From the IMG/VR virus record IMGVR_UViG_3300029705_000041: a DNA stretch of 64,000 bases. One strand, 5' to 3'. The translations under genes were made by a program, and so were the position numbers. The DNA comes from a virus. Its lineage: Duplodnaviria > Caudoviricetes. Each line of letters opens with the position of its first letter. Within the stretch, counting starts at the first letter, position 1. Positions 1 through 64,000 of this stretch are shown here, in pieces. Under the pieces are notes generated by a model. It worked only from the letters and a program-made list of their open reading frames with translations. It did not search any database and was not told where the DNA came from.

Positions 1-398
1 TTTGTGGAGATGAAGATTCCGGAATGGATTTGAGCATTTCTGATGCAGGAATGGTAGAGTGTGTAAATTCCCATACCGTGTGTACTTGTCATTTACTACC
101 TAGACCAAATAAGAAAACAATGATTGAAGCTGTTCTGAATAAAAAATGGAATGAATATACAGAAGAAGAATTGCAGAAGATGGATGAAGATGAGTTATTT
201 GATGATGTATTGACAGAAAGTGGAGATTATGAGATTCCGGCATCTATGTGTCCAATTTGCCAATTCCAGGAATATACATATGATGATATGCTTAAATATT
301 TATTAAAGAAATACAACCTTTCTGATAAAGCAGTTCTTGAAGAAATAAAGAGCAAATTCAAGACATATGAAAACTTTTCAAAATTTATTAAAAAATAA
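1..398 (+). CDS. hypothetical phage protein, 5'-truncated
   Basis: Frame open from window start; CxxC motif (CPIC). Confidence 0.6.
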   Translation, partial: CGDEDSGMDLSISDAGMVECVNSHTVCTCHLLPRPNKKTMIEAVLNKKWNEYTEEELQKMDEDELFDDVLTESGDYEIPASMCPICQFQEYTYDDMLKYLLKKYNLSDKAVLEEIKSKFKTYENFSKFIKK

Positions 399-440
399 TT
401 CAGAAAAAGTATTGACAAATAAAATAAAGCGTGATATAAT
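394..440 (+). promoter_or_regulatory. sigma-A promoter with conserved upstream AATAATTCAGAAAAAGTA box
   Basis: TTGACA 412-417, 17-bp spacer, TG-n-TATAAT 435-440; upstream of tRNA cluster. Confidence 0.85.
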
Positions 441-570
441 AAGAATGTAATCAAACAAAGAACATTGAGTAGTGAGTAAAAAGCCATATTGATTATGCTG
501 CAACGTACAAACGCTTATGAGGGTGTAACCCAGAACTGTCCGTACAACAGTAAAGCGTGTAGCAGAGATT

Positions 571-645
571 AGAAGTCTGGTGTAGGTGGAAAGCACGCTG
601 GCTATTGGAGCCGGAGGGTTTAGGTTCAAGTCCTAAAGATTTTGA
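571..645 (+). tRNA. atypical/degenerate tRNA-like gene (loop TATTGGA; Gln-TTG or Pro-derived)
   Basis: D arm GTGT/GCAC, anticodon stem CTGGC/GCCGG, T arm TTAGG-TTCAAGT-CCTAA; weak G-U-rich acceptor, A at position 33, no CCA. Confidence 0.5.
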
Positions 646-797
646 GCAAAAAGAAAATCTCTTAAAAGTATGATATATGAAAAAGTGGTGTAAAAAGAAT
701 AGCAAGTAATTAGAATAGATAATTGTTGGTAACGAATGCGCATCGGAATCCAACCATCACTCCAATAGGTGAGAGACCTATTGCTCAATGTATATAT

Positions 798-873
798 TGT
801 GGTGTAGCCAAGTGGTAAGGCACAGGACTTTGACTCCTGCATTTCGTTGGTTCGAGTCCAACCACCACAGCCA
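798..873 (+). tRNA. tRNA-Gln(TTG)
   Basis: Acceptor TGTGGTG/CACCACA, loop CTTTGAC, TTCGAGT T-loop, encoded CCA. Confidence 0.95.
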
Positions 874-1048
874 AGGAGATACTTGACTTACTATTTTCAA
901 AGCACTCCTTAAAGGTTACGAAAATAGCGTTTTCAATAACGAGATGATTGTGATTTGTTTAGACGTATTTATTTAATATAAAGAAAATCGTGTGAGGGCT
1001 TTCGAGATTTGCGTAGAAAACACATTAAACCGGAAATCTTATAAAAAT

Positions 1049-1125
1049 GGGAGAGTAACGATAATTGGAAATCGCCTGGTCTCCAAAACCATGGTACGTA
1101 GGTTCGATTCCTACTTCTCCCGCCA
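1049..1125 (+). tRNA. tRNA-Trp(CCA)
   Basis: Acceptor GGGAGAG/TTCTCCC, loop CTCCAAA, T arm, CCA. Confidence 0.9.
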
Positions 1126-1128
1126 TAT

Positions 1129-1223
1129 GGAGTTATAATCCTAATTGGTAAGGAAATTGTTTGCTAAACAATTAGTAATCGGTGAAAATCGGTGTTTCGG
1201 TTCGAGTCCGAATAACTCCGCCA
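1129..1223 (+). tRNA. tRNA-Ser(GCT)
   Basis: Acceptor GGAGTTA/TAACTCC, loop TTGCTAA, long variable arm, CCA. Confidence 0.92.
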
Positions 1224-1226
1224 TAT

Positions 1227-1302
1227 GCACCAGTAGTTCAAAGGATAGAATGACCGGCTACGAACTGGTTGGTTGTAGGTTCGATTCCTACCTGGTGTGC
1301 CA
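1227..1302 (+). tRNA. tRNA-Arg(ACG)
   Basis: Acceptor GCACCAG/CTGGTGT, loop CTACGAA, CCA. Confidence 0.93.
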
Positions 1303-1389
1303 TAGCTTATTAGGCTAGAATGCATCATCCTTCTATTAAAATTATAATGGGTATAAAAGTAAGATGCAAAAATTCCCTAAAGTAAGCTA
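1303..1389 (+). ncRNA. scaffold RNA unit 1 (Y-RNA-like candidate)
   Basis: TAGCTTA..TTAGG/CCTAA..TAAGCTA outer stem, TGCATC/GATGCA inner stem, CATCCTTCTA 1326-1335; starts right after tRNA-Arg CCA. Confidence 0.7.
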
Positions 1390-1400
1390 AAAAATTAAAA

Positions 1401-1487
1401 GGTGGCTAATTATAATCATCCTTCTATTTTAAGAGGTTCAATCCCTCTCTCTGAATTGGTTATTTATTAGATTATATAATATCCACC
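1401..1487 (+). ncRNA. scaffold RNA unit 2, carries tRNA T-arm
   Basis: GGTGG/CCACC and TATAATC/GATTATA stems, CATCCTTCTA; cargo AGAGG-TTCAATC-CCTCT plus AATTGGT D-loop-like remnant. Confidence 0.75.
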
Positions 1488-1495
1488 AATCTTAT

Positions 1496-1572
1496 TTAGG
1501 CTATGTGGCAGCTTCCTTCTATAAAAAACATACATGAAGAATATTAAAAGATAAGTTGCCACAATTTCCAAA
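1496..1572 (+). ncRNA. scaffold RNA unit 3
   Basis: GGCT, TGTGGCAGCT/AGTTGCCACA stem, TTCCTTCTA, AATTTCC; ends just before RBS of 1596 gene. Confidence 0.65.
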
Positions 1573-1595
1573 ACAAAGAAAAGGAGTATAAAGAA

Positions 1596-3818
1596 ATGTT
1601 TGAAGTAAATGAAATTTTGCTAAGAAGAAAGAATAAGGTAATTCTTGCTGAAGGTAATCGGGATTATGTAACAACCAAGACAGAAAAAGCAATGGTTGTA
1701 TCTATTGCAAAGAATATCGAGGCATATGGTTTTACTTTTTCGCCCGAAGTTTTAAACATTTTACTTACATTCACAAGAGATGAAATCGAAGCGTTTTATA
1801 AGGAATTAATTCCTAAGTTGAAAAAACTTGTTGGAGCAGATAAAGAGTATTATCCTATGTACCCTAATTTTCCGCAGCAAGTAATGGAAGCATCGGACAT
1901 TGAATTGTTCGTAAATGCAATACTTCATTATTTTACATTTGGTCAGTGGATGCCGGAGTATGAAAAAGATGAACGTTTACCACTGTTTGATAGTAATAAA
2001 ATGACTGTTTTATCTGTAGGAAATGCCTCTGATGTTATGGATATTCTTAGTAATTTGGTAAGCAGTAAAACATCGTTATCAGAACAGGACAAATGTGATG
2101 TTGAAACAATTATCAAAACATATCCTGAATATCACAAATATCTTCCGGATGAAATTCCTCTGAAGGAAAATGTAGCTTTAATAGGAAAGATAATTCTTGA
2201 AGAAGCTCCTATAAAGAAAGCAAGCTATATTCAAAAATATTATAAAACAGCAACAGATGTATTAAGACTTGTTACTTGTTTATCAGATGGAGATATAAGT
2301 TTGGCAACAAGAACAAAGTACAGAAGTTTAAAACGTGCTGAACGAAGAATGATAATGGATTTACTTGCTGGATGTGGTAACATTATCGAAGATTTATTTA
2401 GATACCATTATCAGTGGATTCGTGTCGGAGAAATCATTCATCCTTTTGAATATAAAGCTGCTAAATATAATAGCGTTAATGATGCATTTAAAATTCTTAG
2501 AGAAGATAATAAACCTTTGATGTTTGGTGGAAAGGTGCAAGCTGCAATTTTAGCAAAAGATATGAAAACAGCAGCAACCCTACTTAAAGAACGTCCAGGT
2601 GAATTTGCAAGACAGCTTGATAAAGTTATGAGAGATGCATCGGATAAGAATTATATTTTGAATTGCTTTAAAGCTGTAGCAAATGACATTTCTACTCCGG
2701 TTCTTCTTCAAGTAAGACAACATTTCCAGGGAAGAAATAATCAGAATCCAATCAGAGTATTTTTCCCAAAAGGAAATTTGGCAAGAGCAATAGTTATTCC
2801 AAATGAACTGGTTGAGATTGAAGATAGATATTGTAAGTCAATTGTACAAATCTGTGAAAATGCTCTTTTAGAAAATTATAAGAGTAAGGATTACATGGGT
2901 AAAGTATATATTGACAGTGAATTGAAAAATTATATTGTTCCATTCAATCAGAGAAGTGCAAGTAGTGCAAATAAAATCATAATCAGAGGTAGCCAGGTTC
3001 CTATTAAAGAGGACGCAACCGCTGTAAGAGGATTTATTTGGTGGACAAATATGGATAGCCATAGCTACGGTAGTAGAGTTGATATAGATTTATCTGCTGC
3101 AATTTATGATGAGAATTGGAATTATGTAAGTCATGTTTCTTATACAAATTTGAGAGATAAGAACTTACAAGCATTTCATTCCGGAGATATTACTGATGGT
3201 GGAAATGCTAATGGTAAAGGTGTTGCGGAATTTCTTGATGTAAATATAGATGCCGTAGCGAAAAGAGGAAGATATATTGTATATCAGGTTTATAGCTTTA
3301 CAGGGCAGAAGTTTTCTGATATGCCAAATTGTAGATTTGGTTGGATGGAACGTGAAGATGTTGCATCTGGAGAAATTTTTGAACCAAAAACTGTTGCTAT
3401 GAGTCTTGATGTTACTTCTGAAAGTACCGTGGCAATACCGGTAATATTCGATTGTAAAGAACGTAAGTTCATTTGGTGTGATATGAACCTTGGCATTAAT
3501 GATACAAGTAGAAGATGCAGAGGAAATAACCTGGAAAGTAATTTATCAGGTGTAACTGCAACTTGTTATGCTATGACACATTTAAACAAAGCAAATATTT
3601 ATGATTTGGTTAGATTAAATGTAGAAGCAAGAGGTTTAATTACAACCAATAGAAATGAGGCTGATATTATTTTTAGTAATGATACAACTATACCTGTAGA
3701 GGTAGTAGAAGTTGAAGATGAAATTACAAAAGAAAAGAAATTCGTTCAGCGTGAAAGAAATAATGTTCCGATTATAACTGCATATGATGCAGATTATTAT
3801 ATGGGACAGTTGCTATAA
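1596..3818 (+). CDS. large helical N-terminal region + C-terminal TerD-like domain protein (candidate TROVE/Ro-like RNA-binding protein)
   Basis: RBS AAGGAG; TerD-like motifs DIDLSA, HSGDITD, AEFLDV near C-terminus; TROVE-like assignment is inferred from context. Confidence 0.7.
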   Translation: MFEVNEILLRRKNKVILAEGNRDYVTTKTEKAMVVSIAKNIEAYGFTFSPEVLNILLTFTRDEIEAFYKELIPKLKKLVGADKEYYPMYPNFPQQVMEASDIELFVNAILHYFTFGQWMPEYEKDERLPLFDSNKMTVLSVGNASDVMDILSNLVSSKTSLSEQDKCDVETIIKTYPEYHKYLPDEIPLKENVALIGKIILEEAPIKKASYIQKYYKTATDVLRLVTCLSDGDISLATRTKYRSLKRAERRMIMDLLAGCGNIIEDLFRYHYQWIRVGEIIHPFEYKAAKYNSVNDAFKILREDNKPLMFGGKVQAAILAKDMKTAATLLKERPGEFARQLDKVMRDASDKNYILNCFKAVANDISTPVLLQVRQHFQGRNNQNPIRVFFPKGNLARAIVIPNELVEIEDRYCKSIVQICENALLENYKSKDYMGKVYIDSELKNYIVPFNQRSASSANKIIIRGSQVPIKEDATAVRGFIWWTNMDSHSYGSRVDIDLSAAIYDENWNYVSHVSYTNLRDKNLQAFHSGDITDGGNANGKGVAEFLDVNIDAVAKRGRYIVYQVYSFTGQKFSDMPNCRFGWMEREDVASGEIFEPKTVAMSLDVTSESTVAIPVIFDCKERKFIWCDMNLGINDTSRRCRGNNLESNLSGVTATCYAMTHLNKANIYDLVRLNVEARGLITTNRNEADIIFSNDTTIPVEVVEVEDEITKEKKFVQRERNNVPIITAYDADYYMGQLL

Positions 3819-3825
3819 AATATAT

Positions 3826-3904
3826 TTCGGCTGGGACTACTCATCCTTCTAAATGCTGCGTAGCATCAAACTTTTAATTTGACCAAGAGTAGAAAATATC
3901 CGAA
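3826..3904 (+). ncRNA. scaffold RNA unit 4, carries Lys(UUU) anticodon stem-loop
   Basis: TTCGG/CCGAA, CTACTC/GAGTAG, CATCCTTCTA; cargo TCAAA-CTTTTAA-TTTGA 3866-3882. Confidence 0.75.
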
Positions 3905-3921
3905 TATTAAAAAAATATAAA

Positions 3922-3968
3922 AATAATTCAGAAAAAGTATTGACAAATACAAAAAACTATGCTATAAT
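3922..3968 (+). promoter_or_regulatory. sigma-A promoter with conserved upstream box, upstream of units 5-7
   Basis: TTGACA 3940-3945, 17 bp, TG-c-TATAAT 3963-3968. Confidence 0.85.
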
Positions 3969-3984
3969 GTAATTACAGTAAAAG

Positions 3985-4065
3985 TTCGGCTGATAACACT
4001 CATCCTTCTAAGCCTTGAATAAGGAACATACTGCTAATATGATTAAAGAGTGTGAAATATCCGAA
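3985..4065 (+). ncRNA. scaffold RNA unit 5, carries Ser(GCU)-like anticodon stem-loop
   Basis: TTCGG/CCGAA, CACTC/GAGTG, CATCCTTCTA 4001-4010; cargo CATA-CTGCTAA-TATG 4027-4041. Confidence 0.75.
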
Positions 4066-4080
4066 TATTATAAAACCATA

Positions 4081-4209
4081 ATCGGCTAATAAGTTTCATC
4101 CTTCTACGTATTTTTAATCCTTGTGTTATGGGTTCGAGTCCCATCCATATCGGTGATATGGTAGCTCAACAGGTAGAGCAAAGGCAAGTTGGAAACTTAA
4201 ATATCCGAT
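4081..4209 (+). ncRNA. scaffold RNA unit 6 with circularly permuted tRNA-Lys-like domain (YrlA-like topology)
   Basis: ATCGG/CCGAT, TAAGTTTC/GAAACTTA; order TTTTAA-TCCTT, T arm ATGGG-TTCGAGT-CCCAT, acceptor CCATATC-ggt-GATATGG, D arm GCTC/GAGC, AAGG. Confidence 0.85.
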
Positions 4210-4238
4210 AAAAATAAAGCAGAAAAAGTATTGAACAA

Positions 4239-4382
4239 ATTTCGGCTGTAGGAATTCATCCTTCTAATATACATAATTCCAGGCTGCAAGTGTAGGTTCG
4301 ACTCCTGCTATCGTGCATATGTGCGATATAGCCAAACGGTAAGGCGGCAGCATATAAAAAAAGAATTCAAAATTTCCGAAAT
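4239..4382 (+). ncRNA. scaffold RNA unit 7 with circularly permuted tRNA-Gly-like domain
   Basis: ATTTCGG/CCGAAAT, GAATTC/GAATTC; TTCCAG-GCTGC, T arm GTAGG-TTCGACT-CCTGC, acceptor TATCGTGC-atat-GTGCGATA, D arm GCC/GGC, GCAGC. Confidence 0.85.
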
Positions 4383-4394
4383 GAGGTATAACAA

Positions 4395-5156
4395 ATGGCA
4401 AGAAAAATTAAAAACCAGTCAATTAACAAGACAGAAAAAGTATTTATAGAGAAATTTCAATCTTTATGTTATACAAGAAGTTCTTGGGAGGTTTGGGCTG
4501 ATTTTATAACAGCTACAGCTTGTGCAATCGCAAACTCTATTGACAAAGAATCAGAACAGTTTGAAAAAAGAGAAAAAGAATATGCTCAATGCATTGAAAG
4601 ACTTGGAGGTTTGCAAACTCCGGCAGAAATGCTTGGTATAATTACTATGGCTCTTGAAGAAAATCCGGAACAAGATTTCTTAGGTGGTTTATTTATGAAA
4701 CTTGAATTAGGAAATCATTGGAAAGGACAATTCTTTACACCATATTGTGTATGTAAAACCATGGCTGCTATTAATTCTTATGAGCTTGAAGAAACTATAC
4801 AAAATAAAGGCTGGGTTTCAGTAAATGATTGTGCTTGTGGTGCTGGAGCAACTTTGATAGCAATGGCAAACACCTTAAAAGAACATGAAGTTAATTATCA
4901 AAATCACGCCTTATTCGTGGCACAAGATATAGACAGAGTTGCAGGATTGATGTGTTACATTCAGTTGTCATTACTTGGATGTCCAGGATATGTTGTAATA
5001 GCCGATTCACTTACAAATCCGATTGTTGGAAGTGTTTTAAGACCGGCACAAAAAGAGAATCAAGAATTCTGGTTTACACCAATGTATGCATCAGATGTAT
5101 GGCACTACCGTAGATTATACAACATGATGGATTCAATACTATTTGGAAGGAATTAA
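4395..5156 (+). CDS. N-6 DNA methylase-like protein
   Basis: GQFFTPY and NDCACGAG (SAM-binding) motifs; no NPPY/F seen. Confidence 0.7.
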   Translation: MARKIKNQSINKTEKVFIEKFQSLCYTRSSWEVWADFITATACAIANSIDKESEQFEKREKEYAQCIERLGGLQTPAEMLGIITMALEENPEQDFLGGLFMKLELGNHWKGQFFTPYCVCKTMAAINSYELEETIQNKGWVSVNDCACGAGATLIAMANTLKEHEVNYQNHALFVAQDIDRVAGLMCYIQLSLLGCPGYVVIADSLTNPIVGSVLRPAQKENQEFWFTPMYASDVWHYRRLYNMMDSILFGRN

Positions 5157-5160
5157 CAAG

Positions 5161-5343
5161 ATGAATTATAAATTTATTTGCCCGAAATGTGGTGCTAATA
5201 AAGAAATTCAAATGCCTATTTCAGAATATACCGGAGAAGGTCATATTTGTGAATGTGGAGCTGAATTAAAACGTGACCCTCAATCATTTTGTTGTAGTTA
5301 CGAAGCTAAATGTGATGGGTTTTACGGAAAAACTTCAAAGTGA
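5161..5343 (+). CDS. FmdB-like zinc-ribbon protein
   Basis: YKFICPKCG...CECG. Confidence 0.6.
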   Translation: MNYKFICPKCGANKEIQMPISEYTGEGHICECGAELKRDPQSFCCSYEAKCDGFYGKTSK

Positions 5344-5488
5344 TAAATAACTTAAAACCTTACCGATGTCATATTTTTTTGTTCATGTTTTTGTTTGTTG
5401 TTAATGTTGTCCATTTTTTCTCCGCATCGGTTAAAACGTAAATCTGTAAAGTTTATTCGTTAAAAGGTCTTTACAGTTATATATATAA

Positions 5489-5573
5489 GCGGATATGGCG
5501 GAATTGGCAGACGCACAAGATTTAGGCTCTTGCGCAGCGAAGCGTACAGGTTCGATTCCTGTTATCCGCACCA
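5489..5573 (+). tRNA. tRNA-Leu(TAG)
   Basis: GCGGATA/TATCCGC, loop TTTAGGC, long variable arm, CCA. Confidence 0.93.
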
Positions 5574-5576
5574 TAT

Positions 5577-5652
5577 ACGGATGTAGCTCAATCGGTAGAG
5601 CAGATGACTTTTAATCATCAGGTAGTGAGTTCGAGTCTCATCATCCGTACCA
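5577..5652 (+). tRNA. tRNA-Lys(TTT)
   Basis: ACGGATG/CATCCGT, loop CTTTTAA, CCA. Confidence 0.93.
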
Positions 5653-5821
5653 GATGTCAGGTAGCGCCTGACTGATGTGAGAGTGAGTCGGCAATCCTCA
5701 CAAAGAATGAAAATGGTCACTGAAAATTTATAAAGTTATCAAGAAAGTTATGTTAAATAGAGTGTGGTATAATAAGGGATAATTTTTATAAAACAATCTA
5801 AGTGGCAAACCGACCATATAT

Positions 5822-5908
5822 GCCGCTATGGTGGAATTGGCAGACACAAGGGACTTAAAATCCCTCGGTAGAAATACCGTACCGGTTCGAGTCCGGTTAG
5901 CGGCACCA
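5822..5908 (+). tRNA. tRNA-Leu(TAA)
   Basis: GCCGCTA/TAGCGGC, loop CTTAAAA, CCA. Confidence 0.95.
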
Positions 5909-5912
5909 GAAT

Positions 5913-6404
5913 TGTTGCAGATGCGAATATAGGCGGTACTTAATTCATAGGCATTCAGTGCATATATCGTTAGCACACTCCGTGGGAACTGCTCCTATAG
6001 CTGATGGTTCCTTGCAACATCTACACGAATAAGAAGAAGCAAACTCTCTGCTAATGGTGAAATGATATATCTGTTAGCCGTACTAATACGTATTAGGTAT
6101 TTGTGTAGCGTTATAATCCTACCAACACGTTAGATTGGGGCAAGTATAATAGCGGATTAATATAGATAATGATTTGTAGCATAATGGATTTAGCAATTTA
6201 TTGTATTGGTGGCAAATATTATACATTTGTTGTCGGCTACACGGCGATAATCAATACGATAATGAGCGACAGTTTTTATTACCGGTTAAAGTTTTTGAAT
6301 TTGAGGTGAGGCATAATAATTTTGTGGAGTGGCTATGTAGACCAACTAGCAGTGTCTAAGCATAGAGTAGGATTTGATTGCTTTAGCCGGAATAAAAATT
6401 GCTT
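5913..6404 (+). ncRNA. candidate large structured ncRNA
   Basis: No plausible gene; nested helices such as CAGTTTTTATT-CCGGTTAAAG / CTTTAGCCGG-AATAAAAATTG and TTATTGTATTG/CAATACGATAA. Confidence 0.5.
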
Positions 6405-6408
6405 ATAT

Positions 6409-6485
6409 CTGGATATAGTTCAGTTTGGTAGAATGCGTGCTTTGGGAGCATGAGGTCGCAGGTTCGAGTCCTGTTATCCAGACCA
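6409..6485 (+). tRNA. tRNA-Pro(TGG)
   Basis: CTGGATA/TATCCAG, loop TTTGGGA, CCA. Confidence 0.93.
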
Positions 6486-6674
6486 AGCCATTTGAGATTG
6501 TACTTCATCCTCTTAGTGCAATCAAGGCGAATAGAGGTAGACACCTGGGAGAGACTGGCGATAAGATTAAAGTTAGAATCTATAAAAGTTATTGGTATTT
6601 AGTATTGCAGTCGAGAGCAACCAAATATTAGAGATACTGTGCTGAACCAATATTATTTATCAATAACTACAAAT

Positions 6675-6748
6675 GCGGATATAGTTTAATGGCAAAACAC
6701 CTGATTTCCAATCAGAAGTTGAGGGTTCAATTCCCTTTATCCGCTCCA
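6675..6748 (+). tRNA. tRNA-Gly(TCC)
   Basis: GCGGATA/TATCCGC, loop TTTCCAA, discriminator T, CCA. Confidence 0.93.
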
Positions 6749-6930
6749 TTTTCCTTATATGTTTAAATATCAAAACTTAATCGACATATGAAAAAACTTT
6801 AGGCAAGGTTTGAGGTAGATAAAAATAATGACCTGTAAGTATAATTATTTTCCTATGCCTTGATTATTCAAAGTATTATTTAACCGACAAGGTATAAAGG
6901 TTTTATAGAATAATCAAACACGTGTCATAT

Positions 6931-7014
6931 GCTGATGTGTCGGAACTGGCAGACGAATTGGATTCAAAATCCAACGGTTTAACCGTGTGGGTTCAAGTCC
7001 CACCATCAGTACCA
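6931..7014 (+). tRNA. tRNA-Leu(CAA)
   Basis: GCTGATG/CATCAGT, loop TTCAAAA, CCA. Confidence 0.93.
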
Positions 7015-7076
7015 TGAAATTATTGTACAATATTTTAAATGTTAAAGAAATGAGAATTTTTTGGAGGAAGAATAAC

Positions 7077-7796
7077 ATGGGCGAAAGAAATTTTAGTGAG
7101 TTTTTTGGAAATACACCTGTAGTTGTACAGCGTGAAAAATCTACAAATGGATTACTAGAACATTCGTTAAGAATGGGTAGTCTAGTTTGTGATGGTTGTG
7201 GTATAGAACCAAGACATCTCTATTTGAAATCATTAGCAAAGGCTTTGCCTTTTGAATTTACAACAGAAGTTCCTATTGATGCAAAAACATTTGTTGATAT
7301 TGATGGCGGAAGGATTATGGCGAAAATTTGCAAGAATGGTTTTGTATCGAAAACCGTTTCTGTTATGCCTGACATCGTAAATGTTCGTATCGGGGGTAAC
7401 GAAGTTAATAAAGTTGTATTTGTGGATTTTGCTGACAGAACAACGGAAAAAGCAGTTCTTAGCGAAGATGATACTTTTTCACTAGAGCAGGGAATTTCAA
7501 TTTGTATTACAAAGAAATTGCTCAACGATAAGTGTGGTGCCGGCAGTTCAATGTATAATAAAATTATCCAGAGAGCTTTAAAGGTATTTGACACAAAGGA
7601 AAAGAAAGAAATTGCTAAAGCTACAGAAAAAGAAAACGAAGAAAAGAAATTTGCAAAAATCAAAGCAAAGAAAGAAGCAAGAAGAATTAAGCGTGAAGAA
7701 GCTGAACGTGAGCGCCAGATTGAGATTCAAAAGGAAGCTTATCTAAGAGCTATGCGTGAGTACAATAATGGTACAGAAACCGAGCAGAATAAATAA
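7077..7796 (+). CDS. hypothetical phage protein with C-terminal coiled coil
   Basis: GGAGG RBS before ATG 7077; the ORF-track start overlaps the tRNA. Confidence 0.7.
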   Translation: MGERNFSEFFGNTPVVVQREKSTNGLLEHSLRMGSLVCDGCGIEPRHLYLKSLAKALPFEFTTEVPIDAKTFVDIDGGRIMAKICKNGFVSKTVSVMPDIVNVRIGGNEVNKVVFVDFADRTTEKAVLSEDDTFSLEQGISICITKKLLNDKCGAGSSMYNKIIQRALKVFDTKEKKEIAKATEKENEEKKFAKIKAKKEARRIKREEAERERQIEIQKEAYLRAMREYNNGTETEQNK

Positions 7797-7810
7797 TTAA
7801 CGCTAATTAC

Positions 7811-7850
7811 AGGGAGTAGGTGCATTTATCTGCTCCCTTTAATGTTTTTT
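7811..7850 (+). terminator. intrinsic terminator
   Basis: AGGGAGTAGGTG/TATCTGCTCCCT hairpin followed by T-rich tract. Confidence 0.65.
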
Positions 7851-7859
7851 GGAGGTTTT

Positions 7860-8042
7860 ATGAAAATAATTAAAAACGGAGATATGCAGAAATTAAAAAT
7901 GACAAAGCATTTTTCTTGTAAAAAATGCGGTTGTGTTTTTGAAGCGGACAAAGATGAGTATAAAAGTGGTTCTCAATATAATGAAACTTATTATTTTTGT
8001 AAATGTCCATTTTGTTCCGAAACGGTGTATGTGAATAATTAA
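7860..8042 (+). CDS. small zinc-ribbon protein
   Basis: CKKC...CPFC; GGAGG RBS. Confidence 0.65.
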   Translation: MKIIKNGDMQKLKMTKHFSCKKCGCVFEADKDEYKSGSQYNETYYFCKCPFCSETVYVNN

Positions 8043-8067
8043 ATACAATAATAAGAAGGTGAAGTAA

Positions 8068-8640
8068 ATGAGAATTGCTTTAACAGGTCATAGACCACAG
8101 AGATTATTCGGCGAAGATTTAGACAATGAAAAATGGCAAGCAATAAAACGCTGGATTCAAAAAAAATTATTGGAAAATCATTGCACAGTTGCTTACTCCG
8201 GTATGGCATCGGGTAGTGATATGTTGTTTGCACTGGCAGTTAAAGAATTAAAAGAAAAAGGAAATAATATAAACCTAAAATTAGTATTTCCTTGCAAAAA
8301 TTATGGAAGCAAATCCAAAGATAAAAAGTATTTGCAGTGGCGTAGAGAAATTATAAAAGCAGCAGACGAAGAAATATACATACATGAAGAATGGTGTAAA
8401 ACAGCAGATGATGATAGAGATAAGTATATGGTAAAACATTGCAATGCTCTTATAGCTATTTTCGATGGAAATAATGTTGGTGGAGTATATAACACCATAC
8501 AATATGCTAAAAAAGATAATAAATCTATAATTTATTGTCCGGATAAACTAGTCAAGAAAAGAAATGAAATAAAGGTCTTGGTATTCAATAATTATGGTGC
8601 TAATGTAGTACCTTCAGCACTAAAAAAAAGTTATGGATAA
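8068..8640 (+). CDS. SLOG family (YspA/DUF1273-like) protein
   Basis: IALTGHRP, SGMASGSD, RDKYMV, GGVYNTI motifs. Confidence 0.8.
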   Translation: MRIALTGHRPQRLFGEDLDNEKWQAIKRWIQKKLLENHCTVAYSGMASGSDMLFALAVKELKEKGNNINLKLVFPCKNYGSKSKDKKYLQWRREIIKAADEEIYIHEEWCKTADDDRDKYMVKHCNALIAIFDGNNVGGVYNTIQYAKKDNKSIIYCPDKLVKKRNEIKVLVFNNYGANVVPSALKKSYG

Positions 8641-8893
8641 GAATGCATTTCCTAAAAACAGAATTGGAAAAGTTATCGAATATATAGAAAGTAATTACAA
8701 GCCAATATCAAATGAAGATGGTATAGTACAATATAATGTGAAAACCAATAAAGAGCAAAGTTATTTTTGTATAAAAACAGTTGATATTTCAAGACCTTGG
8801 AAAATCGAAGAATATGATGGTGCGGAATATATTCAATATTTAGACATTGTAACAATAGATAAAGAATTGAATTATTGTAATTATAAGGAGTAA
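8633..8893 (+). CDS. hypothetical protein
   Basis: ORF with WKIEEYDGAEYI motif, coupled to neighbours. Confidence 0.55.
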   Translation: MDKNAFPKNRIGKVIEYIESNYKPISNEDGIVQYNVKTNKEQSYFCIKTVDISRPWKIEEYDGAEYIQYLDIVTIDKELNYCNYKE

Positions 8894-8897
8894 AACT

Positions 8898-9659
8898 ATG
8901 ATTTATATAACAGGAGATTGTCATGCAGATTGGAGAAAATTTTCTACTGAATCTTTTCCGGAACAAAAAGATATGACAAGAGATGATTTTGTAATTGTAT
9001 GTGGAGATTTTGGCTTATGGCATGATAATTCAACAGAACAATGGTGGTTTAAATGGTTTGAAGAAAAGAACTTTACACTGTTATTTGTTGATGGAAACCA
9101 CGAAAATTTTGACAGGCTTTATGGCGATGAGTTTGAAGTTGTTGACTTTCATGGTGGCAAAGCTCATAAAATTCGAGAAAATATTTACCATTTAATGAGG
9201 GGTTATATATTTGAGTTAGAGGGTAAGAAATTTTTTGCTTTTGGTGGAGCAAGCAGCCATGATATTAATGATGGTATTTTAAACCTTGAAGATTACAATA
9301 ATGAAAAAGAATTAATTAAAACATATAACAGGCTTACCAGAGCCGGTAAGTTAATAAGAATCAATCATTTATCATGGTGGCAAGAAGAAATGCCAAGTAA
9401 TGATGAAATGGAATTGGGGAAACAGAATCTTGCTGATAATGGCAATAAAGTGGATTATATTATTAGTCATTGTTGCCCTCAAACGGTAGCAGCATTACTA
9501 TCTAGAGGATATTATAAAGCTGATAAACTCACAGATTATTTTAATGAGATAAAAGAAAATACTTCATTTAATAAATGGTTTTTCGGTCATTATCACGATG
9601 ACACACAAATACTTGAAAACTTTATTCTTCTATATCATCAGATTATAAGAATTATTTAA
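8898..9659 (+). CDS. metallophosphoesterase
   Basis: GDCH, GDFG, GNHEN, GHYH. Confidence 0.9.
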   Translation: MIYITGDCHADWRKFSTESFPEQKDMTRDDFVIVCGDFGLWHDNSTEQWWFKWFEEKNFTLLFVDGNHENFDRLYGDEFEVVDFHGGKAHKIRENIYHLMRGYIFELEGKKFFAFGGASSHDINDGILNLEDYNNEKELIKTYNRLTRAGKLIRINHLSWWQEEMPSNDEMELGKQNLADNGNKVDYIISHCCPQTVAALLSRGYYKADKLTDYFNEIKENTSFNKWFFGHYHDDTQILENFILLYHQIIRII

Positions 9660-9686
9660 AATATATTTAAGTTGGAGGTAAAAATA

Positions 9687-9983
9687 ATGGATGCTAAAGC
9701 AGAAAATAAAATTGAAGAAGCTTTAAAAGAGCAATTACATAAATCATATTTAAGAGGACTTGCGGTTGGTGGAAAAAGTTTTATCGGAGTTATATATGAC
9801 ATTATTGTAAAAGATAAAAAACAGAGGATTAATCCTGCGAAAACACTTATGAAAATCGAAAGTTCATGTAAAAGAATGTTAGATGTTTCAGACAATTATG
9901 ACAAGAACACTTTAACAGAAAATATAATCGAAGCTGTAGAACGAGAAAAAAGTAAATACGAAGGAGATAAGCAAGGAGAATAA
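9687..9983 (+). CDS. hypothetical protein
   Basis: GGAGG RBS, operon context. Confidence 0.6.
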   Translation: MDAKAENKIEEALKEQLHKSYLRGLAVGGKSFIGVIYDIIVKDKKQRINPAKTLMKIESSCKRMLDVSDNYDKNTLTENIIEAVEREKSKYEGDKQGE

Positions 9984-9985
9984 TT

Positions 9986-10582
9986 ATGGGAAAAATGTTT
10001 TTTATTTCTGATTTGCATTTTGGTCATAAAAATTGCCTGGCTTTTGACAACAGACCTTTTAAGGATATTGAAGAACATGACTCAATGCTTATAAGGATGT
10101 GGAATAATGTTGTAGGAATAGACGATGATGTATGGATTTTAGGAGATATTAGCTGGCATAATGCAACTAAAACAATTGAAATTTTTAAACAGCTTAACGG
10201 AATAAAGCATTTGTGCAGAGGAAATCATGATTCTAAGTTGTTGAGAAATAAGCAAGTACAAGAGCTATTTGTTGAAATATGTGATTACAAAGAAATTCAG
10301 TTAGATAACAAGTATGGAATTGTTTTAAGTCATTATCCAATACCTTGTTATAATCATCATTATTATGGTTGGTATCATTTATACGGTCATGTACATACAA
10401 GTTTTGAATGGAATATGATGGAAAGAAACCAATATGAAATGATTGCTTTGTATGATAAAGAAAGCCATATGTATAATGTTGGCTGCATGGTTCCATATAT
10501 GGGTTTTACCCCCAAGACTCTTGAAGGAATTGTAGAAAGTTATACGAAATATAAAGAGAGAATTGGAGAAAATATGAAATGA
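9986..10582 (+). CDS. calcineurin-like phosphoesterase
   Basis: SDLHFGH, LGDI, GNHD, HYP, GHVH. Confidence 0.9.
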   Translation: MGKMFFISDLHFGHKNCLAFDNRPFKDIEEHDSMLIRMWNNVVGIDDDVWILGDISWHNATKTIEIFKQLNGIKHLCRGNHDSKLLRNKQVQELFVEICDYKEIQLDNKYGIVLSHYPIPCYNHHYYGWYHLYGHVHTSFEWNMMERNQYEMIALYDKESHMYNVGCMVPYMGFTPKTLEGIVESYTKYKERIGENMK

Positions 10583-11220
10583 ACGAAAAAGAATACATAG
10601 AAAAAAGTGAACTAATTGAGAATCTTAATATTTTTGCTCCGGAACATTACACTAATTTAATCAATCAGCTTATCGTAAAACATCCTGCGGCAGAAGTCAG
10701 AGAAGTAAAACATGGATATTGGCTTTTGCTTGACGAATGTTCAAATGAGGGAGTATATTGCTCTGTTTGTAGTAAGAAAGTATATAAGAAAGAATATGCG
10801 AATCAAAAAATCAAATCAAAATACTGCCCGAATTGTGGAGCAATAATGGATTTAGTAAAAGACAATTCTACCGAAAATGCAAGATTGAGTGCTTTAATTG
10901 CGGATTATGAAGTAAAATCCGAAAGTTTACCATTTTATATAGGAAGCCTTTCAGAATATTTATTAAGTAATGGAGCAATATTACCACCTGTAGTTATTGG
11001 TCAAAAAGTTTATACCATATTAGGTCAGAAAAAACATCCTAAAGAATGGGAAGTTATAGGTGTTTGGCATAGCAAAGATGTAGAACATTCTTCGTTTCAT
11101 GTTTGCTGGTATAAAGATAAAAATAACTTCGCAACAGCAGCCTTTAATTATAATGATATTGGCAAGATTGTATTTTTATCAGAAGCAGAAGCGATGCAAA
11201 AATTTTCTCATAAGGTTTAA
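10579..11220 (+). CDS. hypothetical protein with zinc ribbon
   Basis: CSVC...YCPNCGA. Confidence 0.65.
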   Translation: MNEKEYIEKSELIENLNIFAPEHYTNLINQLIVKHPAAEVREVKHGYWLLLDECSNEGVYCSVCSKKVYKKEYANQKIKSKYCPNCGAIMDLVKDNSTENARLSALIADYEVKSESLPFYIGSLSEYLLSNGAILPPVVIGQKVYTILGQKKHPKEWEVIGVWHSKDVEHSSFHVCWYKDKNNFATAAFNYNDIGKIVFLSEAEAMQKFSHKV

Positions 11221-11233
11221 GGAGAATTTATTT

Positions 11234-11599
11234 ATGACATATAATGATACTATAAGTTGGATTGATGTAAATGAGAGCTTACCTAAAGTTGAAGAACGTG
11301 TCTTAGTTTTGATTTGCAGACATAGCAATTATACTAATAAAGATTATAAGATAGTTACTTGCGCAATATATGAAGATGGAACTACAGACATAGAAAATAG
11401 TTGTTGGGATTGTGATTCTGATTCGGCTAATTATGATAAAGAAACTGATACGTGCTATATCCCAAAGGGATGGTATGAGTTTCATGAGTATGGAGATACA
11501 GAAAATGATGGTATAGGATTTATTTCTCAATCTGAAGGTAATATTACTGATACAGTCACACATTGGATGTCTTTATCGAAGTTTGTAAAGGAAGTTTGA
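11234..11599 (+). CDS. DUF551-like protein
   Basis: WIDVNESLP...VTHWM. Confidence 0.7.
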   Translation: MTYNDTISWIDVNESLPKVEERVLVLICRHSNYTNKDYKIVTCAIYEDGTTDIENSCWDCDSDSANYDKETDTCYIPKGWYEFHEYGDTENDGIGFISQSEGNITDTVTHWMSLSKFVKEV

Positions 11600-11608
11600 G
11601 ATAATATT

Positions 11609-11989
11609 ATGATATATACAAGTTATTATGCAAAAATTAAAAAACTACCAGAGGATGTTATTCCGGTATCAATTGCTGGCAAAGCACCAAAAGGATTCAA
11701 GGGAATCCAATATAAAAAATTAGCACCTAAATATTCGTTTTTCTCTGTTTGGAAAGAAAATCATGACAATGAATATTATATTAAACATTTTAATGAGGAA
11801 GTATTAGCAACTCTTGATGTAAAACAAGTTATTAGTGATTTAGAAAGTTTTAAAAAAGATGAAAATTCTAAAATTGCATTGATATGTTATGAAAAATCAG
11901 AGGACTTCTGCCACAGGCATTTAGTAGCATATTGGTTAAAATGTAACGGATATGAGTGTGAGGAATATAAGGAGGATATACATGGATGA
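11609..11989 (+). CDS. DUF488-like protein
   Basis: IYTSYYA, LAP, LICYE..FCHRHL. Confidence 0.7.
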   Translation: MIYTSYYAKIKKLPEDVIPVSIAGKAPKGFKGIQYKKLAPKYSFFSVWKENHDNEYYIKHFNEEVLATLDVKQVISDLESFKKDENSKIALICYEKSEDFCHRHLVAYWLKCNGYECEEYKEDIHG

Positions 11990-14051
11990 GATATTAGAAC
12001 TTGTCAAATTATTAAATACATACAGAGATTCTTATTATAATGATAATATAAGTTTGGTAAGCGATAAGGAATACGATTTGTTATTTGATAAACTTGTCGC
12101 TTTAGAAAAAACAACCGGAATTGTGTTTGCAAACTCTCCAACTGCGACAGTAGGATATACAGTAGTAAGTAAGCTAAAAAAAGTTAAACATAACCATCCG
12201 CTTTTATCATTAAACAAAACAACGGAAATTGATGAATTTTCAAAATATTTTGAAGGAAAGAAAACTGTGGTTATGGCAAAAATGGACGGTCTTACTTGTT
12301 CATTGACGTATAAAAATGGAGAACTTGTTTTAGCAGAAAGTCGTGGAGATGGACACACCGGAGAAGATATTACACATAATGCATTAACATTTGTTAATAT
12401 TCCAAAGAAAATTCCGTATAATGGAGAATTGGTTATTGATGGAGAATGTATCATTGATTATGAAACTTTTGATAAAATAAACACTCCACTTATTGAAAAA
12501 GCGACTAAAGAAGCTGAAAGTTTAGGATTAAAAGGAAAAGAATTTAATGAATACATAAGAAAACATTCTTACGCCAATCCTCGTAATTTGGCAAGCGGCT
12601 CGGTACGTCAATTAGACAGTAATGTTGCAGCAACAAGAGAACTAAAGTTTATTGCATGGAAGTTGCATGAGTCAAAAGATGTTAATGGAGAACAAACAAG
12701 CTATAGTAATTTTTATACTGTTGGTTTTAGACTTCTTCATGATTTAGGGTTTGAAATTGTTCCTCATGTTGTTATAAATGCTGAAAATGTAACTTCAAAA
12801 TTTATAGAAGAAAATATTGAGAGTATCAGAAACGAATGTAAAAAAGTTAAATACCCAATTGACGGAGCGGTTGGAACATTTGACGATGTGGATTATGGGT
12901 TAAGTTTAGGTGCCACAGGACATCATCCCAAACACTCATATGCTTTTAAGTTTTATCAAGAAAACACAGAAACTATTCTGGAGGATATTGAATGGAGTAC
13001 AAGTAGAACAGGGTTAGTCAATCCTGTGGCTATAGTAGAACCTGTAGAAATTGATGGCACAATTGTAAGCAGAGCAACTTTGAGTAATGTAAGTATTATA
13101 AAAGATTTACAGCTCGGAATTGGCGATAAAGTTACAATGATTAAAGCAAACCAAATCATTCCTAAAATCACAAATAATCTAACTCGTAGTGATACATATA
13201 TTATTCCAACAGAATGCCCTTGTTGCAAGAGTACGCTTATTACTAAGAATGATAATGGTAGAGAAATGCTATATTGTACAAACAATAATTGTTTGGATAG
13301 AAAACATGATAAAATATCTAATTTTGCTTGTAGAGATGGTATGAATATAGTTGGTATATCAGATGAAAGATTGAAAACATTAATGAAATTAGGATTCATA
13401 ACTGATTTTGAGAGTTTATACTTCTTAGAACGACATCGTACAGAAATTGAAAAAATAGATGGTTTTGGAAAAACAAGTGTAGATAATTTACTGAAGGCAA
13501 TTAATGAAAGTAAAAATTGTAAATTTGTCAATGTTTTAGTTGCTATTGGTATTCCAGGCATAGGGAAGTCAAGTGCTAAATCACTTGCGAAATACTGTGC
13601 TTTTGTAGAATCAAATACAACAGCTGATAAAAAGATACTTGGAACATTTATTGAAATGGCAAAAAATAATTTCGATTGGACAGAACTTGAAGATGTTGGT
13701 GAAGTAACAAGCAATGGAATTAACCAGTATGTCAAACAAAATGTAGACGAATTATCAGCACTAATTCCAATTTTGAATATTATTGATGATACTACAACGG
13801 TTGCGGCAGAAAATATTTTTGGTGGTAAAACATTTTGTATTACCGGAAAACTTATTCATTTTTCTAATAGAGAAGCATTAGTTGAAGAAATTGAAAAATA
13901 TGGTGGAAAAGTGGTTTCAAGTGTTACTGCAAAAACAAATTATTTAATTACAAATGATAAAGAATCAGGAAGTAGTAAAAATAAAAAGGCGGAACAATAT
14001 GGAACATTAATAATTTCAGAAGAAGAATTCATACAATTATGTAAGAAATAA
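11982..14051 (+). CDS. ligA: NAD-dependent DNA ligase
   Basis: KMDG adenylation motif, SRGDG, NPRN, Cys4 finger, C-terminal BRCT. Confidence 0.95.
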   Translation: MDEILELVKLLNTYRDSYYNDNISLVSDKEYDLLFDKLVALEKTTGIVFANSPTATVGYTVVSKLKKVKHNHPLLSLNKTTEIDEFSKYFEGKKTVVMAKMDGLTCSLTYKNGELVLAESRGDGHTGEDITHNALTFVNIPKKIPYNGELVIDGECIIDYETFDKINTPLIEKATKEAESLGLKGKEFNEYIRKHSYANPRNLASGSVRQLDSNVAATRELKFIAWKLHESKDVNGEQTSYSNFYTVGFRLLHDLGFEIVPHVVINAENVTSKFIEENIESIRNECKKVKYPIDGAVGTFDDVDYGLSLGATGHHPKHSYAFKFYQENTETILEDIEWSTSRTGLVNPVAIVEPVEIDGTIVSRATLSNVSIIKDLQLGIGDKVTMIKANQIIPKITNNLTRSDTYIIPTECPCCKSTLITKNDNGREMLYCTNNNCLDRKHDKISNFACRDGMNIVGISDERLKTLMKLGFITDFESLYFLERHRTEIEKIDGFGKTSVDNLLKAINESKNCKFVNVLVAIGIPGIGKSSAKSLAKYCAFVESNTTADKKILGTFIEMAKNNFDWTELEDVGEVTSNGINQYVKQNVDELSALIPILNIIDDTTTVAAENIFGGKTFCITGKLIHFSNREALVEEIEKYGGKVVSSVTAKTNYLITNDKESGSSKNKKAEQYGTLIISEEEFIQLCKK

Positions 14052-14063
14052 AAAAATATTAAA

Positions 14064-14110
14064 AATAATTCAGAAAAAGTATTGACATAAAAACAAAAGT
14101 ATGATATAAT
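14064..14110 (+). promoter_or_regulatory. sigma-A promoter with conserved upstream box
   Basis: TTGACA 14082-14087, 17 bp, TG-a-TATAAT 14105-14110. Confidence 0.85.
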
Positions 14111-14280
14111 GTGTAATGAAAGATAAAGAAGTGAGCTTTAAGAAATATCTTTTTTATCTTTCAAATTACACATATAATCCTCCTAATTAGATGTTTTTCA
14201 TAAAAATAAACGTGAAAGTGTTTGTGTAATGAAAATATAAAGTGCCTATTTAGGAGAGTTAGTGAGTACATAAAAAAGAT

Positions 14281-15201
14281 ATTTTATCAACAGAAAAAGG
14301 TATTACGGTATTAAGCTTGTTTGATGGAATATCATGTGGTAGACTTGCATTAGAAAGAGCCGGAATTAAAGTTGCTAAATATTATGCAAGCGAAATTAAG
14401 AAAAGTGCTATAGAATTAACGCAACAACATTTCCCTGATACAATTCAAATAGGAGATGTAACAAAAGTAAATTATCAAAATGGAATCTTAAATACAGAGA
14501 ATGGTTCATTCAACATAGGAAAAGTCGATTTGCTAATTGGTGGAAGTCCTTGTCAGAATTTTAGTTTGGCAAGAGCTACAGACCGATTGAAAATAGATGG
14601 ACTTGAAGGAGATAAATCTAAGTTGTTCTATGAATATTTAAGATTGAAGAATGAAATTAATCCAACTTATTTCTTGTTAGAAAATGTTAAGATGAAACAA
14701 GAATCAGAAAATGACTTAAATACCTATATGGGAGTCAAAGGATTACATATTAATTCGTCTTTGGTAAGTTTTCAGAATAGACCTAGAATATATTGGTCAA
14801 ACATACCAGGTATCATGATTCCGGAAGATAAAAAAATAAGTTTCCAAGATTATAAAGATACAGATTTTGATTATTGTAAGCAGTTTAAATTACCTGATAC
14901 ACCATCAAGAAGAAAATATTGGAGAGATGGAAAAGGCAATAACAGTGCAACAGGCGGTTGTGCTAATGTTACATATGCAGATAAAATAAAAACCATTACA
15001 AGAAAACAAGATAGGTCTCCGAACAGTGGGCTTATAGAGTTTGATGGATTCTGTAGATTTTTAACACGTAGAGAAATCGAATTAGCACAAACTTTGCCAA
15101 TTGGATATACTGATACGTTGAGCTATAACCAGATGCAAGATGTATGTGGAGATGGCTGGACAGTAGATATTATTGCACATATATTCAGTTTCTTAAAATA
15201 A
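14281..15201 (+). CDS. DNA (cytosine-5)-methyltransferase; start uncertain/non-canonical
   Basis: VLSLFDG (motif I begins upstream of ORF-track start), GGSPCQ, ENV, QNRPRIYW, GDGW. Confidence 0.85.
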   Translation: MLSTEKGITVLSLFDGISCGRLALERAGIKVAKYYASEIKKSAIELTQQHFPDTIQIGDVTKVNYQNGILNTENGSFNIGKVDLLIGGSPCQNFSLARATDRLKIDGLEGDKSKLFYEYLRLKNEINPTYFLLENVKMKQESENDLNTYMGVKGLHINSSLVSFQNRPRIYWSNIPGIMIPEDKKISFQDYKDTDFDYCKQFKLPDTPSRRKYWRDGKGNNSATGGCANVTYADKIKTITRKQDRSPNSGLIEFDGFCRFLTRREIELAQTLPIGYTDTLSYNQMQDVCGDGWTVDIIAHIFSFLK

Positions 15202-15230
15202 GACAGAAAAAGTAAAAAAGGTGATTATCA

Positions 15231-15437
15231 ATGAGCATATGTAGAACTTGTGAAAATGTCGGAGTTACACAACCATATGGAATCATGTACTGCAATGCAA
15301 AACCAGAATGGCACTGCCACTGTTTTTGTGGATATTCAACTGCTAAAGGAAATATATTCTGTGGAGATGTATATGATTGTTCAAATTATAAAAAAGTTTC
15401 AACAGATATTGCCGAAAGGATAAAAAAGCATGAATGA
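15231..15437 (+). CDS. small Cys-rich hypothetical protein
   Basis: AGGTGA RBS. Confidence 0.5.
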   Translation: MSICRTCENVGVTQPYGIMYCNAKPEWHCHCFCGYSTAKGNIFCGDVYDCSNYKKVSTDIAERIKKHE

Positions 15438-15684
15438 ATTTTTAGGAATAGATATTTCAACATTACCCGAAAAAGATGTGGAAGTATTAATTGACATTGT
15501 TCCAAAAGTTAAATGTAAAAATAAATTATTGCAAAAGATTTTCACTAAATTATTTGGATATAAACCAATATATGAAATCCGTAAAGCAAAGGTTTTAGAA
15601 ATGAAATCAGAAGATTGTAAATTTAAAACAGGAAATATAACAATAGACATGAAAAATGGAGAGGTAATTAATGAAGGAATATGA
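15430..15684 (+). CDS. hypothetical protein
   Basis: Overlapping operon ORF. Confidence 0.5.
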   Translation: MNEFLGIDISTLPEKDVEVLIDIVPKVKCKNKLLQKIFTKLFGYKPIYEIRKAKVLEMKSEDCKFKTGNITIDMKNGEVINEGI

Positions 15685-17068
15685 TGTAGTTATTATAGGT
15701 GGCGGTATTAGCGGTTTAATGGCTGCCTATGAATTACGAAGAAATAACAACGATATAAACATTGCTATCGTTGATAAGGGAAAATCTTTAGAAAAACGTG
15801 TATGTCCTGCATCTGGCAAGAAATCATGTGTAAAATGTGATTTATGTTCTATCACAAGTGGATTTGCAGGAGCTGGCGCTTTTTCGGATGGAAAGTTTAA
15901 TTTAGGCACAGCATATGGTGGAACATTGGGAGAAGAACTCGGCGAAGATTTGGCAATAAGCTATATCAACAGAGTTAATGATATTCTTGACATATTTACT
16001 CCGGAAGATGTTGAAATAAATACATATGGAACAGATGAAAAATTAAAATATAAATGTTTGCAAAACAATTTGCAATTGTTAGATATGAATGTCAAGCATC
16101 TTGGAACCGACAATAATTTTATTATAATGATAAATTTAATATATTGGCTTGATAATCATTACATTGATATGATTTCTGAATGTGAAATTAATGATATTGT
16201 TACTGATGATAGTCAGAAATATAAGTATATATTATCTGCTACAAATGAAGAAATGTTTTCTTGTAATCATGTAATTATTGCCACCGGCAGAAATGGTGCA
16301 GAATTCGTAGAGAAGATTTGTAATAAATTTGAGGTACCAATGACATCTAATGCAGTGGATATTGGAGTCAGAGTTGAGATGAAAGATGCGATTTGGAAAG
16401 AGTTTTCTTCAAGAATATATGAACCTAAAATTTTATATCGAACTAAAACTTTTGAAGATAATTGTAGAATGTTTTGTTTTAATCAAGGTGGAAAGGTTAG
16501 TGCCGAAAATAATGAAGGTATAATTACTGCAAATGGACATTCTTTTGCAGATGCAGATAAGAAAACAGATAATTGTAATTTTGCAATTCTTTCATCAATT
16601 AAGTTTACTGAACCGTTTGATAAACCAACTCAATATGCTAAAAGCTATAGTCAGATGGCAAATATAATTGGTGATGGAAATGTTATCGTTCAGCGATTCG
16701 GAGATTTAATCAGAGGCAGAAGAACTAATGATAAAAGATTAGAGCAAAATACTGTCCACCCAACACTCAAAGCTACTGCTGGAGATTTATCGTTAGTATT
16801 ACCATATAGAATTCTTAACAACATTATTGAGACAATATATGCTTTAGATAAAGTGGCTCCAGGAACAGCGAATGATGATACATTACTTTATGGATGTGAA
16901 GCAAAATATTACTCAACCAAACCAAAACATAACGGAGATTTTATGATTGAAGAAAATATCTATCTTATTGGTGATGGTTCAGGAATTTGCAGAGGATTAA
17001 GTCAGTCTGGAGCAATGGGAATATATGTTGCTAAAAAAATTGGAGGATATTATGAAAAAGATATGTAA
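15671..17068 (+). CDS. FAD-dependent oxidoreductase
   Basis: VVIIGGGISG, GAGAFSDGK, GDGSG. Confidence 0.85.
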   Translation: MKEYDVVIIGGGISGLMAAYELRRNNNDINIAIVDKGKSLEKRVCPASGKKSCVKCDLCSITSGFAGAGAFSDGKFNLGTAYGGTLGEELGEDLAISYINRVNDILDIFTPEDVEINTYGTDEKLKYKCLQNNLQLLDMNVKHLGTDNNFIIMINLIYWLDNHYIDMISECEINDIVTDDSQKYKYILSATNEEMFSCNHVIIATGRNGAEFVEKICNKFEVPMTSNAVDIGVRVEMKDAIWKEFSSRIYEPKILYRTKTFEDNCRMFCFNQGGKVSAENNEGIITANGHSFADADKKTDNCNFAILSSIKFTEPFDKPTQYAKSYSQMANIIGDGNVIVQRFGDLIRGRRTNDKRLEQNTVHPTLKATAGDLSLVLPYRILNNIIETIYALDKVAPGTANDDTLLYGCEAKYYSTKPKHNGDFMIEENIYLIGDGSGICRGLSQSGAMGIYVAKKIGGYYEKDM

Positions 17069-17366
17069 TATAAGTTTGATTTTAATTTGTATCATTTTAA
17101 TCTTGACCGGATGTGGAAATAAGAGTGTAGAAGTTAATGTAGCTGGTAGTGAAAATAATAAAATTACGTTGAGCAGTAACAATTTAGTAAGTATTGTTTC
17201 ACGAAAATTATATTATGATACTAAAACAAATATTGTATATTGGTGGAATGGAGTTTTAACTAACACGGATGCATCGACAACTCCTACTCCGTATTATGCA
17301 CCAAATGGATTGCCGTATAAATATAATCCTAATACTAATACATTAGTAGAAATTGCAGCGGAATAA
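17052..17366 (+). CDS. putative lipoprotein
   Basis: Hydrophobic signal + LTGC lipobox. Confidence 0.7.
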   Translation: MKKICNISLILICIILILTGCGNKSVEVNVAGSENNKITLSSNNLVSIVSRKLYYDTKTNIVYWWNGVLTNTDASTTPTPYYAPNGLPYKYNPNTNTLVEIAAE

Positions 17367-17536
17367 AAGGAGTAATTTAGATGACTTCTGATACTCATAC
17401 ATTTCCAAAAGGAAAAATGTTTTTCTTTGTATATCAAAATGATGTTTCTCCATTAAAAGTTTATAATGAGAATCCTGATGTAAAAGTATGCGAAGATAAA
17501 CTTATTATAAACAAATTAAAAAAAGGAGTTAAAGAT

Positions 17537-18589
17537 ATGCCATATTATTATAGTAACGAAATTGTATTCAGAGGGCATCCCGATAAGGTTTGTGACCAAA
17601 TAAGCGATGCTCTCCTTGATGAATTTTTAAAACAAGACAAAAATAGCAGATGTGGAATCGAAACTGTTGGTGGCAAAGGTAAAATCTTTATTACCGGAGA
17701 AGTTACATCCAATGCGGAAGTTAATGTAGAAAATGTTGTAAAATGTGTCCTTGAAGATATTGGATATAATACTGATTATGAGATTATCAATAATATCGGA
17801 CAGCAATCACCAGATATAGCACAAGGTGTAGATATTGGTGGAGCAGGAGACCAGGGAATGATGTTTGGATATGCTTGCCGAGATACTGAAAGATTTTTGC
17901 CGACAGCAATGGTTATTTTACAAGAGTTATCAAGAACTTATGATGCTCTTTGTAGAAAAGACAAAAGATTTTTACCGGATGGCAAAGCTCAAATTACCGG
18001 ATGTTATGATGATAATAGAAAATTATTATCTATTAAGGATTTTACGATTTCTTATCAGAACACAGAGGTTGAAAGAGAAAAAACCGATAGTATTTTAATT
18101 GAATATGCAACAAATATTTGCAAACGATTTGGCATTAATTTAATTGAAAGTTTCCATATCAATCCTACCGGAAAGTTTTTAATAGGCGGTTTTGATGGCG
18201 ATGCAGGATTAACAGGAAGAAAGATAGTAGTTGACAATTATCATTCATTCGCAAATGTAGGTGGCGGAGCTTTTTCGGGAAAAGACCCCACCAAGGTTGA
18301 CCGTTCAGCAGCATACAAAGCAAGACAACTTGCGATTGAATGTCTTACAGAACTGCCGGATGTTAATTGGTGTGAGATTCAGTTATCTTATGCTATTGGT
18401 ATGGAACTTCCACTCGGTGTATATGTAAGAACTGATAAAGGTGTTTTTGAAAGTAAATATTGGATTTACAATGAATGTACACCTGAAAGAATTATCGAAG
18501 ATTTGAAATTGAAAAATGTTACATATTATGAAACTGCAAAGTTTGGACATTTTGGAGATGAAAAATTTTCTTGGGAAAAGAAGGTGTAA
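17537..18589 (+). CDS. metK: S-adenosylmethionine synthetase
   Basis: GHPDKVCDQISD, GAGDQG, GGGAFSGKDPTKVDRS; AGGAG RBS before 17537 (frame also open from 17381). Confidence 0.95.
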   Translation: MPYYYSNEIVFRGHPDKVCDQISDALLDEFLKQDKNSRCGIETVGGKGKIFITGEVTSNAEVNVENVVKCVLEDIGYNTDYEIINNIGQQSPDIAQGVDIGGAGDQGMMFGYACRDTERFLPTAMVILQELSRTYDALCRKDKRFLPDGKAQITGCYDDNRKLLSIKDFTISYQNTEVEREKTDSILIEYATNICKRFGINLIESFHINPTGKFLIGGFDGDAGLTGRKIVVDNYHSFANVGGGAFSGKDPTKVDRSAAYKARQLAIECLTELPDVNWCEIQLSYAIGMELPLGVYVRTDKGVFESKYWIYNECTPERIIEDLKLKNVTYYETAKFGHFGDEKFSWEKKV

Positions 18590-18590
18590 A

Positions 18591-18809
18591 ATGATGGAAC
18601 AAAACTTTTACAAAGAAGCTTCCGAATTACAAGAAAAATATCAAGAGCTAATAGATAAAAGAAAATTAACTAAAAAAGCTATATGTGATTTATGTATTCC
18701 TTTTCGTGATAAGTATAATTTAACAGACTTGCAGACTTTAAGGATTGCAAGAAAAGAAATGGATTTATCGGAAATGGTAGTCCTTGTAAATAAAGGCGGT
18801 ACAGAATAA
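18591..18809 (+). CDS. hypothetical protein
   Basis: Operon ORF. Confidence 0.55.
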   Translation: MMEQNFYKEASELQEKYQELIDKRKLTKKAICDLCIPFRDKYNLTDLQTLRIARKEMDLSEMVVLVNKGGTE

Positions 18810-19147
18810 TGCCATATGTAGATACAGACTTATTAAAAGAGAATTTTATAAAAATGTTAAACGAATATGATGGTGTAACGGTGTCTCTTTCAAAAATTGC
18901 GGTAAGCATTGGTCAGGTTATTGCAAAAACTCCTGTCATGCAGGAAAAGTGGATAAATGTGAAAAATGAATTACCCAAAAATAATGAAAGAGTATTGGTA
19001 GCACTATCGCAAGATATAGCAATGACTTACACAAACATTGATACAGATAGAATAGAGAATGGTAAATGGGTAAGGTGGAATAAACGTGTAACACATTGGA
19101 TGCCTTTACCGGAATTGCCAGAAGAAAGTGAGGTGAGGGAAAGATGA
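18809..19147 (+). CDS. DUF551-like protein
   Basis: WINVKNELP...VTHWMPLPELP. Confidence 0.75.
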   Translation: MPYVDTDLLKENFIKMLNEYDGVTVSLSKIAVSIGQVIAKTPVMQEKWINVKNELPKNNERVLVALSQDIAMTYTNIDTDRIENGKWVRWNKRVTHWMPLPELPEESEVRER

Positions 19148-19416
19148 AAGTAGCAATTAATTTAAACACCATTACGGATATTGAAAAGTTTACAGCATTA
19201 GTACAAACCGTTAAATCAGATGTTCGTCTTACAGGCAAAGATGAAAACGGAAATGACTGGAATTTATCTGCGAAGTCTTTACTTTGTTCTATTGTAGTTT
19301 CGACAAAACTGCAAAAGGATAGAGAACATACGGCTCATGAAGTGGATTGGAATACTATCTATTGTGAGTGTGAAGAAGATATTTACAGTTTAATCCAAGA
19401 TTATGTTAAAGTTTAA
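19144..19416 (+). CDS. HPr-like protein
   Basis: About 90 aa, SAKSLL resembles HPr Ser46 region; His15 not evident. Confidence 0.5.
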   Translation: MKVAINLNTITDIEKFTALVQTVKSDVRLTGKDENGNDWNLSAKSLLCSIVVSTKLQKDREHTAHEVDWNTIYCECEEDIYSLIQDYVKV

Positions 19417-19568
19417 AAATAAGACAGAAAAACAATAAATAAAATGTTGTTTTTATTGTCTGACTAATAAAGTACCCTTATTTGAGGGTTAAATAAAGAA
19501 ATTTACGTTACTTATAAGGGAGTAAAAAGTTTTGTTAGCTTTTAAGCTCCCTAAATCGGAGGTTATTT

Positions 19569-20384
19569 ATGAGTGATAAAAACAACACTTCAATACAGCA
19601 TAGTTATGAGCTTGTTAATTTCTGCGAATTCGATAGATTTGCCGAACAAAGTTACTGCGCTGTACATGGAGTTGATAAAAACTTAAATCTTGGCGATATT
19701 ACAAAGGTTGACGAAACAAAATTAAAACCATTTAACATGATTTGTGGTGGCTCACCTTGCCAGGATTTCAGTGTTGCCGGAAAGCAAAAAGGAAGTGTTT
19801 GGATATGTCAAGATTGCCTAGATGACAATGGTATGCCCTTTGAGTACAATCCTTTAACTGTGCATTACACCAAAAGGAGTAAATGTCCTCATTGTGGCAG
19901 CGAAAATATAGACAAATCTAGAAGTTCATTACTTGTTGAATGGTTAAGAGTTATACAGGCTAATAAGCCAACATGGGGAATTTACGAAAATGTAAAAAAT
20001 ATCGTGGGAAAATCATTTGAAATGACATTTAAAATGTTTATAGATGAATTACACGAATATGGCTATAATACTTATTTTAAAGTTTTAAATGCTAAAGATT
20101 ATGGTATTCCTCAAAACAGAGAAAGAGTTTACTTAATTATTATTTTAAAAGAGTTTGATAATGGAAAATTTAAGTTTCCTGAAGGATTTGATAATGGAAT
20201 CAGATTAAAAGATATGCTTGAAGATGAGGTTGAAGAAAAATATTACATAAATACTCCTAAAGCACAAGAGTTAATAGATGATTTAATCAAGACCGGAAAA
20301 CTTGATAAGACAATCTCTAATACTGTTCGTGCAGGGGGGAGAGGTTCAGTAGACCGACATCAATGGGATATGGTTCAAGTTTAA
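19569..20384 (+). CDS. C5 DNA methyltransferase, catalytic piece (motifs II-VIII, Zn-finger insertion)
   Basis: CEFD, GDITKV, GGSPCQDFS, ENV, QNRERVY; lacks motifs I, IX, X. Confidence 0.85.
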   Translation: MSDKNNTSIQHSYELVNFCEFDRFAEQSYCAVHGVDKNLNLGDITKVDETKLKPFNMICGGSPCQDFSVAGKQKGSVWICQDCLDDNGMPFEYNPLTVHYTKRSKCPHCGSENIDKSRSSLLVEWLRVIQANKPTWGIYENVKNIVGKSFEMTFKMFIDELHEYGYNTYFKVLNAKDYGIPQNRERVYLIIILKEFDNGKFKFPEGFDNGIRLKDMLEDEVEEKYYINTPKAQELIDDLIKTGKLDKTISNTVRAGGRGSVDRHQWDMVQV

Positions 20385-20527
20385 TTAACACAGCTTTATT
20401 TTCTAAACAGTGCAGCAAATTCGATAAAGAAATTAATGTGGCTAATACATTACTCGCAAGAGATTATAAAGGTTTTGGAAATCAAAGTATGAACGGTGTA
20501 ATCCAATATCACAAAAAGATGGAGTAG
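20363..20527 (+). CDS. stand-alone MTase TRD-like peptide
   Basis: VANTLLARDYKGFGNQSMNGVI. Confidence 0.55.
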   Translation: MGYGSSLINTALFSKQCSKFDKEINVANTLLARDYKGFGNQSMNGVIQYHKKME

Positions 20528-20531
20528 CTTA

Positions 20532-21127
20532 ATGAATAAATTAATTCAAATAGGAAACATGAGAACTGATTCTGAAAATTTTAAAAATCCTCAAACTGGC
20601 AGAGTATATTCTATCCAAGGTCTTGCACCTACATTGAATACTTGTCAGGGGGAGACAGACAACCAAAAATAATAGTTAAGGTGGATAAAAAAATGAAAAT
20701 GATATGTGAAAGAAGAATGGATGAGGGATTGCGTACATTTAAAAATGATGTTGTAGGCACCATCAGAACCATAGATTCGGGGGGAGACAAAAGAGTGATT
20801 GAAAACAAAAAAGATGATAGTGGTTATCGTATAAGAAAATTGACTCCACTTGAATGTTGGAGATTAATGGGATTTTCTGATGAAGATTTTTATAAGGCTA
20901 AAGCTGCTGGAGTTAGTAATTCGCAATTATATAAACAAGCCGGTAATTCAATTGTTGTCGATGTACTTTATTACATATTTAAAGAATTGTATGATGCAAT
21001 GCCATATTTATTTGACGATTTAAAAGTTGGGAGTTATTTTTCTGGAATTGGAGCTTTTGAGAAAGGTCTTGACAGATTATATGAGGGTATTAATTCCGGA
21101 AATTTTATCAAACCGCAAGTAATATAA
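20532..21127 (+). CDS. C5 MTase second piece: TRDs + motifs IX, X, then motif I (-1 shift at G5 20648-20652; alternative start 20693)
   Basis: APTLNTCQG|GDRQPKI, RKLTPLECWRLMGF, KQAGNSIVV, then KVGSYFSGIGAFE. Confidence 0.8.
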
Positions 21128-21134
21128 CGAATAC

Positions 21135-21284
21135 TTGCGGGGGAGAAAAATCATAATTTATGATGATTATAATTCCAATATCAGAAAAGAACAAAATACT
21201 ATGGGTACTTTAACTACCAACATAGGTCATAGTTCTTTGAGGAATGCTTATAAAATCATCGAAACTAAAAGTAATAATGAATAA
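21135..21284 (+). CDS. stand-alone TRD-like peptide
   Basis: IIIYDDYNSNIRKEQNTMGTLTTNIGHSSLRNAYKIIE. Confidence 0.5.
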   Translation: MRGRKIIIYDDYNSNIRKEQNTMGTLTTNIGHSSLRNAYKIIETKSNNE

Positions 21285-21468
21285 AAATAACAATCTTAAT
21301 AATACTAAACCAGTTCTCGTAGGGGGACTTGGGAAAATCAACTTTGGAAAACAATATCGTCAAGGAAATAGAGTATATGATTCCAGAGAAATAGCAATGT
21401 GTTTAACGGCACAGCCTTTAGGTAATGCTGGTGGTTACAGTTATTTATATGTTGTTAAAGCAAGATAA
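21277..21468 (+). CDS. stand-alone TRD-like peptide
   Basis: QGNRVYDSREIAMCLTAQPLGNAGG. Confidence 0.6.
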   Translation: MNKNNNLNNTKPVLVGGLGKINFGKQYRQGNRVYDSREIAMCLTAQPLGNAGGYSYLYVVKAR

Positions 21469-21658
21469 CTATAGCTATGTTGCAGTTTTAAAATATCAAA
21501 GAACAGAATATGGAAAGCAAATCCGAAAGGCTTATGAATCTGGAATGATAAAAGAAAAGAGATGCAATATGCGAGAGGTAGTACCTCGGACAGATGGTAT
21601 TTCAAATACATTAACAACAGTATTAAAGGATAATTATGTAATTGAAAAACGGAGATAA
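21449..21658 (+). CDS. stand-alone TRD-like peptide
   Basis: PRTDGISNTLTTVLKDNYVIE. Confidence 0.6.
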   Translation: MLLKQDNYSYVAVLKYQRTEYGKQIRKAYESGMIKEKRCNMREVVPRTDGISNTLTTVLKDNYVIEKRR

Positions 21659-22183
21659 ATGAAAATGGAAAATATACGAAAAGATTTAATTGATAAAGAG
21701 TTGAAAAGAGGTAATAAATCTTCACAATTTCATTATCAAAAATTGTCTAATAAATTTTTGGATTGGCTATTCAGACATTATTATACTCTTGAATTAACTG
21801 AACATTTTTATGATAGTGAACCGGATATACCGGTTGAATGGCAAGAGAGAAATGAAACTGGATATATTTGGGATGACAAAGAGTTTAGAAAACTTTGGCG
21901 AAAATTATGCGAAGAACATGAAGAAAAAAGAATTCAATTTTGTAATTGGATAGAAGTATTTGGCAGAGGTATTTGGTTTATGAGCCAAAAAACTGTAGAT
22001 AAGATTTCTAAAGATTATTTAAAAAGAATTCGTTCAGTTCCAATAAAGCGTAGAAAAGAAAGAATTTATTTGGCACAGGAAAAAGATTACATTTTCATTT
22101 ATTGGTATTGCAGAGACATTGAAAAGATAGACATTTGGTGGATTATGAAAAAGAAAACAAGTGAAAGAAGGAGAAAAGAATGA
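21659..22183 (+). CDS. hypothetical protein
   Basis: 174-aa ORF with RBS. Confidence 0.6.
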   Translation: MKMENIRKDLIDKELKRGNKSSQFHYQKLSNKFLDWLFRHYYTLELTEHFYDSEPDIPVEWQERNETGYIWDDKEFRKLWRKLCEEHEEKRIQFCNWIEVFGRGIWFMSQKTVDKISKDYLKRIRSVPIKRRKERIYLAQEKDYIFIYWYCRDIEKIDIWWIMKKKTSERRRKE

Positions 22184-22407
22184 GAGACACAAAGACTTCA
22201 AAAACTAAAAAAGTGCTACAGCATTTACAAAAGTATGGTTCTATCACAAGTTGGGAAGCCATCAATAAATATGGTGCAACAAGATTAAGTGCTATAATTT
22301 TTAATCTTCGTAAAAAGCATCGCATTGAAAGTGTAAGTCAGATTTTTACTGACCGATATAAAAATCAGTCTACTTTTGCAAAATACATATATTGTGGAGA
22401 AAGATAA
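22180..22407 (+). CDS. winged helix-turn-helix protein
   Basis: ITSWEAINKYGATRLSAIIFNLR. Confidence 0.75.
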   Translation: MRDTKTSKTKKVLQHLQKYGSITSWEAINKYGATRLSAIIFNLRKKHRIESVSQIFTDRYKNQSTFAKYIYCGER

Positions 22408-22428
22408 ATAAATAGGAGGAATTTAACT

Positions 22429-22974
22429 ATGAAATGGAAATTGACACTAATTATCGTATGCATTGTAATTGCCGTTGTTTTGGCTTTTATATTTGGGTTC
22501 CAGGGAGTTCAAAATAAGGCAATATCATTTGAAGAACAGATAAGTACAGCACATTCAGAAATAAAAGTACAAGAAAAGCGCAGAGCTGATTTATTACCTA
22601 ATTTGGTTGATTGTGTAAAAGCTTATGATGAACATGAATATCAAACTTTGATGGATGTTATTAACGCAAGAGGCACAATATCAGATGCATCTGTTAATGA
22701 AATCCAAACAATGATAAATGCAGTTGCAGAAGCTTATCCGGATTTAAAAAGTAGCGATAATTATAAAGAGTTAATGAATGAACTTGCAACCACAGAAAAT
22801 TTAATTGCAAATTACAGAAGCAACTACAATAGTTGGGTTAAAAAATATAATCAACATATACGTAAGTTTCCTAATAAACAGATTTTGGGTTGTTTAGGAT
22901 ATGAAGATGCAAATTATACATACTTAGATTATAATGTATCATCTGATGCACCAACAAATTTATTTGATAAATAA
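22429..22974 (+). CDS. lemA: LemA family protein
   Basis: TM anchor, RRADLLPNLV, EAYPDLKS, TENLIA..R..YN. Confidence 0.85.
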   Translation: MKWKLTLIIVCIVIAVVLAFIFGFQGVQNKAISFEEQISTAHSEIKVQEKRRADLLPNLVDCVKAYDEHEYQTLMDVINARGTISDASVNEIQTMINAVAEAYPDLKSSDNYKELMNELATTENLIANYRSNYNSWVKKYNQHIRKFPNKQILGCLGYEDANYTYLDYNVSSDAPTNLFDK

Positions 22975-22984
22975 AGGTGCTGCT

Positions 22985-23716
22985 ATGGAAATAACAAAAA
23001 GAGAAGTTTTATTTAGTATCATCATTATTAGTATAATGCTTTTATTTGGTTTTGTTATATCGGATAATATTAATGATTCTTTAATGAACGAACAGCAAAA
23101 ATATAATACAGCATTGCAAGTTAATGAAGATAAAGATTTATTTCAATACGGTATGCGTACTAATGTCGGAAATGCTTTTGTATATGGACATTTAAAAGCT
23201 TTAGACACAGTATCATATGAAGAATTATCGGATGATTATTCATATGTAAAAAAAGTAAAAGAGCGATATACTAGGCATACACGTACAGTAACAAAAACCA
23301 AAACAGTCAATGGTAAAACAAAAACATATACAGATACAGAGGTCTACTGGACTTGGGATGAGATAGATAGTTGGTCAAAAAAGTCAAAAAAAATATCTTT
23401 TCTTGATGTAGAATTTGAATATGAATCTATTCCATTTCCTGCAAGTAGTTACATTACAACGATAAGAGAATCATCTCGCATTAGGTATGTTTATTACGGA
23501 ACAGGTAAAGAGTTTAAAGGGACATTATATACACAGTTAAAAAACAACACCATAAATGAAACAAAATTTTATCTAGACAAAACAATAGAAGAAACTTTAG
23601 ATTATCTTAAATCAAATGTTAAACTTGTTTTATTCTGGACAATATGGATTATATTAATCATAGCCGCAGTTGTTATATTTTATTATATTGACAACAGATG
23701 GCTTGAAGATAAATAA
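22985..23716 (+). CDS. membrane protein (N- and C-terminal TM helices)
   Basis: Hydrophobic ends; follows LemA. Confidence 0.7.
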   Translation: MEITKREVLFSIIIISIMLLFGFVISDNINDSLMNEQQKYNTALQVNEDKDLFQYGMRTNVGNAFVYGHLKALDTVSYEELSDDYSYVKKVKERYTRHTRTVTKTKTVNGKTKTYTDTEVYWTWDEIDSWSKKSKKISFLDVEFEYESIPFPASSYITTIRESSRIRYVYYGTGKEFKGTLYTQLKNNTINETKFYLDKTIEETLDYLKSNVKLVLFWTIWIILIIAAVVIFYYIDNRWLEDK

Positions 23717-23736
23717 TAAGAAAGAGGTAAAGTATT

Positions 23737-24348
23737 ATGAATGAAATGTTTAATGGAATGTTTGGCAAAGTGGCTAACGGTATGTGCCGTTTGTCTATGA
23801 ATGGTGGAATTGCAGTAAAAACTACAAACGGTTATAAAACTTATGATTTGAAAAAGAATAGACTGACAAATTGTAATAATTTTGTATTCAATATTGGAGA
23901 GGAATTCTTTTTCGTAATTCCTACAAATAAAGTTGAACCTGGCGATATTATTATAGTTTCCGGAAAACCAAAATGTGTAATTTCAAGTGATAAGTCAACA
24001 ATTACAGTAATTAATTATGAAGATTCTGTTGTAGAAAATATCCTTCCGGAACGTCATGTGTTTATGGGAAATACATATTTTTATGGCAAAATCGTGTCAA
24101 TGTTTGGTTCTAATTTCATGAAAGGCAAAAAAGGTATGAGTAAAATGATGTCATATATGATGATGTCTGAAATGATGAAAGGTTCCGGAACTCATAATGA
24201 TAACTCTAACAATATGTTTGCAAATATGGCTATGATGTCAATGTTTGGTGGAAATGGTTTCTCTGATATGTTTGATGGCGTTTTTGAATTTGCAGAAAAC
24301 GAAGATGAAACCAATGACGAAGAAAATGTAGATAATACGGAGGAATAA
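23737..24348 (+). CDS. hypothetical protein with Met/Gly-rich tail
   Basis: ORF with RBS. Confidence 0.7.
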   Translation: MNEMFNGMFGKVANGMCRLSMNGGIAVKTTNGYKTYDLKKNRLTNCNNFVFNIGEEFFFVIPTNKVEPGDIIIVSGKPKCVISSDKSTITVINYEDSVVENILPERHVFMGNTYFYGKIVSMFGSNFMKGKKGMSKMMSYMMMSEMMKGSGTHNDNSNNMFANMAMMSMFGGNGFSDMFDGVFEFAENEDETNDEENVDNTEE

Positions 24349-24352
24349 GATT

Positions 24353-25213
24353 ATGGGATATGGTTCGTGGTCAAGTAAAGATTTTACAGAGTATTCAACC
24401 TCTGTTCGTGGCAGAAGTGTTACAAAAGACGGTACATTGTGTTCGTCTTATAGTGTTCAAGATTTGTTTACTTCAAAATATATTCAGCCAGAGTTGAATC
24501 CTCATAATGTTATTCGTGAATGCTGTGATTCTACAGACCATCCAAATACAATTCCGGTTATTTTGGCTTTGGATGTTACTGGAAGTATGGGAAGTGCCGC
24601 AGCGGAAGTAGCAAAGAAATTGAATACAGTCATGACTAAGTTGTATAAGAAAGTTGCCGACATTGAATTTATGGTTATGGGAATCGGCGATTTAGCATAT
24701 GATAGCGCTCCGATTCAGGCATCACAGTTTGAGGCTGATATAAGAATTGCAGAACAGCTTGACAAGATTTACTTTGAAGCTGGTGGCGGCGGCAATAATT
24801 ACGAATCTTATACGGCTGCATGGTACTTTGGATTACGCCATACAAAGCTTGATTGTTGGGAAAGAGGTAAAAAGGGAATTATAATCACAATGGGTGATGA
24901 GCCTTTAAATCCATATCTTCCCAAAAATCCTTTGAGTGCAGTTACCGGAGATTCTTTGCAGGGCGATGTAGAAACAGAAAGTTTATATAAAGCTGCTTCG
25001 GATAAATTTGATATTTACCATTTAGCAGTAAATGATAGTGCAACAAGTTATCGTTGGTATGATAAGAGCATTAAAGATAGTTTTGGAAAATATTTAGACG
25101 AAAATCATCTTATTACAGTTTGTCTTGATAATATAGCAAATACTATTGTAAATATTGTATGTAAAGCAAAAGATGAAGCAGTGGTAAGTACAAATACAGA
25201 AATTTCTTGGTGA
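24353..25213 (+). CDS. vWA domain protein
   Basis: MIDAS-like DVTGSM, GGGGN..ESY, MGDE. Confidence 0.8.
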   Translation: MGYGSWSSKDFTEYSTSVRGRSVTKDGTLCSSYSVQDLFTSKYIQPELNPHNVIRECCDSTDHPNTIPVILALDVTGSMGSAAAEVAKKLNTVMTKLYKKVADIEFMVMGIGDLAYDSAPIQASQFEADIRIAEQLDKIYFEAGGGGNNYESYTAAWYFGLRHTKLDCWERGKKGIIITMGDEPLNPYLPKNPLSAVTGDSLQGDVETESLYKAASDKFDIYHLAVNDSATSYRWYDKSIKDSFGKYLDENHLITVCLDNIANTIVNIVCKAKDEAVVSTNTEISW

Positions 25214-25219
25214 TGAATT

Positions 25220-26425
25220 ATGAATAAAGTTGATATTAAAATTGTTATAGGTAGTAATTATGGAGATGAAGGAAAGGGTCTAGCCACTCATTATTTTTCT
25301 CAAAATGCTAAAAGAGAATGTAAAAAATGCTTAAACGTAATGTTTAACGGTGGTTGTCAAAGAGGGCATACTGTTGAATTAAAGAATAACACAAGACACG
25401 TTTTCCATCATTTTGGTTCAGGAACTTATGATTCTGCTCATACATATTTTGATAGTAACTTTATGGTGAATCCGATATTTTTTATAAAAGAATATGTAGA
25501 ACTTTACAATTCGGGAATAAATCCAACTTGTTTTATATCTCCGGATTGTAGAGTTTCTACACCATATGATATGCTTATAAACCAGGTTGTTGAGAGAGAA
25601 AGAAATAAAAACAAACATGGTTCTTGTGGATTTGGCATATATGAAACACAGCAGAGATATAAAAATAGTAAATATAATTTAACATTTTCTCAAATGGTTA
25701 ATTGCACAAATGAAGAATTAAAAACATATTTAACCAATATCGCAAATGATTATGTATATAAAAGAATTAAAGAATATAACATAAAGTGTGTTTCAAATGA
25801 AATTAAGCTTATATTAAATTCTGAAATATTAATAACAAACTTTATTAATGATTTCAGAGAAATGGTTTCTATTGTTCATCAGAAGCAATTTGAAGAATTA
25901 ATGCATAGTTATAATGTTATTATTTTTGAAGGTGCGCAAGGTTTAGAGTTAGATGAGGATAATATTAAAGGATTACCACATTTAACACCTAGCAAAACTA
26001 CTTCGCAGCTACCTTTAAAAAGAGTTCAGAATTTACAAAATAAAAACATTGAAGTGTGTTATATTACAAGGTCATATTTCACGAGACATGGTGCCGGTAA
26101 ATTTCCTACAGAATGCAATAAAAGTTGTATTAATAATTGCATTGAAGATATAACAAATGTAAACAATGAATTCCAAGAATCTATACGATATGGATTGTTT
26201 GACAAAATAGAATTTGCAAACAGAATTACCACTGATACAAGTATATCAAAACAAATATATACGGACTATACAACATCAGTATTTGTTACGCATCTTAATT
26301 ACACTAATGGAGATTTAGCAGGAAATTGTACTTTGAATGATATAATAAATATGTTCGATAAAGCATATCTTTCTGATTCTAAATATTCGGAAGATGTGAA
26401 AATGGAGGAAAACAAATGGCGATAA
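25220..26425 (+). CDS. adenylosuccinate synthetase-like protein (divergent PurA)
   Basis: GDEGKG, GHTV, GSCGFG, FEGAQG, TRHGAG. Confidence 0.8.
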   Translation: MNKVDIKIVIGSNYGDEGKGLATHYFSQNAKRECKKCLNVMFNGGCQRGHTVELKNNTRHVFHHFGSGTYDSAHTYFDSNFMVNPIFFIKEYVELYNSGINPTCFISPDCRVSTPYDMLINQVVERERNKNKHGSCGFGIYETQQRYKNSKYNLTFSQMVNCTNEELKTYLTNIANDYVYKRIKEYNIKCVSNEIKLILNSEILITNFINDFREMVSIVHQKQFEELMHSYNVIIFEGAQGLELDEDNIKGLPHLTPSKTTSQLPLKRVQNLQNKNIEVCYITRSYFTRHGAGKFPTECNKSCINNCIEDITNVNNEFQESIRYGLFDKIEFANRITTDTSISKQIYTDYTTSVFVTHLNYTNGDLAGNCTLNDIINMFDKAYLSDSKYSEDVKMEENKWR

Positions 26426-27195
26426 TAGGTTCGATAATAGGTGATATTATCGGTTCTCAATATGAATTCAAATTACCAGACAATTTTAATCCGAAAAATG
26501 CAGAACTTTTTTCTGATAAATGTAGATTTACCGATGACACTGTAATGAGTTTAGCTACAAAATATGCAATTATTAATAATAAATCATTTGCAGAATCATA
26601 TCAATTGTTTGGACGTAAATATGAAGAAGTAGGATATGGTGGATTTTTCAGAGCTTGGATTTTTGAAGATAATCCACTTCCATACGGAAGTTTTGGAAAT
26701 GGTTCAGCTATGAGAGTTTCTTATGTTGCAGACCATTTTAAAAGCCAAAAAGCTGTTATTGAATACGCACGAAAATCAGCAGAATGCACACATAATCATG
26801 CTGAAGGTATAAAAGGTGCAGTAGCAACCGCAATGTGTATATGGATGGCTAAAAAAGGATATACAAAAGCTGATATATATGATTATGCTATAAAGCAATA
26901 TCCGGCAACTGATTATATGTACAGTCCTGAATATAGTATTGATTCCATCAAAGAAAAATACAAATGGAGTGATACTTGTCAAGATAGTGTTCCTGTAGCG
27001 ATAAGATGTGTCCTTGAAGCAGATAATTATATTGAATTTATAAGAAATGTATTTAAACTAAAATGTGATATGGACACGATATGTGCTATCGGCGGAGGAA
27101 TAGCAGAGGAACTGTTTGGTACAACAGGACTTGATAATGATGCTGTTTTAAAACAATATTTAACAGAAGATTTATATAAACTTTGTATGAATTAA
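26416..27195 (+). CDS. ADP-ribosylglycohydrolase
   Basis: GDIIGS, FTDDT, GNGSAMR, DMDT. Confidence 0.9.
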   Translation: MAIIGSIIGDIIGSQYEFKLPDNFNPKNAELFSDKCRFTDDTVMSLATKYAIINNKSFAESYQLFGRKYEEVGYGGFFRAWIFEDNPLPYGSFGNGSAMRVSYVADHFKSQKAVIEYARKSAECTHNHAEGIKGAVATAMCIWMAKKGYTKADIYDYAIKQYPATDYMYSPEYSIDSIKEKYKWSDTCQDSVPVAIRCVLEADNYIEFIRNVFKLKCDMDTICAIGGGIAEELFGTTGLDNDAVLKQYLTEDLYKLCMN

Positions 27196-27217
27196 AGTAA
27201 CCAGAAAGGAATATATA

Positions 27218-27970
27218 ATGAATAATATAATTTACACTCCCCCCGACATAAATGATAGGATAAAATTGTTCAATAAGGATTGTTTAGAGCAAATGAAATT
27301 AATACCGGATGAAAGTATTGATTTAATTGTAACCGACCCACCATATAGAACAACATCAAGAGGGAATGCCGGAAATAGTGGTGGAATGTTACAGAAAGAT
27401 ATAAATAAAAAAGGTCAAGTATTTGCTTTTAATAATATAAATTGCGATGAATATGCTCCTGAATTTTACAGGATTTTGAAAGATGGCAGCCATTGTTATG
27501 TTATGACAAATCATGTGAATTTAATACATATGTTAAATGTTTTTACAAATAGTGGTTTTCATTTTATAAAGTCTTTGATATGGGATAAGGGAAATAAAAT
27601 TATGGGGCAATATTATATGTCGCAGTTTGAATATATTTTATTTTTTAGAAAAGGTAAAGGTGTACGAATAAACAATTGTGGAACAAGTGATATATTAAAA
27701 GTTCCTAATATAAAAACAAAAAATTTTGAGGGTAAAAATTTACATGATACCGAAAAACCTGTTGAACTTATGGAGATATTAATAGCTAATTCCTCAAAAG
27801 AAAATGGCACTGTATTAGACCCTTTTATGGGGATTGGAAGTACCGGAATCGCTTGTAAAAATCTAAATCGGTTGTTTATAGGAATTGAGATAGATAAGGG
27901 TTATTATAATGAAACACAAAAAAGATTAATAAATAATTCAGAAAAAGTATTGACAAATGACATAAAATGA
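27218..27970 (+). CDS. N4/N6 DNA methyltransferase (beta class)
   Basis: DPPY, HDTEKP, DPFMGIGST. Confidence 0.9.
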   Translation: MNNIIYTPPDINDRIKLFNKDCLEQMKLIPDESIDLIVTDPPYRTTSRGNAGNSGGMLQKDINKKGQVFAFNNINCDEYAPEFYRILKDGSHCYVMTNHVNLIHMLNVFTNSGFHFIKSLIWDKGNKIMGQYYMSQFEYILFFRKGKGVRINNCGTSDILKVPNIKTKNFEGKNLHDTEKPVELMEILIANSSKENGTVLDPFMGIGSTGIACKNLNRLFIGIEIDKGYYNETQKRLINNSEKVLTNDIK

Positions 27971-27998
27971 TATACAATATATACAAGACAGAAAAAGT
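27932..27998 (+). promoter_or_regulatory. sigma-A promoter with conserved box upstream and second box at the start site
   Basis: TTGACA 27950-27955, 17 bp, TACAAT 27973-27978, AAGACAGAAAAAGT 27985-27998. Confidence 0.75.
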
Positions 27999-28147
27999 CT
28001 TGAAAGAGGTGTAAGAACAATGATAGAAGAAAACAATTGTTGTGTAATGTGCGGCAATATTATTCCTGAAGGAAGTCATTGTTGCTCTTTATGTAATTCA
28101 AAATACGATGATTCAGTTATTGTGTTTGTAAAAAAGGAGAAAAGAAT

Positions 28148-28816
28148 ATGTTCTTTGCTAAAAAGAATAAAAGAGAGGATATTAAAAAGATGAGAATTAC
28201 AGTTGACAATGCAAATTTCGCAATAGAAAATGGCAAATTAATTATTGATATAAACGCCACGGATATTGAAGCTCTTATCAGAAATGGCAAAGTCCCGCTA
28301 GGAACACTAAAACCTAAAGACATCTTTAAAATAGATGATAAAGAGTTTATTGTATTAGACAAAAATGAAAACGGAGTAGTTATTATCAGTAAAGAATTTA
28401 CGCATTCAATGAAGTTTGGAGAAAATGCAGATTGGAAACAGAGTGCCATTAGAAAAAAATTGAATGGAGAATATCTGAATGAAATTGCAAAATCTGTCGG
28501 TGAAAATAATATTAAAATTATGAACAGAGATTTATTATCTATGGATGGACTTGATGATTATGGCGAATGTGAAGATAAGATTAGTCTCTTAACGATGGAT
28601 GAGTATAGGAAATACCATAAAATACTCGGAGTAAATAAGAAATATAACGATTGGTGGTGGACTATCACTCCTGCATCAACTCCGCAAAATGGATATTCTC
28701 GTTACGTTTGCTGTGTCCGTTCCTATGGTGTTCTTGGCTGGCTTGGCTGTGACTGTTGCGACGGTGTTCGTCCGTTTTTGACCCTTGATTCTTCTGTCTT
28801 AGTTTCTTTAAACTAA
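28148..28816 (+). CDS. DUF6273-like protein, putative DGR target
   Basis: ISLLTMDEYRKY, WWWTITP, C-terminal GVRP; adenine-depleted 3' end. Confidence 0.7.
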   Translation: MFFAKKNKREDIKKMRITVDNANFAIENGKLIIDINATDIEALIRNGKVPLGTLKPKDIFKIDDKEFIVLDKNENGVVIISKEFTHSMKFGENADWKQSAIRKKLNGEYLNEIAKSVGENNIKIMNRDLLSMDGLDDYGECEDKISLLTMDEYRKYHKILGVNKKYNDWWWTITPASTPQNGYSRYVCCVRSYGVLGWLGCDCCDGVRPFLTLDSSVLVSLN

Positions 28817-28817
28817 T

Positions 28818-29261
28818 TCAAAATAAATAGTTATCTATCCAATTTTTAAATTGTGATAAAACTTTAACTTCTAAAGTAGATGTGCAAAAAGCATTTCGTG
28901 TTAATAACATTTTATATCGTTCAAAACGCTTATGACATAATTCGATTGGCAATTCGGTAATTCGATTGATTTCAGCAGCGTTTGTGATTTTAAAAGATTT
29001 TAAGATTATCATTGGCGAAAGAATTCTTATTGCTAAGATTTTACTAAAAGAATCATTATATCCAAAAAGTTTTAATATGTTTTTTGATACTATTAATGTA
29101 TTTTCATATCTACTTTTTGAAGCATCAATCAGTGTTTCAAAATTATATAAGGCAGCAATTTTACTAATGTCTACCGGTAAACTTTTGATATTGGCATCAA
29201 TAAGTAAATCCCATGCAAGATTTCTTATATGTTTGTATTGTTGTTTATCCAAAAAAATCAC
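28818..29261 (-). CDS. degenerate ImmA/IrrE-like protein (no HExxH)
   Basis: LPVDI N-terminus and overall resemblance to the adjacent ImmA. Confidence 0.55.
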   Translation of the reverse strand: MIFLDKQQYKHIRNLAWDLLIDANIKSLPVDISKIAALYNFETLIDASKSRYENTLIVSKNILKLFGYNDSFSKILAIRILSPMIILKSFKITNAAEINRITELPIELCHKRFERYKMLLTRNAFCTSTLEVKVLSQFKNWIDNYLF

Positions 29262-29299
29262 CTCTTTGAATATAATATTTCCAAAGAGATGATAATTTA

Positions 29300-29905
29300 T
29301 TAGTGTTTAGAGTTGTAAGCTCTTACCATATCATTTTCCCAGGCTGTCTTAACTCTTGTATGTAACCATTTGATATATTGTTTATATCTATATAGTGAGG
29401 CTTCGCTAGATAAACCAAATATATTCTGTATATCAATAGCTGATTGAATATTCAAAAGTTTAAAAAGAGGAAATGGTGCCAAAAGTGTTGCTGCAAAATA
29501 ATCTGCTTCTGCTTCATATTCAGAATTAGAATTTTTTGCTAAATTGTTTTCTGATAATTTTGCATATGCAGAAAAAGCTAAGTGCTGGCAAATTACATGA
29601 CCTATTTCATGTGAACAAGTCCAACGTTGCCGCCCAATATTATTATTACCTTCAGTAGATTGATTACATAATATTAAATACCTGTTTTGAAGTATATCGT
29701 AATGAGTACATCCGGATTTGCTCTCACATATTTGTATAACATCCTCTATGGAACAATTGCTAATTTGAGCAAATTTTTGATATGACATATATTTACAATC
29801 AGGTATTAGTTTTAGCACTTCGTTTATATTTAAAGGGAAAGAAATAGTGGGAAGCATTAAATATATGTTTAATACTTGATTATTTATATAAGCGTACCTA
29901 ATCAT
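29300..29905 (-). CDS. ImmA/IrrE family metallopeptidase
   Basis: RQRWTCSHEIGH, EAEADYFAATLLAP. Confidence 0.9.
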   Translation of the reverse strand: MIRYAYINNQVLNIYLMLPTISFPLNINEVLKLIPDCKYMSYQKFAQISNCSIEDVIQICESKSGCTHYDILQNRYLILCNQSTEGNNNIGRQRWTCSHEIGHVICQHLAFSAYAKLSENNLAKNSNSEYEAEADYFAATLLAPFPLFKLLNIQSAIDIQNIFGLSSEASLYRYKQYIKWLHTRVKTAWENDMVRAYNSKH

Positions 29906-30267
29906 TTATTATTCTTATCCTCCTGTTGGTCTGAAAAAGCGTATTCAAAACCAAGCTTTAACATTTGCATCATTTTTTCTCTGTCATGTGCAGTCATCTT
30001 TTGTCTTGCACGTTGAAAAGAAATAATATCTTCATCACCGATGATTTCAGAAATAGAACTCTCAATATCTGAACGACCAAGTAAATAATCAATAGACACA
30101 TCGAAATAGCTGGCTACTTTAATAATTTTGTCAACAGAGGGAGAACTTACCTTTTCCCATTTTTTTATAGAAGAATTACCGAATCCCAAATCTGATTCTA
30201 ACTTAGTTATAGTAATTCCATGTCTGTTACATAATTGTTTTATTCTTTCATATAGAATACTAGCCAT
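29902..30267 (-). CDS. XRE-family HTH repressor
   Basis: ITKLESDLGFGNSSIKKWE, VASYFDVSIDYLLGRSD. Confidence 0.9.
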   Translation of the reverse strand: MASILYERIKQLCNRHGITITKLESDLGFGNSSIKKWEKVSSPSVDKIIKVASYFDVSIDYLLGRSDIESSISEIIGDEDIISFQRARQKMTAHDREKMMQMLKLGFEYAFSDQQEDKNNK

Positions 30268-30314
30268 ATTAAAAACTCCTTACAAAAATATCGGTCAAAT
30301 TTTCTAAAAAGGTA

Positions 30315-30407
30315 TTGACAAACAGAAAATAATCTGCTATTATATTATCAGACGAGATAATATGACCTTTTTTAAAATATTATATATAAAATTTTCTATT
30401 TTGTCAA
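30315..30407. promoter_or_regulatory. face-to-face promoter pair
   Basis: + strand: TTGACA 30315-20, TG-c-TATTAT 30338-43; - strand: TTGACA 30407-02, TATAAT 30384-79; both 17-bp spacers. Confidence 0.75.
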
Positions 30408-30424
30408 GATGTAAGTAAGAAAAA

Positions 30425-31459
30425 ATGGAGGAAAACATGAATATTGTACAAATTAACGAAGCAATTAAAGCTCCTGAATATGATTTTTTGAGAAATGATA
30501 AGAACCTAGGAGAAAATATTATTTTGCTAGGATTAGGTGGTAGTCATGCATATGGAACAGAGAATGAACACAGTGACCTTGATATTAGGGGGATAGCAAC
30601 AAATAGCAAACGCAACATTTTAATAAGAAAAGATTTTGAACAAGTAGTAGAACGAGAGACCGATACTACTATATATTCATTTGAAAAGATAGTTAAATTG
30701 TTATGCGAATGCAATCCGAATACAATTGAAATTTTAGGATTGAAACCGGAACATTATTTATATTTGTCACCCATCGGAAAAGAGTTACTTAAAAATAAAC
30801 ATCTTTTTCTATCAAAAAGAGCAATTCATTCATTTGGTGGTTATGCTAATTCTCAATTGAGAAGAATGGAGAATAAGTCAGCCAGATTAGTAGACCAAAC
30901 TAAGATGGAAGAAAATATCTTAAAAAGTATTCAACACGCAGATGTGGATTTCCGCAATAAGTATTTTGATATGCCGGAAGATAGCATAAAATTATATGTG
31001 GATGCATCTAACCAAGAAGAATATGATTCTGAAATATTTATGGATGTTACATTAAAACATTATCCATTAAGAGATTATAGTGCAATGTGGTCTGAAATGA
31101 ACAATATTGTTAAAGCATATTCAAAATTTGGAAAAAGAAATCAAAATGCAGTTGAGCATAATAAACTTGCAAAACATATGATGCATTTGGTTAGATTATA
31201 TCTTATGTGTTTTGATATATTAGAAAATGGTGAAATTGTTACTTATAGAGAAAAAGAGCATGATTTTCTAATGTCTATCCGAGCTGGCAAATATCTAGAT
31301 GAGCAGCGCCAACCAACTCCGGAATTTTATAAAATAGTAGATGAATTAGAAAAGAAACTAGAATTATTAAGTGCAAAAACAGACTTGCCGGAAAAAGTTG
31401 ATATGAGAAAGATTAATGATTTTGTTATGAGTGTGAACGAAAAAATTTGCATGAGATAA
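30425..31459 (+). CDS. Pol-beta superfamily nucleotidyltransferase
   Basis: GGSHAYG, SDLDIRG, NPNTIE, KHMMHLVRL. Confidence 0.85.
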   Translation: MEENMNIVQINEAIKAPEYDFLRNDKNLGENIILLGLGGSHAYGTENEHSDLDIRGIATNSKRNILIRKDFEQVVERETDTTIYSFEKIVKLLCECNPNTIEILGLKPEHYLYLSPIGKELLKNKHLFLSKRAIHSFGGYANSQLRRMENKSARLVDQTKMEENILKSIQHADVDFRNKYFDMPEDSIKLYVDASNQEEYDSEIFMDVTLKHYPLRDYSAMWSEMNNIVKAYSKFGKRNQNAVEHNKLAKHMMHLVRLYLMCFDILENGEIVTYREKEHDFLMSIRAGKYLDEQRQPTPEFYKIVDELEKKLELLSAKTDLPEKVDMRKINDFVMSVNEKICMR

Positions 31460-31481
31460 ACAGATAGGAGAGTGAATGTAA

Positions 31482-32426
31482 ATGGAAAGAAATGAAATTA
31501 TGAATTCTATTGCTCTGAAAAAAAGGTTTTGCAAAGATTGTAATTTGCCAATTACTGTTTTTGATAATCCGTATTTTCACGAAAGATTATGTACATTAGA
31601 CATAATGTTTGAATGTGTTGATAAATTTGAAGATTTTTGCGAAGAATTAAAAAGATTTAATAATGAGCAGGAATATTTTGAATTTTATAATGGAGTAAAG
31701 GATGCCGTTATTGATTATATTAAAAACAACGATAGTTACATAAAGTTTTCAAATGAGGAATTTAAAATTGAAACAGAATATAATAAACGAAATCTATATG
31801 TAGAAGAAAATGATGATAGAACATTTATTTCTTTAGATATGAAAAAAGCCAACTTTTCAGCATTGCATTATTATTCTCCGGAAATTTTCAGAAACTGTTC
31901 GACCTGGGAAGATTTCATGCAAACTTTTACAGATTGCAAACATATTATCGAAAGCAAATATATTCGTCAAGTAATCATGGGAGCTTGCAATCCTAAAAGA
32001 CAAATTCAGTACGAAAGATATTTGATGAATGAACTTATTAAAGAACTTGCTAATAATATTCCAACCTTGTATGTATTCAGTCTTGGAGAAGATGAAATAA
32101 TTTTACATACAGAAGATTGCGGGTATTGTTTAAGTAAGTTTTACGAAGTGTTAGAAAACCATCCGCTCGGAAAATATATCAGATTAACCATGTTTGATTT
32201 ATATAAAATTAAAGGCACTGATGGTTGGATGAAATACATATATAATTTTGATGCAGATTCTGATGTTGATGACAAAGTGGAATTCAAATGTTTAAATGCA
32301 GAAATATTCCACCAAATTATTAAACATTATTATAATGAGGTGATAACACCAAATGATTTGGTTTTTTATCACAATGGAGAACTTGCTGCATATTTAAAGG
32401 AAGTGGATAATCCATGGAAATCATAA
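31482..32426 (+). CDS. hypothetical phage protein
   Basis: 314-aa ORF, SLDMKKANF motif. Confidence 0.7.
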   Translation: MERNEIMNSIALKKRFCKDCNLPITVFDNPYFHERLCTLDIMFECVDKFEDFCEELKRFNNEQEYFEFYNGVKDAVIDYIKNNDSYIKFSNEEFKIETEYNKRNLYVEENDDRTFISLDMKKANFSALHYYSPEIFRNCSTWEDFMQTFTDCKHIIESKYIRQVIMGACNPKRQIQYERYLMNELIKELANNIPTLYVFSLGEDEIILHTEDCGYCLSKFYEVLENHPLGKYIRLTMFDLYKIKGTDGWMKYIYNFDADSDVDDKVEFKCLNAEIFHQIIKHYYNEVITPNDLVFYHNGELAAYLKEVDNPWKS

Positions 32427-33664
32427 AATTACCAGAATCGGTTCAATACATACTTAGTCGGCTCAATAAAAACAATTATGAAGCATATGTGGTGGGTGGA
32501 TGTGTAAGAGATAGTTTAATGAAAAGAATACCGCATGATTGGGATATTTGCACATCCGCTCTGCCGGAGCAAGTAATGGAAATATTTAACGAACATCAGA
32601 TAATTCCTACAGGTTTAAAGCATGGTACGGTCACAATAGTAATTGACAAGGAACCGTTTGAAGTAACAACATATCGAATTGATGGTGAATATGAAGATAA
32701 TAGACATCCCAAAAATGTTGTTTATACTAAAAGTTTGCATGAAGATTTAATGCGTAGAGATTTTACAATAAATGCACTGGCTTACAATCCAACTGAAGGT
32801 ATAATAGATATTGTTGGCGGAATTAAGGACATTAAAAATAAGACAATAAGATGTGTTGGTAATTCAGGAGAACGTTTTAGAGAAGATGCTTTACGTATGT
32901 TAAGAGCTATTCGTTTTGCGGCAAGGTACTCTTTTAGAATTCATCATAAAACCATATTCTCTATTCTTGCAAATAAAGAGTTGTTAAAGAATATATCAAT
33001 AGAAAGAATAAACTCTGAAATAATGAAAACATTATCAAGTAATTATGTTAATTCACGAATTTACTATTTACTTGCAACTTGTGTAAAACAAATTATTCCG
33101 GAACTTGATAATACTAATGTGGTGAATACTAGTTATAAAGTGGAAAGGTCTCCGGCTGATATTTATGTTAGACTGGCTTTATTATTTAATTTTGACCAAG
33201 AAAAATTGTTGGAAGTTTTAAAACAATTAAGGTTTGATAACGATACTATCAAAAAAGTTTGTAGTGTATCTAAGTTAGGTAAATATATTTGTTTTGAAAC
33301 TGCTGCCCCATTTAATATTGAGATACATCAAGAAAACCTATACAAATACCTTGCAAGGATTCTTATTAAAGAATTAGGTAATAAAATGGCAATTTCATCT
33401 ATTCATTTCGCAGCACTTTTGCAAGAATATAAATATAACGATATTATTCGTCTTATAGATTTTGTAAATACTGAAATTGAAAATAATTCATGTTGTAGTA
33501 TTGCACAAATGCAAATAGATGGCAATGATTTAGTTAATATAGGTTTTTGTGGAATAGAAGTAGGGAAATGTTTAAATACTTTGCTTGAAGAAATTATGCA
33601 AGACAAATTAGAAAACAACAGAGAATGTCTATTAAAAAGAGCAGAAGAATTGAGGAACTTATGA
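32414..33664 (+). CDS. cca: CCA-adding tRNA nucleotidyltransferase
   Basis: VGGCVRD, DWD, EVTTYR, RRDFTINA, EDALRMLRA. Confidence 0.9.
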   Translation: MEIIKLPESVQYILSRLNKNNYEAYVVGGCVRDSLMKRIPHDWDICTSALPEQVMEIFNEHQIIPTGLKHGTVTIVIDKEPFEVTTYRIDGEYEDNRHPKNVVYTKSLHEDLMRRDFTINALAYNPTEGIIDIVGGIKDIKNKTIRCVGNSGERFREDALRMLRAIRFAARYSFRIHHKTIFSILANKELLKNISIERINSEIMKTLSSNYVNSRIYYLLATCVKQIIPELDNTNVVNTSYKVERSPADIYVRLALLFNFDQEKLLEVLKQLRFDNDTIKKVCSVSKLGKYICFETAAPFNIEIHQENLYKYLARILIKELGNKMAISSIHFAALLQEYKYNDIIRLIDFVNTEIENNSCCSIAQMQIDGNDLVNIGFCGIEVGKCLNTLLEEIMQDKLENNRECLLKRAEELRNL

Positions 33665-33987
33665 TTTATGAATGTAAAAAGTGTGGTCAAACAGAGGTAT
33701 TTATAAAGCAAGTTGGAAATCAAACCGGATTATATTGTTTAAAATGCAGTGCCTGGATAAAATGGCTAACAAAAGCAGAAATCAAAAAAGTATATGAACA
33801 TATTAAAGAGCAATATAATGACAAAAATGTTTCGATAAGAACATTTATAAAAAAGAATGGTACTACAATAATAAGATGTTCTGAATGCGGATGTCAGCTT
33901 TATAATTCAAATACTCCACGACCACAAGGGCAATTTGACTTAATCGGTGCAAAATATTGTCCTCAATGTGGAAAAGAATTAATATAA
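33661..33987 (+). CDS. zinc-finger protein
   Basis: Four CxxC pairs. Confidence 0.65.
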   Translation: MIYECKKCGQTEVFIKQVGNQTGLYCLKCSAWIKWLTKAEIKKVYEHIKEQYNDKNVSIRTFIKKNGTTIIRCSECGCQLYNSNTPRPQGQFDLIGAKYCPQCGKELI

Positions 33988-34005
33988 GAAAGGAAAAATG
34001 AAAAT

Positions 34006-34548
34006 ATGAATGGTGCATTAGTGGTAAACCTTTTTGGTGTCCCTGGAGCCGGCAAAAGTACCGGAGCTGCATACATATTCTACAAACTAAAAGTAAATGG
34101 AATTAATGCTGAACTGGTAACAGAATTTGCAAAAGATAAAGTATGGGAAGAAAGTAATGAAGTTTTCAAAAATCAATCTTATATTTTTGGAAAACAATCC
34201 TTCAGAATGACGAGATGTGCAGATAAGGTTGATGTTATCATTACAGATAGTCCTCTACCTTTATCTATATTATATAACAACGATAAGCGATTAACCGAAA
34301 ATTTTAATAAATCGGTAATGGATGTATTCAATTCTTATGATAACGTTAATTATTTACTGATTAGAACAAAACCATATAATCCTTCAGGAAGAATACAGAC
34401 AGAAGAAGAATCTAATGCTCTCGGAGAGCCAATAAAGAAATTACTTTCAGATAGAAATATCGAATATAAGGTTGTAAATGGAGAGTGTAGTGGATATGAA
34501 AAAATAGTAGATGAAGTTCTACAAATTATGAAAAAAAGAAAAAAATAA
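34006..34548 (+). CDS. P-loop kinase (AAA_28/NadR-like)
   Basis: GVPGAGKST, ITDSP, GRIQ. Confidence 0.8.
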   Translation: MNGALVVNLFGVPGAGKSTGAAYIFYKLKVNGINAELVTEFAKDKVWEESNEVFKNQSYIFGKQSFRMTRCADKVDVIITDSPLPLSILYNNDKRLTENFNKSVMDVFNSYDNVNYLLIRTKPYNPSGRIQTEEESNALGEPIKKLLSDRNIEYKVVNGECSGYEKIVDEVLQIMKKRKK

Positions 34549-34559
34549 ATTTTTTAAAA

Positions 34560-34606
34560 AATAATTCAGAAAAAGTATTGACAAACAAAAGGAAGTGTGG
34601 TATAAT
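34560..34606 (+). promoter_or_regulatory. sigma-A promoter with conserved upstream box
   Basis: TTGACA 34578-83, 17 bp, TG-g-TATAAT 34601-06. Confidence 0.85.
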
Positions 34607-34637
34607 AAATTCAAGAATTAAATAAGGAGTGTTCAAA

Positions 34638-34832
34638 ATGCTATGCAGACATTGTAAAAAACAAATGAAACACGTATTAAGATTTGATAAAAATAAAATA
34701 TATGAATTCTATCGTTGTTCTAGATGTTATGCTGAAAGTAAAAAGCTGCCTTATTATTTTAAACAAGAAATAAGACAGAAAAAGTATAAAAAGATGAACA
34801 CTAAAACTGATAGCAGAGGTAAAAGGGAATGA
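34638..34832 (+). CDS. small zinc-ribbon protein
   Basis: CRHC...CSRC. Confidence 0.55.
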   Translation: MLCRHCKKQMKHVLRFDKNKIYEFYRCSRCYAESKKLPYYFKQEIRQKKYKKMNTKTDSRGKRE

Positions 34833-35500
34833 GTAAGAAAAGAGCTTTTACAGGATTAACTTTTAATTATGTCATTGACCAAGTGTTATTGAAAGCTAAA
34901 TTCAAAACAATAGAAGAATTTCTGGAGACTATTTTTCCAAAGAACAATAATCCTAAATCGCCAAATGATAATAGCGAAATATCAAACATTCGTTGGAAAA
35001 AATATCACATTGATACACGTGATAGTGTTAAAACGGTTGCTGATTTAAAGATTCTTTTAATTAATGAACCGGATGTGATAAATCCACCAAAGAAACCACC
35101 TAAAACTTTGCAGCTAATTCGCAAACAAAAATATTCTATTGAAGAAGTTAAAGAGACTGTAAAAGATGTTTTGTTTGAAACAGATGATAAAAAGGCACGA
35201 ATAGAATTTGACGGTGATTATATTAAAGGTAATAGTCAAAGATACCAAACATTCTTTACTGATGGAGTTAAATGTTCTTGTTGCGGTATAGAGGGTAAGT
35301 TCTTTGCAAAAGAAAGACATTCAACTTCAAAATGCTATCATTTAAACTTATATGCCGTTGATGATAATGGCATAGAAATCCTTATGACAAAAGACCACAT
35401 TATTCCAAAATCCAAGGGTGGGAAAAACCATTTGAGCAATTATCAAACAATGTGTTCAGTGTGTAACTCCCTTAAAGGAAATAGAATGGAGAATGAATAA
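34829..35500 (+). CDS. HNH endonuclease
   Basis: CSCC...TKDHIIPKSKGGKNHLSNYQTMCSVCN. Confidence 0.85.
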   Translation: MSKKRAFTGLTFNYVIDQVLLKAKFKTIEEFLETIFPKNNNPKSPNDNSEISNIRWKKYHIDTRDSVKTVADLKILLINEPDVINPPKKPPKTLQLIRKQKYSIEEVKETVKDVLFETDDKKARIEFDGDYIKGNSQRYQTFFTDGVKCSCCGIEGKFFAKERHSTSKCYHLNLYAVDDNGIEILMTKDHIIPKSKGGKNHLSNYQTMCSVCNSLKGNRMENE

Positions 35501-36813
35501 TGTATTGTGCTTATATAACAACAATTCGTGAACTAAGGAAACATAGTAATGCAGATAGATTGCAGTGTGCAACGATTTTTGGCAATAACGTCATAGTTGA
35601 TATGACATATAAATCGGGGGACAGAGTAATTTATTTTCCTGTTGACGGTCAACTTGGAAAAGAATTTGCAGATGATAATAATTTAGTTCGTAAAAAAGAT
35701 GCTGAAGGAAATAATATTGGTGGTTATTTAGACCCTAATAAAAGAAATATTACAGCTTTAAAATTACGTGGTGAACAATCAGATGGTTTAGTTTTGCCGA
35801 TAACTGTTTTAAGTAAATACATCAATGTAGACACTTTGACAGATGGAGAGCAAATAACAGTATTAAATGGATATGAAATTTGTAAAAAATACATTCCGGT
35901 TGGAAAACCACGTTCACATACATATACAACAAGTAAAACAAGAAAAAATAAAAAGGAAGAAAAACAAAAAATTACATATCCGTTTTTTGTAGAACACATA
36001 GACACTGCGCAACTTGCGTATAATCAGTCTGCATTTAAACCAGGAGATACTTGCTACATTACACTTAAAATGCATGGAACATCTGCTAGAACTATGAATG
36101 CAGTTGAGGTTACAAAAAGAAAAGCAAATCCGATTGCAAAAAAAGTTTTTAAAGTTAAAGACAAAGAAACAAGGCAATATAAGTGCGTAAGTGGAACAAG
36201 AAGAACCACGTTAAAAAATTATGATGGTGGTTGGTATGGTAGCAATGCATTTAGAGAAAAGTATCATGAATTCTTTAAAGAAAGACTCCCAAAAGGCGCA
36301 GAAATATTCTACGAAATTGTTGGCTGGATAAACGAAGATACAACAATAATGGGTAGATGTTCTAACAAGCTAATAAAAGATAAAGAATTTAGTAAGCAAT
36401 ATGGTGACGAAACTATTTTCTCTTATGGTTGCAATATTGGCGAAAGTGATTGTTATGTTTACAGAATGACACTAACAAATGAAGATGGCTTTGCCGTTGA
36501 GATTCCTTGGGAACAAGTATTGATAGAATGTGAAAAAATGGGAGTTAAATGTGTTCCTACATTTGAAAAATTCACATTTACAACTTGGGAAGATTTAATG
36601 GAAAGAGTTGAGAAATATTATGACGGTGCTGACCCTGTAGGCAAAAGTCATGTAAGAGAAGGTGTCGTTGTAAGAATTGATAACAGACCGAGTTTTACTG
36701 CTTATAAACATAAGAATTTCAGTTTCAAATGTTTAGAGGGAATTATCAAAGATACATCCGATGCTCCGGATATAGAAGAAGCAGAAGAACTCATTATAGA
36801 TGAAGTAATTTAA
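35500..36813 (+). CDS. RNA ligase (DRB0094/Rnl2-like)
   Basis: N-terminal HSNADRL OB-like region, KMHGTS motif I, YEIVG, EGVV, YKHK. Confidence 0.85.
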   Translation: MYCAYITTIRELRKHSNADRLQCATIFGNNVIVDMTYKSGDRVIYFPVDGQLGKEFADDNNLVRKKDAEGNNIGGYLDPNKRNITALKLRGEQSDGLVLPITVLSKYINVDTLTDGEQITVLNGYEICKKYIPVGKPRSHTYTTSKTRKNKKEEKQKITYPFFVEHIDTAQLAYNQSAFKPGDTCYITLKMHGTSARTMNAVEVTKRKANPIAKKVFKVKDKETRQYKCVSGTRRTTLKNYDGGWYGSNAFREKYHEFFKERLPKGAEIFYEIVGWINEDTTIMGRCSNKLIKDKEFSKQYGDETIFSYGCNIGESDCYVYRMTLTNEDGFAVEIPWEQVLIECEKMGVKCVPTFEKFTFTTWEDLMERVEKYYDGADPVGKSHVREGVVVRIDNRPSFTAYKHKNFSFKCLEGIIKDTSDAPDIEEAEELIIDEVI

Positions 36814-36814
36814 G

Positions 36815-37384
36815 GTGATACCAATGGTTATTGAAAATTTAGAAAATATCAATAAAGAATACAACTTAATCTATGCAGACCCACCCTGGAAACAATCTAA
36901 GGGTGGGAAGAAAAAGGTAAGAAGCAACAGTAGCGGAAAAGACTTGGATTATCCAACTTGTAGTTTAGACGAAATTGAAAGTCATCTAAAAGCTGTAAGT
37001 GATAATTCAGGGGGAAATAGTATTTTGTTTTTATGGACAATAGATAAATACTTATTTGAAGCACAAAGAATAGCTGAAAATCTTGGTTATAAACTTCATG
37101 CACGCATGATTTGGGATAAGGTTACAGGGATTCCGGCGGCTTTTACAGTAAGATATGGTCATGAGTATTTGCTCTATATGTATAAAGGAAAACTTCTTCC
37201 GGTTGCAAAGGAAGAAAGAGGCAAAATACATACGGTATTTCGGGAAAGAGTTACTAAACATAGTAAAAAACCTGAAATAGCATACGAAATTATTGAAAGA
37301 TTGTACCCTGATACTCAAAAGCTCGAAATGTATGCAAGGAACACAAGAGCAGGATGGGATTCATGGGGCAATGAAGTTGTGTAA
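36815..37384 (+). CDS. MT-A70 family adenine methyltransferase
   Basis: ADPPW, LFLW, HSKKP, EMYARNTRAGWDSWGNE. Confidence 0.9.
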   Translation: MIPMVIENLENINKEYNLIYADPPWKQSKGGKKKVRSNSSGKDLDYPTCSLDEIESHLKAVSDNSGGNSILFLWTIDKYLFEAQRIAENLGYKLHARMIWDKVTGIPAAFTVRYGHEYLLYMYKGKLLPVAKEERGKIHTVFRERVTKHSKKPEIAYEIIERLYPDTQKLEMYARNTRAGWDSWGNEVV

Positions 37385-37417
37385 ACAACAATATATTTTG
37401 AAAGAAGGATAAAGAAA

Positions 37418-40012
37418 ATGAGAGGTTTAACAAAAAACGAGGTACTTGATAGCAGACGAAGATACGGAAGCAATAAGTTACCAGAACCAAAACAGAAGAA
37501 ATGGTATGATTTCGCAAAAGAAGCATTAAGCGAAAAAATTACACTTATCTTAATTGCAATTGCAGCACTTCAACTTGTCCTTGCATTTGTTGGAGTTATG
37601 GAATGCTCTGAACCGATTATGATTATGTTGGTGTTAGGTATTGTAACTAGCATTGCAATCAGAACAGGATTAGGTGTTCAGAAGTCAGCAACAGAATTAA
37701 GAATGAAAACCGCTGTGCGATATTGTGATGTTATACGAGATGGCGAAGTGCAGACAATAAATAAAGATGAAATTGTTGTCGGAGATATTGTTTGTATAGG
37801 AATGGGTCAAGAGATTTTTGCTGATGGCTACATTATCGAAGGTAAGGTAAGTGTTAATAATGCAGCTATTAATGGTGAAACAAAAGAATGCAGAAAAACA
37901 CCGGTTGAAAATTATGTACATCAGAAAACAACTTCAACAGATGCATATACAAACCAAAACTGTCTTTTTGCCGGAACAAGCATTATGTCTGGCGAAGGAA
38001 AAATGATTGTTACAGATGTTGGTGTTAATACAGTGAACGGTGATACTCTTGTAAAAATGCAGACACTTGAAGCACCAAAAACAGCTCTTGATATAGCTCT
38101 TGACAATTTAAGTGAGTTCATTTCAAAGTGGGGAACCATTGCCGCAGTTATTACATTCTTTGTTCTAACAATTTCCGGAATGCTTGAAGTTGGTATGGCA
38201 AAATACTTTACAGGTAATATCTTGAATATTGTTCAGAAACTTGCTTCAAACTTTTCTGTTGCATTAACAATTATTGTTGCAGCAGTGCCGGAAGGATTAC
38301 CACTAATTGTAAAACTAGTAACAAAGCAGAATGTAAAAACTATGGAGAAGTCGAATATTTTGGCGAAAAATCCTGGTAAAATTCCTGAACTTGCTTATGT
38401 AAATCTGATTTGTACAGATAAAACAGGTACTCTTACTACAGGCATTATGTCTCCAAGAACAATTGTAGATTATTCAGGAAATGAAGTTCAGAGAGATACT
38501 GCTCTATTTGCAGAACTAAAGAAGAATATTGTATTGAATAACAGTGCAGTATTTGATTCGGATAATAAGATTACAGGCGGTAACTCTATTGACAGAGCTG
38601 TACTATCATTGGTTTTGCCCGCAGAAGCAAAAGATATTTCTGCTGATAATACATTGCTTGATAAGCAAGTATTTAACAGTATTAATAAATATTCTGCGTT
38701 TACAACCAGTGATAAGATTACATATTATAAGGGCGCTCCAGAAAAGATTATCGAATCTTGTGCTACAGCAATGTTAGCTGATGGAACGGTAGTTGATTTC
38801 AATGATAAGGAAGTGCTTAACAATAAGATTAAAGAGTTTACAACTAATTCCATTAGATGTATTGCTTTAGCGGTAGCTAATGAATGTTTGGTTGAAAATG
38901 AACTTCCTACAAATATGACACTTTTAGGAATCATAGGCGTTGTTGACCCGATTAGACCGGAAGTGCCAGAAGCAGTAAGAGTTGCAAACAAAGCAGGAAT
39001 CCAAGTAATTGAAATTACCGGTGACTGTATTGAAACAGCAATTGCAGTTGCAAAAGAATGCGGTATTTACAAAGATGGCGATATTGCTCTTACAAATGAA
39101 AAATTTGAAAAAATGAGTGATGAAGAAGTAAAAGCAATAATTCCTGGATTAAGAGTTATTTCAAGATGTTCACCTAATACGAAATTAAGACTTGTTACTT
39201 TGGCACAAGAAATTGGAATGTCTGTAGCAATGACAGGTGATGGAGTTAATGACTCTCCGGCATTAAAGAGAGCCGATGTAGGTTTTGGTATGCAGAGCGG
39301 CAGTGATGTCGCAAAAGAAGCATCAGACATCATTCTTACAGATGATAACTTTGCATCTGTTGTGAAAGCTGTTGAACTCGGAAGAACATTTATGCACAAT
39401 ATCATGATGTTCCTCGAATTCCAGTTACCAATAAATATATCGTTACTTATTTTGAGTATGGTTTATCCTATGTTTGCTGCCGGTTCAATTTTGGCATCAG
39501 TTCAGATTCTTATTGTAAATATTATCATGGATTCCTTAAATTCATTGTCATTCGGTGGAGAACCACCTAAAGATGAATATATGGATGAAAAACCGATTAA
39601 AAAGGGTTCAGGATTATTTATTCGTGGTGCAAAAGGTAAAATTGCAGTAAGCACTATTACATTTATTCTTGCTTATGCAATTCTGATATTTGCTATTCCT
39701 GATAAGTTTTTTGCAAATGAAACAAGTGCTTTGACAGCTCGATTTGCGTTGCTTTGTTTCATGGCAACATTGAATGGTTTTAATATTAGAACCGAACATA
39801 TTAATTTGTTTACAGGATTAAATAAAAATAAATTGTTTGTAAAGATTGCAATTGGTATTTTTGTAGGAGTAATTCTTACTTGTACTTTTGCAGGAAATCT
39901 TGTAAAGGTTTGTCCATTAGATATTACACAGTGGATTATAATTATGGTCTTATCATTAATTGTAATTCCTGTTGATAGTATAAGAAAAATTATAACAAAT
40001 AAAAGGAGATAA
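37418..40012 (+). CDS. P-type (Ca2+-translocating-like) ATPase
   Basis: VPEGL, DKTGT, KGAPE, TGD, GDGVND; TGES replaced by NGET. Confidence 0.92.
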   Translation: MRGLTKNEVLDSRRRYGSNKLPEPKQKKWYDFAKEALSEKITLILIAIAALQLVLAFVGVMECSEPIMIMLVLGIVTSIAIRTGLGVQKSATELRMKTAVRYCDVIRDGEVQTINKDEIVVGDIVCIGMGQEIFADGYIIEGKVSVNNAAINGETKECRKTPVENYVHQKTTSTDAYTNQNCLFAGTSIMSGEGKMIVTDVGVNTVNGDTLVKMQTLEAPKTALDIALDNLSEFISKWGTIAAVITFFVLTISGMLEVGMAKYFTGNILNIVQKLASNFSVALTIIVAAVPEGLPLIVKLVTKQNVKTMEKSNILAKNPGKIPELAYVNLICTDKTGTLTTGIMSPRTIVDYSGNEVQRDTALFAELKKNIVLNNSAVFDSDNKITGGNSIDRAVLSLVLPAEAKDISADNTLLDKQVFNSINKYSAFTTSDKITYYKGAPEKIIESCATAMLADGTVVDFNDKEVLNNKIKEFTTNSIRCIALAVANECLVENELPTNMTLLGIIGVVDPIRPEVPEAVRVANKAGIQVIEITGDCIETAIAVAKECGIYKDGDIALTNEKFEKMSDEEVKAIIPGLRVISRCSPNTKLRLVTLAQEIGMSVAMTGDGVNDSPALKRADVGFGMQSGSDVAKEASDIILTDDNFASVVKAVELGRTFMHNIMMFLEFQLPINISLLILSMVYPMFAAGSILASVQILIVNIIMDSLNSLSFGGEPPKDEYMDEKPIKKGSGLFIRGAKGKIAVSTITFILAYAILIFAIPDKFFANETSALTARFALLCFMATLNGFNIRTEHINLFTGLNKNKLFVKIAIGIFVGVILTCTFAGNLVKVCPLDITQWIIIMVLSLIVIPVDSIRKIITNKRR

Positions 40013-40018
40013 AGGAAT

Positions 40019-40597
40019 ATGTCAATTAGTTTAGTAAAAGGTCAGAAAATTGATTTGACAAAAGGAAACGGTGGTCTCAATAGCGTTGTTTTTGGATTAG
40101 GTTGGGACACCAACAAATACGATGGAGATAATGATTTTGATTTAGATGTTTCTGTTTTCTTGACGGATGCAACAGGAAAAGTAACTGGAGAGCAGGATTT
40201 CATCTTCTATAATCAGACTTCACATCCAAGTGGTGCAGTGGTTTATTCGGGCGATAATAGAAATGGTGAAGGTGCCGGAGATGACGAAACAATGAAAGTT
40301 GACTTATCGAAAGTTCCTACAAATATCGAAAAGATTAGTTTTGTTGCGACAATTCATGAAGCAGAAGCAAGATTGCAGAATTTTGGCATGGTTGATAATT
40401 CTTATATTCGTGCATATAACACAGATACAAATGAAGAATTGTTTAAGTACGAATTGAATGAAGATTTTTCATTAGAAACAGGTATTATTGCAGGAGAACT
40501 TTACAGACATAATGGCGAATGGAAGTTTGCAGCTGTAGGTTCTGGTTATGCTGGTGGCTTAACCACTATAGCACGTAATTTTGGTTTAAATATTTAA
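40019..40597 (+). CDS. terD: TerD family protein
   Basis: GLGWD, DLDVS, GDNRNGEGAGDDE. Confidence 0.9.
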   Translation: MSISLVKGQKIDLTKGNGGLNSVVFGLGWDTNKYDGDNDFDLDVSVFLTDATGKVTGEQDFIFYNQTSHPSGAVVYSGDNRNGEGAGDDETMKVDLSKVPTNIEKISFVATIHEAEARLQNFGMVDNSYIRAYNTDTNEELFKYELNEDFSLETGIIAGELYRHNGEWKFAAVGSGYAGGLTTIARNFGLNI

Positions 40598-40615
40598 TTT
40601 TAGGAGGATAAAAAT

Positions 40616-41188
40616 ATGTCAATTAGTTTATCAAAGGGTCAGAAGATTAGTTTATCAAAAGAGGTTGAAGGTTTAAGTAAGGTTGTTGTTGGTCTTGGTT
40701 GGGATGCTGCAAAGAAAGGTCTTTTTGGTGGACAGCATAATATCGACTGCGATGCATCAGCGATTATTCTTGACAATGAGGGTAAGTATGTAGATTGCGT
40801 TTATTATGGCAATACTTCTTCGGTTTCCGGCAATGTATTCCATCACGGCGATAATCTCACAGGAGATGGTGACGGAGACGATGAACAGATTACAGTAAAT
40901 CTCGCAAATATGCCATCAAATGTAGGCAAGATTGTATTTGTTGTTAATATTTATGCTTGTGAATCCAGAAAGCAAGATTTCGGAATGATTCAGAACGCAT
41001 TTATCAGACTTGTTGATTCTTCAAGTAGCAAAGAAATTTGTAAGTATAATCTTTCTGAAAATTATGACGGTAAGACAGCTATGATTTTTGCGGAAGTTTA
41101 TAAGCATGATAATGAGTGGAAATTCAATGCTATCGGTCAGGGAACAGTAGATAAGAGCATTTCTGAACTCACAAAGAGATATAAATAA
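40616..41188 (+). CDS. TerD/TerZ family protein
   Basis: GLGWD, DCDAS, GDNLTGDGDGDDE. Confidence 0.9.
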   Translation: MSISLSKGQKISLSKEVEGLSKVVVGLGWDAAKKGLFGGQHNIDCDASAIILDNEGKYVDCVYYGNTSSVSGNVFHHGDNLTGDGDGDDEQITVNLANMPSNVGKIVFVVNIYACESRKQDFGMIQNAFIRLVDSSSSKEICKYNLSENYDGKTAMIFAEVYKHDNEWKFNAIGQGTVDKSISELTKRYK

Positions 41189-41202
41189 GGAGGAAACTAG
41201 AT

Positions 41203-41784
41203 ATGTCAGTAATGTTAAGTAAAGGTGAAAAGGTAGATTTAACCAAGAATAATCCTACTCTTAGTAAAATAAGAGTAGGTCTTGGCTGGGACACAAATCA
41301 GTATGATGGCGAAGCAGATTTTGACTTAGATGCTTCTGTATTTATGCTGAAAGCAAACGGCAAAGTTGGCAGTGATAAGGATTTTGTATTCTATGGTAAT
41401 TTAGCTCATCCAAGCCAGAGTGTTGTACATACCGGAGATAATAGAACCGGAGAAGGAGACGGAGACGATGAAACAATTAAGGTTGAATTGTCAAAAGTTC
41501 CTGCGGATTATGAAAAGCTTGTTGTAGTGGTTACTATTTATGATGCAGATAAGAGATTGCAGAATTTTGGTATGGTATCAAACGCTTATATTCGTTTAAT
41601 TGACGAAAATAACGGAGAAGAAATTTTACGTTACGATTTGAGCGAAGATTTCTCAACACAGACAGCACTTGTTATTGGTGAAATTTATAAGCATGGCAAC
41701 GATTGGAAATTTAACGCAGTTGGCAGCGGCTATAATGGTGGTTTAGCGCAGTTGTGTTCAGCATACGGTATCGAAGCAAACTAA
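41203..41784 (+). CDS. terD: TerD family protein
   Basis: GLGWD, DLDAS, GDNRTGEGDGDDE. Confidence 0.9.
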   Translation: MSVMLSKGEKVDLTKNNPTLSKIRVGLGWDTNQYDGEADFDLDASVFMLKANGKVGSDKDFVFYGNLAHPSQSVVHTGDNRTGEGDGDDETIKVELSKVPADYEKLVVVVTIYDADKRLQNFGMVSNAYIRLIDENNGEEILRYDLSEDFSTQTALVIGEIYKHGNDWKFNAVGSGYNGGLAQLCSAYGIEAN

Positions 41785-41797
41785 GAGGGGGATTAAT

Positions 41798-42550
41798 ATG
41801 ACAAACTTTATGTTTTTCGTTATTGTCCTGATTGCGGTAATTATTCTTATTCTTTTGCTTAATAAACCATTTCGTCAGCAGTTACTTGTCAAGTTTCGTG
41901 GACGAACAGATGAAATGATGAGACAGGATGCATCTACTCCTGAAGGTGCAAAAGACTATTATAATGCAGCAATTAGAGAAAAAGAAGATTTTTACAATAA
42001 GGCTTCTGCTACATATGCAGAAATCTCCGGTAAGTTAGATTCTACAGAAAAAGACTTATATCAAGCTAATAAAGATATTATGAAAGTCACACAACAGCTT
42101 AATCAGTGTATCGACAATAATAATGATGAAGATGCGATGACTTATGCAATGAAGAAAACAACGCTTGAAAATAAAGTCGAAGTTCTTAAAGAAACAATTG
42201 TTGAAATTAAAGAAGCTCAAAAGCATCAAAAAGAAGTTCGTGACCAGGCTGCTTCTGACTTACAAAAACTTAGAGAAGAAAAAGAAAGAGTAGTTTTCCA
42301 ACTTGAAGCAGATAGTCAGATAATTGAACTCCATCAGTCGTTGGATAGTATTGCTGCAAACAACGAAAGTGACAGAATGCTTGAAAGAGTAAGAGAGGGT
42401 GCAAAAAAGGCAAGAGAAAAAGCTGAAGGTAGCAGAATTGCTTATGAAACAAGTTCACAAGCGGCAGACCGTAGACTTGCAAGAGAAGAAAGAGATAGAG
42501 AGGCACGCCGCATGGTAGAAGAACTAAAGAGACAGAGAGGTAAACAATGA
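41798..42550 (+). CDS. membrane-anchored coiled-coil protein (PspA/IM30-like)
   Basis: N-terminal TM, long coiled coil. Confidence 0.6.
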   Translation: MTNFMFFVIVLIAVIILILLLNKPFRQQLLVKFRGRTDEMMRQDASTPEGAKDYYNAAIREKEDFYNKASATYAEISGKLDSTEKDLYQANKDIMKVTQQLNQCIDNNNDEDAMTYAMKKTTLENKVEVLKETIVEIKEAQKHQKEVRDQAASDLQKLREEKERVVFQLEADSQIIELHQSLDSIAANNESDRMLERVREGAKKAREKAEGSRIAYETSSQAADRRLAREERDREARRMVEELKRQRGKQ

Positions 42551-42687
42551 TAGTATTAAAAATATCCACACTATTAATTGTAATCGCAATTTCTCTTGTT
42601 GGCGGCTATTTAGCCGGAAGATATTTCTCTATTGTAGATTATTTTAGAAATAAAAAGAAAAAGAAAAATAATAGAGATGATTCTTAA
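42547..42687 (+). CDS. small membrane peptide
   Basis: 46-aa hydrophobic ORF coupled to upstream stop. Confidence 0.5.
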   Translation: MIVLKISTLLIVIAISLVGGYLAGRYFSIVDYFRNKKKKKNNRDDS

Positions 42688-42705
42688 ACAAAAGGGTGAT
42701 TAGCT

Positions 42706-43809
42706 ATTAATAACATTGCAATAATTGATGCCGATTTAATTGGCAAAAAGAATCATAGATTTCCTAATTTAGCTTGCATGAAATTAAGCGCTTATCACAA
42801 AGAAAATGGAGATAAAGTTTGTTTGTTGTTAGAATATAAAAATATTGAACAATATGATAAAGTTTATATTTCCAAGGTTTTTACAGATACTACTGTGCCT
42901 TCAGAAGTATTACAAATGAAGAATGTACAATATGGAGGCACAGGTTTCTTCTATGATAAAGCTCCGGCTCTTTCGGGGGATATTGAGCATCATATGCCTG
43001 ACTATCATTTATATGATGAATGGGTAAATGAACAAATTTCAAATGGTGTCAATCGTAACAATTTTAAATATTATTTGGATTATTCAATAGGTTTTATGAC
43101 AAGAGGTTGTTTTAGACAATGTGAATTCTGTGTCAACAAAAATTATAAAAAAGTTAATGTACATAGTCCATTACAAGAATTTGTTGATAATTCAAGAAAA
43201 AAGATTTGTTTGTTGGATGATAATTTTCTGGGTTGTCCGCAATGGAAAGTTATGCTTAAAGAACTTCAAGCAACAAACAAACCATTTCAATTTAAACAAG
43301 GTTTAGATGAAAGATTGTTGACTGACGAAAAATGTGAAATTTTATTCAAAAGTAAATATGATGGAGATTATATTTTCGCTTTTGATAACATTGCAGATTA
43401 TGACCTTATTGAAAAGAAGTTGATGTTGTTACGAAAGTACACCAATCGAATGCCGAAATTTTATACTTTGTGTGCATTTGACAGAAGTAATAAATGGGAT
43501 ATAGAGTTTTGGAAACAAGATTTGTGGGATTTGTTTAAAAGAATTGAATTACTTATGCGCTATAAATGTTTGCCATATGTAATGCGGTTCAATAGATATG
43601 AAGAATCTCCGTATAGAGGAACATATATAAATGTTGCTGCCTGGTGTAATCAACCAAATGCTTTTAAAAAGAAATCATATAGAGAATTTGTTGAATATCA
43701 GCAATCACGTCACAAAAAAGAATGTGCCGAGACAAGATATTTAAAAATGGTTGAAAATGATATTCCGGAGTTAGCAGAAAAATATTTTAACATGAAATAT
43801 GAGGAATAA
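42706..43809 (+). CDS. radical SAM-like protein (probable ATT start)
   Basis: CFRQCEFC; IAIIDADLIG..FPNLACMK extends upstream of the first ATG. Confidence 0.75.
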   Translation: MNNIAIIDADLIGKKNHRFPNLACMKLSAYHKENGDKVCLLLEYKNIEQYDKVYISKVFTDTTVPSEVLQMKNVQYGGTGFFYDKAPALSGDIEHHMPDYHLYDEWVNEQISNGVNRNNFKYYLDYSIGFMTRGCFRQCEFCVNKNYKKVNVHSPLQEFVDNSRKKICLLDDNFLGCPQWKVMLKELQATNKPFQFKQGLDERLLTDEKCEILFKSKYDGDYIFAFDNIADYDLIEKKLMLLRKYTNRMPKFYTLCAFDRSNKWDIEFWKQDLWDLFKRIELLMRYKCLPYVMRFNRYEESPYRGTYINVAAWCNQPNAFKKKSYREFVEYQQSRHKKECAETRYLKMVENDIPELAEKYFNMKYEE

Positions 43810-43812
43810 TAA

Positions 43813-44013
43813 ATGGAAGTAATTAAAGAACCGTCTTGCGTGGTTAAGTGTCCACAATGCAATTGTGAGTTTAAATTTGGAAAAGAAGATATTTATAATG
43901 CAACCGGCGGATGCAGAAAGGGCAACCCAATAAACCCTCATAAAGCTGTTCATTGTCCGTTTTGTGATACAAAAATAGCAATATGGGGAACAGATAAGAA
44001 AGTGAGAAGTTGA
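43813..44013 (+). CDS. zinc-ribbon protein
   Basis: CPQC...CPFC. Confidence 0.6.
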   Translation: MEVIKEPSCVVKCPQCNCEFKFGKEDIYNATGGCRKGNPINPHKAVHCPFCDTKIAIWGTDKKVRS

Positions 44014-44016
44014 AAA

Positions 44017-45051
44017 ATGATAAAAAGTGGTAATAAAATCAGTGTTTTATCATCAGCAAACAGAGGTTTAAGAAGTATGCTGGGAATTCGTGAAGATGCA
44101 TCAAATTTCAAAAATCCAGCAATTACTGTATTAGTAGGATTGCCAGCAAGCGGAAAATCTACAATTGCTGAAAAACTTGAAAATAAAAACACAGTCATTC
44201 ATTCATCTGATAAATTAAGAGAAGAATTATATGGCGATGAAAACACCCAGGAACATAATGCAGACTTATTTGTTGAGTTGCACAGAAGAATAAAAGAAGA
44301 TTTAAGAAATGGTAAAAATGTAATTTATGATGCAACCAACATTAATAAGAAACGAAGAATTGCTTTTCTTGGAGAATTAAAAAATATACCATGCAAAAAA
44401 GTATGTATATGTATGATGACACCATATGAATTATGTTTAAAATACAATTCTTCAAGAGAAAGAAAAGTTCCGGAAGAAGTAATAAAAAGAATGTATATGA
44501 ATTGGAATCCACCATCAATGCAAGAGGGTTTTGACGAGATACATTATCATTATAACTACGGTGAAAACCATGAAACCGTTAAATATAGATACAGATTAAC
44601 TACATTATTTGAGGGAGATTGTGGAATTGATAATTTTCCACAGGAAAATAGCCATCACACATTAACTCTTGGAATGCATTGTAGGCAAGCAAATGAGTAT
44701 GTAGTAGAGCATTTTCCTTCAGAAAGATTATTACATATTGCAACACTTTTGCACGATAACGGTAAAGTCTTTACTAAAACTAAATTAAATGCAAAAGGTG
44801 AAGAAGATGGCGAATGTCATTATTATCAACATCATTGTGTAGGAGCTTATGACTCATTATTTTACACTAATGAGATGAAATTAAGTGAAGAAGATAAGAC
44901 ATATATCGCTAATTTAATATACTTTCATATGCATCCCTTTACATCCTGGCACCAATCCAAAAGTGTTGAAAGACGAAATAAAATTCAAATTGGCGATGAA
45001 ATGTATGATGATATAATGCGTTTACATGAAGCTGATTTAGCTGCACATTAG
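44017..45051 (+). CDS. polynucleotide kinase (AAA_33) + HD phosphoesterase
   Basis: GLPASGKST, SSD..R, DATN; H..LLHDNGK..HH..HM..EAD. Confidence 0.85.
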   Translation: MIKSGNKISVLSSANRGLRSMLGIREDASNFKNPAITVLVGLPASGKSTIAEKLENKNTVIHSSDKLREELYGDENTQEHNADLFVELHRRIKEDLRNGKNVIYDATNINKKRRIAFLGELKNIPCKKVCICMMTPYELCLKYNSSRERKVPEEVIKRMYMNWNPPSMQEGFDEIHYHYNYGENHETVKYRYRLTTLFEGDCGIDNFPQENSHHTLTLGMHCRQANEYVVEHFPSERLLHIATLLHDNGKVFTKTKLNAKGEEDGECHYYQHHCVGAYDSLFYTNEMKLSEEDKTYIANLIYFHMHPFTSWHQSKSVERRNKIQIGDEMYDDIMRLHEADLAAH

Positions 45052-45064
45052 GAGTTTTTTGTAA

Positions 45065-45559
45065 TTGTTAAAGTATTACATAGTTACAGAACAAAGCAAA
45101 GTTTTTGAACAATACTGGAAGTATGATTCAACACTTAAATGCATTCAGAAAGCTTTTGGCAGCTTTGCAGATGAGCATGATATAAAGGCTAATAAGTTTC
45201 ATACATTAGCAGACCGATTATACATTGTGCCAGAAAAAGAGGATATTGAAAGATTTAGTCAAGACTTTGTGAAAAATAATGTAGGAATGTTCAAGAAGAA
45301 AACACTTCTTTCTAATAAATGGATTGAGAAGTGTAAAGCTGAAGGAATAAAAACTCCTAATAAACCATTTATTCCATTTGTTTTCAATTGTGCAGACCGA
45401 TGTTTGTGGCGATTGTTCGATGTTGATAGTGTTATTTATTGTACATTTGAAAGTGAAGCAAAATTTGTTGCACCTAAAGGATTTCAGGAAATAGATGAAA
45501 AAGAGTTTTATTCGATTATGGAATCTCATAATGTTGAAATTTTAAAGGAGATATATTGA
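45065..45559 (+). CDS. hypothetical protein
   Basis: TTG start with GGAG RBS. Confidence 0.6.
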   Translation: MLKYYIVTEQSKVFEQYWKYDSTLKCIQKAFGSFADEHDIKANKFHTLADRLYIVPEKEDIERFSQDFVKNNVGMFKKKTLLSNKWIEKCKAEGIKTPNKPFIPFVFNCADRCLWRLFDVDSVIYCTFESEAKFVAPKGFQEIDEKEFYSIMESHNVEILKEIY

Positions 45560-46316
45560 TGAGATATATTGCAAGTTGTAGTTTCGGTAAAGACTCTCTT
45601 GCAATGGTTCTCCGCCTGATTGAAGAATGTAAACCACTTGATGAGGTTGTATTTTATGATACCGGAATGGAATTCGGTGCAATATATAATAATCTCAAAA
45701 AATTAAAAAACATTCTTGCTGAAAAGAATATTAAGTTAGTGATACTAAAACCAGAAGTAAGTTTTGAATATAAAGCTTTTGAAATTCCGGTAAAGAGCAG
45801 GAAAGGTCAAGGTTATCATTACGGCTATTCTTGGTGCGGGGGTGTTGTAGATGGGGAACTACCGATAAAATAAGAATTGTTGATAAATATTGTGAAAGTG
45901 AACCAACAAAAGTATATGTTGGTATTGCCATAGATGAACCTAAGAGAATAGAAAAGGAAAGAAAACCTTATAAAATATTTCCTTTGGTTGAATGGGGTAT
46001 GACGGAAAAAGATTGTTTGGAATACTGCCGCAATAACGGATGGGATTGGAAAGAAGAAACTCCAAATGGATATATTGACCTTTATGACATCTTAGACCGT
46101 GTTAGTTGCTGGTGTTGTTCAAATAAAAATCGTAAAGAGCTTAAAAATATTTATCTATATTTACCGTACTATTGGAATAAGTTAAAAGAATTTCAATCAA
46201 AAACTGAAAGACCTATGAAAAAATATTCTAAAAAAGGTATTTTATATGGAAATGTTTTTGATATGGAGAAAATATTTGAAATAGAAACAAAAAGAGAAAA
46301 AGGAAGCGTAATATGA
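45559..46316 (+). CDS. PAPS reductase-family (PP-loop) protein, -1 frameshift at G5 45838-45842
   Basis: SCSFGKDS, DTGMEF | WCGG-CCRWG, GIAIDE..R, RVSCWCC. Confidence 0.8.
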
Positions 46317-47172
46317 ATTATAAAAATCCATTCAATTATATTGGAGCAAAATTCAAGCTATTACCACAAATACTTCCTTTATTTCCTTCGCAAATCCAAA
46401 ATTTCATTGATTTGTTCGGGGGAGTGGCGAAGTTGCATTCAATGTAAATGCTCAAAAAGTTATTTACAATGAAAAAAGTGTTGCGATGGTTAATATGTTT
46501 GAATGTTTTGATGATAATTTTGTTAAAGAAGTTGAAGAAGTAATTTCAAAATGGAATCTTTCAAAAAATAACAAGGTAGAATTTTTAAAGCTAAGAGAAT
46601 ATTATAATGATAATCTTGATACTTTGTCGAATAGAGAAAAAGCTGTAATTCTATATTGTTTATTAACTCATGCGTTTAACTATCAAATTGCATTTAACTC
46701 TAAGGGCGAATATAATATGCCTTCAGGAGCCGGCAGGAGTTATTTTAGTCCACAATTAAAAAATAAATTAATTGACTACATAGCAAGAAAAAATGAAATA
46801 AATATAGTTTTTCAGAATAACGATTTCTGCGATATGGACATAAATAATCTTCCAGCAGCTAAAAACACTTTTATATATGCTGACCCACCTTATCTTATCA
46901 CTACAGGTGCTTATGAAAGAGATTATTTCTGTAAATGGTCAGAAGAATATGAGATTAAATTACTTGATTTTTTAGATAAACTTAATGATAAAGGTTATAG
47001 ATTTGCACTATCAAATGTTTTGGAACATAAAGGAAAATCAAATAATTTACTTAAAGATTGGTCAAAGAAATACATAACTCACTTTTTGAACAAGGATTAC
47101 AAAAATTGTAATTATCAGACAAAAGATAAGAGTGCCAATAGTAGTGTAGAAGTTTTGATTACAAATTATTAA
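46313..47172 (+). CDS. Dam-like DNA adenine methylase, -1 frameshift at G5 46418-46422
   Basis: NPFNYIGAKFKLLPQI, DLFGG|SGEV, YADPPY, EVLITNY. Confidence 0.85.
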
Positions 47173-47260
47173 TTAAAATAACACTTTTAGCGTTTCTAAT
47201 CGCTGCCAGATATGCTTTAAGTGATGACATAGATATTCTAAAAGAAAGGAAAAGACTGTT

Positions 47261-47533
47261 ATGCATTATTTCAAATTTGGCGAAGCTATTGAAAATTTAA
47301 AGAATGGCAAAGCTATGTCTCGACAGGGTTGGAATGGTAAAAATGCCTATATTTATTATATTCCGGCTAATAACTACAATGCTGAAACAGAAGTTGCTAA
47401 AGCAGAATTTGGTGATAAAGTTCCTTATGGTGCTTATATTGCCATGAAAACAACGCAAGGGAATGTTGTTCCTTGGGTAGCTTCACAAACAGATATTTTA
47501 GCAGAAGATTGGTTTATTGTCGATAAGAAATAA
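47261..47533 (+). CDS. DUF2829 / Tad2-like anti-defence sponge protein
   Basis: FGEAIE.LK.G...R.GWNGK...PWVASQTDILAEDW. Confidence 0.8.
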   Translation: MHYFKFGEAIENLKNGKAMSRQGWNGKNAYIYYIPANNYNAETEVAKAEFGDKVPYGAYIAMKTTQGNVVPWVASQTDILAEDWFIVDKK

Positions 47534-47563
47534 GACAGAAAAATTATTGAAAGGAGAATTATT

Positions 47564-48196
47564 TTGGCAGAAAAAAATATTTTTGAATCCCTTAATAATG
47601 TGGATTTAACAGAAAAAGTAAAATCAAAAAATAATCTTACATACTTACCATGGAGTTCTGCATGGTCAGAAGTAAAAAGACGTTATCCAGATGCAAATTT
47701 CAGAATTATTCCACAGGTAATTGATGAAGGTGGAAATACACGTCCTTGGCATGATGATGGTAAAACAGGTTGGGTAGAAGTAGGGGTTACAATTGACGGT
47801 CAGGAAATTATTGAAACTCTTGCAATTATGGACTTCAAGAATAAGTCTATTACAGCCGACCAGATTACATCTGTTGATGCAAATAAGTCAATTAAGCGTT
47901 GTCTGGTAAAAGCTTGTGCTATGCATGGTCTCGGCTTGTACATTTACGAGGGCGAAGAATTGCCGGAAGAAGCATCAAAGACATTAGAATTGCAGGATGA
48001 AATTAAAGAATTGATTTCTAAAAAATGTGCGCTTTCTGATAAAGCAAAAAGTAAAGTTGCTGATTTATGTAAGGCGGCAGAAAAAGAAGCTGACCCAACT
48101 TTAGATGATGATGCAATTACAGGCAATCCTAAGAATATCGAAGATGTTGACATCTTAACTAATTTAAAAAAGCAGCTTTTGGCTGTTAGAAAATAA
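47564..48196 (+). CDS. Sak/DUF1071 (Rad52-like) single-strand annealing protein
   Basis: LTYLPWS.AW, MDFKNK, KRCLVKA.AMHGLGLYIY.GE. Confidence 0.85.
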   Translation: MAEKNIFESLNNVDLTEKVKSKNNLTYLPWSSAWSEVKRRYPDANFRIIPQVIDEGGNTRPWHDDGKTGWVEVGVTIDGQEIIETLAIMDFKNKSITADQITSVDANKSIKRCLVKACAMHGLGLYIYEGEELPEEASKTLELQDEIKELISKKCALSDKAKSKVADLCKAAEKEADPTLDDDAITGNPKNIEDVDILTNLKKQLLAVRK

Positions 48197-48215
48197 GAAA
48201 AGGAGACTATTTATT

Positions 48216-48611
48216 ATGGGTTTTAGACAAGGTGCATACGCAAAAGTATGGAAGGTAGAAGATAAAGGAAATTATTCCGTAGCACAGATTAGTGTTAGTA
48301 AAAAGGATAAAGAAACTGGAGAATACAATGTTGAATTCCAGGATGGATTTGTTCGTTTGGTAGGTAACGCTCATGAGGCTGCTAAGAATTTGCAGATTAC
48401 TGATAATGGTGCTTCAATCCAGATTACTTCTTGCGATGTAACAAATAAATATGACGGAGAAAAGCAGAAGTCTTATATCAACTTTACAATTTTCGGATTT
48501 GATATTCCTGATGGAAATAACACTTCAAAGCCGGCTAAAAACACAGGTAAGAGTAGTAAAGCTGCACCAGCTACAGATAACGGTGCTGACGAAGATGACC
48601 TTCCGTTTTAA
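48216..48611 (+). CDS. ssb: single-stranded DNA-binding protein
   Basis: Acidic DDLPF C-terminus, replication context. Confidence 0.75.
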   Translation: MGFRQGAYAKVWKVEDKGNYSVAQISVSKKDKETGEYNVEFQDGFVRLVGNAHEAAKNLQITDNGASIQITSCDVTNKYDGEKQKSYINFTIFGFDIPDGNNTSKPAKNTGKSSKAAPATDNGADEDDLPF

Positions 48612-48624
48612 TTAGGAGGTCAAC

Positions 48625-49242
48625 ATGATAGAACAGACAAACATAGAAAAATTTGAACAATACTTAAACAGTATTGAACGAGAGGGTATTGATAAGTTAA
48701 TTGAGTTTATAAAAAAATCAGATTTTTATACAGCTCCGGCAAGTACATGTTACCATTCTTGTCATCAAGGCGGTTTGTTAGAACATAGTTTGAATGTTCT
48801 TGAATGTCTTTTGAAAAAATTCGACAATCCTGTTTGGTCTGAAATATTGAATGAGGTTGGGCGTGAGAGCGCTATTCTTTGCGCCCTGCTTCATGATATT
48901 TGTAAGAGTTATTATTATGGTATTGAAGAAAAAAATAAAAAGATATATAGCGAATACGGCAAAAAAGTTGACAAAAAAGGTAGATTTGATTGGGAAACAG
49001 TTGATACCTTTGTTGTAGATGATAAATTTCCATATGGTCATGGTGAGAAATCAGTTATGATGATTGAGGAATTTATTAAATTAAAACCAGTTGAAAGATA
49101 TTCTATCAGATGGCATATGGGATTTACCGAACCAAAAGAAAATTGGGGTACATTAGGATTAGCAATTAAAAAATATCCTTTAATTTTAGCACTCCATGAA
49201 GCTGATTTAGAATCAACATATTTACTTGAAAAGGAAGAATAA
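48625..49242 (+). CDS. HD-domain hydrolase
   Basis: APAS..YH..GGLLEHSL, LLHDICK, GHGEKS, WHMG, EAD. Confidence 0.85.
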   Translation: MIEQTNIEKFEQYLNSIEREGIDKLIEFIKKSDFYTAPASTCYHSCHQGGLLEHSLNVLECLLKKFDNPVWSEILNEVGRESAILCALLHDICKSYYYGIEEKNKKIYSEYGKKVDKKGRFDWETVDTFVVDDKFPYGHGEKSVMMIEEFIKLKPVERYSIRWHMGFTEPKENWGTLGLAIKKYPLILALHEADLESTYLLEKEE

Positions 49243-49245
49243 GAC

Positions 49246-49728
49246 ATGACAAAAAAAGCTGATACAAGAGTGTGTAGATACCCACATTGCAAACATGATG
49301 ACAAAACTATAAATTTAACCTCTGACAAATATGTGAAAGATGGCAGTTCTTATTATCATGAGGAATGTTATAAAAACAAATCCAATATTCAACTGATTAA
49401 AAATTTGTGGCATGACCACATTAGTTCTACGGTTGTATATTCTCAATTAATGAACATTCTTAATCAGCTTATTTTTAAGGATAATATTTCTTCTGATTAT
49501 ATCGTGTTTGTCATGCAATATTGCATTGACAATCAGAGAAAACTGCGCTATCCACCAGGTTTAAGATATTGTGTTGATGACCAGGTAATAAAAGATGCAT
49601 ATAACAAAAAAATGCAACCTATTATCCACCATTCGGATTTTTCTGCCGATAACGTAGAAGATGATTCACCTAAATTTACCATCAACAAAAAACCAGCTGG
49701 ATTTAAGAGCATATTAGGAGGTAAATAA
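49246..49728 (+). CDS. hypothetical replication-associated Zn-binding protein
   Basis: CRYPHC..YHEEC; directly before helicase. Confidence 0.6.
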   Translation: MTKKADTRVCRYPHCKHDDKTINLTSDKYVKDGSSYYHEECYKNKSNIQLIKNLWHDHISSTVVYSQLMNILNQLIFKDNISSDYIVFVMQYCIDNQRKLRYPPGLRYCVDDQVIKDAYNKKMQPIIHHSDFSADNVEDDSPKFTINKKPAGFKSILGGK

Positions 49729-51071
49729 TGGATATTGCGGAACTTTCCGATATTCAGTCAGAAAGCGGAGTAATCGGTACATTAATTTATCATCCGGAAT
49801 TTATTTTGCATACTGATTATCTCCAACCAGGATATTTTTTCGGAGTAGAAAATGGTTGTATTTATTGGGCTATTCAAGAGTTGTATAAGAGCGGAATTAC
49901 TAATATTGATGCGTATAACATTTCTAATAAATTACAGAGTAATAAATCGGTTCAGAAAACTATTGAAAAATACAATTTACCTTCAGTACAAGAATTTATT
50001 GAATTGTATAAAGAAACAGCCAGACACACAATGGAAGAATATAAAATGCTCGCCGATAACATTGTAACCCTAGCTTTTAAGAGAGATTTGGTAAAAACTC
50101 TAAATCAATTATCAGCTAATTGTTTTAATCCGGATTACGAACTTGAAAAGTTAAACAATGTTGTGTATGGAGAGCTTGATAAATTAACTCAAAAATACAT
50201 CTCCACAAATGATATACATATTTTAGGAAATGATATTGATGCGATTTGGAATGAAATTATAAATCGAAGAACTTCTGATGGTATGTATGGAATTCCTTCA
50301 AAATACAAATTATTTTCAGATTATTATACATATGAACCAGGAGAGTTAGTAGTTATTCAGGCAAAATATAAACAAGGCAAATCGGTTTTATTAATGAATG
50401 AGGTTGTTCACAAATTGAAAAATGGTGTTCCAACATTAGTCGTTGATAGTGAAATGCCTACTCGTTTATATACAGAGAGGTTAATATCTCATTTGTCTGG
50501 TATAGAGATGAAAAGAATCAAAAATGGTAATTATTCAGAAGAAGAAGGAAAAATAATAAATAATTGGATTTTATGGTTAAAAGAACAACCATTTGTTCAT
50601 ATATACAATCCAAACTTAACAAACGAAAAGTTATATTCGATTTGTAAAATGTTAAAACATAAAATCGGACTTACTTTTGTTGTTTATGATTATTTAAAAA
50701 GCAATGAAACTTCTTCAAGTGATAACTACAATGTGCTAGGAGCAAAATGCGACTTTTTAAAAAATAACATTGCTGGAGAACTTGATTTAGCTGTATTAGC
50801 AGCCTGTCAGTTAAATAGAAATGGTGAAGTTGCAGATAGTATAAAAATTAACCGTTATTTATCAGTCGGAATTAAATGGGAATATAAGACACAAGAAATG
50901 ATTGCAAAAGATGGAATTAAATGTGGAAATGCTTTTGCAAAAATATATGTAAATCGTTTAGGTAGACAAATGTTGGAAGATGACGATGAAGATTATATTG
51001 ACTTTATTTTTGATGGTGACAAAATGACGATAATTGAAGCACAGCAGCACGAAAGAGCAAGTGATTTTTAA
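49728..51071 (+). CDS. dnaB: replicative DNA helicase (DnaB-like)
   Basis: AKYKQGKS Walker A, DSEM, YDYLK, CQLNR. Confidence 0.85.
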   Translation: MDIAELSDIQSESGVIGTLIYHPEFILHTDYLQPGYFFGVENGCIYWAIQELYKSGITNIDAYNISNKLQSNKSVQKTIEKYNLPSVQEFIELYKETARHTMEEYKMLADNIVTLAFKRDLVKTLNQLSANCFNPDYELEKLNNVVYGELDKLTQKYISTNDIHILGNDIDAIWNEIINRRTSDGMYGIPSKYKLFSDYYTYEPGELVVIQAKYKQGKSVLLMNEVVHKLKNGVPTLVVDSEMPTRLYTERLISHLSGIEMKRIKNGNYSEEEGKIINNWILWLKEQPFVHIYNPNLTNEKLYSICKMLKHKIGLTFVVYDYLKSNETSSSDNYNVLGAKCDFLKNNIAGELDLAVLAACQLNRNGEVADSIKINRYLSVGIKWEYKTQEMIAKDGIKCGNAFAKIYVNRLGRQMLEDDDEDYIDFIFDGDKMTIIEAQQHERASDF

Positions 51072-51083
51072 ATAAGATAGGGA

Positions 51084-52100
51084 GTGCATATCTTGGAAAT
51101 TTACGATGATGATATGTTACAGCAAATTAATGAGAATGCAAACCTATTAGATTATGTCAGCCAATTTATTGAGATGGAGAAAAGAGGAAACGATTACTTT
51201 GGTCAATGTCCATTACATATAGACAACACACCCTCTTTCTCCATCACGCCAGCTAAAAACTCTTACTATTGTTTTTCTTGCGGCAAATCTGGTGGGATAA
51301 TTGGCTATTTAATGGATTATGAAGGAATGCAATTTGAAAGTGCTGTAGAAAAAGCCGCAAAATTAGCTGATATGGATTTGAGTAAAATGTGCAAATCAAA
51401 TACTGTATCGTGGTTGAAAAAATTACGAATGTTGGCTCTTAAAAAGGATAATGATTTTAGTCATGAAATCCTTCCAGAAAGTGAACTGAAAAAATACAAA
51501 AAAGAACCGGTATGGGAATGGCTAAATGAAGATATAAGTCAGGAAACAATGGATTTATTCGGCGTTATGGTTGATACATGGCAAAATCGAATCATTTATC
51601 CGGTATATGACATTCATGGTAATTTAATAAACATTAAAGCGAGAACTCGTTATCCTAATTACAAAAAATTAAAAATCCCTAAGTACATCAACTATTATCC
51701 TGTAGGAGTAATGGACTATTTTCAAGGATTGAATATAACGTTGAAGTATGTAAAAGAAAAGGGAGAAATTATCATTTTTGAATCTGTGAAATCAGTAATG
51801 AAAGCATTTGGTTGGGGCTATAAAAATTGCGCATCTGCTGAAAAACATACTTTAACAAAAGAACAGCTTGATTTATTAGTAAAACTAAAAGTTAATGTTG
51901 TTTTTGCTTATGATAGTGATATAAGCTATCGACAAAGTGATGTTAAACAGAACATTGATAAATTAAAACGTGTAACAAACGTGTATATAATTGAAGATAA
52001 AAATAAACTTCTTGGCGGTGTAGCAGCGAAGAATGCTCCGGTTGATTGCGGTGAGGATATTTGGAGTCAGCTATATGAAGCTAAAAAGAAAATAGTTTAG
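51084..52100 (+). CDS. dnaG: DNA primase
   Basis: CPLH..TPSF..CFSCG CHC2 finger, TOPRIM FES / YDSD. Confidence 0.85.
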   Translation: MHILEIYDDDMLQQINENANLLDYVSQFIEMEKRGNDYFGQCPLHIDNTPSFSITPAKNSYYCFSCGKSGGIIGYLMDYEGMQFESAVEKAAKLADMDLSKMCKSNTVSWLKKLRMLALKKDNDFSHEILPESELKKYKKEPVWEWLNEDISQETMDLFGVMVDTWQNRIIYPVYDIHGNLINIKARTRYPNYKKLKIPKYINYYPVGVMDYFQGLNITLKYVKEKGEIIIFESVKSVMKAFGWGYKNCASAEKHTLTKEQLDLLVKLKVNVVFAYDSDISYRQSDVKQNIDKLKRVTNVYIIEDKNKLLGGVAAKNAPVDCGEDIWSQLYEAKKKIV

Positions 52101-52123
52101 TAACGAAGTCAAGGAGTGGTTAT

Positions 52124-52930
52124 TTGAGTGAATATAAAGAAAGTATTGACAAAATGCGTTGGTCATATTCCAGACTAACATCATTTGAGCATTGTCAATA
52201 TGAATTTTATTTAAACTATATCATCAATAATGATGATGAATATTTATCTGAAGGAAATTTTTATGCAGAAGTCGGAATATTTGTCCACGAAGTTTTAGCA
52301 AAAATTTTCAACGGAGAATTAACTCCTGATGAAGCATCTCAATATTATGTAGATAACTTTGAAAAAAATATATTCTATAAAGTTAAAAAATCAACAATGG
52401 ATAAAACTTTTGAATTATGTGCTGATTACTTTGCCAATGTAGATTTTGGTTGGTTGAACAATTATGAAATCCTTGGAGTTGAACTCGAAATGGAATTCAA
52501 AATAGAAGGCTATGATTTTGTTGGTTATATTGATTTGCTTTTAAAGGATAAAAGAGATGGTAAGATTGTGATTATAGACCATAAAAGCGCACCTTACCCT
52601 TTAAAATTAGATGGAACTGTAAAAAAGAATTCACAAGCAAGTTTTGAAATGTATAAAAAACAAATGTATTTGTATTCGTATGCAGTAAAAGAAAAGTATG
52701 GCGTTTTTCCTAAAGAAATAATCTGGAATCATTTTAAAGCTGAAGGTAAATTTGTAACAATTCCTTTCATCGAAAAAGAATATGATGAAGCAGTTAAATG
52801 GCTTACACAAACTATACATAAAGTAGAAAATGAAAAAGATTTCAAACCCACTTTAGATTATTTTTACTGCACCAATCTTTGTAATTTCAGAAATTGTTGT
52901 GAATATTGTAAAGATTCAGACTGGCGGTGA
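52124..52930 (+). CDS. PD-(D/E)XK nuclease (RecB/Cas4-like)
   Basis: WSYSRL, GYIDLL, IIDHKS, QMYLY, C-terminal Cys cluster. Confidence 0.85.
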   Translation: MSEYKESIDKMRWSYSRLTSFEHCQYEFYLNYIINNDDEYLSEGNFYAEVGIFVHEVLAKIFNGELTPDEASQYYVDNFEKNIFYKVKKSTMDKTFELCADYFANVDFGWLNNYEILGVELEMEFKIEGYDFVGYIDLLLKDKRDGKIVIIDHKSAPYPLKLDGTVKKNSQASFEMYKKQMYLYSYAVKEKYGVFPKEIIWNHFKAEGKFVTIPFIEKEYDEAVKWLTQTIHKVENEKDFKPTLDYFYCTNLCNFRNCCEYCKDSDWR

Positions 52931-55900
52931 AATTATTGCAAATACCAAACACATATGTTCCGTATCATGTTCACAGTATGTTGAGCAGTGGTACAACAAA
53001 CATAGATAGTATTACAAATTTCAGAGACTATGTTAATGCGGCTCAAAACAACGGTATGAATGCTCTTGGAATTAGCGAACATGGCAACTTGTTTGAATGG
53101 CTGCATAAAAAGGAATGTATTGAAGCTGCCGGAATGAAGTATTTGCATTGTGTTGAAGCTTATCTTACAGAGGATAACGGCGAAAAAGTAATTTATAATG
53201 CCGTAGAGTTAGTACATGATAGGCGAATTGAATTTGAAAAATATAGACAAAGAGAAGATGGAGGTTATCTTGCAGAAGTAGATGGTATATCATATCTAAT
53301 TGATATAGATACATTAAAAAAAGAGTATGTAAAAACCAGAGACAATTACCATTGTGTTTTAATTGCAAAAAATTATGATGGTGTAAAAGAGTTGAATCGT
53401 CTGGTATCTAAATCATTCTGTAGAGATGACTTCCATTTCTACTATATGCCGAGAATTTCATTTGATGAATTATTCAAAACATCCTCAAACATTATTATTA
53501 CTACAGCTTGTTTGGGTGGAGTTTTAAACAATGGAACTCCTATTGCAAAAGAAAAGATGTTAGGTTTTTTAAAACAAAATAAAAACCGTTGTTTTTTAGA
53601 AATACAACATCATAATTGCAAAGAACAAATTGAATATAATAAAGTTTTGTATGAATTAAGTAAAGACACAGGAATACCTCTTATTGCCGGCACCGATACA
53701 CACGCACTTAATGAAGAACACATGGATGGTCGTGCAATGTTACAAAAAGCAAAAAATGTACGATTTTCCAATGAAGATGATTGGGACTTAACGTTTAAGA
53801 CAACAGAAGAATTAATAGCAGCATATAAAAAACAAAATTCATTACCTATGGATGTTGTATATGAGGCGATTAACAATACAGTTAAAATGGCAGAGATGGT
53901 TGAAACATTTAAGCTTGATTATAGTCCTAAATATCCAAAACTATATGAAGATTCTGAAAGTGTGTTCAAACAAAAAATAAATAAAGGTGTTCTCAATAGG
54001 AACATTATGCAATATCCAAATTATCAAGAATATTTGGATAGAATTCATTATGAATATGATACATATAAGCATAACAACGCTATTGATTTTATGCTTTTAG
54101 AAGAAGATTACAAAACAGAAATGCGTAATCGAAATGTTAAATTTGGTTATAGTAGAGGTTCTGTTTCCGGAAGTATCATAGCATATCTTTTAGGTATTAC
54201 AGAAGTTGATAGTGTAAAGTTCAAATTAAACTTTGAGCGTTTCATGAATAAAGAAAGAGTAAGCCTTGCCGATATTGATACGGATTGGTTATCAGAAGAT
54301 AGAAAAACTGTTAAAGATTACTTATATAGTAAAACAGGACTATATTGTTGTGATATTGTTACTTTTAACACAATAGCCCTCAAAGGTGCTATTCGTGATA
54401 TAGGTAGAGCATTAGAAATACCTTTGAATGAGGTTGCAGAAATTTGCGATGCCGTTGAAACCAATGAAGAAGCATTACGAAGGCAATATAAAACACTGTT
54501 TAAATATGTTGATTTGGTAAACGGAGTAGTAGTTTCTGTAGGAAATCATCCTGCTGGATGCGTTATTTCGCCTTTTCCAGTTGATGAATGGTTTGGAACT
54601 TTTACAACAACCACTGATGAGTACCCAATATCTGTACTTAACATGAAAGAAATTGACTCTTTAAATTTCGTTAAGCTTGACATTTTGGGACTTGATAATA
54701 TTGGATTAATATATAAAACGTGTGATTTAGCAGGAATACCATTTTTAACACCAGATAATACTCCGGCTGACGATATGGAAGTGTGGGAGAGTATTAGGGA
54801 AGATACTACTATGATTTTTCAATGGGAATCACAAAGTGCAACCTCTTATTTAAAACAATTATTCAGTGATACAACTATTGAACAGATAAGAGCTAAAAAC
54901 CCTGATTTCTCATATATGGATTTACTCTCAATAGGTAATGGTGCTATTCGCCCAGCAGGAGAATCTTATAGAGATAAACTTGCACAAGGTATATATCAAG
55001 ATAACGGTCATAAAGCATTAAATGATTTCTTAGCATCAACTTTAGGTTATCTGGTATATCAAGAACAAATCATAGAATTTTTACATATATTCTGTGGATA
55101 TACAATGGGAGAGGCAGATGTTGTAAGACGAGGTTTTGCAAAGAAAACTGGAACAGAAAAATTTATACCTAAAATTAAGAGTGGTTTTTCTGAAACTATG
55201 CAGAAGAAATTTAGTGTTGCTGAAAAAGAATCAGAAAAGCTAATAGTAAATTTCATAAAGGTTATAGAAGATGCAAGTTCATATTTGTTTTCAAAAAATC
55301 ACGCAGACCCTTATTCATGGATAGGATATATTTGTGGTTATCTTAGATACCATTATCCACTTGAATTTATTACTACAGCTTTAAATATCTTTGAGGGAAA
55401 AGAAGAAAAAAGTCTGGCTATAATTAATTATGCAAAAAAACAAGGAATAAAAATTTCGCCGATTAAATTCAGATATTCAATAGCTCAATATAACTTTAAT
55501 AAAGACACAAACGAAATTTATAAAGGTATTTCTTCTATTAAATTTATGAATGCAAATGTCGCTGATGAAATTTATTCTTTGCGTGAAAACCAATACAGAA
55601 ATTTTATTGAATTGATATATGACTTAAAAAATAAGACATCAATAAATTCACGCCAATTAAAAATTCTTATTGAGCTTGATTTCTTTTCAGAATTTGGAGA
55701 TACAAATTATCTGTTAGGGTTATATGATTTATTTGATGCACTTGATGGCAAAGTACAATTCAAAAAAGAAAAACTAGCGGAAATGGGTATTCCAGAAGAT
55801 ATGATTAGATTATTCGCTGAAAAGGAAACTGATAAAATGTTTACAAAAGTAAATACAAAAGGTTTCTTAGAATATGCTGCAAAGCAAGCAAAATATAATC

Positions 55901-56238
55901 ACAGAACTCTCAAAGAAAAAATCCATGCACAAATTAATCACCTTGGGTATGTGGATATTATAGATGATTGTTATGCAGGAATGGCAGCTGTATTATCGGT
56001 AGACACAAAATTTGCTCCAAAATTGAAAATGTACTCTTTGAAAAACGGAACAGTTATTGATTGCAAAATTGATAAAAGGAGTTTTGCGAAAAACAAGCTA
56101 CAATCCGGAGATATAGTAAGAATACATGGACAAAGAAAAAAGCCAAAATTAAAACGGTTAGAAAATGGTCAATATGAACCGATTCCAGGAGTAGATGAAT
56201 TATGGATAACCGGTTATACAAAGGTGGAGAATATGTAA
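52927..56238 (+). CDS. dnaE: DNA polymerase III alpha subunit
   Basis: PHP HVHS/EHGN, RGSVSGS, FERF..RVSLADIDTD, KLDILGL, YQEQ, FSKNHA. Confidence 0.95.
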   Translation: MKLLQIPNTYVPYHVHSMLSSGTTNIDSITNFRDYVNAAQNNGMNALGISEHGNLFEWLHKKECIEAAGMKYLHCVEAYLTEDNGEKVIYNAVELVHDRRIEFEKYRQREDGGYLAEVDGISYLIDIDTLKKEYVKTRDNYHCVLIAKNYDGVKELNRLVSKSFCRDDFHFYYMPRISFDELFKTSSNIIITTACLGGVLNNGTPIAKEKMLGFLKQNKNRCFLEIQHHNCKEQIEYNKVLYELSKDTGIPLIAGTDTHALNEEHMDGRAMLQKAKNVRFSNEDDWDLTFKTTEELIAAYKKQNSLPMDVVYEAINNTVKMAEMVETFKLDYSPKYPKLYEDSESVFKQKINKGVLNRNIMQYPNYQEYLDRIHYEYDTYKHNNAIDFMLLEEDYKTEMRNRNVKFGYSRGSVSGSIIAYLLGITEVDSVKFKLNFERFMNKERVSLADIDTDWLSEDRKTVKDYLYSKTGLYCCDIVTFNTIALKGAIRDIGRALEIPLNEVAEICDAVETNEEALRRQYKTLFKYVDLVNGVVVSVGNHPAGCVISPFPVDEWFGTFTTTTDEYPISVLNMKEIDSLNFVKLDILGLDNIGLIYKTCDLAGIPFLTPDNTPADDMEVWESIREDTTMIFQWESQSATSYLKQLFSDTTIEQIRAKNPDFSYMDLLSIGNGAIRPAGESYRDKLAQGIYQDNGHKALNDFLASTLGYLVYQEQIIEFLHIFCGYTMGEADVVRRGFAKKTGTEKFIPKIKSGFSETMQKKFSVAEKESEKLIVNFIKVIEDASSYLFSKNHADPYSWIGYICGYLRYHYPLEFITTALNIFEGKEEKSLAIINYAKKQGIKISPIKFRYSIAQYNFNKDTNEIYKGISSIKFMNANVADEIYSLRENQYRNFIELIYDLKNKTSINSRQLKILIELDFFSEFGDTNYLLGLYDLFDALDGKVQFKKEKLAEMGIPEDMIRLFAEKETDKMFTKVNTKGFLEYAAKQAKYNHRTLKEKIHAQINHLGYVDIIDDCYAGMAAVLSVDTKFAPKLKMYSLKNGTVIDCKIDKRSFAKNKLQSGDIVRIHGQRKKPKLKRLENGQYEPIPGVDELWITGYTKVENM

Positions 56239-56239
56239 A

Positions 56240-56581
56240 ATGAAAAACGAAAAATTTCTAATTACCTTTGAAGAATTTGAAAATCATATTAAAAGTATTG
56301 AACGACTAATTAATTTTGAGAACGGATTACGTTGTTTAATACATTCTTATAAAAAGAATAACGAAGAAATAATTGAATTATCCTTTCCAACACTAATGAC
56401 CAATACAATTCAATTACTTGCAACTCTAACACAAGATGTTAATGATTGGATTAGTTATTGGGTTTTTGACTTAGAGTGTGGAACTAAATACAAAGATGGC
56501 TGTGTTAAGGATGTAAATAATAATGACATTCCTTTAAAAACCATCAAAGATTTATGGGATATTTTAAATATGGAGGAATAA
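56240..56581 (+). CDS. hypothetical protein
   Basis: WISYWVFDLECG. Confidence 0.6.
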   Translation: MKNEKFLITFEEFENHIKSIERLINFENGLRCLIHSYKKNNEEIIELSFPTLMTNTIQLLATLTQDVNDWISYWVFDLECGTKYKDGCVKDVNNNDIPLKTIKDLWDILNMEE

Positions 56582-56586
56582 GAGAA

Positions 56587-57341
56587 TTGAAATATATTGC
56601 AAATTGCAGTTTTGGAAAAGATTCTCTTGCTCAAATTATAAAAATTAAAGAATTAGGTTTGCCTTTGGATGAGGTCATATATTGTGATATACGTTTCTCC
56701 CCCTGATAAGTGGAGAACACCCTTTAATGGCAGAATGGATTCCTTGTGCGGAAGAAATTCTGGAGAAACAATTCGGAATAAAAGTCAAACATATATCGGC
56801 AAAAACTACTTTTACAGAGCAGTTTTATAAAGTAAAACAAAAAGGAAAACATATCGGAGAAATATATGGTTTCCCATATACTATAGGTGCCTGGTGTAAT
56901 AGTCGATTAAAAGTTAATCCTTTATCACAATATATTTCATCCATAAACGATGAGGTATATCAATACATAGGTATTGCTTATGATGAGCCGGAACGCTATC
57001 AGAGACTAAAACAACAAGAAACGCCAAAGGTCAAATATGGTTCTGTTTTATATGAAAATCAAATAACAGAACCTATGGCTTTTGAAATATGTGAAAAATA
57101 TAATTTAGTTTCTCCAATTTATTCAGACGAAGTGTACCGTGGTGGATGCTGGTTTTGTGTAAAACAATGTTACGCTGACTTATATAAATTATGGAAAGAA
57201 TATCCTGACTATTTTAATATGTTACTAGAAATGGAAAAGGATTCTTCGATAACGTTTAAACCTAATTATACTTTAAAAGAATTTGTAGAGAAGTTTGAGA
57301 ACGGATATATTCCAAAAAGGCGAAAAACAAGTAAAAAATAA
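56587..57341 (+). CDS. PAPS reductase-family protein, -1 frameshift at C5 56699-56703
   Basis: TTG 56587 LKYIANCSFGKDS..FSP*; continues LISGEHP..WCNSRLK, GIAYDE, RGGCWFC. Confidence 0.8.
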
Positions 57342-57357
57342 AACGGAGGATTTTAAA

Positions 57358-57795
57358 ATGACAATTAATGAAATTAATGGTGATTTATTCAGAGTGCCGC
57401 AAGGTTATTATTTAGCACATTGTATTAGTGGTGATTATGCTCTTGGTGCCGGTATTGCTAAGAAGTTTGATGCAGAATACAATATGAGATTCAAGTTATT
57501 CAGAGATTATGCTATTCCGGATGGTGAAAAATCAGCAAATGTTGGTAGAGCATTGTTGATAGATAATGTATTTAATCTGGTAACAAAAGAAAGATGTTTC
57601 CATAAGCCAACATACGATACTTTATATGACACATTGGTTGATATGCGTGAACAGTGTGAGGATTTTGATATTACTAGACTTGCGATGCCTCTTATTGGTT
57701 GTGGTTTAGATAAGTTGGAATGGGATAAGGTAAAAGATGTAATTGAAGATGTTTTTGAAAACACTAACATTGAAATTTTAATCTGCATTTTATAA
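57358..57795 (+). CDS. macro domain protein (Poa1-like)
   Basis: GDLF, AHCISGD..LGAGIA, NLVTK, MPLIGCGLD.L.W. Confidence 0.9.
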   Translation: MTINEINGDLFRVPQGYYLAHCISGDYALGAGIAKKFDAEYNMRFKLFRDYAIPDGEKSANVGRALLIDNVFNLVTKERCFHKPTYDTLYDTLVDMREQCEDFDITRLAMPLIGCGLDKLEWDKVKDVIEDVFENTNIEILICIL

Positions 57796-57807
57796 GGAGT
57801 ATTTATT

Positions 57808-59025
57808 ATGTCAGAAATTAAACCTAGATATTTGGTAATGGTTACAGCTTCTGCAAATAATAATAAATATTATAAACAAATTCCGCATGGTGATTCGTGG
57901 ACTGCCGAATATGGTAGAGTAGGAAGCAGTCCTCAACGCCGTGAGTATTCAATGAGTCAATGGGAAAGTAAGTATAACGAAAAAATCCGTAAAGGTTATG
58001 TAGACCAAAGCGATTTAGTAGAAGATTTAATTCAGGTTGAAAAACCAAAGAAATCTGAATACAAAGAAATTGAGAATAAAGTCATTGCTGAAATTGTTGA
58101 AAGGTTGCAGAACATGGCTAAAAAAGCTATTAGTGATAACTATACAATTTCATCGAATAAAGTTACACAAGCAATGGTTGATGAAGCTCAAAACATTTTA
58201 ACAAGCTTGATACATATTGATGATTTGAAAGAATTTAATGATACTTTATTAAAATTGTTTACAACCATTCCAAGAAAAATGAGTGACGTTAAACTATATT
58301 TGGTGAAAAACACAGATGATTTTGCTAAAACAATTCAAAGAGAACAAGATTTGCTTGATGTTATGAGAGGGCAAGTTGTTCAACATCAAACAGTTGAAGA
58401 AGTTGTAGAAGATAGTTCCGAAGAAAAATCATATACAATTTTGGAACAACTCGGATTAGAGTTTGAAGAATGTGATGCTAATGATATTGCAACAATCAAA
58501 GCAGCTTTAGGTTCTTGTGTGGATAAGTTTTATAAAGCATGGAAAGTGAAAAATTTACGCACACAAAAGAGATATGATGAATTTGTTAAAGCAAATAATA
58601 TTACGAACACCAAACTACTATTCCATGGTAGCAGAAACGAAAATTGGTGGTCAATCATTAACAGTGGATTAATGCTTAAACCGACAAATGCTGTTATAAC
58701 CGGCAAAATGTTTGGATATGGAATTTACTATGCTCCTAAAGCAAGAAAATCTTTAGGCTATACAAGTTTAAGTGGTAGTTATTGGGCTAAAGGCAGTTCC
58801 AATTCCGGCTTTATGGCATTGATGGATGTTGCATACGGAAAACCATATGATGTACATTCTTTTGATAGTAAATATTATAATTTCAATTATGAAGCATTGC
58901 AAAGAAATTGCCCTGGGGCAAATTGTTTACACGCTCATGAAGGTAGTATGTTACGTAATGATGAAATTATAGTTTATAAAGAAGAACAATGTACAATTCA
59001 TTATTTGATTGAATTAAAAAATTAA
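57808..59025 (+). CDS. PARP-like ADP-ribosyltransferase (WGR + regulatory + catalytic)
   Basis: NNKYY..YGRVG; FTTIPR; LLFHGS, GKMFGYGIYYA, KSLGY, NDEIIVY (H-Y-E). Confidence 0.88.
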   Translation: MSEIKPRYLVMVTASANNNKYYKQIPHGDSWTAEYGRVGSSPQRREYSMSQWESKYNEKIRKGYVDQSDLVEDLIQVEKPKKSEYKEIENKVIAEIVERLQNMAKKAISDNYTISSNKVTQAMVDEAQNILTSLIHIDDLKEFNDTLLKLFTTIPRKMSDVKLYLVKNTDDFAKTIQREQDLLDVMRGQVVQHQTVEEVVEDSSEEKSYTILEQLGLEFEECDANDIATIKAALGSCVDKFYKAWKVKNLRTQKRYDEFVKANNITNTKLLFHGSRNENWWSIINSGLMLKPTNAVITGKMFGYGIYYAPKARKSLGYTSLSGSYWAKGSSNSGFMALMDVAYGKPYDVHSFDSKYYNFNYEALQRNCPGANCLHAHEGSMLRNDEIIVYKEEQCTIHYLIELKN

Positions 59026-59026
59026 G

Positions 59027-59368
59027 GTGATTCATGTGAGAACAAAAAATACATTAATTAATTTGCAAAATATATCTACTTTGCTACAATATTTGTATAT
59101 GAGTCAAGAGCATTCTATTATATTCAACAATGGTATAGCTGACTTAAAACTTCAAATGAATGAAAACCTTGGTATTAAATGTCAAAACTTAAATTTCCCT
59201 GATTTGCCGCCGACTAATTGGAGTTCAAATATGACACCTGAAAATTGCTATAATATAGTTGAAATTTTAAAGGAAACTCCAAGTGTTGAATTTCCTAATC
59301 ATTTTAAAAATAGATGGGAAGAAATTGCGACAATAACAAAAACTAATTTAAGTTTAAATATAAAATAA
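59027..59368 (+). CDS. hypothetical protein
   Basis: ORF after PARP. Confidence 0.5.
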   Translation: MIHVRTKNTLINLQNISTLLQYLYMSQEHSIIFNNGIADLKLQMNENLGIKCQNLNFPDLPPTNWSSNMTPENCYNIVEILKETPSVEFPNHFKNRWEEIATITKTNLSLNIK

Positions 59369-59427
59369 TTCAGAAAAAGTATTGACAAACAACAAAATAG
59401 GTGGTATAATAAATAAGACAGAAAAAC
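59364..59427 (+). promoter_or_regulatory. sigma-A promoter with conserved box upstream and second box at the start site
   Basis: TTGACA 59382-87, TG-g-TATAAT 59405-10, AATAAGACAGAAAAAC 59412-27. Confidence 0.85.
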
Positions 59428-59503
59428 TATTGAAATTCTGTTGTTAAAAATACTATTTTATTTATCTTATATCACCTATATTTGTTAAATAATGGAGGTA
59501 AAG

Positions 59504-60307
59504 ATGAAAGTAGAAATTATCAATCCAGAAATCGTAGAAAATCTTTATCACAATCATGGCGTTTTTGCTTGCACTTGTTATAATACTCCAGAGAAATATG
59601 CAGACAAAGTAGGCAAGAGTTGTGAACAAGATGGTCATATGAGTGGTAGCAGATGCGAATATATTAAATTTAAAATATCTGATTTAGACAGAGGAACAGC
59701 AGAACAAGCATTAAGACATGAAATTGGAACTGAAATTCCATATGAATTTCAAGATAATTATTCTTTTGCCGATTTTTCTGATTTAATAAAAGATGTAAGT
59801 CCAGACCAGATTGTAAAAAATATGGCATCGTTCAGATACATAGATAAAGATGGTTTTAATTGGGAAACACCACAAACCATACAAAATTGTAATAAGGCTA
59901 AAGATTTATACGATAATTTGATGACACAAATTAATAACACAAGAAAAGAAATAAAGCTTGCTTTGGAAGAAAATGGAGTAGAAAGCAAACGTGCGACACA
60001 AGATGCAAATTTTGTTTTGCCAAGAGCTACTACTACAGAATTTGTTATCGGTTTTACTCCGGAAGCTTTAATTCATTTTTGCCATAAAAGATTGTGTACA
60101 CGTGCGCAAGAATTTATCAGGGAAATGGCGGTCTTGATGAAAAAAGAAATTGAAAAATATTCTGTTGATTTCGCAAAGGAACTTATGCCACATTGTAAAC
60201 ATCTGTTATGGTGTCCAGAAGGCAATCATACTTGTGGTGCTGCACCAACTAAAACACAGTTGATTAATATTATAAATTCTGGAAGTGTGCAAAATGAAAA
60301 AGATTGA
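59504..60307 (+). CDS. thyX: FAD-dependent thymidylate synthase (divergent)
   Basis: GHMS, QALRH..SFRY, DANFVLP, RLCTRAQEFIR. Confidence 0.8.
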   Translation: MKVEIINPEIVENLYHNHGVFACTCYNTPEKYADKVGKSCEQDGHMSGSRCEYIKFKISDLDRGTAEQALRHEIGTEIPYEFQDNYSFADFSDLIKDVSPDQIVKNMASFRYIDKDGFNWETPQTIQNCNKAKDLYDNLMTQINNTRKEIKLALEENGVESKRATQDANFVLPRATTTEFVIGFTPEALIHFCHKRLCTRAQEFIREMAVLMKKEIEKYSVDFAKELMPHCKHLLWCPEGNHTCGAAPTKTQLINIINSGSVQNEKD

Positions 60308-60533
60308 AAGTTTTTGTGTTAGTTGTGGGTTGCCTTGTCTTGGTAGAGCGTGTCCTAACCACTCCGGCACAGTTTATTATTGTGATGAGTGTGGAGATTA
60401 TGCAAAATACCAGATTGAGGATAATGACTACTGTGAGTCATGTGCAAAAGAATATATACAAGAAGCTTTTGACGATTTAACAATGTCAGAAAAAGCGGAA
60501 TTATTGGATATATCTTTGCACGAATATGACTAA
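60294..60533 (+). CDS. Cys-rich hypothetical protein
   Basis: Multiple CxxC. Confidence 0.6.
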   Translation: MKKIESFCVSCGLPCLGRACPNHSGTVYYCDECGDYAKYQIEDNDYCESCAKEYIQEAFDDLTMSEKAELLDISLHEYD

Positions 60534-60561
60534 AATAGTTAGACGTAAGAAAGGATTAAAT

Positions 60562-61149
60562 ATGAAAAAAATTATAACTTTGATGATAACAATATTATTG
60601 TTGCTTAGTATCACAATAAACGTAAATGCAGCATATGAAACTTGTTACGTAACTGCATCTGTTTTAAATTGTAGAACACAACCTAATATGCAAAGTGCAG
60701 TAATTACAACATTTAATCGTGGCAAAGAACTACAGGTCATTGGTGCTGAAGGTAGTTGGTGGCAAGTATATGATGGTAATGTACAAGGCTGGTGCCATAG
60801 TACATACTTATCTATAAATAATACATCTATTAATAGCGCCAATTATACTAATGGTAAATATTTAGGCAACTTCAAAATTTCCTACTACACTTGTTCTAGT
60901 GCAGAAAATGGTGGATGGAATTTGACTGCTAAAGGTCAAAAATTAACTGATGTTGTGGGAATCTGTATTGCTGCTGACCCAAGAGTTATTCCATATTATT
61001 CAAAAGTGTACATTGAGGGAATTGGTGTAAGAACCGTTCTTGATTGTGGTGGCGCTATTAAAGGTAATAAGATTGATGTATTAGTTAGAAATCATAGTGA
61101 TATTCCTTCTTGTGGAGTACATTATTCAAATGTTTATTTGTTAAATTAA
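60562..61149 (+). CDS. secreted SH3b + 3D domain cell-wall protein
   Basis: Signal peptide, LNCRTQP SH3, IAADPRVIP..DCGGAIKGNKIDV. Confidence 0.85.
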   Translation: MKKIITLMITILLLLSITINVNAAYETCYVTASVLNCRTQPNMQSAVITTFNRGKELQVIGAEGSWWQVYDGNVQGWCHSTYLSINNTSINSANYTNGKYLGNFKISYYTCSSAENGGWNLTAKGQKLTDVVGICIAADPRVIPYYSKVYIEGIGVRTVLDCGGAIKGNKIDVLVRNHSDIPSCGVHYSNVYLLN

Positions 61150-61168
61150 TTACCAGGGGGATTATCAT

Positions 61169-61726
61169 ATGATTGTATTAATAGGTGAAAGTGCATCAGG
61201 CAAAACTACTTTAGCGAATGGATTCATCGAAAAATATCCGGAATATCATAAAATAGTTACATATACAACAAGACCTAAAAGAGAAAATGAAGTAGATGGT
61301 GTTGATTATCATTTTATTTCCGATGAAAAATTTGATGAATTAGTCAAACAAGGCTTTTTTGTAGAACACGCAAAATATAGAGATTGGTCTTATGGTACTG
61401 CTAAATCTGACTGTATAAATAATAAGAAAGCAGTTGTAGTTCTAACTCCTTCAGGTTTGAGAAGTTTAAAGAAAATCAATAAAAAAGTTACATCAATATA
61501 TATTTATGTTGACCGCCGCTCCAGACTGATAAATATTTTACTTCGTGGTGATAATATTGACGAGGCATATCGTAGGAATTTATCAGATGTAGGTCAATTC
61601 GATGGAGTTATTGATGAAGTAGACTATGTTATTGATAATACACAATTCCATATGGATGAAAATGAAGTTCTGAAATGTTTAGAGGCAATTTTGAAAAAAG
61701 GTGATGTAAGTGTCAAAAACATTTAA
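61169..61726 (+). CDS. gmk: guanylate kinase
   Basis: GESASGKT, TTRPKRENEVDGVDYHF, YGT. Confidence 0.9.
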   Translation: MIVLIGESASGKTTLANGFIEKYPEYHKIVTYTTRPKRENEVDGVDYHFISDEKFDELVKQGFFVEHAKYRDWSYGTAKSDCINNKKAVVVLTPSGLRSLKKINKKVTSIYIYVDRRSRLINILLRGDNIDEAYRRNLSDVGQFDGVIDEVDYVIDNTQFHMDENEVLKCLEAILKKGDVSVKNI

Positions 61727-62153
61727 AATATACACCGTAGGAAAAATGAAAGATATTTCATATACAAAACAAATGGAATGGAGACTTAAAATTGCCAATC
61801 TTATAAAAAGTAAAACAGAAAAACGTATATCTTTTGTTCATCCGCCACTTTTTTATAATTATGAACAAAAAGATTACAAATCGGAAAGAGAAATTAAGGA
61901 ATGGGAACTAAACCAAGTAAAACAGTGTGATATTCTGATTGTAAACTTAGATGGTATTAACGATAGTATTGGTTCGCATTTTGAAATTAGTGCAGCTGAA
62001 ACAATAAATACAATGAGCGACAAACATATTTATATTATCGGAATAGGTCAAAGCAAAGAACAATTGAATCCATGGATTGAATTAAGCTTGTTTAGACAAG
62101 AAGATGATTTTGAGAATGCAGCCAGATATATTACAGATTATTTATTAATTTAA
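61710..62153 (+). CDS. nucleoside 2-deoxyribosyltransferase-like protein
   Basis: IYTVGKM..WR, CDILIVNL..SIGSHFE. Confidence 0.7.
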   Translation: MSKTFKIYTVGKMKDISYTKQMEWRLKIANLIKSKTEKRISFVHPPLFYNYEQKDYKSEREIKEWELNQVKQCDILIVNLDGINDSIGSHFEISAAETINTMSDKHIYIIGIGQSKEQLNPWIELSLFRQEDDFENAARYITDYLLI

Positions 62154-62194
62154 AATAAGGCAGAAAAAGTATATATTAATAAGGAGCGAATTTA

Positions 62195-64000
62195 ATGAAA
62201 ATTATTAAAAGAGATTGTTCCGAGGTCGAATTTGATAAAAATAAAATTTATGATGCAATTATGAAAGCAATGACTTTTGGCAGTGGCATTATTAAACCGG
62301 AAATTGCAAAAGAAATTGCTGCGGAAATTGAATCAGAGGCAGAATATATCAAAGACCTAGATATTTATACCGTTGAATCTATGGTTTTTGAAAAATTAGT
62401 AGGCAAAAATGAAATCTTAACAGCTAAAGCCTATGAGGGTTATCGTAGAGTAAGAGAATTCCAGAGAGATACTAAAAATTCAACAGATGAATCAATTATG
62501 GAATTATTATCAGGAGAAAGTGATTATTGGAACAATGAAAATTCTAATAAGAATGCAATGCTAGTAACAACACAGAGAGATTACATGGCTGGTATCGAAA
62601 GTGAAGATATTAGTAAGCGTATGTTACTTACTCCGGATATTATTCAAGCTCATGAAGATGGTGTATTACATTTTCATGATATAGATTATTTTGGACAAAA
62701 TGCGATTCACAATTGTGATTTAATCAATCTTGAAGATATGTTAAATAACAATACAGTAATTAGTGGAGTTATGATAGAAAAACCACATAGTTTTTCTACT
62801 GCTTGTAATGTGGCAACACAAATAATTGCACAAGTAGCTTCTTCACAATATGGTGGACAGAGCATAAGCCTTACACACTTAGCACCATTTGTTAATGTAA
62901 GCAGAGAAAAAATTCGTGAAGAAGTAAGAGCAGAAATCACAACTACTTTAGGATTATCTGTTACTGATGTTATTGAAACAGCTGTTGAAGAAATCACAGA
63001 ACAAAGATTAAAAAAGGAAATAAGTAAAGGTGTACAGACAATTCAATATCAAGTTGTAACACTTATGACAACCAACGGTCAAGCTCCTTTCTTATCCGTA
63101 TTTATGTATCTTGGTGAAACAGATGATGAAAGAACAAAAGCTGATTTAGCACTTATCATTGAAGAAGTATTGAAACAAAGAATTCAAGGTGTTAAAAATG
63201 AGAAGGGTATTTGGGTAACACCCGCTTTCCCAAAACTTTTATATGTTTTAGAAAAAGATAATACATATAAAGATAGTAAATATTTCTATCTTACAAAATT
63301 AGCGGCAGAATGTTCAGCTAAAAGACTTGTTCCTGATTACATCTCTGAAAAGAAAATGTTGGAATATAAGATTGATAAAAACGGAAATGGAAATTGTTAT
63401 CCTTGTATGGGATGTCGTTCATTCTTAACACCATATGTTGACGAAAATGGAAAACCAAAGTATTATGGAAGATTCAATCAAGGTGTTGTTACAATTAATC
63501 TTGTAGATATTGCATTATCTTCTGGTAAAGATGTTGAAACATTTTGGAAATTATTTGAAGCAAGAACTGAACTATGTCACAAAGCTTTACAGTTAAGGCA
63601 TCAAAGATTAGAGGGAACACCTTCAGATGTTGCACCTATTTTGTGGCAACATGGTACTTTAGCAAGACTTGAAAAAGGTGAAGTTATTGATGATTTGCTG
63701 CATAATGGATATTCAACAATTTCATTGGGCTATGCTGGTTTGTACGAATGTGTTAAATACATGACAGGTAATAGCCATACAGACGGTGGTGTTGGAGAAA
63801 AATTTGGATTAGATGTTATGCAAGCATTGAATGATAAATGCAAACAATGGAAAGATGCGGAGCATATAGATTATAGCTTGTATGGTAGTCCAATCGAAAG
63901 TACAACTTATAAATTTGCTAAATGTTTGAAAAAGAGATTTGGTGTAGTTGAGGGTATTACAGATAGAGATTATATTACTAATTCTTATCATGTTCCTGTA
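62195..64000 (+). CDS. nrdD: anaerobic ribonucleoside-triphosphate reductase, 3'-truncated
   Basis: ATP-cone KIIKRD, HFHD, HNC, SSQYGGQS, AFPK, MGCRS, TNSYHV; absent from ORF track because the stop lies outside the window. Confidence 0.93.
   Translation, partial: MKIIKRDCSEVEFDKNKIYDAIMKAMTFGSGIIKPEIAKEIAAEIESEAEYIKDLDIYTVESMVFEKLVGKNEILTAKAYEGYRRVREFQRDTKNSTDESIMELLSGESDYWNNENSNKNAMLVTTQRDYMAGIESEDISKRMLLTPDIIQAHEDGVLHFHDIDYFGQNAIHNCDLINLEDMLNNNTVISGVMIEKPHSFSTACNVATQIIAQVASSQYGGQSISLTHLAPFVNVSREKIREEVRAEITTTLGLSVTDVIETAVEEITEQRLKKEISKGVQTIQYQVVTLMTTNGQAPFLSVFMYLGETDDERTKADLALIIEEVLKQRIQGVKNEKGIWVTPAFPKLLYVLEKDNTYKDSKYFYLTKLAAECSAKRLVPDYISEKKMLEYKIDKNGNGNCYPCMGCRSFLTPYVDENGKPKYYGRFNQGVVTINLVDIALSSGKDVETFWKLFEARTELCHKALQLRHQRLEGTPSDVAPILWQHGTLARLEKGEVIDDLLHNGYSTISLGYAGLYECVKYMTGNSHTDGGVGEKFGLDVMQALNDKCKQWKDAEHIDYSLYGSPIESTTYKFAKCLKKRFGVVEGITDRDYITNSYHVPV

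What the first reader, a model, noticed from the sequence alone, without database searches (positions are those of the whole stretch)
1303..4382. Array of seven scaffolded tRNA-mimic RNAs flanking a helical-TerD protein: candidate Ro/Y-RNA-like system
Seen: seven units (1303-1389, 1401-1487, 1496-1572 | gene | 3826-3904, 3985-4065, 4081-4209, 4239-4382) share one architecture: outer stem ending GG, CT+internal loop, a 5-10 bp inner stem, (C)ATCCTTCTA (TTCCTTCTA in unit 3), variable cargo, inner stem', AAT(A/T)T, CC-outer stem'. The inner-stem sequences differ between units but stay paired (TGCATC/GATGCA, TATAATC/GATTATA, CTACTC/GAGTAG, CACTC/GAGTG, TAAGTTTC/GAAACTTA, GAATTC/GAATTC), which is covariation at the RNA level. 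Five of the seven cargos are tRNA parts. Known: bacterial Ro60 (Rsr) binds Y RNAs encoded beside its gene, and YrlA RNAs carry a permuted tRNA-like domain on a Ro-binding stem. Inference: this is a modular RNP in which one protein loads interchangeable tRNA-mimic RNAs, as decoys for host anticodon nucleases or as adaptors for RNA repair. I am not aware of a described seven-member array with this CATCCTTCTA scaffold.
Basis: partly seen in the sequence, partly recalled or inferred. Interest (0 to 1): 0.95.

Follow-up and report, generated by a model that had tools for sequence, protein, structure and literature searches.

The report
Scaffolded tRNA-mimic RNAs beside Ro-like protein
A gut phage encodes seven small RNAs that share one conserved stem scaffold but each display a different piece of a tRNA, flanking a gene for a large protein whose predicted shape resembles the RNA-binding Ro60 ring; the gene-plus-RNA pairing recurs in phages of very different bacteria and appears to be undescribed.

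Summary
TCCTTCTA occurs seven times in 64 kb. All seven are on the + strand inside 1303-4382, each in the frame GGCU-N10-(A/U)UCCUUCUA-cargo-N9-AUUU-CC.

A covariance model of the scaffold finds exactly these seven units in the window. It also finds units beside the homologous gene, on its strand, in 38 of 39 metagenomic or genomic loci. Weaker matches sit in the intergenic gaps beside 23-34%-identical homologues in Xanthomonas, Lactobacillus, Rhodococcus and Mycobacterium phages. Both stems covary strongly.

Cargos are tRNA parts:
- circularly permuted tRNAs with YrlA topology
- anticodon arms (Lys-UUU, Ser, Cys, Pro-like)
- T arms

The 740-aa protein has a confident TerD C-domain. The best matches to its helical N-domain, among 48,161 solved chains, are two Ro60 orthologues at modest Z. 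There is no sequence homology to TROVE, and TerD replaces vWA.

Best reading: a Ro/Y-RNA-like RNP, by analogy or remote homology. Its modular RNAs probably act as tRNA-part mimics, as decoys or adaptors, in phage-host conflict over tRNA. Binding, expression and function are untested.

I found no Rfam family or paper describing it. Other first-stage notes of this scan cover the same stretch; none was tested.

The parts
412..440 (+). Promoter-like site (TTGACA-17-TGnTATAAT, 12/12) ahead of the tRNA cluster, units 1-3 and the gene
   Evidence: consensus match only
1227..1302 (+). tRNA-Arg(ACG) with encoded CCA, the last tRNA of the upstream cluster; unit 1 starts at the next base
   Evidence: in eight relatives the first unit abuts a tRNA-Lys(UUU) gene in the same way
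1307..1383 (+). Scaffold RNA unit 1; cargo is a small hairpin with an AUGGG loop (no clear tRNA part)
   Evidence: R1 59.6 bits; parse; fold z -2.6
1398..1490 (+). Scaffold RNA unit 2; cargo holds a T-arm hairpin AGAGG-UUCAAUC-CCUCU
   Evidence: R1 55.5 bits
1493..1575 (+). Scaffold RNA unit 3 (UUCCUUCUA variant, weak outer stem); ends about 20 nt before the start codon, so it lies in the gene's 5' leader. This position and variant are conserved in relatives
   Evidence: R1 62.3 bits
1596..3818 (+). 740-aa protein: helical N-domain (about 1-450) with a Ro60-like predicted fold, TerD beta-sandwich (about 470-660), small C-terminal alpha/beta part
3823..3907 (+). Scaffold RNA unit 4, starting 5 nt after the stop codon; cargo = hairpin + anticodon-type arm UCAAA-CUUUUAA-UUUGA (Lys UUU loop)
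   Evidence: R1 58 bits
3940..3968 (+). Second perfect promoter-like site; unit 5 begins about 14 nt after its -10 box
   Evidence: consensus match only
3982..4068 (+). Scaffold RNA unit 5; cargo = CCUU-GAAU-AAGG hairpin + CAUA-CUGCUAA-UAUG (Ser GCU-type loop)
   Evidence: R1 62.8 bits
4078..4212 (+). Scaffold RNA unit 6; cargo = circularly permuted tRNA (T arm, 7-bp acceptor stem closed by a 3-nt loop, D arm)
   Evidence: R1 49.6 bits; Rfam YrlA 40.2 bits, model 23-85/114; ARAGORN cloverleaf after rotation
4238..4383 (+). Scaffold RNA unit 7; cargo = second circularly permuted tRNA (UCC/Gly-like anticodon remnant)
   Evidence: R1 44.3 bits; ARAGORN cloverleaf after rotation; fold

Best explanation
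This is a phage ribonucleoprotein module built like a Ro60/Y-RNA particle but from different parts. The 740-aa protein (Ro60-like helical domain + TerD cation-binding domain) is proposed to bind a family of small RNAs through their shared scaffold. That scaffold consists of the closing stem with invariant GG/CC, the CUA/AUUU internal loop, a 9-position helix of free sequence, and a single-stranded (A/U)UCCUUCUA. Each RNA displays an interchangeable cargo on the scaffold: a whole tRNA body permuted as in YrlA, an anticodon arm, or a T arm. The RNAs are transcribed with, and probably cut out of, the phage's tRNA cluster transcripts. The particle is proposed to present tRNA look-alikes to proteins that recognise tRNA. 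The favoured targets are host anticodon nucleases and other tRNA-directed defences, which would be titrated or tethered; an alternative is that the particle acts as a platform for the phage's own tRNA repair enzymes. Shown: the RNA family, its structure, its tRNA-like cargos, its conserved linkage to the gene, and the TerD fold. Moderately supported: the Ro60-like fold. Inferred: binding, processing and the decoy or adaptor role.
Confidence: 0.55

Rival explanations
1. The RNAs work alone, as free decoys or sponges or as stability/processing cassettes recognised by host or phage RNases. The neighbouring protein is a co-regulated but physically unrelated partner, for example a TerD-type stress or signalling protein.
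For: Some units lie far from the gene, next to a second tRNA cluster and a beta-CASP RNase gene. The first unit abuts a tRNA 3' end, so tRNA-processing enzymes probably define its ends. The protein carries no known RNA-binding family.
Against: Gene-RNA adjacency survives down to 23-34% protein identity across phages of Firmicutes, Actinobacteria and Proteobacteria. That is hard to explain without a direct functional tie. The invariant loop and 9-nt single strand look like a protein-recognition site. The N-domain's best fold matches are RNA-binding Ro60 rings.
Confidence: 0.17
2. The units are cis-acting elements of the 740-aa gene's mRNA: an autoregulatory operator in the leader and stabilisers after the stop codon, with extra copies as by-products.
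For: Unit 3 lies in the 5' leader about 20 nt before the start codon, and this placement with the UUCCUUCUA variant is conserved. Unit 4 starts 5 nt after the stop codon. UCCUU can pair with AAGGA-type ribosome-binding sites.
Against: Up to 9 units occur per genome, several behind their own promoter-like site or at a distant locus. The cargos are tRNA-like, which a cis-operator does not need. No perfect complement of the motif exists on the coding strand of the window. Autoregulation by unit 3 is compatible with the main explanation rather than a replacement for it.
Confidence: 0.1
3. The long units are genes for circularly permuted tRNAs. They would be matured into working tRNAs by scaffold removal, ligation of the anticodon loop, opening of the acceptor loop and CCA addition, with the protein serving as the processing factor.
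For: 24 of 25 long cargos rotate into a cloverleaf. The phage encodes an RNA ligase and a CCA-adding enzyme. Permuted tRNA genes are known in red and green algae (established knowledge).
Against: Most units carry only an arm or no tRNA part at all. The acceptor stems are closed by 3-6-nt loops with no discriminator-CCA. 10-20 extra nucleotides separate scaffold and anticodon remnant. The topology is that of YrlA, which is not matured into a tRNA (PMC4201824). No splicing endonuclease was seen.
Confidence: 0.06
4. The units are a selfish or neutral repeat (MITE/REP-like) that spread within the tRNA region.
For: Multiple copies of a short, inverted-repeat-bounded element.
Against: The stems covary while the loop motifs are invariant. 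Orientation always follows local transcription. There are no copies elsewhere in the 64-kb window. The same element sits beside the same gene in unrelated phage lineages.
Confidence: 0.02

Closest known systems
Bacterial and phage Ro60 (Rsr) with Y RNAs / YrlA (Rfam RF02553), e.g. Salmonella rsr-yrlBA, mycobacteriophage Bxz1 Ro, Thermus phage phiLo Ro60 with Yrl1/Yrl2
   Same: A large helical protein is encoded next to one or more small RNAs whose 5' and 3' ends pair in a stem. At least some of the RNAs carry a tRNA-like domain of identical permuted topology (T arm, closed acceptor hairpin, D arm). The system occurs in large phages rich in tRNA and RNA-repair genes. The predicted N-domain fold matches Ro60 best. 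A divalent-cation-binding domain follows the helical domain.
   Different: No TROVE sequence signature. TerD beta-sandwich instead of vWA/MIDAS. The scaffold motif GGCU...AUCCUUCUA...AUUUCC replaces GNCGAA/CGAA. Up to 9 RNAs per genome instead of 1-2. Cargos also include isolated anticodon arms and T arms, which Y RNAs are not known to carry. A canonical Ro60 gene is absent from the nine phage genomes checked.
TerD family (tellurite-resistance / Ca2+-binding beta-sandwich; PDB 3ibz, 2kxt, 2qz7)
   Different: TerD proteins are about 190-aa stand-alone proteins of the ter operon with no known RNA partner. Pfam TerD does not reach threshold on this protein.
NCBIfam NF041916, MXAN_6230/SCO0854 family RING domain-containing protein (cellular, mainly Actinomycetota and Myxococcota)
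   Same: True sequence homologues: 415 bits over profile positions 163-754 of 842. The ESM Atlas fold neighbours have the same helical + TerD build.
   Different: The cellular proteins carry an N-terminal prokaryotic RING (Prok-RING_4) that the phage proteins lack. The score is below the equivalog cut-off of 600. Whether the cellular genes have scaffold RNAs beside them was not tested.
Phage tRNA-based counter-defence (T5 tRNA-Lys against PARIS; T5 tRNA-Tyr against retron Eco7)
   Same: Phage-encoded tRNA-shaped RNAs in tRNA clusters aimed at host anticodon nucleases. The Lys(UUU) loop is prominent.
   Different: Those are complete, functional, cleavage-resistant tRNAs that replace the host tRNA. 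Here the RNAs are non-decoding fragments or permuted bodies on a protein-binding scaffold.

Membership tests
Ro60 / TROVE protein family | TROVE domain recognisable by sequence (Pfam PF05731) | tested here: not met
   No Pfam hit at E<=0.1. No six-frame PF05731 match in five related phage genomes or in Weasels2, XacN1, LpeD and WXIN, while the control Bxz1 scores 78 bits. hhalign of the family profile against a TROVE profile gives probability 0.14.
Ro60 / TROVE protein family | Ring of HEAT-like helical repeats | tested here: inconclusive
Ro60 / TROVE protein family | C-terminal vWA domain with MIDAS site | tested here: not met
Y RNA / YrlA (RF02553) | Score at or above Rfam's gathering threshold (69 bits) over the whole model | tested here: not met
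   Best match is unit 6 at 40.2 bits, model positions 23-85 of 114 only. Nothing was found for the other six units.
Y RNA / YrlA (RF02553) | Permuted tRNA-like domain: anticodon-stem strand, T arm, closed acceptor-like hairpin, D arm, anticodon-stem strand | tested here: met
   Units 6 and 7, and 24 of 25 long cargos in relatives. Not met by units 1-5.
Y RNA / YrlA (RF02553) | Ro-binding motif GNCGAA(N)G / CGAA near the 5' end (PMC4201824, PMC12135203) | tested here: not met
   The 5' strands read GGCU + A/G-rich linker. No CGAA occurs in any of the seven units.
Y RNA / YrlA (RF02553) | Encoded next to the gene of its protein partner | tested here: met
   38 of 39 loci, plus weaker matches in 4 cultured phages.
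TerD family (PF02342) | TerD beta-sandwich fold | tested here: met
TerD family (PF02342) | Pfam TerD profile above the gathering score | tested here: not met
   No hit for the window protein. Relatives P0225 and P0213 reach 17-20 bits against a cut-off of 25.3.
NCBIfam NF041916 RING_SCO0854 | Equivalog cut-off of 600 bits and an N-terminal RING domain | tested here: not met
   415 bits. The match starts at profile position 163, so the RING part is absent. The protein is homologous but not an equivalog.

The most novel reading that the evidence does not exclude
A previously unrecognised and widespread class of phage RNP: a Ro-like/TerD protein that loads a rapidly exchangeable library of tRNA-part 'display' RNAs (anticodon arms, T arms, whole permuted tRNA bodies) on one universal scaffold. 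Each RNA would bait a different host tRNA-recognising enzyme. This would make it a modular, RNA-programmed counter-defence against anticodon nucleases, independent of Ro60 in origin.
Probability: 0.3. Interest if true: 0.95.

Novelty: new variant of a known kind. Interest (0 to 1): 0.85.

Why it matters
If the protein binds these RNAs, this is a second, sequence-unrelated solution to the Ro/Y-RNA design. The protein family is large: about 3,000 clusters at 50% identity. It occurs in phages of Clostridia, lactobacilli, actinobacteria, Campylobacter and proteobacteria.

It would give the long-unexplained tRNA mimicry of bacterial Y RNAs a testable purpose, because the mimicry here is split into separate, swappable pieces (anticodon arm, T arm, tRNA body) whose targets can be fished out one at a time.

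It would also add an RNA-based mechanism to the list of phage answers to tRNA-cleaving defences.

The scaffold is a compact, sequence-free 9-bp helix between two short invariant motifs that tolerates 12-140-nt inserts. That makes it a natural RNA display cassette of possible practical use.

Cultured phages with the module (Weasels2, XacN1, LpeD, WXIN) make experiments feasible.

Tried and rejected
- **Sequence homology to Ro60:** Pfam, a profile search against PDB sequences and hhalign against a TROVE profile all gave nothing. The TROVE profile was narrow, built from Bxz1 Ro relatives at >=55% identity.
- **Rfam:** apart from the sub-threshold YrlA hit, no family of Rfam 15 overlaps any unit, even at E<=10.
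- **Literature:** the motif words, TerD+TROVE+Y RNA, tRNA decoy or mimic terms, and SCO0854/MXAN_6230 returned no description of this system.
- **AcrIIIA1:** this protein-RNA anti-CRISPR binds t(m)RNA fragments, but it is a 10-kDa unrelated protein.
- **Bulk catalogues:** catalogues of phage structured RNAs (PMC10690425) may contain the motif unnamed; I could not check this.
- **Own genome:** no whole genome is held for the window.
- **Wider locus searches:** The search for related loci with the family alignment failed for lack of a conserved stretch. The 'longer' protein search covers only >1,296 aa and found nothing.
- **Cellular RING-fused relatives:** a search of 121 genomes of one phylum found only the seed genome, so their neighbourhoods remain unexamined.
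- **Antisense idea:** no TAGAAGGA occurs on the coding strand of the window.
- **Motif-cargo pairing:** the best pairing of AUCCUUCUA with its own cargo is no better than with shuffled cargos (4.21 against 4.11 nt), so the motif is probably single-stranded. GGGAU is enriched in cargos (15% against 2%), but mostly within one related cargo class.
- **Conserved neighbours:** the N6-methyltransferase-like gene at 4395-5156 follows the array only in close relatives (7 of 43 loci). It is not part of the core module.
- **Defence libraries:** PADLOC has no match to the protein.
Full report
**Setting.** The window is part of a large, low-GC phage genome of the gut/rumen Clostridia type. Close relatives are 128-161-kb IMG/VR contigs and contigs binned with Ruminococcus, Coprococcus and Lachnospiraceae. 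All genes run on the + strand. The finding lies inside a tRNA cluster: eleven tRNAs by Rfam and ten by ARAGORN in the first 7 kb.

- TCCTTCTA occurs seven times in 64 kb, always on the + strand and always inside 1303-4382.
- The longer frame GGCT-N-WTCCTTCTA occurs seven times against 0.02 expected.
GGCU is followed by exactly 10 nt (9 in a few), of which the first is unpaired and nine form a helix. Then comes (A/U)UCCUUCUA, then the cargo. On the 3' side there are nine helix positions, AUUU (AUAU in four window units), CC, and 2-5 further outer pairs.
- Units that seem to have a 6-bp inner stem have A/G mismatches at the three outer positions, so the spacing between the invariant elements is constant.
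- On an alignment of 38 short units, 86.9% of cells pair against 37-45% when the partner is slid. The covariation score is 0.72 against 0.12-0.15, and no shuffle in 500 reaches it.
- On 104 distinct units from 28 sources the figures are 88.3% and 0.78 (that alignment is fitted to the model). Seven or eight of the nine inner pairs show changes on both sides. Only the GG/CC pairs and the C-G pair next to the motif are fixed.
- The covariance model R1 built from this alignment finds exactly the seven units in the window and nothing else.

**Linkage to the gene.**
- R1 finds 90 units in 13 of 13 IMG/VR loci.
- It finds units in 25 of 26 further loci from genomes and viral contigs, down to 32-40% protein identity. 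All are on the gene's strand and nearly all lie within a few hundred bases of it.
- A 989-aa variant from a 50%-GC metagenome has two units just upstream.
- The protein has homologues at 23-34% identity in cultured phages of Rhodococcus (Weasels2), Xanthomonas (XacN1, Xoo-sp13), Mycobacterium (WXIN), Lactobacillus (LpeD), Salicola, Ruegeria and Rhodobacter, and by fold in Campylobacter phages.
- In the four I fetched, each gene borders an unannotated gap of 240-650 nt. R1, run without filters, places its best matches in those gaps on the gene's strand: XacN1 32.1, 21.1 and 16.4 bits; LpeD 26.7 and 16.0; Weasels2 18.6 and 10.7, plus a sub-threshold YrlA hit; WXIN 10.5.
- The alignments show the same build with variant letters (GGCC for GGCU; UUCCUUCUA or UUACUUCUA). 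One XacN1 cargo again holds a CUUUUAA loop.
- In five near-complete relatives, 32 of 38 units flank the gene. Six lie at a second site, always in front of another tRNA cluster followed by a beta-CASP RNase and ClpP. The RNAs are therefore not merely cis-elements of the gene.

**The cargos.**
- Rotating the 25 long cargos at the loop that closes the acceptor stem turns 24 of them into cloverleaves that ARAGORN accepts. Unrotated, none is called.
- Unit 6 aligns to positions 23-85 of the 114-position YrlA model: anticodon-stem strand, T arm, closed acceptor hairpin, D arm, anticodon-stem strand. The score is 40 bits, below the gathering score of 69. The Ro-binding stem of the model is not matched.
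- Among 95 short cargos, 42 contain a 5-bp stem with a 7-nt loop that has U at position 2 and a purine at position 6, against 11% of shuffles. Recurrent loops are UUUGGGA, CUUUUAA (Lys), CUGCAAA (Cys), CUGCUAA and CUUGAAA (Ser). Six cargos carry a T arm.
- About 40% of distinct cargos show nothing I can name.
- There are 120 distinct cargos in 147 units, and the set differs between close relatives while the scaffold does not.

**The protein.**
- AlphaFold2 with a 56-sequence alignment gives pLDDT 89.7 and pTM 0.86.
- Foldseek gives probability 1.00 but TM 0.39 for phiLo Ro60. In BFVD the first named hit outside the family itself is a phage TROVE protein (rank 7).
- These scores are modest, and the tool warns that helical repeats reach such Z by common arrangement. 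The convergence of three libraries on the one family predicted beforehand from the RNA is nevertheless notable.
- Against membership: no Pfam TROVE hit, no profile-profile signal (probability 0.14), and TerD instead of vWA.
- None of nine phage genomes with the module has a canonical TROVE gene, while the control Bxz1 does.
- The protein is a true homologue of NCBIfam NF041916, the MXAN_6230/SCO0854 RING-domain family, minus the RING.
- The family is large: 2,974 clusters at 50% identity with E<=0.001, all unnamed or called 'TerD family protein'.

**Transcription and processing (inferred).**
- Two perfect extended -10 promoters precede the upstream tRNA/unit block and unit 5.
- Unit 1 starts at the base after the CCA of tRNA-Arg. 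In eight relatives the first unit abuts tRNA-Lys(UUU) in the same way.
- Units are 5-15 nt apart.
- This suggests polycistronic transcripts cut by the tRNA-processing machinery, with the outer stem bringing the ends together as in Y RNAs.

**Mechanism.** I favour a Ro/Y-RNA-like particle.
- The protein would recognise the invariant GG/CC-CUA/AUUU loop and the single-stranded AUCCUUCUA. That motif does not pair with its cargo beyond chance and has no complement on the window's coding strand.
- The cargo would project as a tRNA look-alike.
- By analogy with Y RNAs, which tether Ro60 to PNPase, each cargo could tether or titrate a protein that recognises that tRNA part.
- The prominence of the Lys(UUU) loop, the fast cargo turnover, the position in tRNA clusters, and the RlaP, CCA-adding enzyme and RNA ligase genes in the same window all point to the phage-host conflict over tRNA integrity.
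- Whether the particle is a decoy, an adaptor for degradation or a repair platform cannot be decided here.

**Novelty.** No Rfam family and no paper in the searchable library describes the scaffold, the protein family's RNA link, or a Ro-like protein with TerD. The principle is known (helical protein + adjacent small RNAs with a tRNA-like domain). The parts and the modular multi-cargo array are new. I therefore class it as a new variant of a known kind, with a fair chance (about 0.3) that it is an independent invention deserving its own class.

Noticed in passing
window 30425-36813: A cluster of RNA-repair-type genes: RlaP (PF10127, 30425-31459), CCA-adding enzyme (32414-33664) and an Rnl-type RNA ligase with PHA02142 OB domain (35500-36813). 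Nearby are an ADP-ribosylglycohydrolase (26416-27195) and a P-type cation ATPase (37418-40012).
   Followed up: partly
G001 150453-150656; G002 108663-108785; G003 91496-91575; G005 78665-78887 (loci L053-L056): Relatives carry one or two extra scaffold units far from the 740-aa gene. They always sit between a 290-aa ORF of no family and a second tRNA cluster, followed by a beta-CASP/RMMBL RNase (480-490 aa) and ClpP. No homologue of these genes exists in this window.
   Followed up: partly
window 1596-3818: NCBIfam NF041916 (MXAN_6230/SCO0854 RING-domain family) matches at 415 bits, so cellular relatives fuse a prokaryotic RING to the same helical + TerD body. Whether they have partner RNAs is unknown.
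   Followed up: partly
window 1327-1335 etc.; L052 1700-1722: The scaffold motif AUCCUUCUA resembles the 3' tail of the 16S rRNA of a likely host lineage (Ruminococcus sp. YE282...CACCUCCUUUCUA) except for one U. It could be chance or an anti-Shine-Dalgarno-like element. The motif is kept in Xanthomonas and actinobacterial phages too.
   Followed up: partly
window 400-440, 3926-3968, 4215-4236: A 23-nt element ATTCAGAAAAAGTATTGACAAAT recurs, twice complete with a perfect TG-extended -10 box and a third time (AGCAGAAAAAGTATTGAACAAAT) just before unit 7 without a clear -10.
   Followed up: no
window 5909-6408: About 500 nt lie between tRNA-Leu(UAA) and tRNA-Pro with no long ORF and no Rfam match even at E<=10. 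Another first-stage note proposes a large structured RNA here; this was not examined.
   Followed up: no
window 1049-1122 and 572-644: Rfam calls a tRNA at 1049-1122 (45.6 bits) that ARAGORN does not report. The tRNA-Gln at 572-644 scores only 33.6 bits. Both may be aberrant tRNAs.
   Followed up: no
window 4395-5156: A 253-aa protein with a partial N6-adenine methyltransferase domain (PF02384, phrog_5696) follows the RNA array here and in 7 of 43 related loci. It might be an RNA or a DNA methyltransferase.
   Followed up: partly
window 4155-4313: The Rfam tRNA model gives a weak match (18 bits) that joins the 5' half inside unit 6 to the 3' half inside unit 7 across 103 nt. This is probably chance.
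   Followed up: no
L012 463-862: ARAGORN predicts a tmRNA-like gene in the tRNA cluster upstream of the module in a related phage.
   Followed up: no

What the first reader, a model, noticed from the sequence alone, without database searches (positions are those of the whole stretch)
3826..4065. Isolated anticodon stem-loops matching phage-encoded tRNAs
Seen: unit 4 displays TCAAA-CTTTTAA-TTTGA, with the same 7-nt loop as the phage tRNA-Lys at 5577. Unit 5 displays CATA-CTGCTAA-TATG, a canonical Ser-GCU loop. Each follows a small hairpin. All three cargo identities (Lys-UUU, Ser-GCU, Gly-UCC) match tRNAs in this cluster. Known: tRNA-Lys(UUU) is the PrrC target. Inference: these are anticodon decoys, so the cargo acts as a swappable specificity element.
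Basis: partly seen in the sequence, partly recalled or inferred. Interest (0 to 1): 0.75.

Follow-up and report, generated by a model that had tools for sequence, protein, structure and literature searches.

The report
Anticodon-arm mimics on Y-like RNAs
Two small phage RNAs carry faithful copies of tRNA anticodon arms (lysine and serine) on a conserved scaffold next to a Ro60-like protein gene; this is a new type of tRNA mimic that may bait proteins that read or cut tRNA anticodons.

Summary
Units 4 (3826-3904) and 5 (3985-4065) each carry a small hairpin followed by a 4-5 bp stem with a 7-nt loop: CUUUUAA (Lys-UUU) and CUGCUAA (Ser-GCU).

They are 2 of 7 units sharing a two-helix scaffold (GGCUR, P2, AUCCUUCUA, cargo, P2', AAAUAUCC). 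The units flank a 740-aa gene whose predicted helical domain most resembles Ro60/TROVE, with a TerD domain inserted.

Evidence from about 80 related phage loci:
- The same scaffold flanks the homologous gene, always on the gene strand.
- All three helices covary: 92.7% of cells paired, against 62% in shuffles.
- U33, A37 and A38 are at least 90% conserved, while the triplet varies.
- Anticodon-like loops (YUNNNAA) occur in 11 of 73 cargo clusters, against 1.6 expected.
- UUU recurs on at least 5 different stems.

The decoy interpretation is only partly supported. No nuclease link is shown, and cargo identities do not always match phage tRNAs.

Best reading: effector modules of a new Y-RNA-like ribonucleoprotein family that present anticodon arms to an anticodon-reading partner.

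First readers of this scan noted the same system in other genomes.

The parts
3826..3904 (+). Unit 4: scaffold (P1, P2, core AUCCUUCUA 3843-3851), hairpin 3853-3866, and a Lys-UUU anticodon-arm mimic 3866-3882 (loop 3871-3877)
   Evidence: Sequence; minimum-energy fold; scanner; covariation of P1, P2 and the anticodon-like helix in 23 homologues
3985..4065 (+). Unit 5: scaffold (core 4002-4010), hairpin 4013-4024, and a Ser-GCU anticodon-arm mimic 4027-4041 (loop 4031-4037)
   Evidence: same loop on a different stem in L005:4914 and L218:1054
3940..3968 (+). Consensus sigma-70 promoter (TTGACA, 17 nt, TG-TATAAT; 12 of 12 matches) just upstream of unit 5; likely drives units 5-7
   Evidence: a second 12-of-12 site at 412-440 precedes the upstream tRNAs, units 1-3 and the gene
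1596..3818 (+). Gene for the 740-aa presumed protein partner: helical domain most similar to the Ro60/TROVE ring (about residues 146-445), TerD domain (473-660), C-terminal alpha/beta part
   Evidence: No Pfam hit; phrog_33734 and NF041916 below its cut-off; AlphaFold2 pLDDT 91.5; TerD Z 15.8; Ro60 chains rank 1, 2 and 9 of 48,161 for the N-terminal domain (Z 9.1, 8.9, 7.1)
1303..1389 (+). Unit 1: same scaffold; AU-rich cargo with an AUGGGU loop
1401..1487 (+). Unit 2: same scaffold; T-arm-like cargo (GAGG-TTCAATC-CCTC)
1496..1572 (+). Unit 3: same scaffold (core UUCCUUCUA); AU-rich cargo; lies directly upstream of the gene's ribosome-binding site
4081..4209 (+). Unit 6: same scaffold; permuted tRNA-like cargo (T arm, closed acceptor stem, D arm), closest to the phage tRNA-Lys
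   Evidence: Rfam YrlA RF02553 model positions 23-85, 40.2 bits, E 2e-7, below the gathering score of 69; 54 of 66 identical to tRNA-Lys after permutation
4239..4382 (+). Unit 7: same scaffold; permuted tRNA-like cargo with ACAUAAUUCCAG leader

Best explanation
Units 4 and 5 are small RNAs of a Y-RNA-like family.

Shared scaffold. It consists of outer helix P1, an internal loop (GGCUR opposite AAAUAUCC), inner helix P2 and the invariant stretch AUCCUUCUA. It is most likely the binding site for the adjacent Ro60-like (TROVE plus TerD) protein.

Variable module. Where classical bacterial Y RNAs carry a tRNA body without an anticodon arm, these two units carry the missing part: a short D-arm-like hairpin and a faithful anticodon stem-loop with U33, a specific triplet, and A37/A38.

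Proposed function. The particle presents this arm to a partner that reads anticodon loops, and the triplet sets which partner or which specificity. The leading candidate is a host anticodon nuclease, which the abundant, protein-held mimic would soak up or trap. The phage's own tRNAs and its RNA ligase and kinase would deal with the remaining damage.

Shown: the structure, its conservation, the constraint on the loop, and the linkage to the gene.
Inferred: protein binding to the scaffold (about 0.8), recognition of the triplet by a trans-acting partner (about 0.6), and that this partner is an anticodon nuclease (about 0.3).
For: Structure and family.
- The scanner finds exactly 7 units in 64 kb across both strands.
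- It finds 1-9 units beside the homologous gene in nearly all related loci with protein identity of 44% or more. All are on the gene strand, with one minus-strand hit in 80 loci.
- In two complete 150-160 kb relatives the units occur only at this locus, apart from one stray hit each.
- Covariation: 92.7% of cells paired, against 62.0 +/- 1.7 in shuffles and 38-47% with slid partners. The anticodon-like helix has 5 of 5 pairs with changes on both sides.

Loop.
- U33, A37 and A38 are at least 90% conserved.
- Enrichment of anticodon-like loops.
- CUUUUAA sits on stems TCAAA, ACAAA, ATAAT, ATAGA and ATTCGA.
- Triplet swaps occur within near-identical frames.

Ro/Y analogy.
- Unit 6 matches the tRNA-like part of Rfam YrlA.
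- Ro60 structures are the best structural matches of the protein's helical domain (Foldseek probability 0.99 for 9l5y_B).
- Y RNAs lie within a few kb of Ro60 on the same strand (PMC4201824). Phage Ro60 proteins bind adjacent Y-like RNAs (PMC12135203).

Conflict context.
- RNA ligase at 35500-36810, kinase with HD domain at 44017-45048, phosphoesterases at 8898 and 9986.
- The ligase is present in 5 of 5 complete relatives.
- A 12-of-12 consensus promoter sits directly before unit 5.
- From established knowledge: T4 Pnkp and Rnl1 repair tRNA-Lys cut by PrrC, and anticodon stem-loop analogues are PrrC substrates.
Against: - No expression, end-mapping or binding data could be obtained.
- The protein has no TROVE Pfam hit. 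Its Ro60 similarity (Z about 9) lies in the range where helical-repeat proteins can match by common architecture (note).
- The scaffold lacks the GNCGAAN0-1G motif of bacterial Y RNAs (PMC4201824).
- A stoichiometric decoy must outcompete abundant host tRNA, and natural nucleases often need base modifications that a mimic may lack.
- The cargo set includes identities not known to me as common nuclease targets (Cys, Thr, Phe). It also includes non-anticodon modules (T arm only, UGGGA loops), so the family as a whole is not specialised for anticodons.
- Co-occurrence with repair genes is confounded by shared ancestry of the phages.
Confidence: 0.5

Rival explanations
1. Classical Y-RNA tether. 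The anticodon arm recruits a tRNA-handling enzyme to the Ro-like ring, so that the enzyme acts on RNAs held by the ring. Candidates are an anticodon-loop modification enzyme, an aminoacyl-tRNA synthetase, or the phage's own ligase and kinase. No nuclease is involved.
For: Y RNAs tether Ro60 to effector proteins, and the YrlA tRNA-like domain is called the effector-binding module (10.1101/312249; PMC4201824). Position 37 follows natural identity rules: A37 with the UUU, GCU, GGU, GCA, UGA and GAA triplets, and G37 with UGG. That would suit enzymes that read natural loops. Other units carry T-arm or whole-body modules.
Against: Ser anticodons are not read by seryl-tRNA synthetase (established knowledge), yet Ser-GCU and Ser-UGA mimics recur. 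It is unclear why one phage would need 2-4 different anticodon tethers. No candidate enzyme lies in the locus, except a methyltransferase-like gene found in only 7 of 80 loci.
Confidence: 0.25
2. RNA-RNA reader. The exposed triplet pairs with a codon-like sequence: an mRNA codon in a ribosomal A site, or the specifier codon of a host T-box leader. This would alter translation or amino-acid regulation.
For: The loop has the features needed for a U-turn and codon pairing (U33 and a purine at 37). The hosts are Clostridia, which use T-box leaders widely (established knowledge). The core resembles an anti-Shine-Dalgarno sequence (from memory, untested).
Against: T-box stem I also needs the tRNA elbow, which units 4 and 5 lack. 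No complementary target was sought or found. No precedent is known for protein-bound stem-loops acting in this way.
Confidence: 0.08
3. Neutral remnants. The cargos are decaying pieces of neighbouring tRNA genes captured by recombination within the tRNA cluster, and only the scaffold is functional.
For: The arrays are embedded in tRNA clusters, and a tRNA gene often abuts the first unit. Unit 6 is 54 of 66 identical to the phage tRNA-Lys.
Against: The loops stay intact while the stems change by compensatory substitutions across phages whose proteins are only 55-69% identical. Enrichment over shuffles is strong. UUU persists on at least 5 different stems.
Confidence: 0.05
4. Processing intermediates. 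The units are precursors cut or ligated into functional tRNAs or tRNA halves.
For: Units 6 and 7 are permuted tRNAs. M. smegmatis YrlA can be cut by RNase P and receive CCA (PMC4201824).
Against: Units 4 and 5 have no T arm or acceptor end, so no tRNA can be made from them.
Confidence: 0.03

Closest known systems
Bacterial and phage Y RNAs of the YrlA type with Ro60/Rsr (Rfam RF02553; PMC4201824; 10.1101/312249)
   Same: Small RNAs encoded beside a ring-protein gene on the same strand. A terminal stem carries a protein-binding internal loop, plus a tRNA-derived module. Unit 6 matches the YrlA tRNA-like domain.
   Different: The scaffold sequence differs: GGCUR and AUCCUUCUA instead of GNCGAAN0-1G. 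There are arrays of 5-9 units rather than 1-2. Units 4 and 5 carry an anticodon arm, which is the part YrlA lacks. The protein has no TROVE sequence match and contains a TerD domain.
Deinococcus radiodurans Yrn1
   Same: It can be drawn with an 'anticodon arm' of 5 bp (PMC4201824).
   Different: Its loop has 6 nt and no anticodon-loop signature. Here the loops have 7 nt with U33 and a purine at 37, plus natural triplets.
Thermus phage phiLo Ro60 with Yrl1 and Yrl2 (PMC12135203; PDB 9l5y)
   Same: A phage-encoded Ro60 with adjacent Y-like RNAs. It is the second-best structural match of the protein's helical domain (Z 8.9, 253 residues aligned).
   Different: The phiLo RNAs carry the CGAA motif and no anticodon arm. 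The phiLo protein has a canonical vWA domain and no TerD.
Phage counter-measures to anticodon nucleases: T4 Pnkp and Rnl1 against PrrC, and phage tRNAs with altered anticodon loops (the latter cited in PMC11482910 as van den Berg et al. 2023, not read here)
   Same: Same battlefield: tRNA-Lys(UUU) anticodon loops, phage tRNA sets, and a phage RNA ligase and kinase.
   Different: Those are repair or replacement strategies using real tRNAs. A protein-held, non-decoding anticodon-arm mimic has not been described in the papers I could search.
Other tRNA mimics (tmRNA, TYMV tRNA-like structure)
   Same: They copy parts of tRNA to engage tRNA-binding proteins (10.1101/312249).
   Different: Those mimic the acceptor and T half and are aminoacylated. 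Units 4 and 5 mimic only the D and anticodon half and have no acceptor end.

Membership tests
YrlA / bacterial Y RNA (Rfam RF02553) | Score at or above the Rfam gathering threshold (69 bits) | tested here: not met
   No hit for units 4 and 5. Unit 6 scores 40.2 bits and matches only model positions 23-85.
YrlA / bacterial Y RNA (Rfam RF02553) | GNCGAAN0-1G motif near the 5' end for Ro60 binding (PMC4201824) | tested here: not met
   The 5' sides read UUCGGCUGGGAC and UUCGGCUGAUAAC. The conserved elements are GGCUR and AUCCUUCUA. CCGAA occurs only in the 3' strand of P1 and is not conserved in units 1-3 or in other loci.
YrlA / bacterial Y RNA (Rfam RF02553) | Encoded within a few kb of a Ro60 orthologue, on the same strand | tested here: inconclusive
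   The units lie within 0-600 nt of the gene on the same strand in the window and in related loci. The protein resembles Ro60 only by predicted fold.
YrlA / bacterial Y RNA (Rfam RF02553) | tRNA-like module with T arm, closed acceptor stem and D arm | tested here: not met
   Absent from units 4 and 5. Present in units 6 and 7.
tRNA (RF00005) | Cloverleaf detected by ARAGORN or Rfam | tested here: not met
   No tRNA call overlaps 3826-4065.
tRNA anticodon stem-loop (as a structural element) | A 5-bp stem closing a 7-nt loop with pyrimidine 32, U33 and purine 37 | tested here: met
   U4 is (U)CAAA-CUUUUAA-UUUG(A); U5 is CAUA-CUGCUAA-UAUG (4 bp). The helix is 90.4% paired with 5 of 5 covarying pairs. 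U33, A37 and A38 are at least 90% conserved in 23 homologues.
Ro60 / TROVE proteins (Pfam PF05731) | Sequence match to the TROVE domain | tested here: not met
   No Pfam family at E <= 0.01. No PDB sequence match.
Ro60 / TROVE proteins (Pfam PF05731) | HEAT-repeat ring fold | tested here: inconclusive
   For the N-terminal 445 residues: 2nvo_A Z 9.1 with 243 residues aligned, 9l5y_B Z 8.9 with 253, 1yvp_A Z 7.1 with 276. These rank 1, 2 and 9 of 48,161 chains; other hits align only about 100 residues. The Z range is one where helical repeats can match by architecture alone.
Ro60 / TROVE proteins (Pfam PF05731) | C-terminal vWA domain with a MIDAS site | tested here: inconclusive
   Residues 473-660 are a TerD domain (Z 15.8). 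Whole-model alignments to Ro60 extend to residue 740, but the vWA domain was not examined on its own.
Anticodon-nuclease decoy or inhibitor | Bound or cut by an anticodon nuclease, and protects host or phage tRNA | not testable with these tools
   Only context is available: RNA ligase, kinase with HD domain, phosphoesterases and a large tRNA set.

The most novel reading that the evidence does not exclude
Large gut and rumen Clostridia phages make a ribonucleoprotein that displays a small library of tRNA parts on one protein-binding scaffold: anticodon arms, T arms and whole permuted bodies. These act as baits that capture, neutralise or sense host tRNA-targeting nucleases. The anticodon triplet is a specificity element that can be retargeted by point mutation, for example Cys to Tyr or Lys to Ser within the same frame.
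Probability: 0.3. Interest if true: 0.88.

Novelty: new variant of a known kind. Interest (0 to 1): 0.72.

Why it matters
Y RNAs and Ro60 are conserved from bacteria to humans, yet the purpose of their variable modules is largely unknown, and the partner of the bacterial tRNA-like module has not been identified.

Here one scaffold carries interchangeable, recognisable tRNA parts. These include complete anticodon arms whose triplet is conserved or swapped. That makes the question 'what does the module bind?' directly testable with defined mutants.

If the partner is an anticodon nuclease, this would be a third phage strategy against tRNA-cleaving defences, besides repair and replacement tRNAs. 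It would also be a natural example of a programmable RNA bait.

The protein family is large: about 3000 clusters at 50% identity. It has no described function.

Tried and rejected
- Own genome: none is held. Context came from the window and from five complete relatives reached through loci.
Protein-anchored loci were used instead.
- My automatic search for the anticodon stem in the permuted tRNA-like cargos was unreliable. Those cargos were read by eye, and I make no statistical claim about them.
- A scan of genome contigs with the alignment failed because no stretch was conserved enough. The single protein worked.
- Foldseek on the N-terminal domain gave nothing at E <= 0.001. The Ro60 link rests on VIA-align ranks and on Foldseek probabilities of 0.87 and 0.99.
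- The strict scanner misses diverged scaffolds. For example, the Coprococcus group has a CGGUUUCC tail. Absence of units in distant loci is therefore not evidence of absence.
- UUUGGGA loops were first read as Pro-UGG mimics. Units next to the gene carry UGGGA/UGGGU loops of 5-7 nt, so some of these probably belong to a different 'GGG-loop' class. The YUNNNAA statistic does not depend on them.
- The 9-nt-loop excess is a by-product: a 7-nt loop with a stem of at least 5 bp is also counted as a 9-nt loop.
- PADLOC has no model for the 740-aa protein.
- Literature searches found no description of this scaffold or of a TerD-containing Ro60-like protein.

Full report
**What is at the coordinates.** The window is an AT-rich phage-like region with 10-11 tRNA genes. 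Between them lie seven units of one design:
- an outer helix P1 ending in GG;
- CUR plus a few bases;
- an inner helix P2 of 6-10 bp;
- the stretch (A/U)UCCUUCUA;
- a variable cargo;
- the P2 partner;
- AAAU(A/U)U, then CC closing P1.

Three units (1303-1572) precede a 740-aa gene (1596-3818) and four (3826-4382) follow it. A script that encodes this design finds exactly these seven units in the whole 64 kb on both strands.

Unit 4 (3826-3904) has the cargo ATGCT-GCGT-AGCAT followed by (T)CAAA-CTTTTAA-TTTG(A). Unit 5 (3985-4065) has CCTT-GAAT-AAGG, then AA, then CATA-CTGCTAA-TATG. RNAfold gives these helices as the minimum-energy folds, but the energies are unremarkable for such AT-rich RNA (z -0.8 and -1.5). 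The U4 loop equals the loop of the phage tRNA-Lys at 5577-5652.

**Is it more than chance?** Outside tRNAs and units, the window has about 0.1 hairpins per kb with a stem of at least 4 bp and a CUNNNAA loop (6 and 8 in about 61.5 kb per strand). Two occur here in about 90 nt of cargo.

The stronger evidence is comparative. The 740-aa protein has thousands of relatives. I fetched 80 viral loci with 33-69% identical proteins. The scaffold flanks the gene in nearly all loci at 44% identity or more. It is always on the gene strand, with a single minus-strand hit in about 700 kb.

In two complete relatives of 153 and 161 kb, the units (8 and 9) occur only at this locus, plus one stray hit each.

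An alignment of 23 distinct units with short cargos was scored against the three-helix model:
- 92.7% of cells pair, against 62.0 +/- 1.7 in shuffles and 38-47% when partners are slid.
- The covariation score is 0.80 against 0.20.
- P1 is 94.7% paired, P2 92.9% and the anticodon-like helix 90.4%. All five pairs of the last helix show changes on both sides.
- In the loop, the positions equivalent to U33, A37 and A38 are at least 90% conserved, while the three central bases vary.

The scan gave 192 units with 147 different cargos. Of these, 28 are tRNA-like and 119 are not. Among the 119, 36 have a hairpin with a 7-nt YUNNNRN loop, against 8.3 +/- 2.8 in dinucleotide shuffles.

After clustering at 70% identity (73 clusters), the numbers are 19 against 5.05 +/- 2.14. 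For YUNNNAA they are 11 against 1.6 +/- 1.2. No shuffle out of 1000 reaches either observed count. Loops of 7 nt are enriched (100 against 63.6 +/- 8.2), while loops of 4, 6 and 8 nt are not.

The loops seen are natural anticodon loops:
- CUUUUAA (Lys), on at least five different stems;
- CUGCUAA (Ser);
- CUGCAAA (Cys);
- CUGUAAA (Tyr);
- CUUGAAA (Ser);
- CUGAAAA (Phe);
- CUGGUAA (Thr);
- UUUGGGA (Pro-like, with G37).

Near-identical frames differ only in the triplet. L009:2993 and L012:3300 differ by one base (GCA vs GUA). L218:1054 and L004:6980 share GGAACAAAC-U-NNN-AA-UUUGU with GCU vs UUU. The loop is under constraint, and the triplet is both conserved (UUU) and exchangeable.

[quoted passage not shown] In YrlA the tRNA body is joined through its anticodon stem to a Ro60-binding stem, and there is no anticodon loop or CCA end (PMC4201824; 10.1101/312249).

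The 740-aa protein has no Pfam match. It does have a confident AlphaFold2 model (pLDDT 91.5):
- Residues 473-660 are a TerD domain (Z 15.8).
- The next best matches of the whole model are three Ro60 structures, with 319-334 residues aligned.
- For the N-terminal 445 residues folded alone (pLDDT 92.9), Deinococcus Rsr and Thermus phage Ro60 are ranks 1 and 2 of 48,161 chains (Z 9.1 and 8.9; 243 and 253 residues aligned).
- Xenopus Ro60 is rank 9. All other hits cover only about 100 residues of generic helical repeats.
- Foldseek gives a probability of 0.99 for the phage Ro60, but a weak E-value.

I read this as a divergent Ro60-like ring with a TerD insertion. The Z values are in a range where caution is needed.

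The scaffold is not the canonical one, because the GNCGAAN0-1G motif is absent. The units should therefore not be filed as YrlA members, although they most likely work like Y RNAs: a constant protein-binding part plus a variable module.

Within this frame, units 4 and 5 are notable because their module is exactly the piece that YrlA lacks. Read 5' to 3', it runs P2, linker, short hairpin, one or two A, anticodon arm, short linker, P2'. This resembles a tRNA without its T arm. That comparison is my inference.

**Context.**
- Arrays are embedded in tRNA clusters, and a tRNA gene often abuts the first unit.
- Two perfect extended -10 promoters (12 of 12) lie at 412-440 and at 3940-3968. The second is immediately before unit 5.
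- The window also encodes an RNA ligase (35500-36810), a polynucleotide kinase fused to an HD domain (44017-45048), two metallophosphoesterases, three TerD proteins, a P-type ATPase and a PspA-like protein.
- The ligase is present in five of five complete relatives, although these phages are all related.
- Relatives of the protein occur in assemblies labelled Ruminococcus, Lachnospiraceae, Coprococcus and Eubacterium.
- In a Coprococcus aceti contig the gene has a single upstream unit with a UGGGA-type cargo and no tRNA parts. The tRNA-derived cargos may therefore be an elaboration found in phages.

**Function.** I commit to the following. The particle presents an anticodon arm to a partner that reads anticodon loops. 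Constraint on U33, the triplet and A37 argues for sequence-specific recognition.

The partner is unknown. The anticodon-nuclease reading (decoy, trap or sensor) is favoured by three points:
- the dominance of Lys-UUU, the classical nuclease target;
- the repair genes;
- the strong promoter.

It is weakened by four points:
- the lack of any direct link to a nuclease;
- the stoichiometry problem a decoy faces;
- the presence of identities not known as frequent targets;
- the non-anticodon cargos in the same arrays.

The claim that cargos mirror the phage's own tRNAs holds in this window but not in general. G001 has a Thr-GGU cargo but only tRNA-Thr(UGU), and G002 has a Cys-GCA cargo but no tRNA-Cys.

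The main rival is the classical tether role for a tRNA-handling enzyme. Pairing with codons or T-box specifiers, neutral remnants, and processing intermediates are less likely, for the reasons given under rivals.

**Novelty.** Ro60 with Y RNAs, including phage versions and tRNA-like modules, is known (PMC4201824; PMC12135203; PMC7824862; PMC11482910). I found no description of this scaffold, of a TerD-containing Ro60-like protein, of arrays of up to nine units, or of isolated anticodon-arm modules.

First readers of this scan noted the same system in this and several other genomes, without follow-up. I rate it a new variant of a known kind, of high interest because it gives a defined handle on what Y-RNA modules do.

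Noticed in passing
window 5909-6400: About 490 nt without a credible ORF between tRNA-Leu(UAA) and tRNA-Pro. No Rfam match even at the permissive threshold. Possibly a large structured RNA, as another first-reader note suggests.
   Followed up: no
window 1049-1122 and 572-644: Rfam calls a tRNA at 1049-1122 (45.6 bits; loop CUCCAAA, Trp-like) that ARAGORN misses. The tRNA-Gln at 572-644 scores only 33.6 bits. Both may be aberrant tRNAs or tRNA mimics.
   Followed up: partly
window 4395-5156: A 253-aa protein similar to N6-adenine methyltransferases (PF02384, phrog_5696) lies directly after unit 7. A homologue follows the array in 7 of 80 related loci. It could modify DNA or the RNAs.
   Followed up: partly
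window 35500-36810, 44017-45048, 8898-9659, 9986-10582: RNA ligase, polynucleotide kinase fused to an HD domain, and two metallophosphoesterases: a likely tRNA/RNA repair kit.
   Followed up: partly
window 37418-42550: A P-type cation ATPase, three tandem TerD genes and a PspA-like gene. This is a Ter-like module in the same phage whose Ro60-like protein carries a TerD domain.
   Followed up: no
L215:3415-3478 (Coprococcus aceti contig): A homologue on a bacterial contig with no tRNA genes in the ~1.7 kb of flank read has a single scaffold unit, with UGGGA cargo, directly upstream of its ribosome-binding site. It could be a leader or autoregulatory element, or the ancestral single Y-like RNA.
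   Followed up: partly
L191:3088-3199: In a distant relative (36% protein identity) the scaffold motif encloses what looks like a complete, non-permuted tRNA-like sequence with anticodon loop UUCGGGU. ARAGORN calls it an odd tRNA.
   Followed up: no
window 4002-4027; L003:7511-7565: Many cargos carry RGGA/GGGA that can pair with the core UCCUU. In L003 this is the only possible partner. This suggests an alternative core-cargo helix or a protein contact.
   Followed up: no
window 400-440, 3928-3968, 4214-4236: The sequence CAGAAAAAGTATTGACAAAT, which contains the -35 box, is repeated before both consensus promoters. A degenerate third copy (TTGAACA) lies between units 6 and 7.
   Followed up: no

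Follow-up and report, generated by a model that had tools for sequence, protein, structure and literature searches.

The window analyzed here, a 64,000-nucleotide stretch of DNA, comes from a large gut-type phage. Coordinates refer to this window and features lie on its plus strand, except for one invertible segment to which no strand is assigned. Two ORFs share the parts of a C5-cytosine methyltransferase (MTase). The first, piece A (19569–20384, hereafter the alpha cistron), matches PF00145 (E 5e-44) and carries motifs II–VIII, including GGSPCQDFS, ENV, and QNRER, with a 38-aa zinc-ribbon insert C-terminal to motif IV and a TRD-like end (TRD1, ISNTVRAGG-RGSVDRHQWDMVQV). It has no motif I, and its N-terminus lies ~12 residues upstream of motif II. 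The alpha start has a strong SD (-10.7 kcal/mol). The second ORF, piece B (20642/20693–21127, the beta cistron), matches PF00145 profile positions 260–322 (motifs IX–X) and then continues into motif I (SYFSGIGAFE); RKLTPLEC, QAGNS, and FSGIGA were recognized within it. In its predicted expressed form in the window, beta spans 20693–21127 and consists of a TRD module, mod4 (ICERR...TIRTIDSGG), followed by motifs IX and X, a linker, and motif I. It begins at an internal ATG with a AAGGTGGA SD, and the A7 run in the spacer ahead of this codon (20687–20693) also varies in length. All tested PF00145 motifs (I, IV, VI, VIII, IX, and X) were found, divided between the two ORFs.

Alignment to the phage enzyme M.SPRI by BLASTP established how these parts are ordered. 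Residues 13–250 of piece A aligned to M.SPRI 27–253, with residue 13 corresponding to SPR residue 27 and HhaI residue 34. Residues 14–99 of piece B matched M.SPRI 347–429 (63% identity, motifs IX–X), while residues 110–126 matched M.SPRI 4–20 (71% identity, motif I). These matches prove a circular permutation: the new ends lie between motifs I and II, and the order becomes II–VIII, TRDs, IX, X, I. The earlier note had described piece A as motifs II–VIII plus one TRD-like end and piece B as TRD, motifs IX–X, and then motif I, and both descriptions are borne out by the PF00145 and M.SPRI alignments. The protein is best explained as an orphan anti-restriction C5-cytosine enzyme of a ~155-kb phage, probably of the SPR/phi3T multispecific type by descent.

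Seven TRD modules were found in staggered frames (TRD1, mod2, mod3, mod4, T5, T6, and T7), in agreement with the approximately seven modules in small, packed ORFs counted previously. TRD1, mod2, mod3, and mod4 are located between motifs VIII and IX, as in SPR/phi3T-type enzymes. Module mod2 (20363–20527; ANTLLARDYKG type) is in frame -1 relative to alpha and has its own ATG with a weak SD. Module mod3 (20532–20672; QIGN...APTLNTCQ-GG type) opens the beta cistron behind a GGAG SD. The signature APTLNTCQGG reported for mod3 belongs to a real module but not to a single frame: the printed frame reads CQGETDNQK and stops, and reaching GG-DRQPKII means crossing a G5 run into frame -1. Nor do mod3 and mod4 stand as separate proteins. 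They fuse into one 198-aa beta chain when the G runs are in phase and are therefore chain segments. Three further modules form a tail. T5 (21135–21284; IIIYDDYNS...GTLTTNIG) lies behind the G run S5 and has no SD of its own. T6 (21244–21468; NFGKQYRQGNRVYDS..AMCLTAQP) is a mini-ORF containing the G run S6, and T7 (21425–21658; LKYQRTEYGK...GISNTLTTVLKDN) is a mini-ORF in frame +1 relative to T6, with a weak SD and no G run. Searches of the mini-ORFs against PHROGs and Pfam gave no match.

Relatives nevertheless identified the modules. Single-chain relatives have homologues of mod2–mod4 in-chain, between motifs VIII and IX (83 such relatives for mod2), and modules of the T6/T7 type are homologous to the variable regions of two multispecific MTases, rho11s and H2. 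T7 has a partial in-chain match in one relative (P0080), while a T5-type module is fused in frame C-terminal to motif I in another (P0094). An AlphaFold2 model of the P0094 tail fusion, built on a 44-sequence alignment, had a mean pLDDT of 44; neither the TRD region nor the tail took on a structure in it, and it gave no placement for the tail TRDs. Every module showed pN of 0.09–0.24 against pS of 0.5–0.9, as did the catalytic core, corresponding to pN/pS of ~0.15–0.3 in each module's own frame with no internal stops. Values were similar for mod2 (pN 0.09–0.16, pS 0.75–0.88), T5 (pN 0.16–0.24, pS 0.70–0.93), and T6 (pN 0.15, pS 0.73–0.84). Where alpha and mod2 overlap, the TRD1 frame is the selected one.

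The permuted order itself is not peculiar to the window. Single-chain enzymes with the same order are widespread in ~150-kb phages and Lachnospiraceae prophages, and motif I comes last in 119 of the 120 best database relatives. One locus (L005) encodes an intact 487-aa ORF in the order II–VIII, TRDs, IX, X, I, and its T6 and T7 types form one continuous -1 frame ORF. Intact relatives carry from 3 to 7 or more shuffled TRD modules per chain. In the window's clade, where the Gly-Gly of the TRDs is encoded as a G5–G7 run, the members seen always had two cistrons, alpha and beta. Alpha stops after TRD1 or mod2 in every clade member, and the module that follows starts from an SD and ATG of its own. 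The truncated alpha type is represented by more than 1300 protein clusters. Pattern scans for the conserved S1 junction matched one metagenome contig beyond the five IMG/VR contigs already known, and nothing else. The arrangement reflects neither decay nor assembly error. The earlier note had proposed checking that the split and permutation persist in relatives and that the peptides are under purifying selection, and both proved to be the case, selection extending to all modules. It had also taken one continuous ORF in relatives as a sign of decay or assembly error. Such ORFs do predominate (79 of 87 loci are intact and without G runs, while members of the G-run clade are all broken), but the split reading stands because the split loci form a clade of their own that is conserved and selected. 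Alpha and beta would have to reassemble non-covalently into one catalytic domain, on the model of M.AquI and engineered split C5-MTases.

Five G runs lie among the modules. S1 (20334–20339), in the Gly-Gly of TRD1, is G6 in the window and has three states: G6 gives a complete TRD1 followed by a stop, G7 gives fusion to mod2, and G5 gives an immediate stop. Among 120 alpha-type protein clusters, 49 had a complete TRD1, 13 were fused to mod2, 20 stopped immediately, and 38 were unclassified; with a sample of the unclassified tails read, the states stood at roughly 50, 28, and 22 in the same order. Two loci (L002 and L006) were identical over 2150 nt but for G5 versus G6 at S1. S3 (20648–20652) is G5 and OFF in the window, whereas G6 is ON and fuses mod3 to mod4 in L095 and L097. 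S4 (20779–20784), in the Gly-Gly of mod4, is G6 and ON here, with G5, G6, and G7 alleles among near-identical genomes and an interrupted 'locked-on' allele, GGGAGG, in L107. S4 also serves as the SD (duplex -10.1 kcal/mol) for GTG 20795; with S4 OFF, translation from this codon would give a 110-aa IX-X-I chain lacking a TRD. S5 (21139–21143) is G5 and OFF here, with G6 being ON, while S6 (21322–21326) is G5 and ON here, with G6 being OFF. G5 and G6 alleles of S6 were found in 4 and 4 of the first 8 near-identical genomes, and in 9 and 5 of all 14. Gene calls for beta of 198, 46+144, 88+110, and 46+110 aa were all found.

Among near-identical phages, nearly all indels fell in these runs. Indels within the coding locus of the 14 near-identical genomes fell at S1, S3, S4, S5, S6, and one A7/A6 run. 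As in contingency loci, in-frame homopolymer length differs among near-identical genomes and sets the frame. The on/off combinations all occur among near-identical phages from different samples. The lengths of S5 and S6 differed in 56% of comparisons at 0.19% substitution divergence, these being differences between assemblies from different samples rather than within one population. Four control G5 runs elsewhere (7.6 kb), examined in near-identical contigs reached through an exact-protein match of a distant gene, were invariant in length. As the controls are of equal length, the excess variation at the locus indicates tolerance or selection, and not necessarily a higher mutation rate. The runs themselves are also more than chance would provide: 5 of the window's 14 runs of at least five G fall within the locus, which occupies 3.3% of the window (~0.46 expected). 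Elsewhere in the window, 3.6% of Gly codons are GGG and GGG GGG encodes 0 of 57 Gly-Gly pairs; none of 208 Gly-Gly pairs in 68 intact relatives makes a G5 run. Our data suggest heritable, reversible switching within a population. Classical tracts usually have 8 or more units, and with the shorter G5–G7 the rate of switching per generation may be low.

These same data bear on whether the locus is simply an MTase falling apart at homopolymers, or a product of assemblers miscalling G runs. Two points favor such a reading: intact single-ORF relatives are known, and out-of-phase runs account for three of the five in the window. However, synonymous sites are saturated (pS 0.5–0.9) against pN of 0.09–0.24 in all modules, no internal stops are present, and run positions are conserved across lineages ~25% diverged in protein. 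The codon choice is strongly unusual, the control G5 runs and 14 locus runs of at least five A show no miscalls except at one A7 run, and assemblies made independently by ENA, JGI, and Logan share these alleles. We therefore regard decay or artefact as very improbable.

Alternatively, the G runs could be sites of programmed recoding, by -1 ribosomal slippage or transcriptional stuttering, with differences in DNA length being secondary; every genome would then make some full-length protein. Most OFF alleles are one G short, such that a -1 slip on G_GGG restores GG-DRQPKII and SGG-DKRVIE. GGG is a rare codon in the window, and the MTase family already uses one -1 frameshift signal (see below). 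Against this, OFF alleles of the opposite sign were found (G7 at S4 and S5, G6 at S6), in-phase alleles are present in near-identical genomes, no conserved structure lies downstream of S1 (z +1.9), and successive low-efficiency shifts would leave very little full-length product. On this balance recoding at the G runs appears a poor prospect, and changes in the length of the DNA runs are the preferred explanation.

Other readings of the broken frames were rejected outright. An alternative genetic code was dismissed, as the breaks are frame changes and not stops in one frame. Introns or inteins were dismissed for lack of intervening sequence or an Rfam match, a search of 19300–21800 having returned none. 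Uniform -1 recoding at all runs was dismissed because OFF alleles of both signs occur.

Two further layers, a start cassette and a frameshift signal, were found that the earlier note had missed. The start cassette consists of a left inverted repeat (TGTTGTTTTTAT; 19445–19456), a 119-bp invertible segment (19457–19575), and a right inverted repeat (ATAAAAACAACA; 19576–19587) within codons 3–7 of alpha. The segment holds a hairpin, the SD GGAGG, and the ATG and first two codons of alpha; the hairpin includes a variable G run at about 19517. The arms are 12–15 nt long, 93% complementary over 15 nt, and 119 nt apart, and are kept with covarying changes in L001, L002, and L004. Both orientations of the cassette occur in near-identical genomes. 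The inverted state was present in 3 of 9 assemblies picked regardless of orientation (L107, L108, and L111), where the 80-nt core is a 100% identical reverse complement. Inversion leaves alpha without its SD and ATG, and gene callers then give 215 aa instead of 271. No recombinase for the inverton was found within the 64-kb window. Relatives carry 1–4 tyrosine recombinases, and in some cases large serine recombinases, elsewhere in the genome.

The frameshift signal lies at the end of beta. A slippery heptamer, A_AAT_TTT (21100–21106), is positioned in the zero frame 7 codons upstream of the beta stop and is followed after 6 nt by a hairpin (CCGCAAGTA, a 10-nt loop, and TACTTGCGG; 21113–21140) whose loop contains the beta stop codon. 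The heptamer is in frame in all 85 loci that have it, and the codons beside it vary synonymously while GGA AAT TTT is invariant. The hairpin (-14.4 kcal/mol, z -3.2) was set by hand and tested with controls, as the RNAalifold consensus was off register. Across 38 distinct relatives, 94.6% of hairpin cells were paired, compared to 41–48% in slid controls, and 8 of 10 pairs had changed on both sides, which 0 of 500 shuffles matched. Beyond the beta stop, the median open length is 66 codons in the -1 frame versus 5 in +1. This -1 ORF encodes TRD homologues, including T5, which is under purifying selection and has no SD. When S5 is G6 (L093, L096, and L098), the -1 frame can be read from the heptamer to the end of T5, 63 codons, without a stop. 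Both the signal and the covariation were observed directly, and they suggest ribosomal frameshifting into the tail TRDs.

Programmed -1 frameshifts directed by a heptamer and hairpin are familiar from E. coli dnaX and phage lambda G/GT. The signal here shares with them the in-frame X_XXY_YYZ, the 6-nt spacer, the stable hairpin, the near zero-frame stop, and a -1 ORF without a start. It differs in what would be added, namely DNA-recognition modules extending a methyltransferase, and no report of such an extension was found in the literature we searched.

In this lineage no length of the G runs connects T6 or T7 with alpha or beta, and neither does the -1 signal. Together with perhaps mod2, they are the only modules lacking a cis route here, and T6 and T7 leave part of the locus unexplained by a cis model. 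In a different view, mod2, T6, T7, and a truncated mod3 would be stand-alone TRD peptides of 45–77 aa acting in trans, by analogy with type I S subunits. A TRD-less alpha/beta core would serve as the dock, and the G runs would switch single peptides on or off. Purifying selection on T6 and T7 is consistent with this, as is the position of S6 near the 5' end of the T6 mini-ORF, like a classical on/off switch. TRD-less alpha (S1 G5) and TRD-less 110-aa beta (from the GTG) are common alleles, and a start codon precedes every module in the clade but not in intact relatives. Set against these points, mod3 and mod4 clearly form one beta chain when in phase, the SDs of T5, T6, and T7 are absent or poor, and the same modules are always chain parts in relatives. 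Our literature search turned up no earlier case of a TRD cut loose at both ends, and we know of none. We consider free specificity subunits unlikely in general. The specific version in which a core without TRDs (S1 G5 and GTG-started beta) accepts T6, T7, and mod2 as true plug-in subunits is likewise doubtful.

We instead favor, with a probability of roughly 0.7, a combinatorially phase-variable anti-restriction methyltransferase that is both permuted and split. Of the possibilities raised in the earlier note, joining of modules by recoding fits best, with G-run length changes joining or cutting modules and the tail reached through the predicted -1 signal. Alpha carries motifs II–VIII with TRD1 or TRD2, and beta carries TRDs, IX, X, and I. 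In the model suggested by these sequences, slipped-strand changes at a G run would shift the frame such that a module is fused to its neighbor, cut off, or bypassed. The SD-plus-start sites at ATG 20532, ATG 20693, and GTG 20795 would allow translation to restart past an OFF run, with the IX-X-I part still made. Flipping of the 119-bp cassette between its inverted repeats would turn alpha on or off, and a -1 frameshift would carry a fraction of ribosomes from the end of beta into the tail TRDs, gated by S5 in this lineage. In the window, alpha is predicted to have its TRD1 on and beta its mod4, while mod3 would be cut, T5 out of reach, and T6 open. Phage lineages may thus differ in which of up to seven target sequences they methylate, and this variety could act as a bet-hedge against the type II and methylation-dependent restriction systems of hosts.

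Each component resembles a known system. M.SPRI, M.Phi3TI, M.Rho11sI, and M.H2I are named as multispecific C5-MTases of Bacillus phages, studied by the Trautner laboratory (PMC8936443). The window's enzyme is similarly a phage orphan C5-MTase with tandem ~40–50-aa TRDs on one catalytic core. The Bacillus phage enzymes, however, are single chains in canonical I–X order with all TRDs always expressed, whereas the enzyme described here is permuted and split, with singly interruptible modules, tail modules beyond motif I, and a zinc-ribbon insert. For the tail modules, there might be precedent in M.phiBssHII, for which Sethmann et al. in 1999 (cited in PMC8936443) reportedly described 'TRDs at separated locations'.

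Permutation is also found in nature. The 27 natural permuted C5-MTases in REBASE are all cut in the variable region (type H), with IX–X before I–VIII, and include M.BssHII, M.Alw26I, M2.Eco31I, M.Esp3I, and M2.BsaI (PMC5944983). The M.BssHII group shares with the window's enzyme a permuted motif order and the covalent link from motif X to motif I. Type H permutants differ in having the N-terminus in the variable region instead of between motifs I and II. The nearest construct by description is the engineered permutant cp35M.MpeI, for which protection after induction is recorded (PMC5944983). Split C5-MTases complementing in trans are likewise documented (PMC5944983, and the works on M.AquI and by Posfai 1991 that it cites); M.AquI and engineered split enzymes are covered by references 45–47 of that paper. 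As in the window, the catalytic domain of M.AquI is on two chains broken in or beside the variable region; its activity needs both, as would that of the window's enzyme. M.AquI differs in keeping the canonical order and a single, fixed specificity, whereas in the window motif I comes from the second chain and alternative TRDs flank the break.

Bacterial phasevarions provide the closest parallel for the switching, as homopolymer-length changes and hsdS inversions alter MTase production and specificity (PMC4889913, PMC7672463, PMC11868660). The window's locus would share this stochastic control of MTase expression and specificity by tract length and inversion. Phasevarions belong to cellular type I, IIG, or III systems and typically rely on a single tract of at least 8 units or on shuffled hsdS halves. 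In contrast, the window's locus encodes a phage C5 enzyme with five short tracts, one per module, and an inverton carrying only an SD and start codon.

These features have practical implications. The enzyme is a natural C5-MTase whose permutation point lies between motifs I and II, a topology absent from the 2018 REBASE survey (PMC5944983). The locus offers a natural split pair that would need reassembly and a compact library of TRD modules, which may be of use in studies of C5-MTase target recognition and in engineering sequence-specific 5mC writers. If the trans-subunit reading were true, this would be the first C5-MTase whose recognition subunits can be exchanged and are each phase-variable on their own, making them the C5 equivalent of type I S subunits and a natural toolkit for programmable 5mC writers. 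In many phage genomes, loci of this kind are wrongly labeled as pseudogenes or 'hypothetical' mini-ORFs.

Phage methyltransferases are usually viewed as fixed shields against restriction. Here, three stochastic devices are combined in one locus: five slippery G runs, an inverton, and a predicted ribosomal frameshift. Dozens of methylation states could be possible from ~2 kb of DNA. If true, this would allow a phage population to hedge between hosts that cut unmethylated DNA and hosts that cut methylated DNA.

The window, in which nearly all genes lie on the + strand and GC content is about 31%, is apparently part of a large phage, and a 155.5-kb contig carries DNA near-identical to it. At 19569-21658 (+ strand), an earlier note had described two pieces of a C5-methyltransferase in permuted motif order among small ORFs with signatures of target recognition modules (TRDs). 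The ORF list, raw sequence, and Pfam profile PF00145 all confirmed this description. The alpha cistron, ORF A (19569-20384; 271 aa; motifs II-VIII and TRD1), matched PF00145 with an E value of 5e-44 and lacks motif I. The beta cistron, ORF B (144-161 aa, ending at 21127), contains a TRD, motifs IX-X (profile positions 260-322), and motif I (SYFSGIGAFE) at its C-terminus. Five smaller ORFs in staggered frames each bear a TRD-type signature.

The permutation was tested by BLASTP against the M.SPRI protein (GenBank K02124). Residues 14-99 of B aligned to SPR 347-429 (63% identity) and residues 110-126 to SPR 4-20 (71%). Residues 13-250 of A aligned to SPR 27-253; following motif IV, A has an insert of 38 residues (CxxC...CxxC). 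M.HhaI, from residue 34 onward, aligned to residue 14 of a relative. These alignments show the enzyme to be a circular permutant of an SPR-like multispecific methyltransferase, opened between motifs I and II. The zinc-ribbon insert (19794-19920; A residues about 76-113) is kept across the permuted family, is absent from M.SPRI and M.HhaI, and gave weak Pfam zinc-ribbon and HypA matches.

The permuted architecture is a real and widespread protein. Six IMG/VR relatives were 69-78% identical to A, mostly on 100-164-kb contigs, and in one of them (L005) a single ORF of 487 aa runs through motifs II-VIII, three TRDs, and motifs IX, X, and I in that order. Among the best 120 of at least 8000 database matches to this ORF, motif I came last in 119. 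NCBI names such relatives, from Lacrimispora, Anaerobutyricum hallii, and uncultured Eubacterium, merely 'DNA (cytosine-5-)-methyltransferase'. These proteins combine TRD modules in many ways, with 3 to 7 or more of them in the variable region. In IMG/VR, 447 loci were counted, most of them on contigs about 150 kb long. In a 2018 REBASE survey, all 27 natural permuted C5-methyltransferases were reported to be cut in the variable region (PMC5944983). None of those 27 was cut between motifs I and II, where the present family is opened.

The earlier note had treated a continuous ORF in relatives as a sign of decay or assembly error. Such an ORF was indeed present in 79 of 87 loci, essentially without a run of five or more G within the gene, and the split itself was kept in all members of the window's clade. 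The gene is broken in the window and in five relatives (L001-L004, L006), each with four to five runs of G5-G7. The runs coincide precisely with the Gly-Gly pair of each TRD module (RAGG, CQGG, DSGG, TCGG, LVGG), where the codons used are unusual. Elsewhere in the window, GGG accounts for 3.6% of Gly codons, and not one of 57 Gly-Gly pairs is GGG GGG; of 208 such pairs from the TRD regions of 68 distinct intact relatives, 0 form a G5 run. The locus, 3.3% of the window, holds 5 of its 14 runs of G≥5. The chain of every clade member ends after TRD1 or the second module (mod2), and the ATG of the next module is preceded by a Shine-Dalgarno sequence (SD); thus, the alpha/beta split is fixed. The protein database contains more than 1300 clusters of truncated alpha-type proteins.

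Nor are the pieces in decay. The earlier note had asked whether the peptides are under purifying selection, and they are: every module in its own frame had a pN of 0.09-0.24, like the catalytic core, with relatives' synonymous sites saturated (pS 0.5-0.9) and no internal stops. Low pN extended to the tail modules T5 and T6. Where frames overlap after the first G run (S1), it is the TRD1 frame that is conserved; the frame bound for mod2 serves there only as a linker. Homologues of mod2, mod3, and mod4 occur within the chain of single-chain relatives, between motifs VIII and IX, and the matches of T6/T7-type modules lie in the variable regions of two multispecific methyltransferases, rho11s and H2.

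The length of the G runs is hypervariable. Over 2150 nt, two relatives from different samples (L002 and L006) differ only in the first run, which is G5 in one and G6 in the other. We compared 14 near-identical genomes, namely ENA, JGI, and Logan contigs encoding the exact A or B protein of the window, and found that, within the coding locus, indels were confined to one A7 run and the five G runs. Run S1 (TRD1) was G5 in two and G6 in 12; S3 (mod3) G5 in 12 and G6 in two; and S4 (mod4) G5 in three, G6 in nine, and G7 in one, plus one interrupted 'locked' allele, these three sets of counts being biased by the choice of genomes on exact A or B protein. Free of this ascertainment bias were S5 (T5; G5 in seven, G6 in six, G7 in one) and S6 (T6; G5 in nine, G6 in five). 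At these two runs, genome pairs with only 0.19% site divergence already differed at 56% of runs. One pair (L093 and L110) had 0 substitutions in 2053 sites, yet differed at S4. Control DNA from another part of near-identical genomes (7.6 kb) showed no indel, and its four G5 runs were invariant. Gene calls for beta vary with the run lengths: 198 aa when both runs are in phase, and otherwise 46+144, 88+110, or 46+110 aa. The A7 run (20687-20693), between the SD and ATG of mod4, was A6 in L108 and L111, a change that alters the spacing of the SD and would put mod3 and mod4 out of frame for fusion.

All three frame states of the first run were present in 120 alpha-type protein clusters. Script scoring gave 49 with complete TRD1, 13 fused to mod2, 20 with an immediate stop, and 38 unclassified; after a sample of the unclassified tails was read, the split was roughly 50, 28, and 22.

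An invertible start cassette is the second switch of the locus. In an alignment of contigs chosen by B protein, 19457-19575 was a perfect reverse complement in L107, L108, and L111, flanked by the repeats TGTTGTTTTTAT and ATAAAAACAACA. The segment contains the alpha SD, ATG, and two codons. Flipping leaves alpha with a frame that closes three codons upstream, and the gene is then called at 215 aa. The flipped orientation occurred in three of nine assemblies picked regardless of orientation. The repeats are retained in L001, L002, and L004, with matching changes on both arms, and are absent from L003 and from the intact L005. No recombinase gene was found within the window; relatives carry tyrosine recombinases elsewhere, and some also large serine recombinases. 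Within the cassette, about 50 nt upstream of the alpha ATG, a hairpin 5' arm (19517-19522; AGGGAG...CTCCCT) has the alleles AGGGAG, GGGGAG, GGGGGAG, and GGGGGGAG in near-identical genomes, and may be a further tract acting on alpha expression. Adjoining the inverton, at about 19268-19428, a different 105-aa ORF replaces the 3' part of the upstream 90-aa gene in some near-identical genomes (L094, L107), a local gene replacement.

A predicted -1 frameshift signal forms the third layer and is common to the whole family. In nearly all loci, including intact ones, the -1 frame opens 8-13 codons before the methyltransferase stop and stays open past it for a median of 66 codons, compared with 5 in the +1 frame. 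Additional TRD modules are encoded in this -1 frame, which lacks its own start. In 85 of the 85 loci having the heptamer A_AAT_TTT, GGA AAT TTT places it in the zero frame, with neighboring codons varying synonymously. A hairpin of about 10 bp lies 6 nt downstream, with the stop codon in its loop (21113-21140 in the window; -14.4 kcal/mol, z -3.2). Across 38 distinct sequences, 94.6% of cells were paired versus 41-48% in slid controls, and 8 of 10 pairs had changes on both sides, a result reached by 0 of 500 shuffles. Heptamer-plus-hairpin frameshifting itself has precedents.

A few relatives (P0094, P0039, P0041) have tail modules fused in frame. Some without the heptamer have a C5-C9 run at the tail junction instead (L002/L006 at about 5860-5880; L009, L013, and L021 near the methyltransferase stop), suggesting that a poly-C switch replaces the frameshift signal; in L009, the junction is C9 and the tail is fused in frame. 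In the window's lineage, frameshifted reading runs into S5. With G6 (L093, L096, L098) it continues through T5, and with G5, the window's state, it stops after nine codons. T6 and T7 lie in successive +1 frames, and no run state or -1 signal in this lineage links them to alpha or beta. Both are conserved as coding sequence with weak or absent SDs, and T6 has a switch of its own near its 5' end. Translation as free peptides, which the earlier note proposed, is one possibility for T6 and T7, and access by a route not seen here is another.

Several other genes in the window were also recorded. A second, Dam-like methyltransferase (MethyltransfD12; 46313-47172) is broken at a G5 run (46418-46422) in its AdoMet motif (DLFGG / SGEV), one G short of in frame, which splits it into a 44-aa N-terminal fragment and a 228-aa ORF. 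Comparison of five near-identical genomes showed no switching, as every one had G5. Upstream of the methyltransferase locus, at a distance of 1 kb, is a full-length S-adenosylmethionine synthetase gene (17381-18589) with three MetK Pfam domains; in L002 and L006, a different SAM-synthetase-like gene immediately follows the methyltransferase locus. A conserved 174-aa protein, with no explanatory family match, and a 75-aa HTH_39 protein (21659-22407) always follow the locus in the window's clade (L001, L004, L093-L114). Gene calls on near-identical contigs assigned tandem TerD-domain proteins (40019-41784), a Tad2-like (anti-Thoeris type) 90-aa protein (47261-47533), and a Sak-type single-strand annealing protein (47564-48196).

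Our literature search, incomplete in coverage, found no paper reporting, for a phage C5-methyltransferase, this permutation, G-run switches for individual modules, an inverton carrying the start codon, or a TRD tail added by frameshifting. Each ingredient of the locus has a known precedent. Multispecific phage C5-methyltransferases are among the work cited in PMC8936443, permuted and split C5-methyltransferases are described in PMC5944983, and phase variation of bacterial methyltransferases is driven by repeats and inversion (PMC4889913, PMC7672463, PMC11868660). The earlier reading of exchangeable specificity peptides, acting in trans or joined by recoding or recombination, is partly supported. 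The mechanism with the best support is that of a multispecific methyltransferase, permuted and split, in which the set of modules would be determined stochastically by G-run length, inverton, and frameshift, a system built from known kinds of parts.
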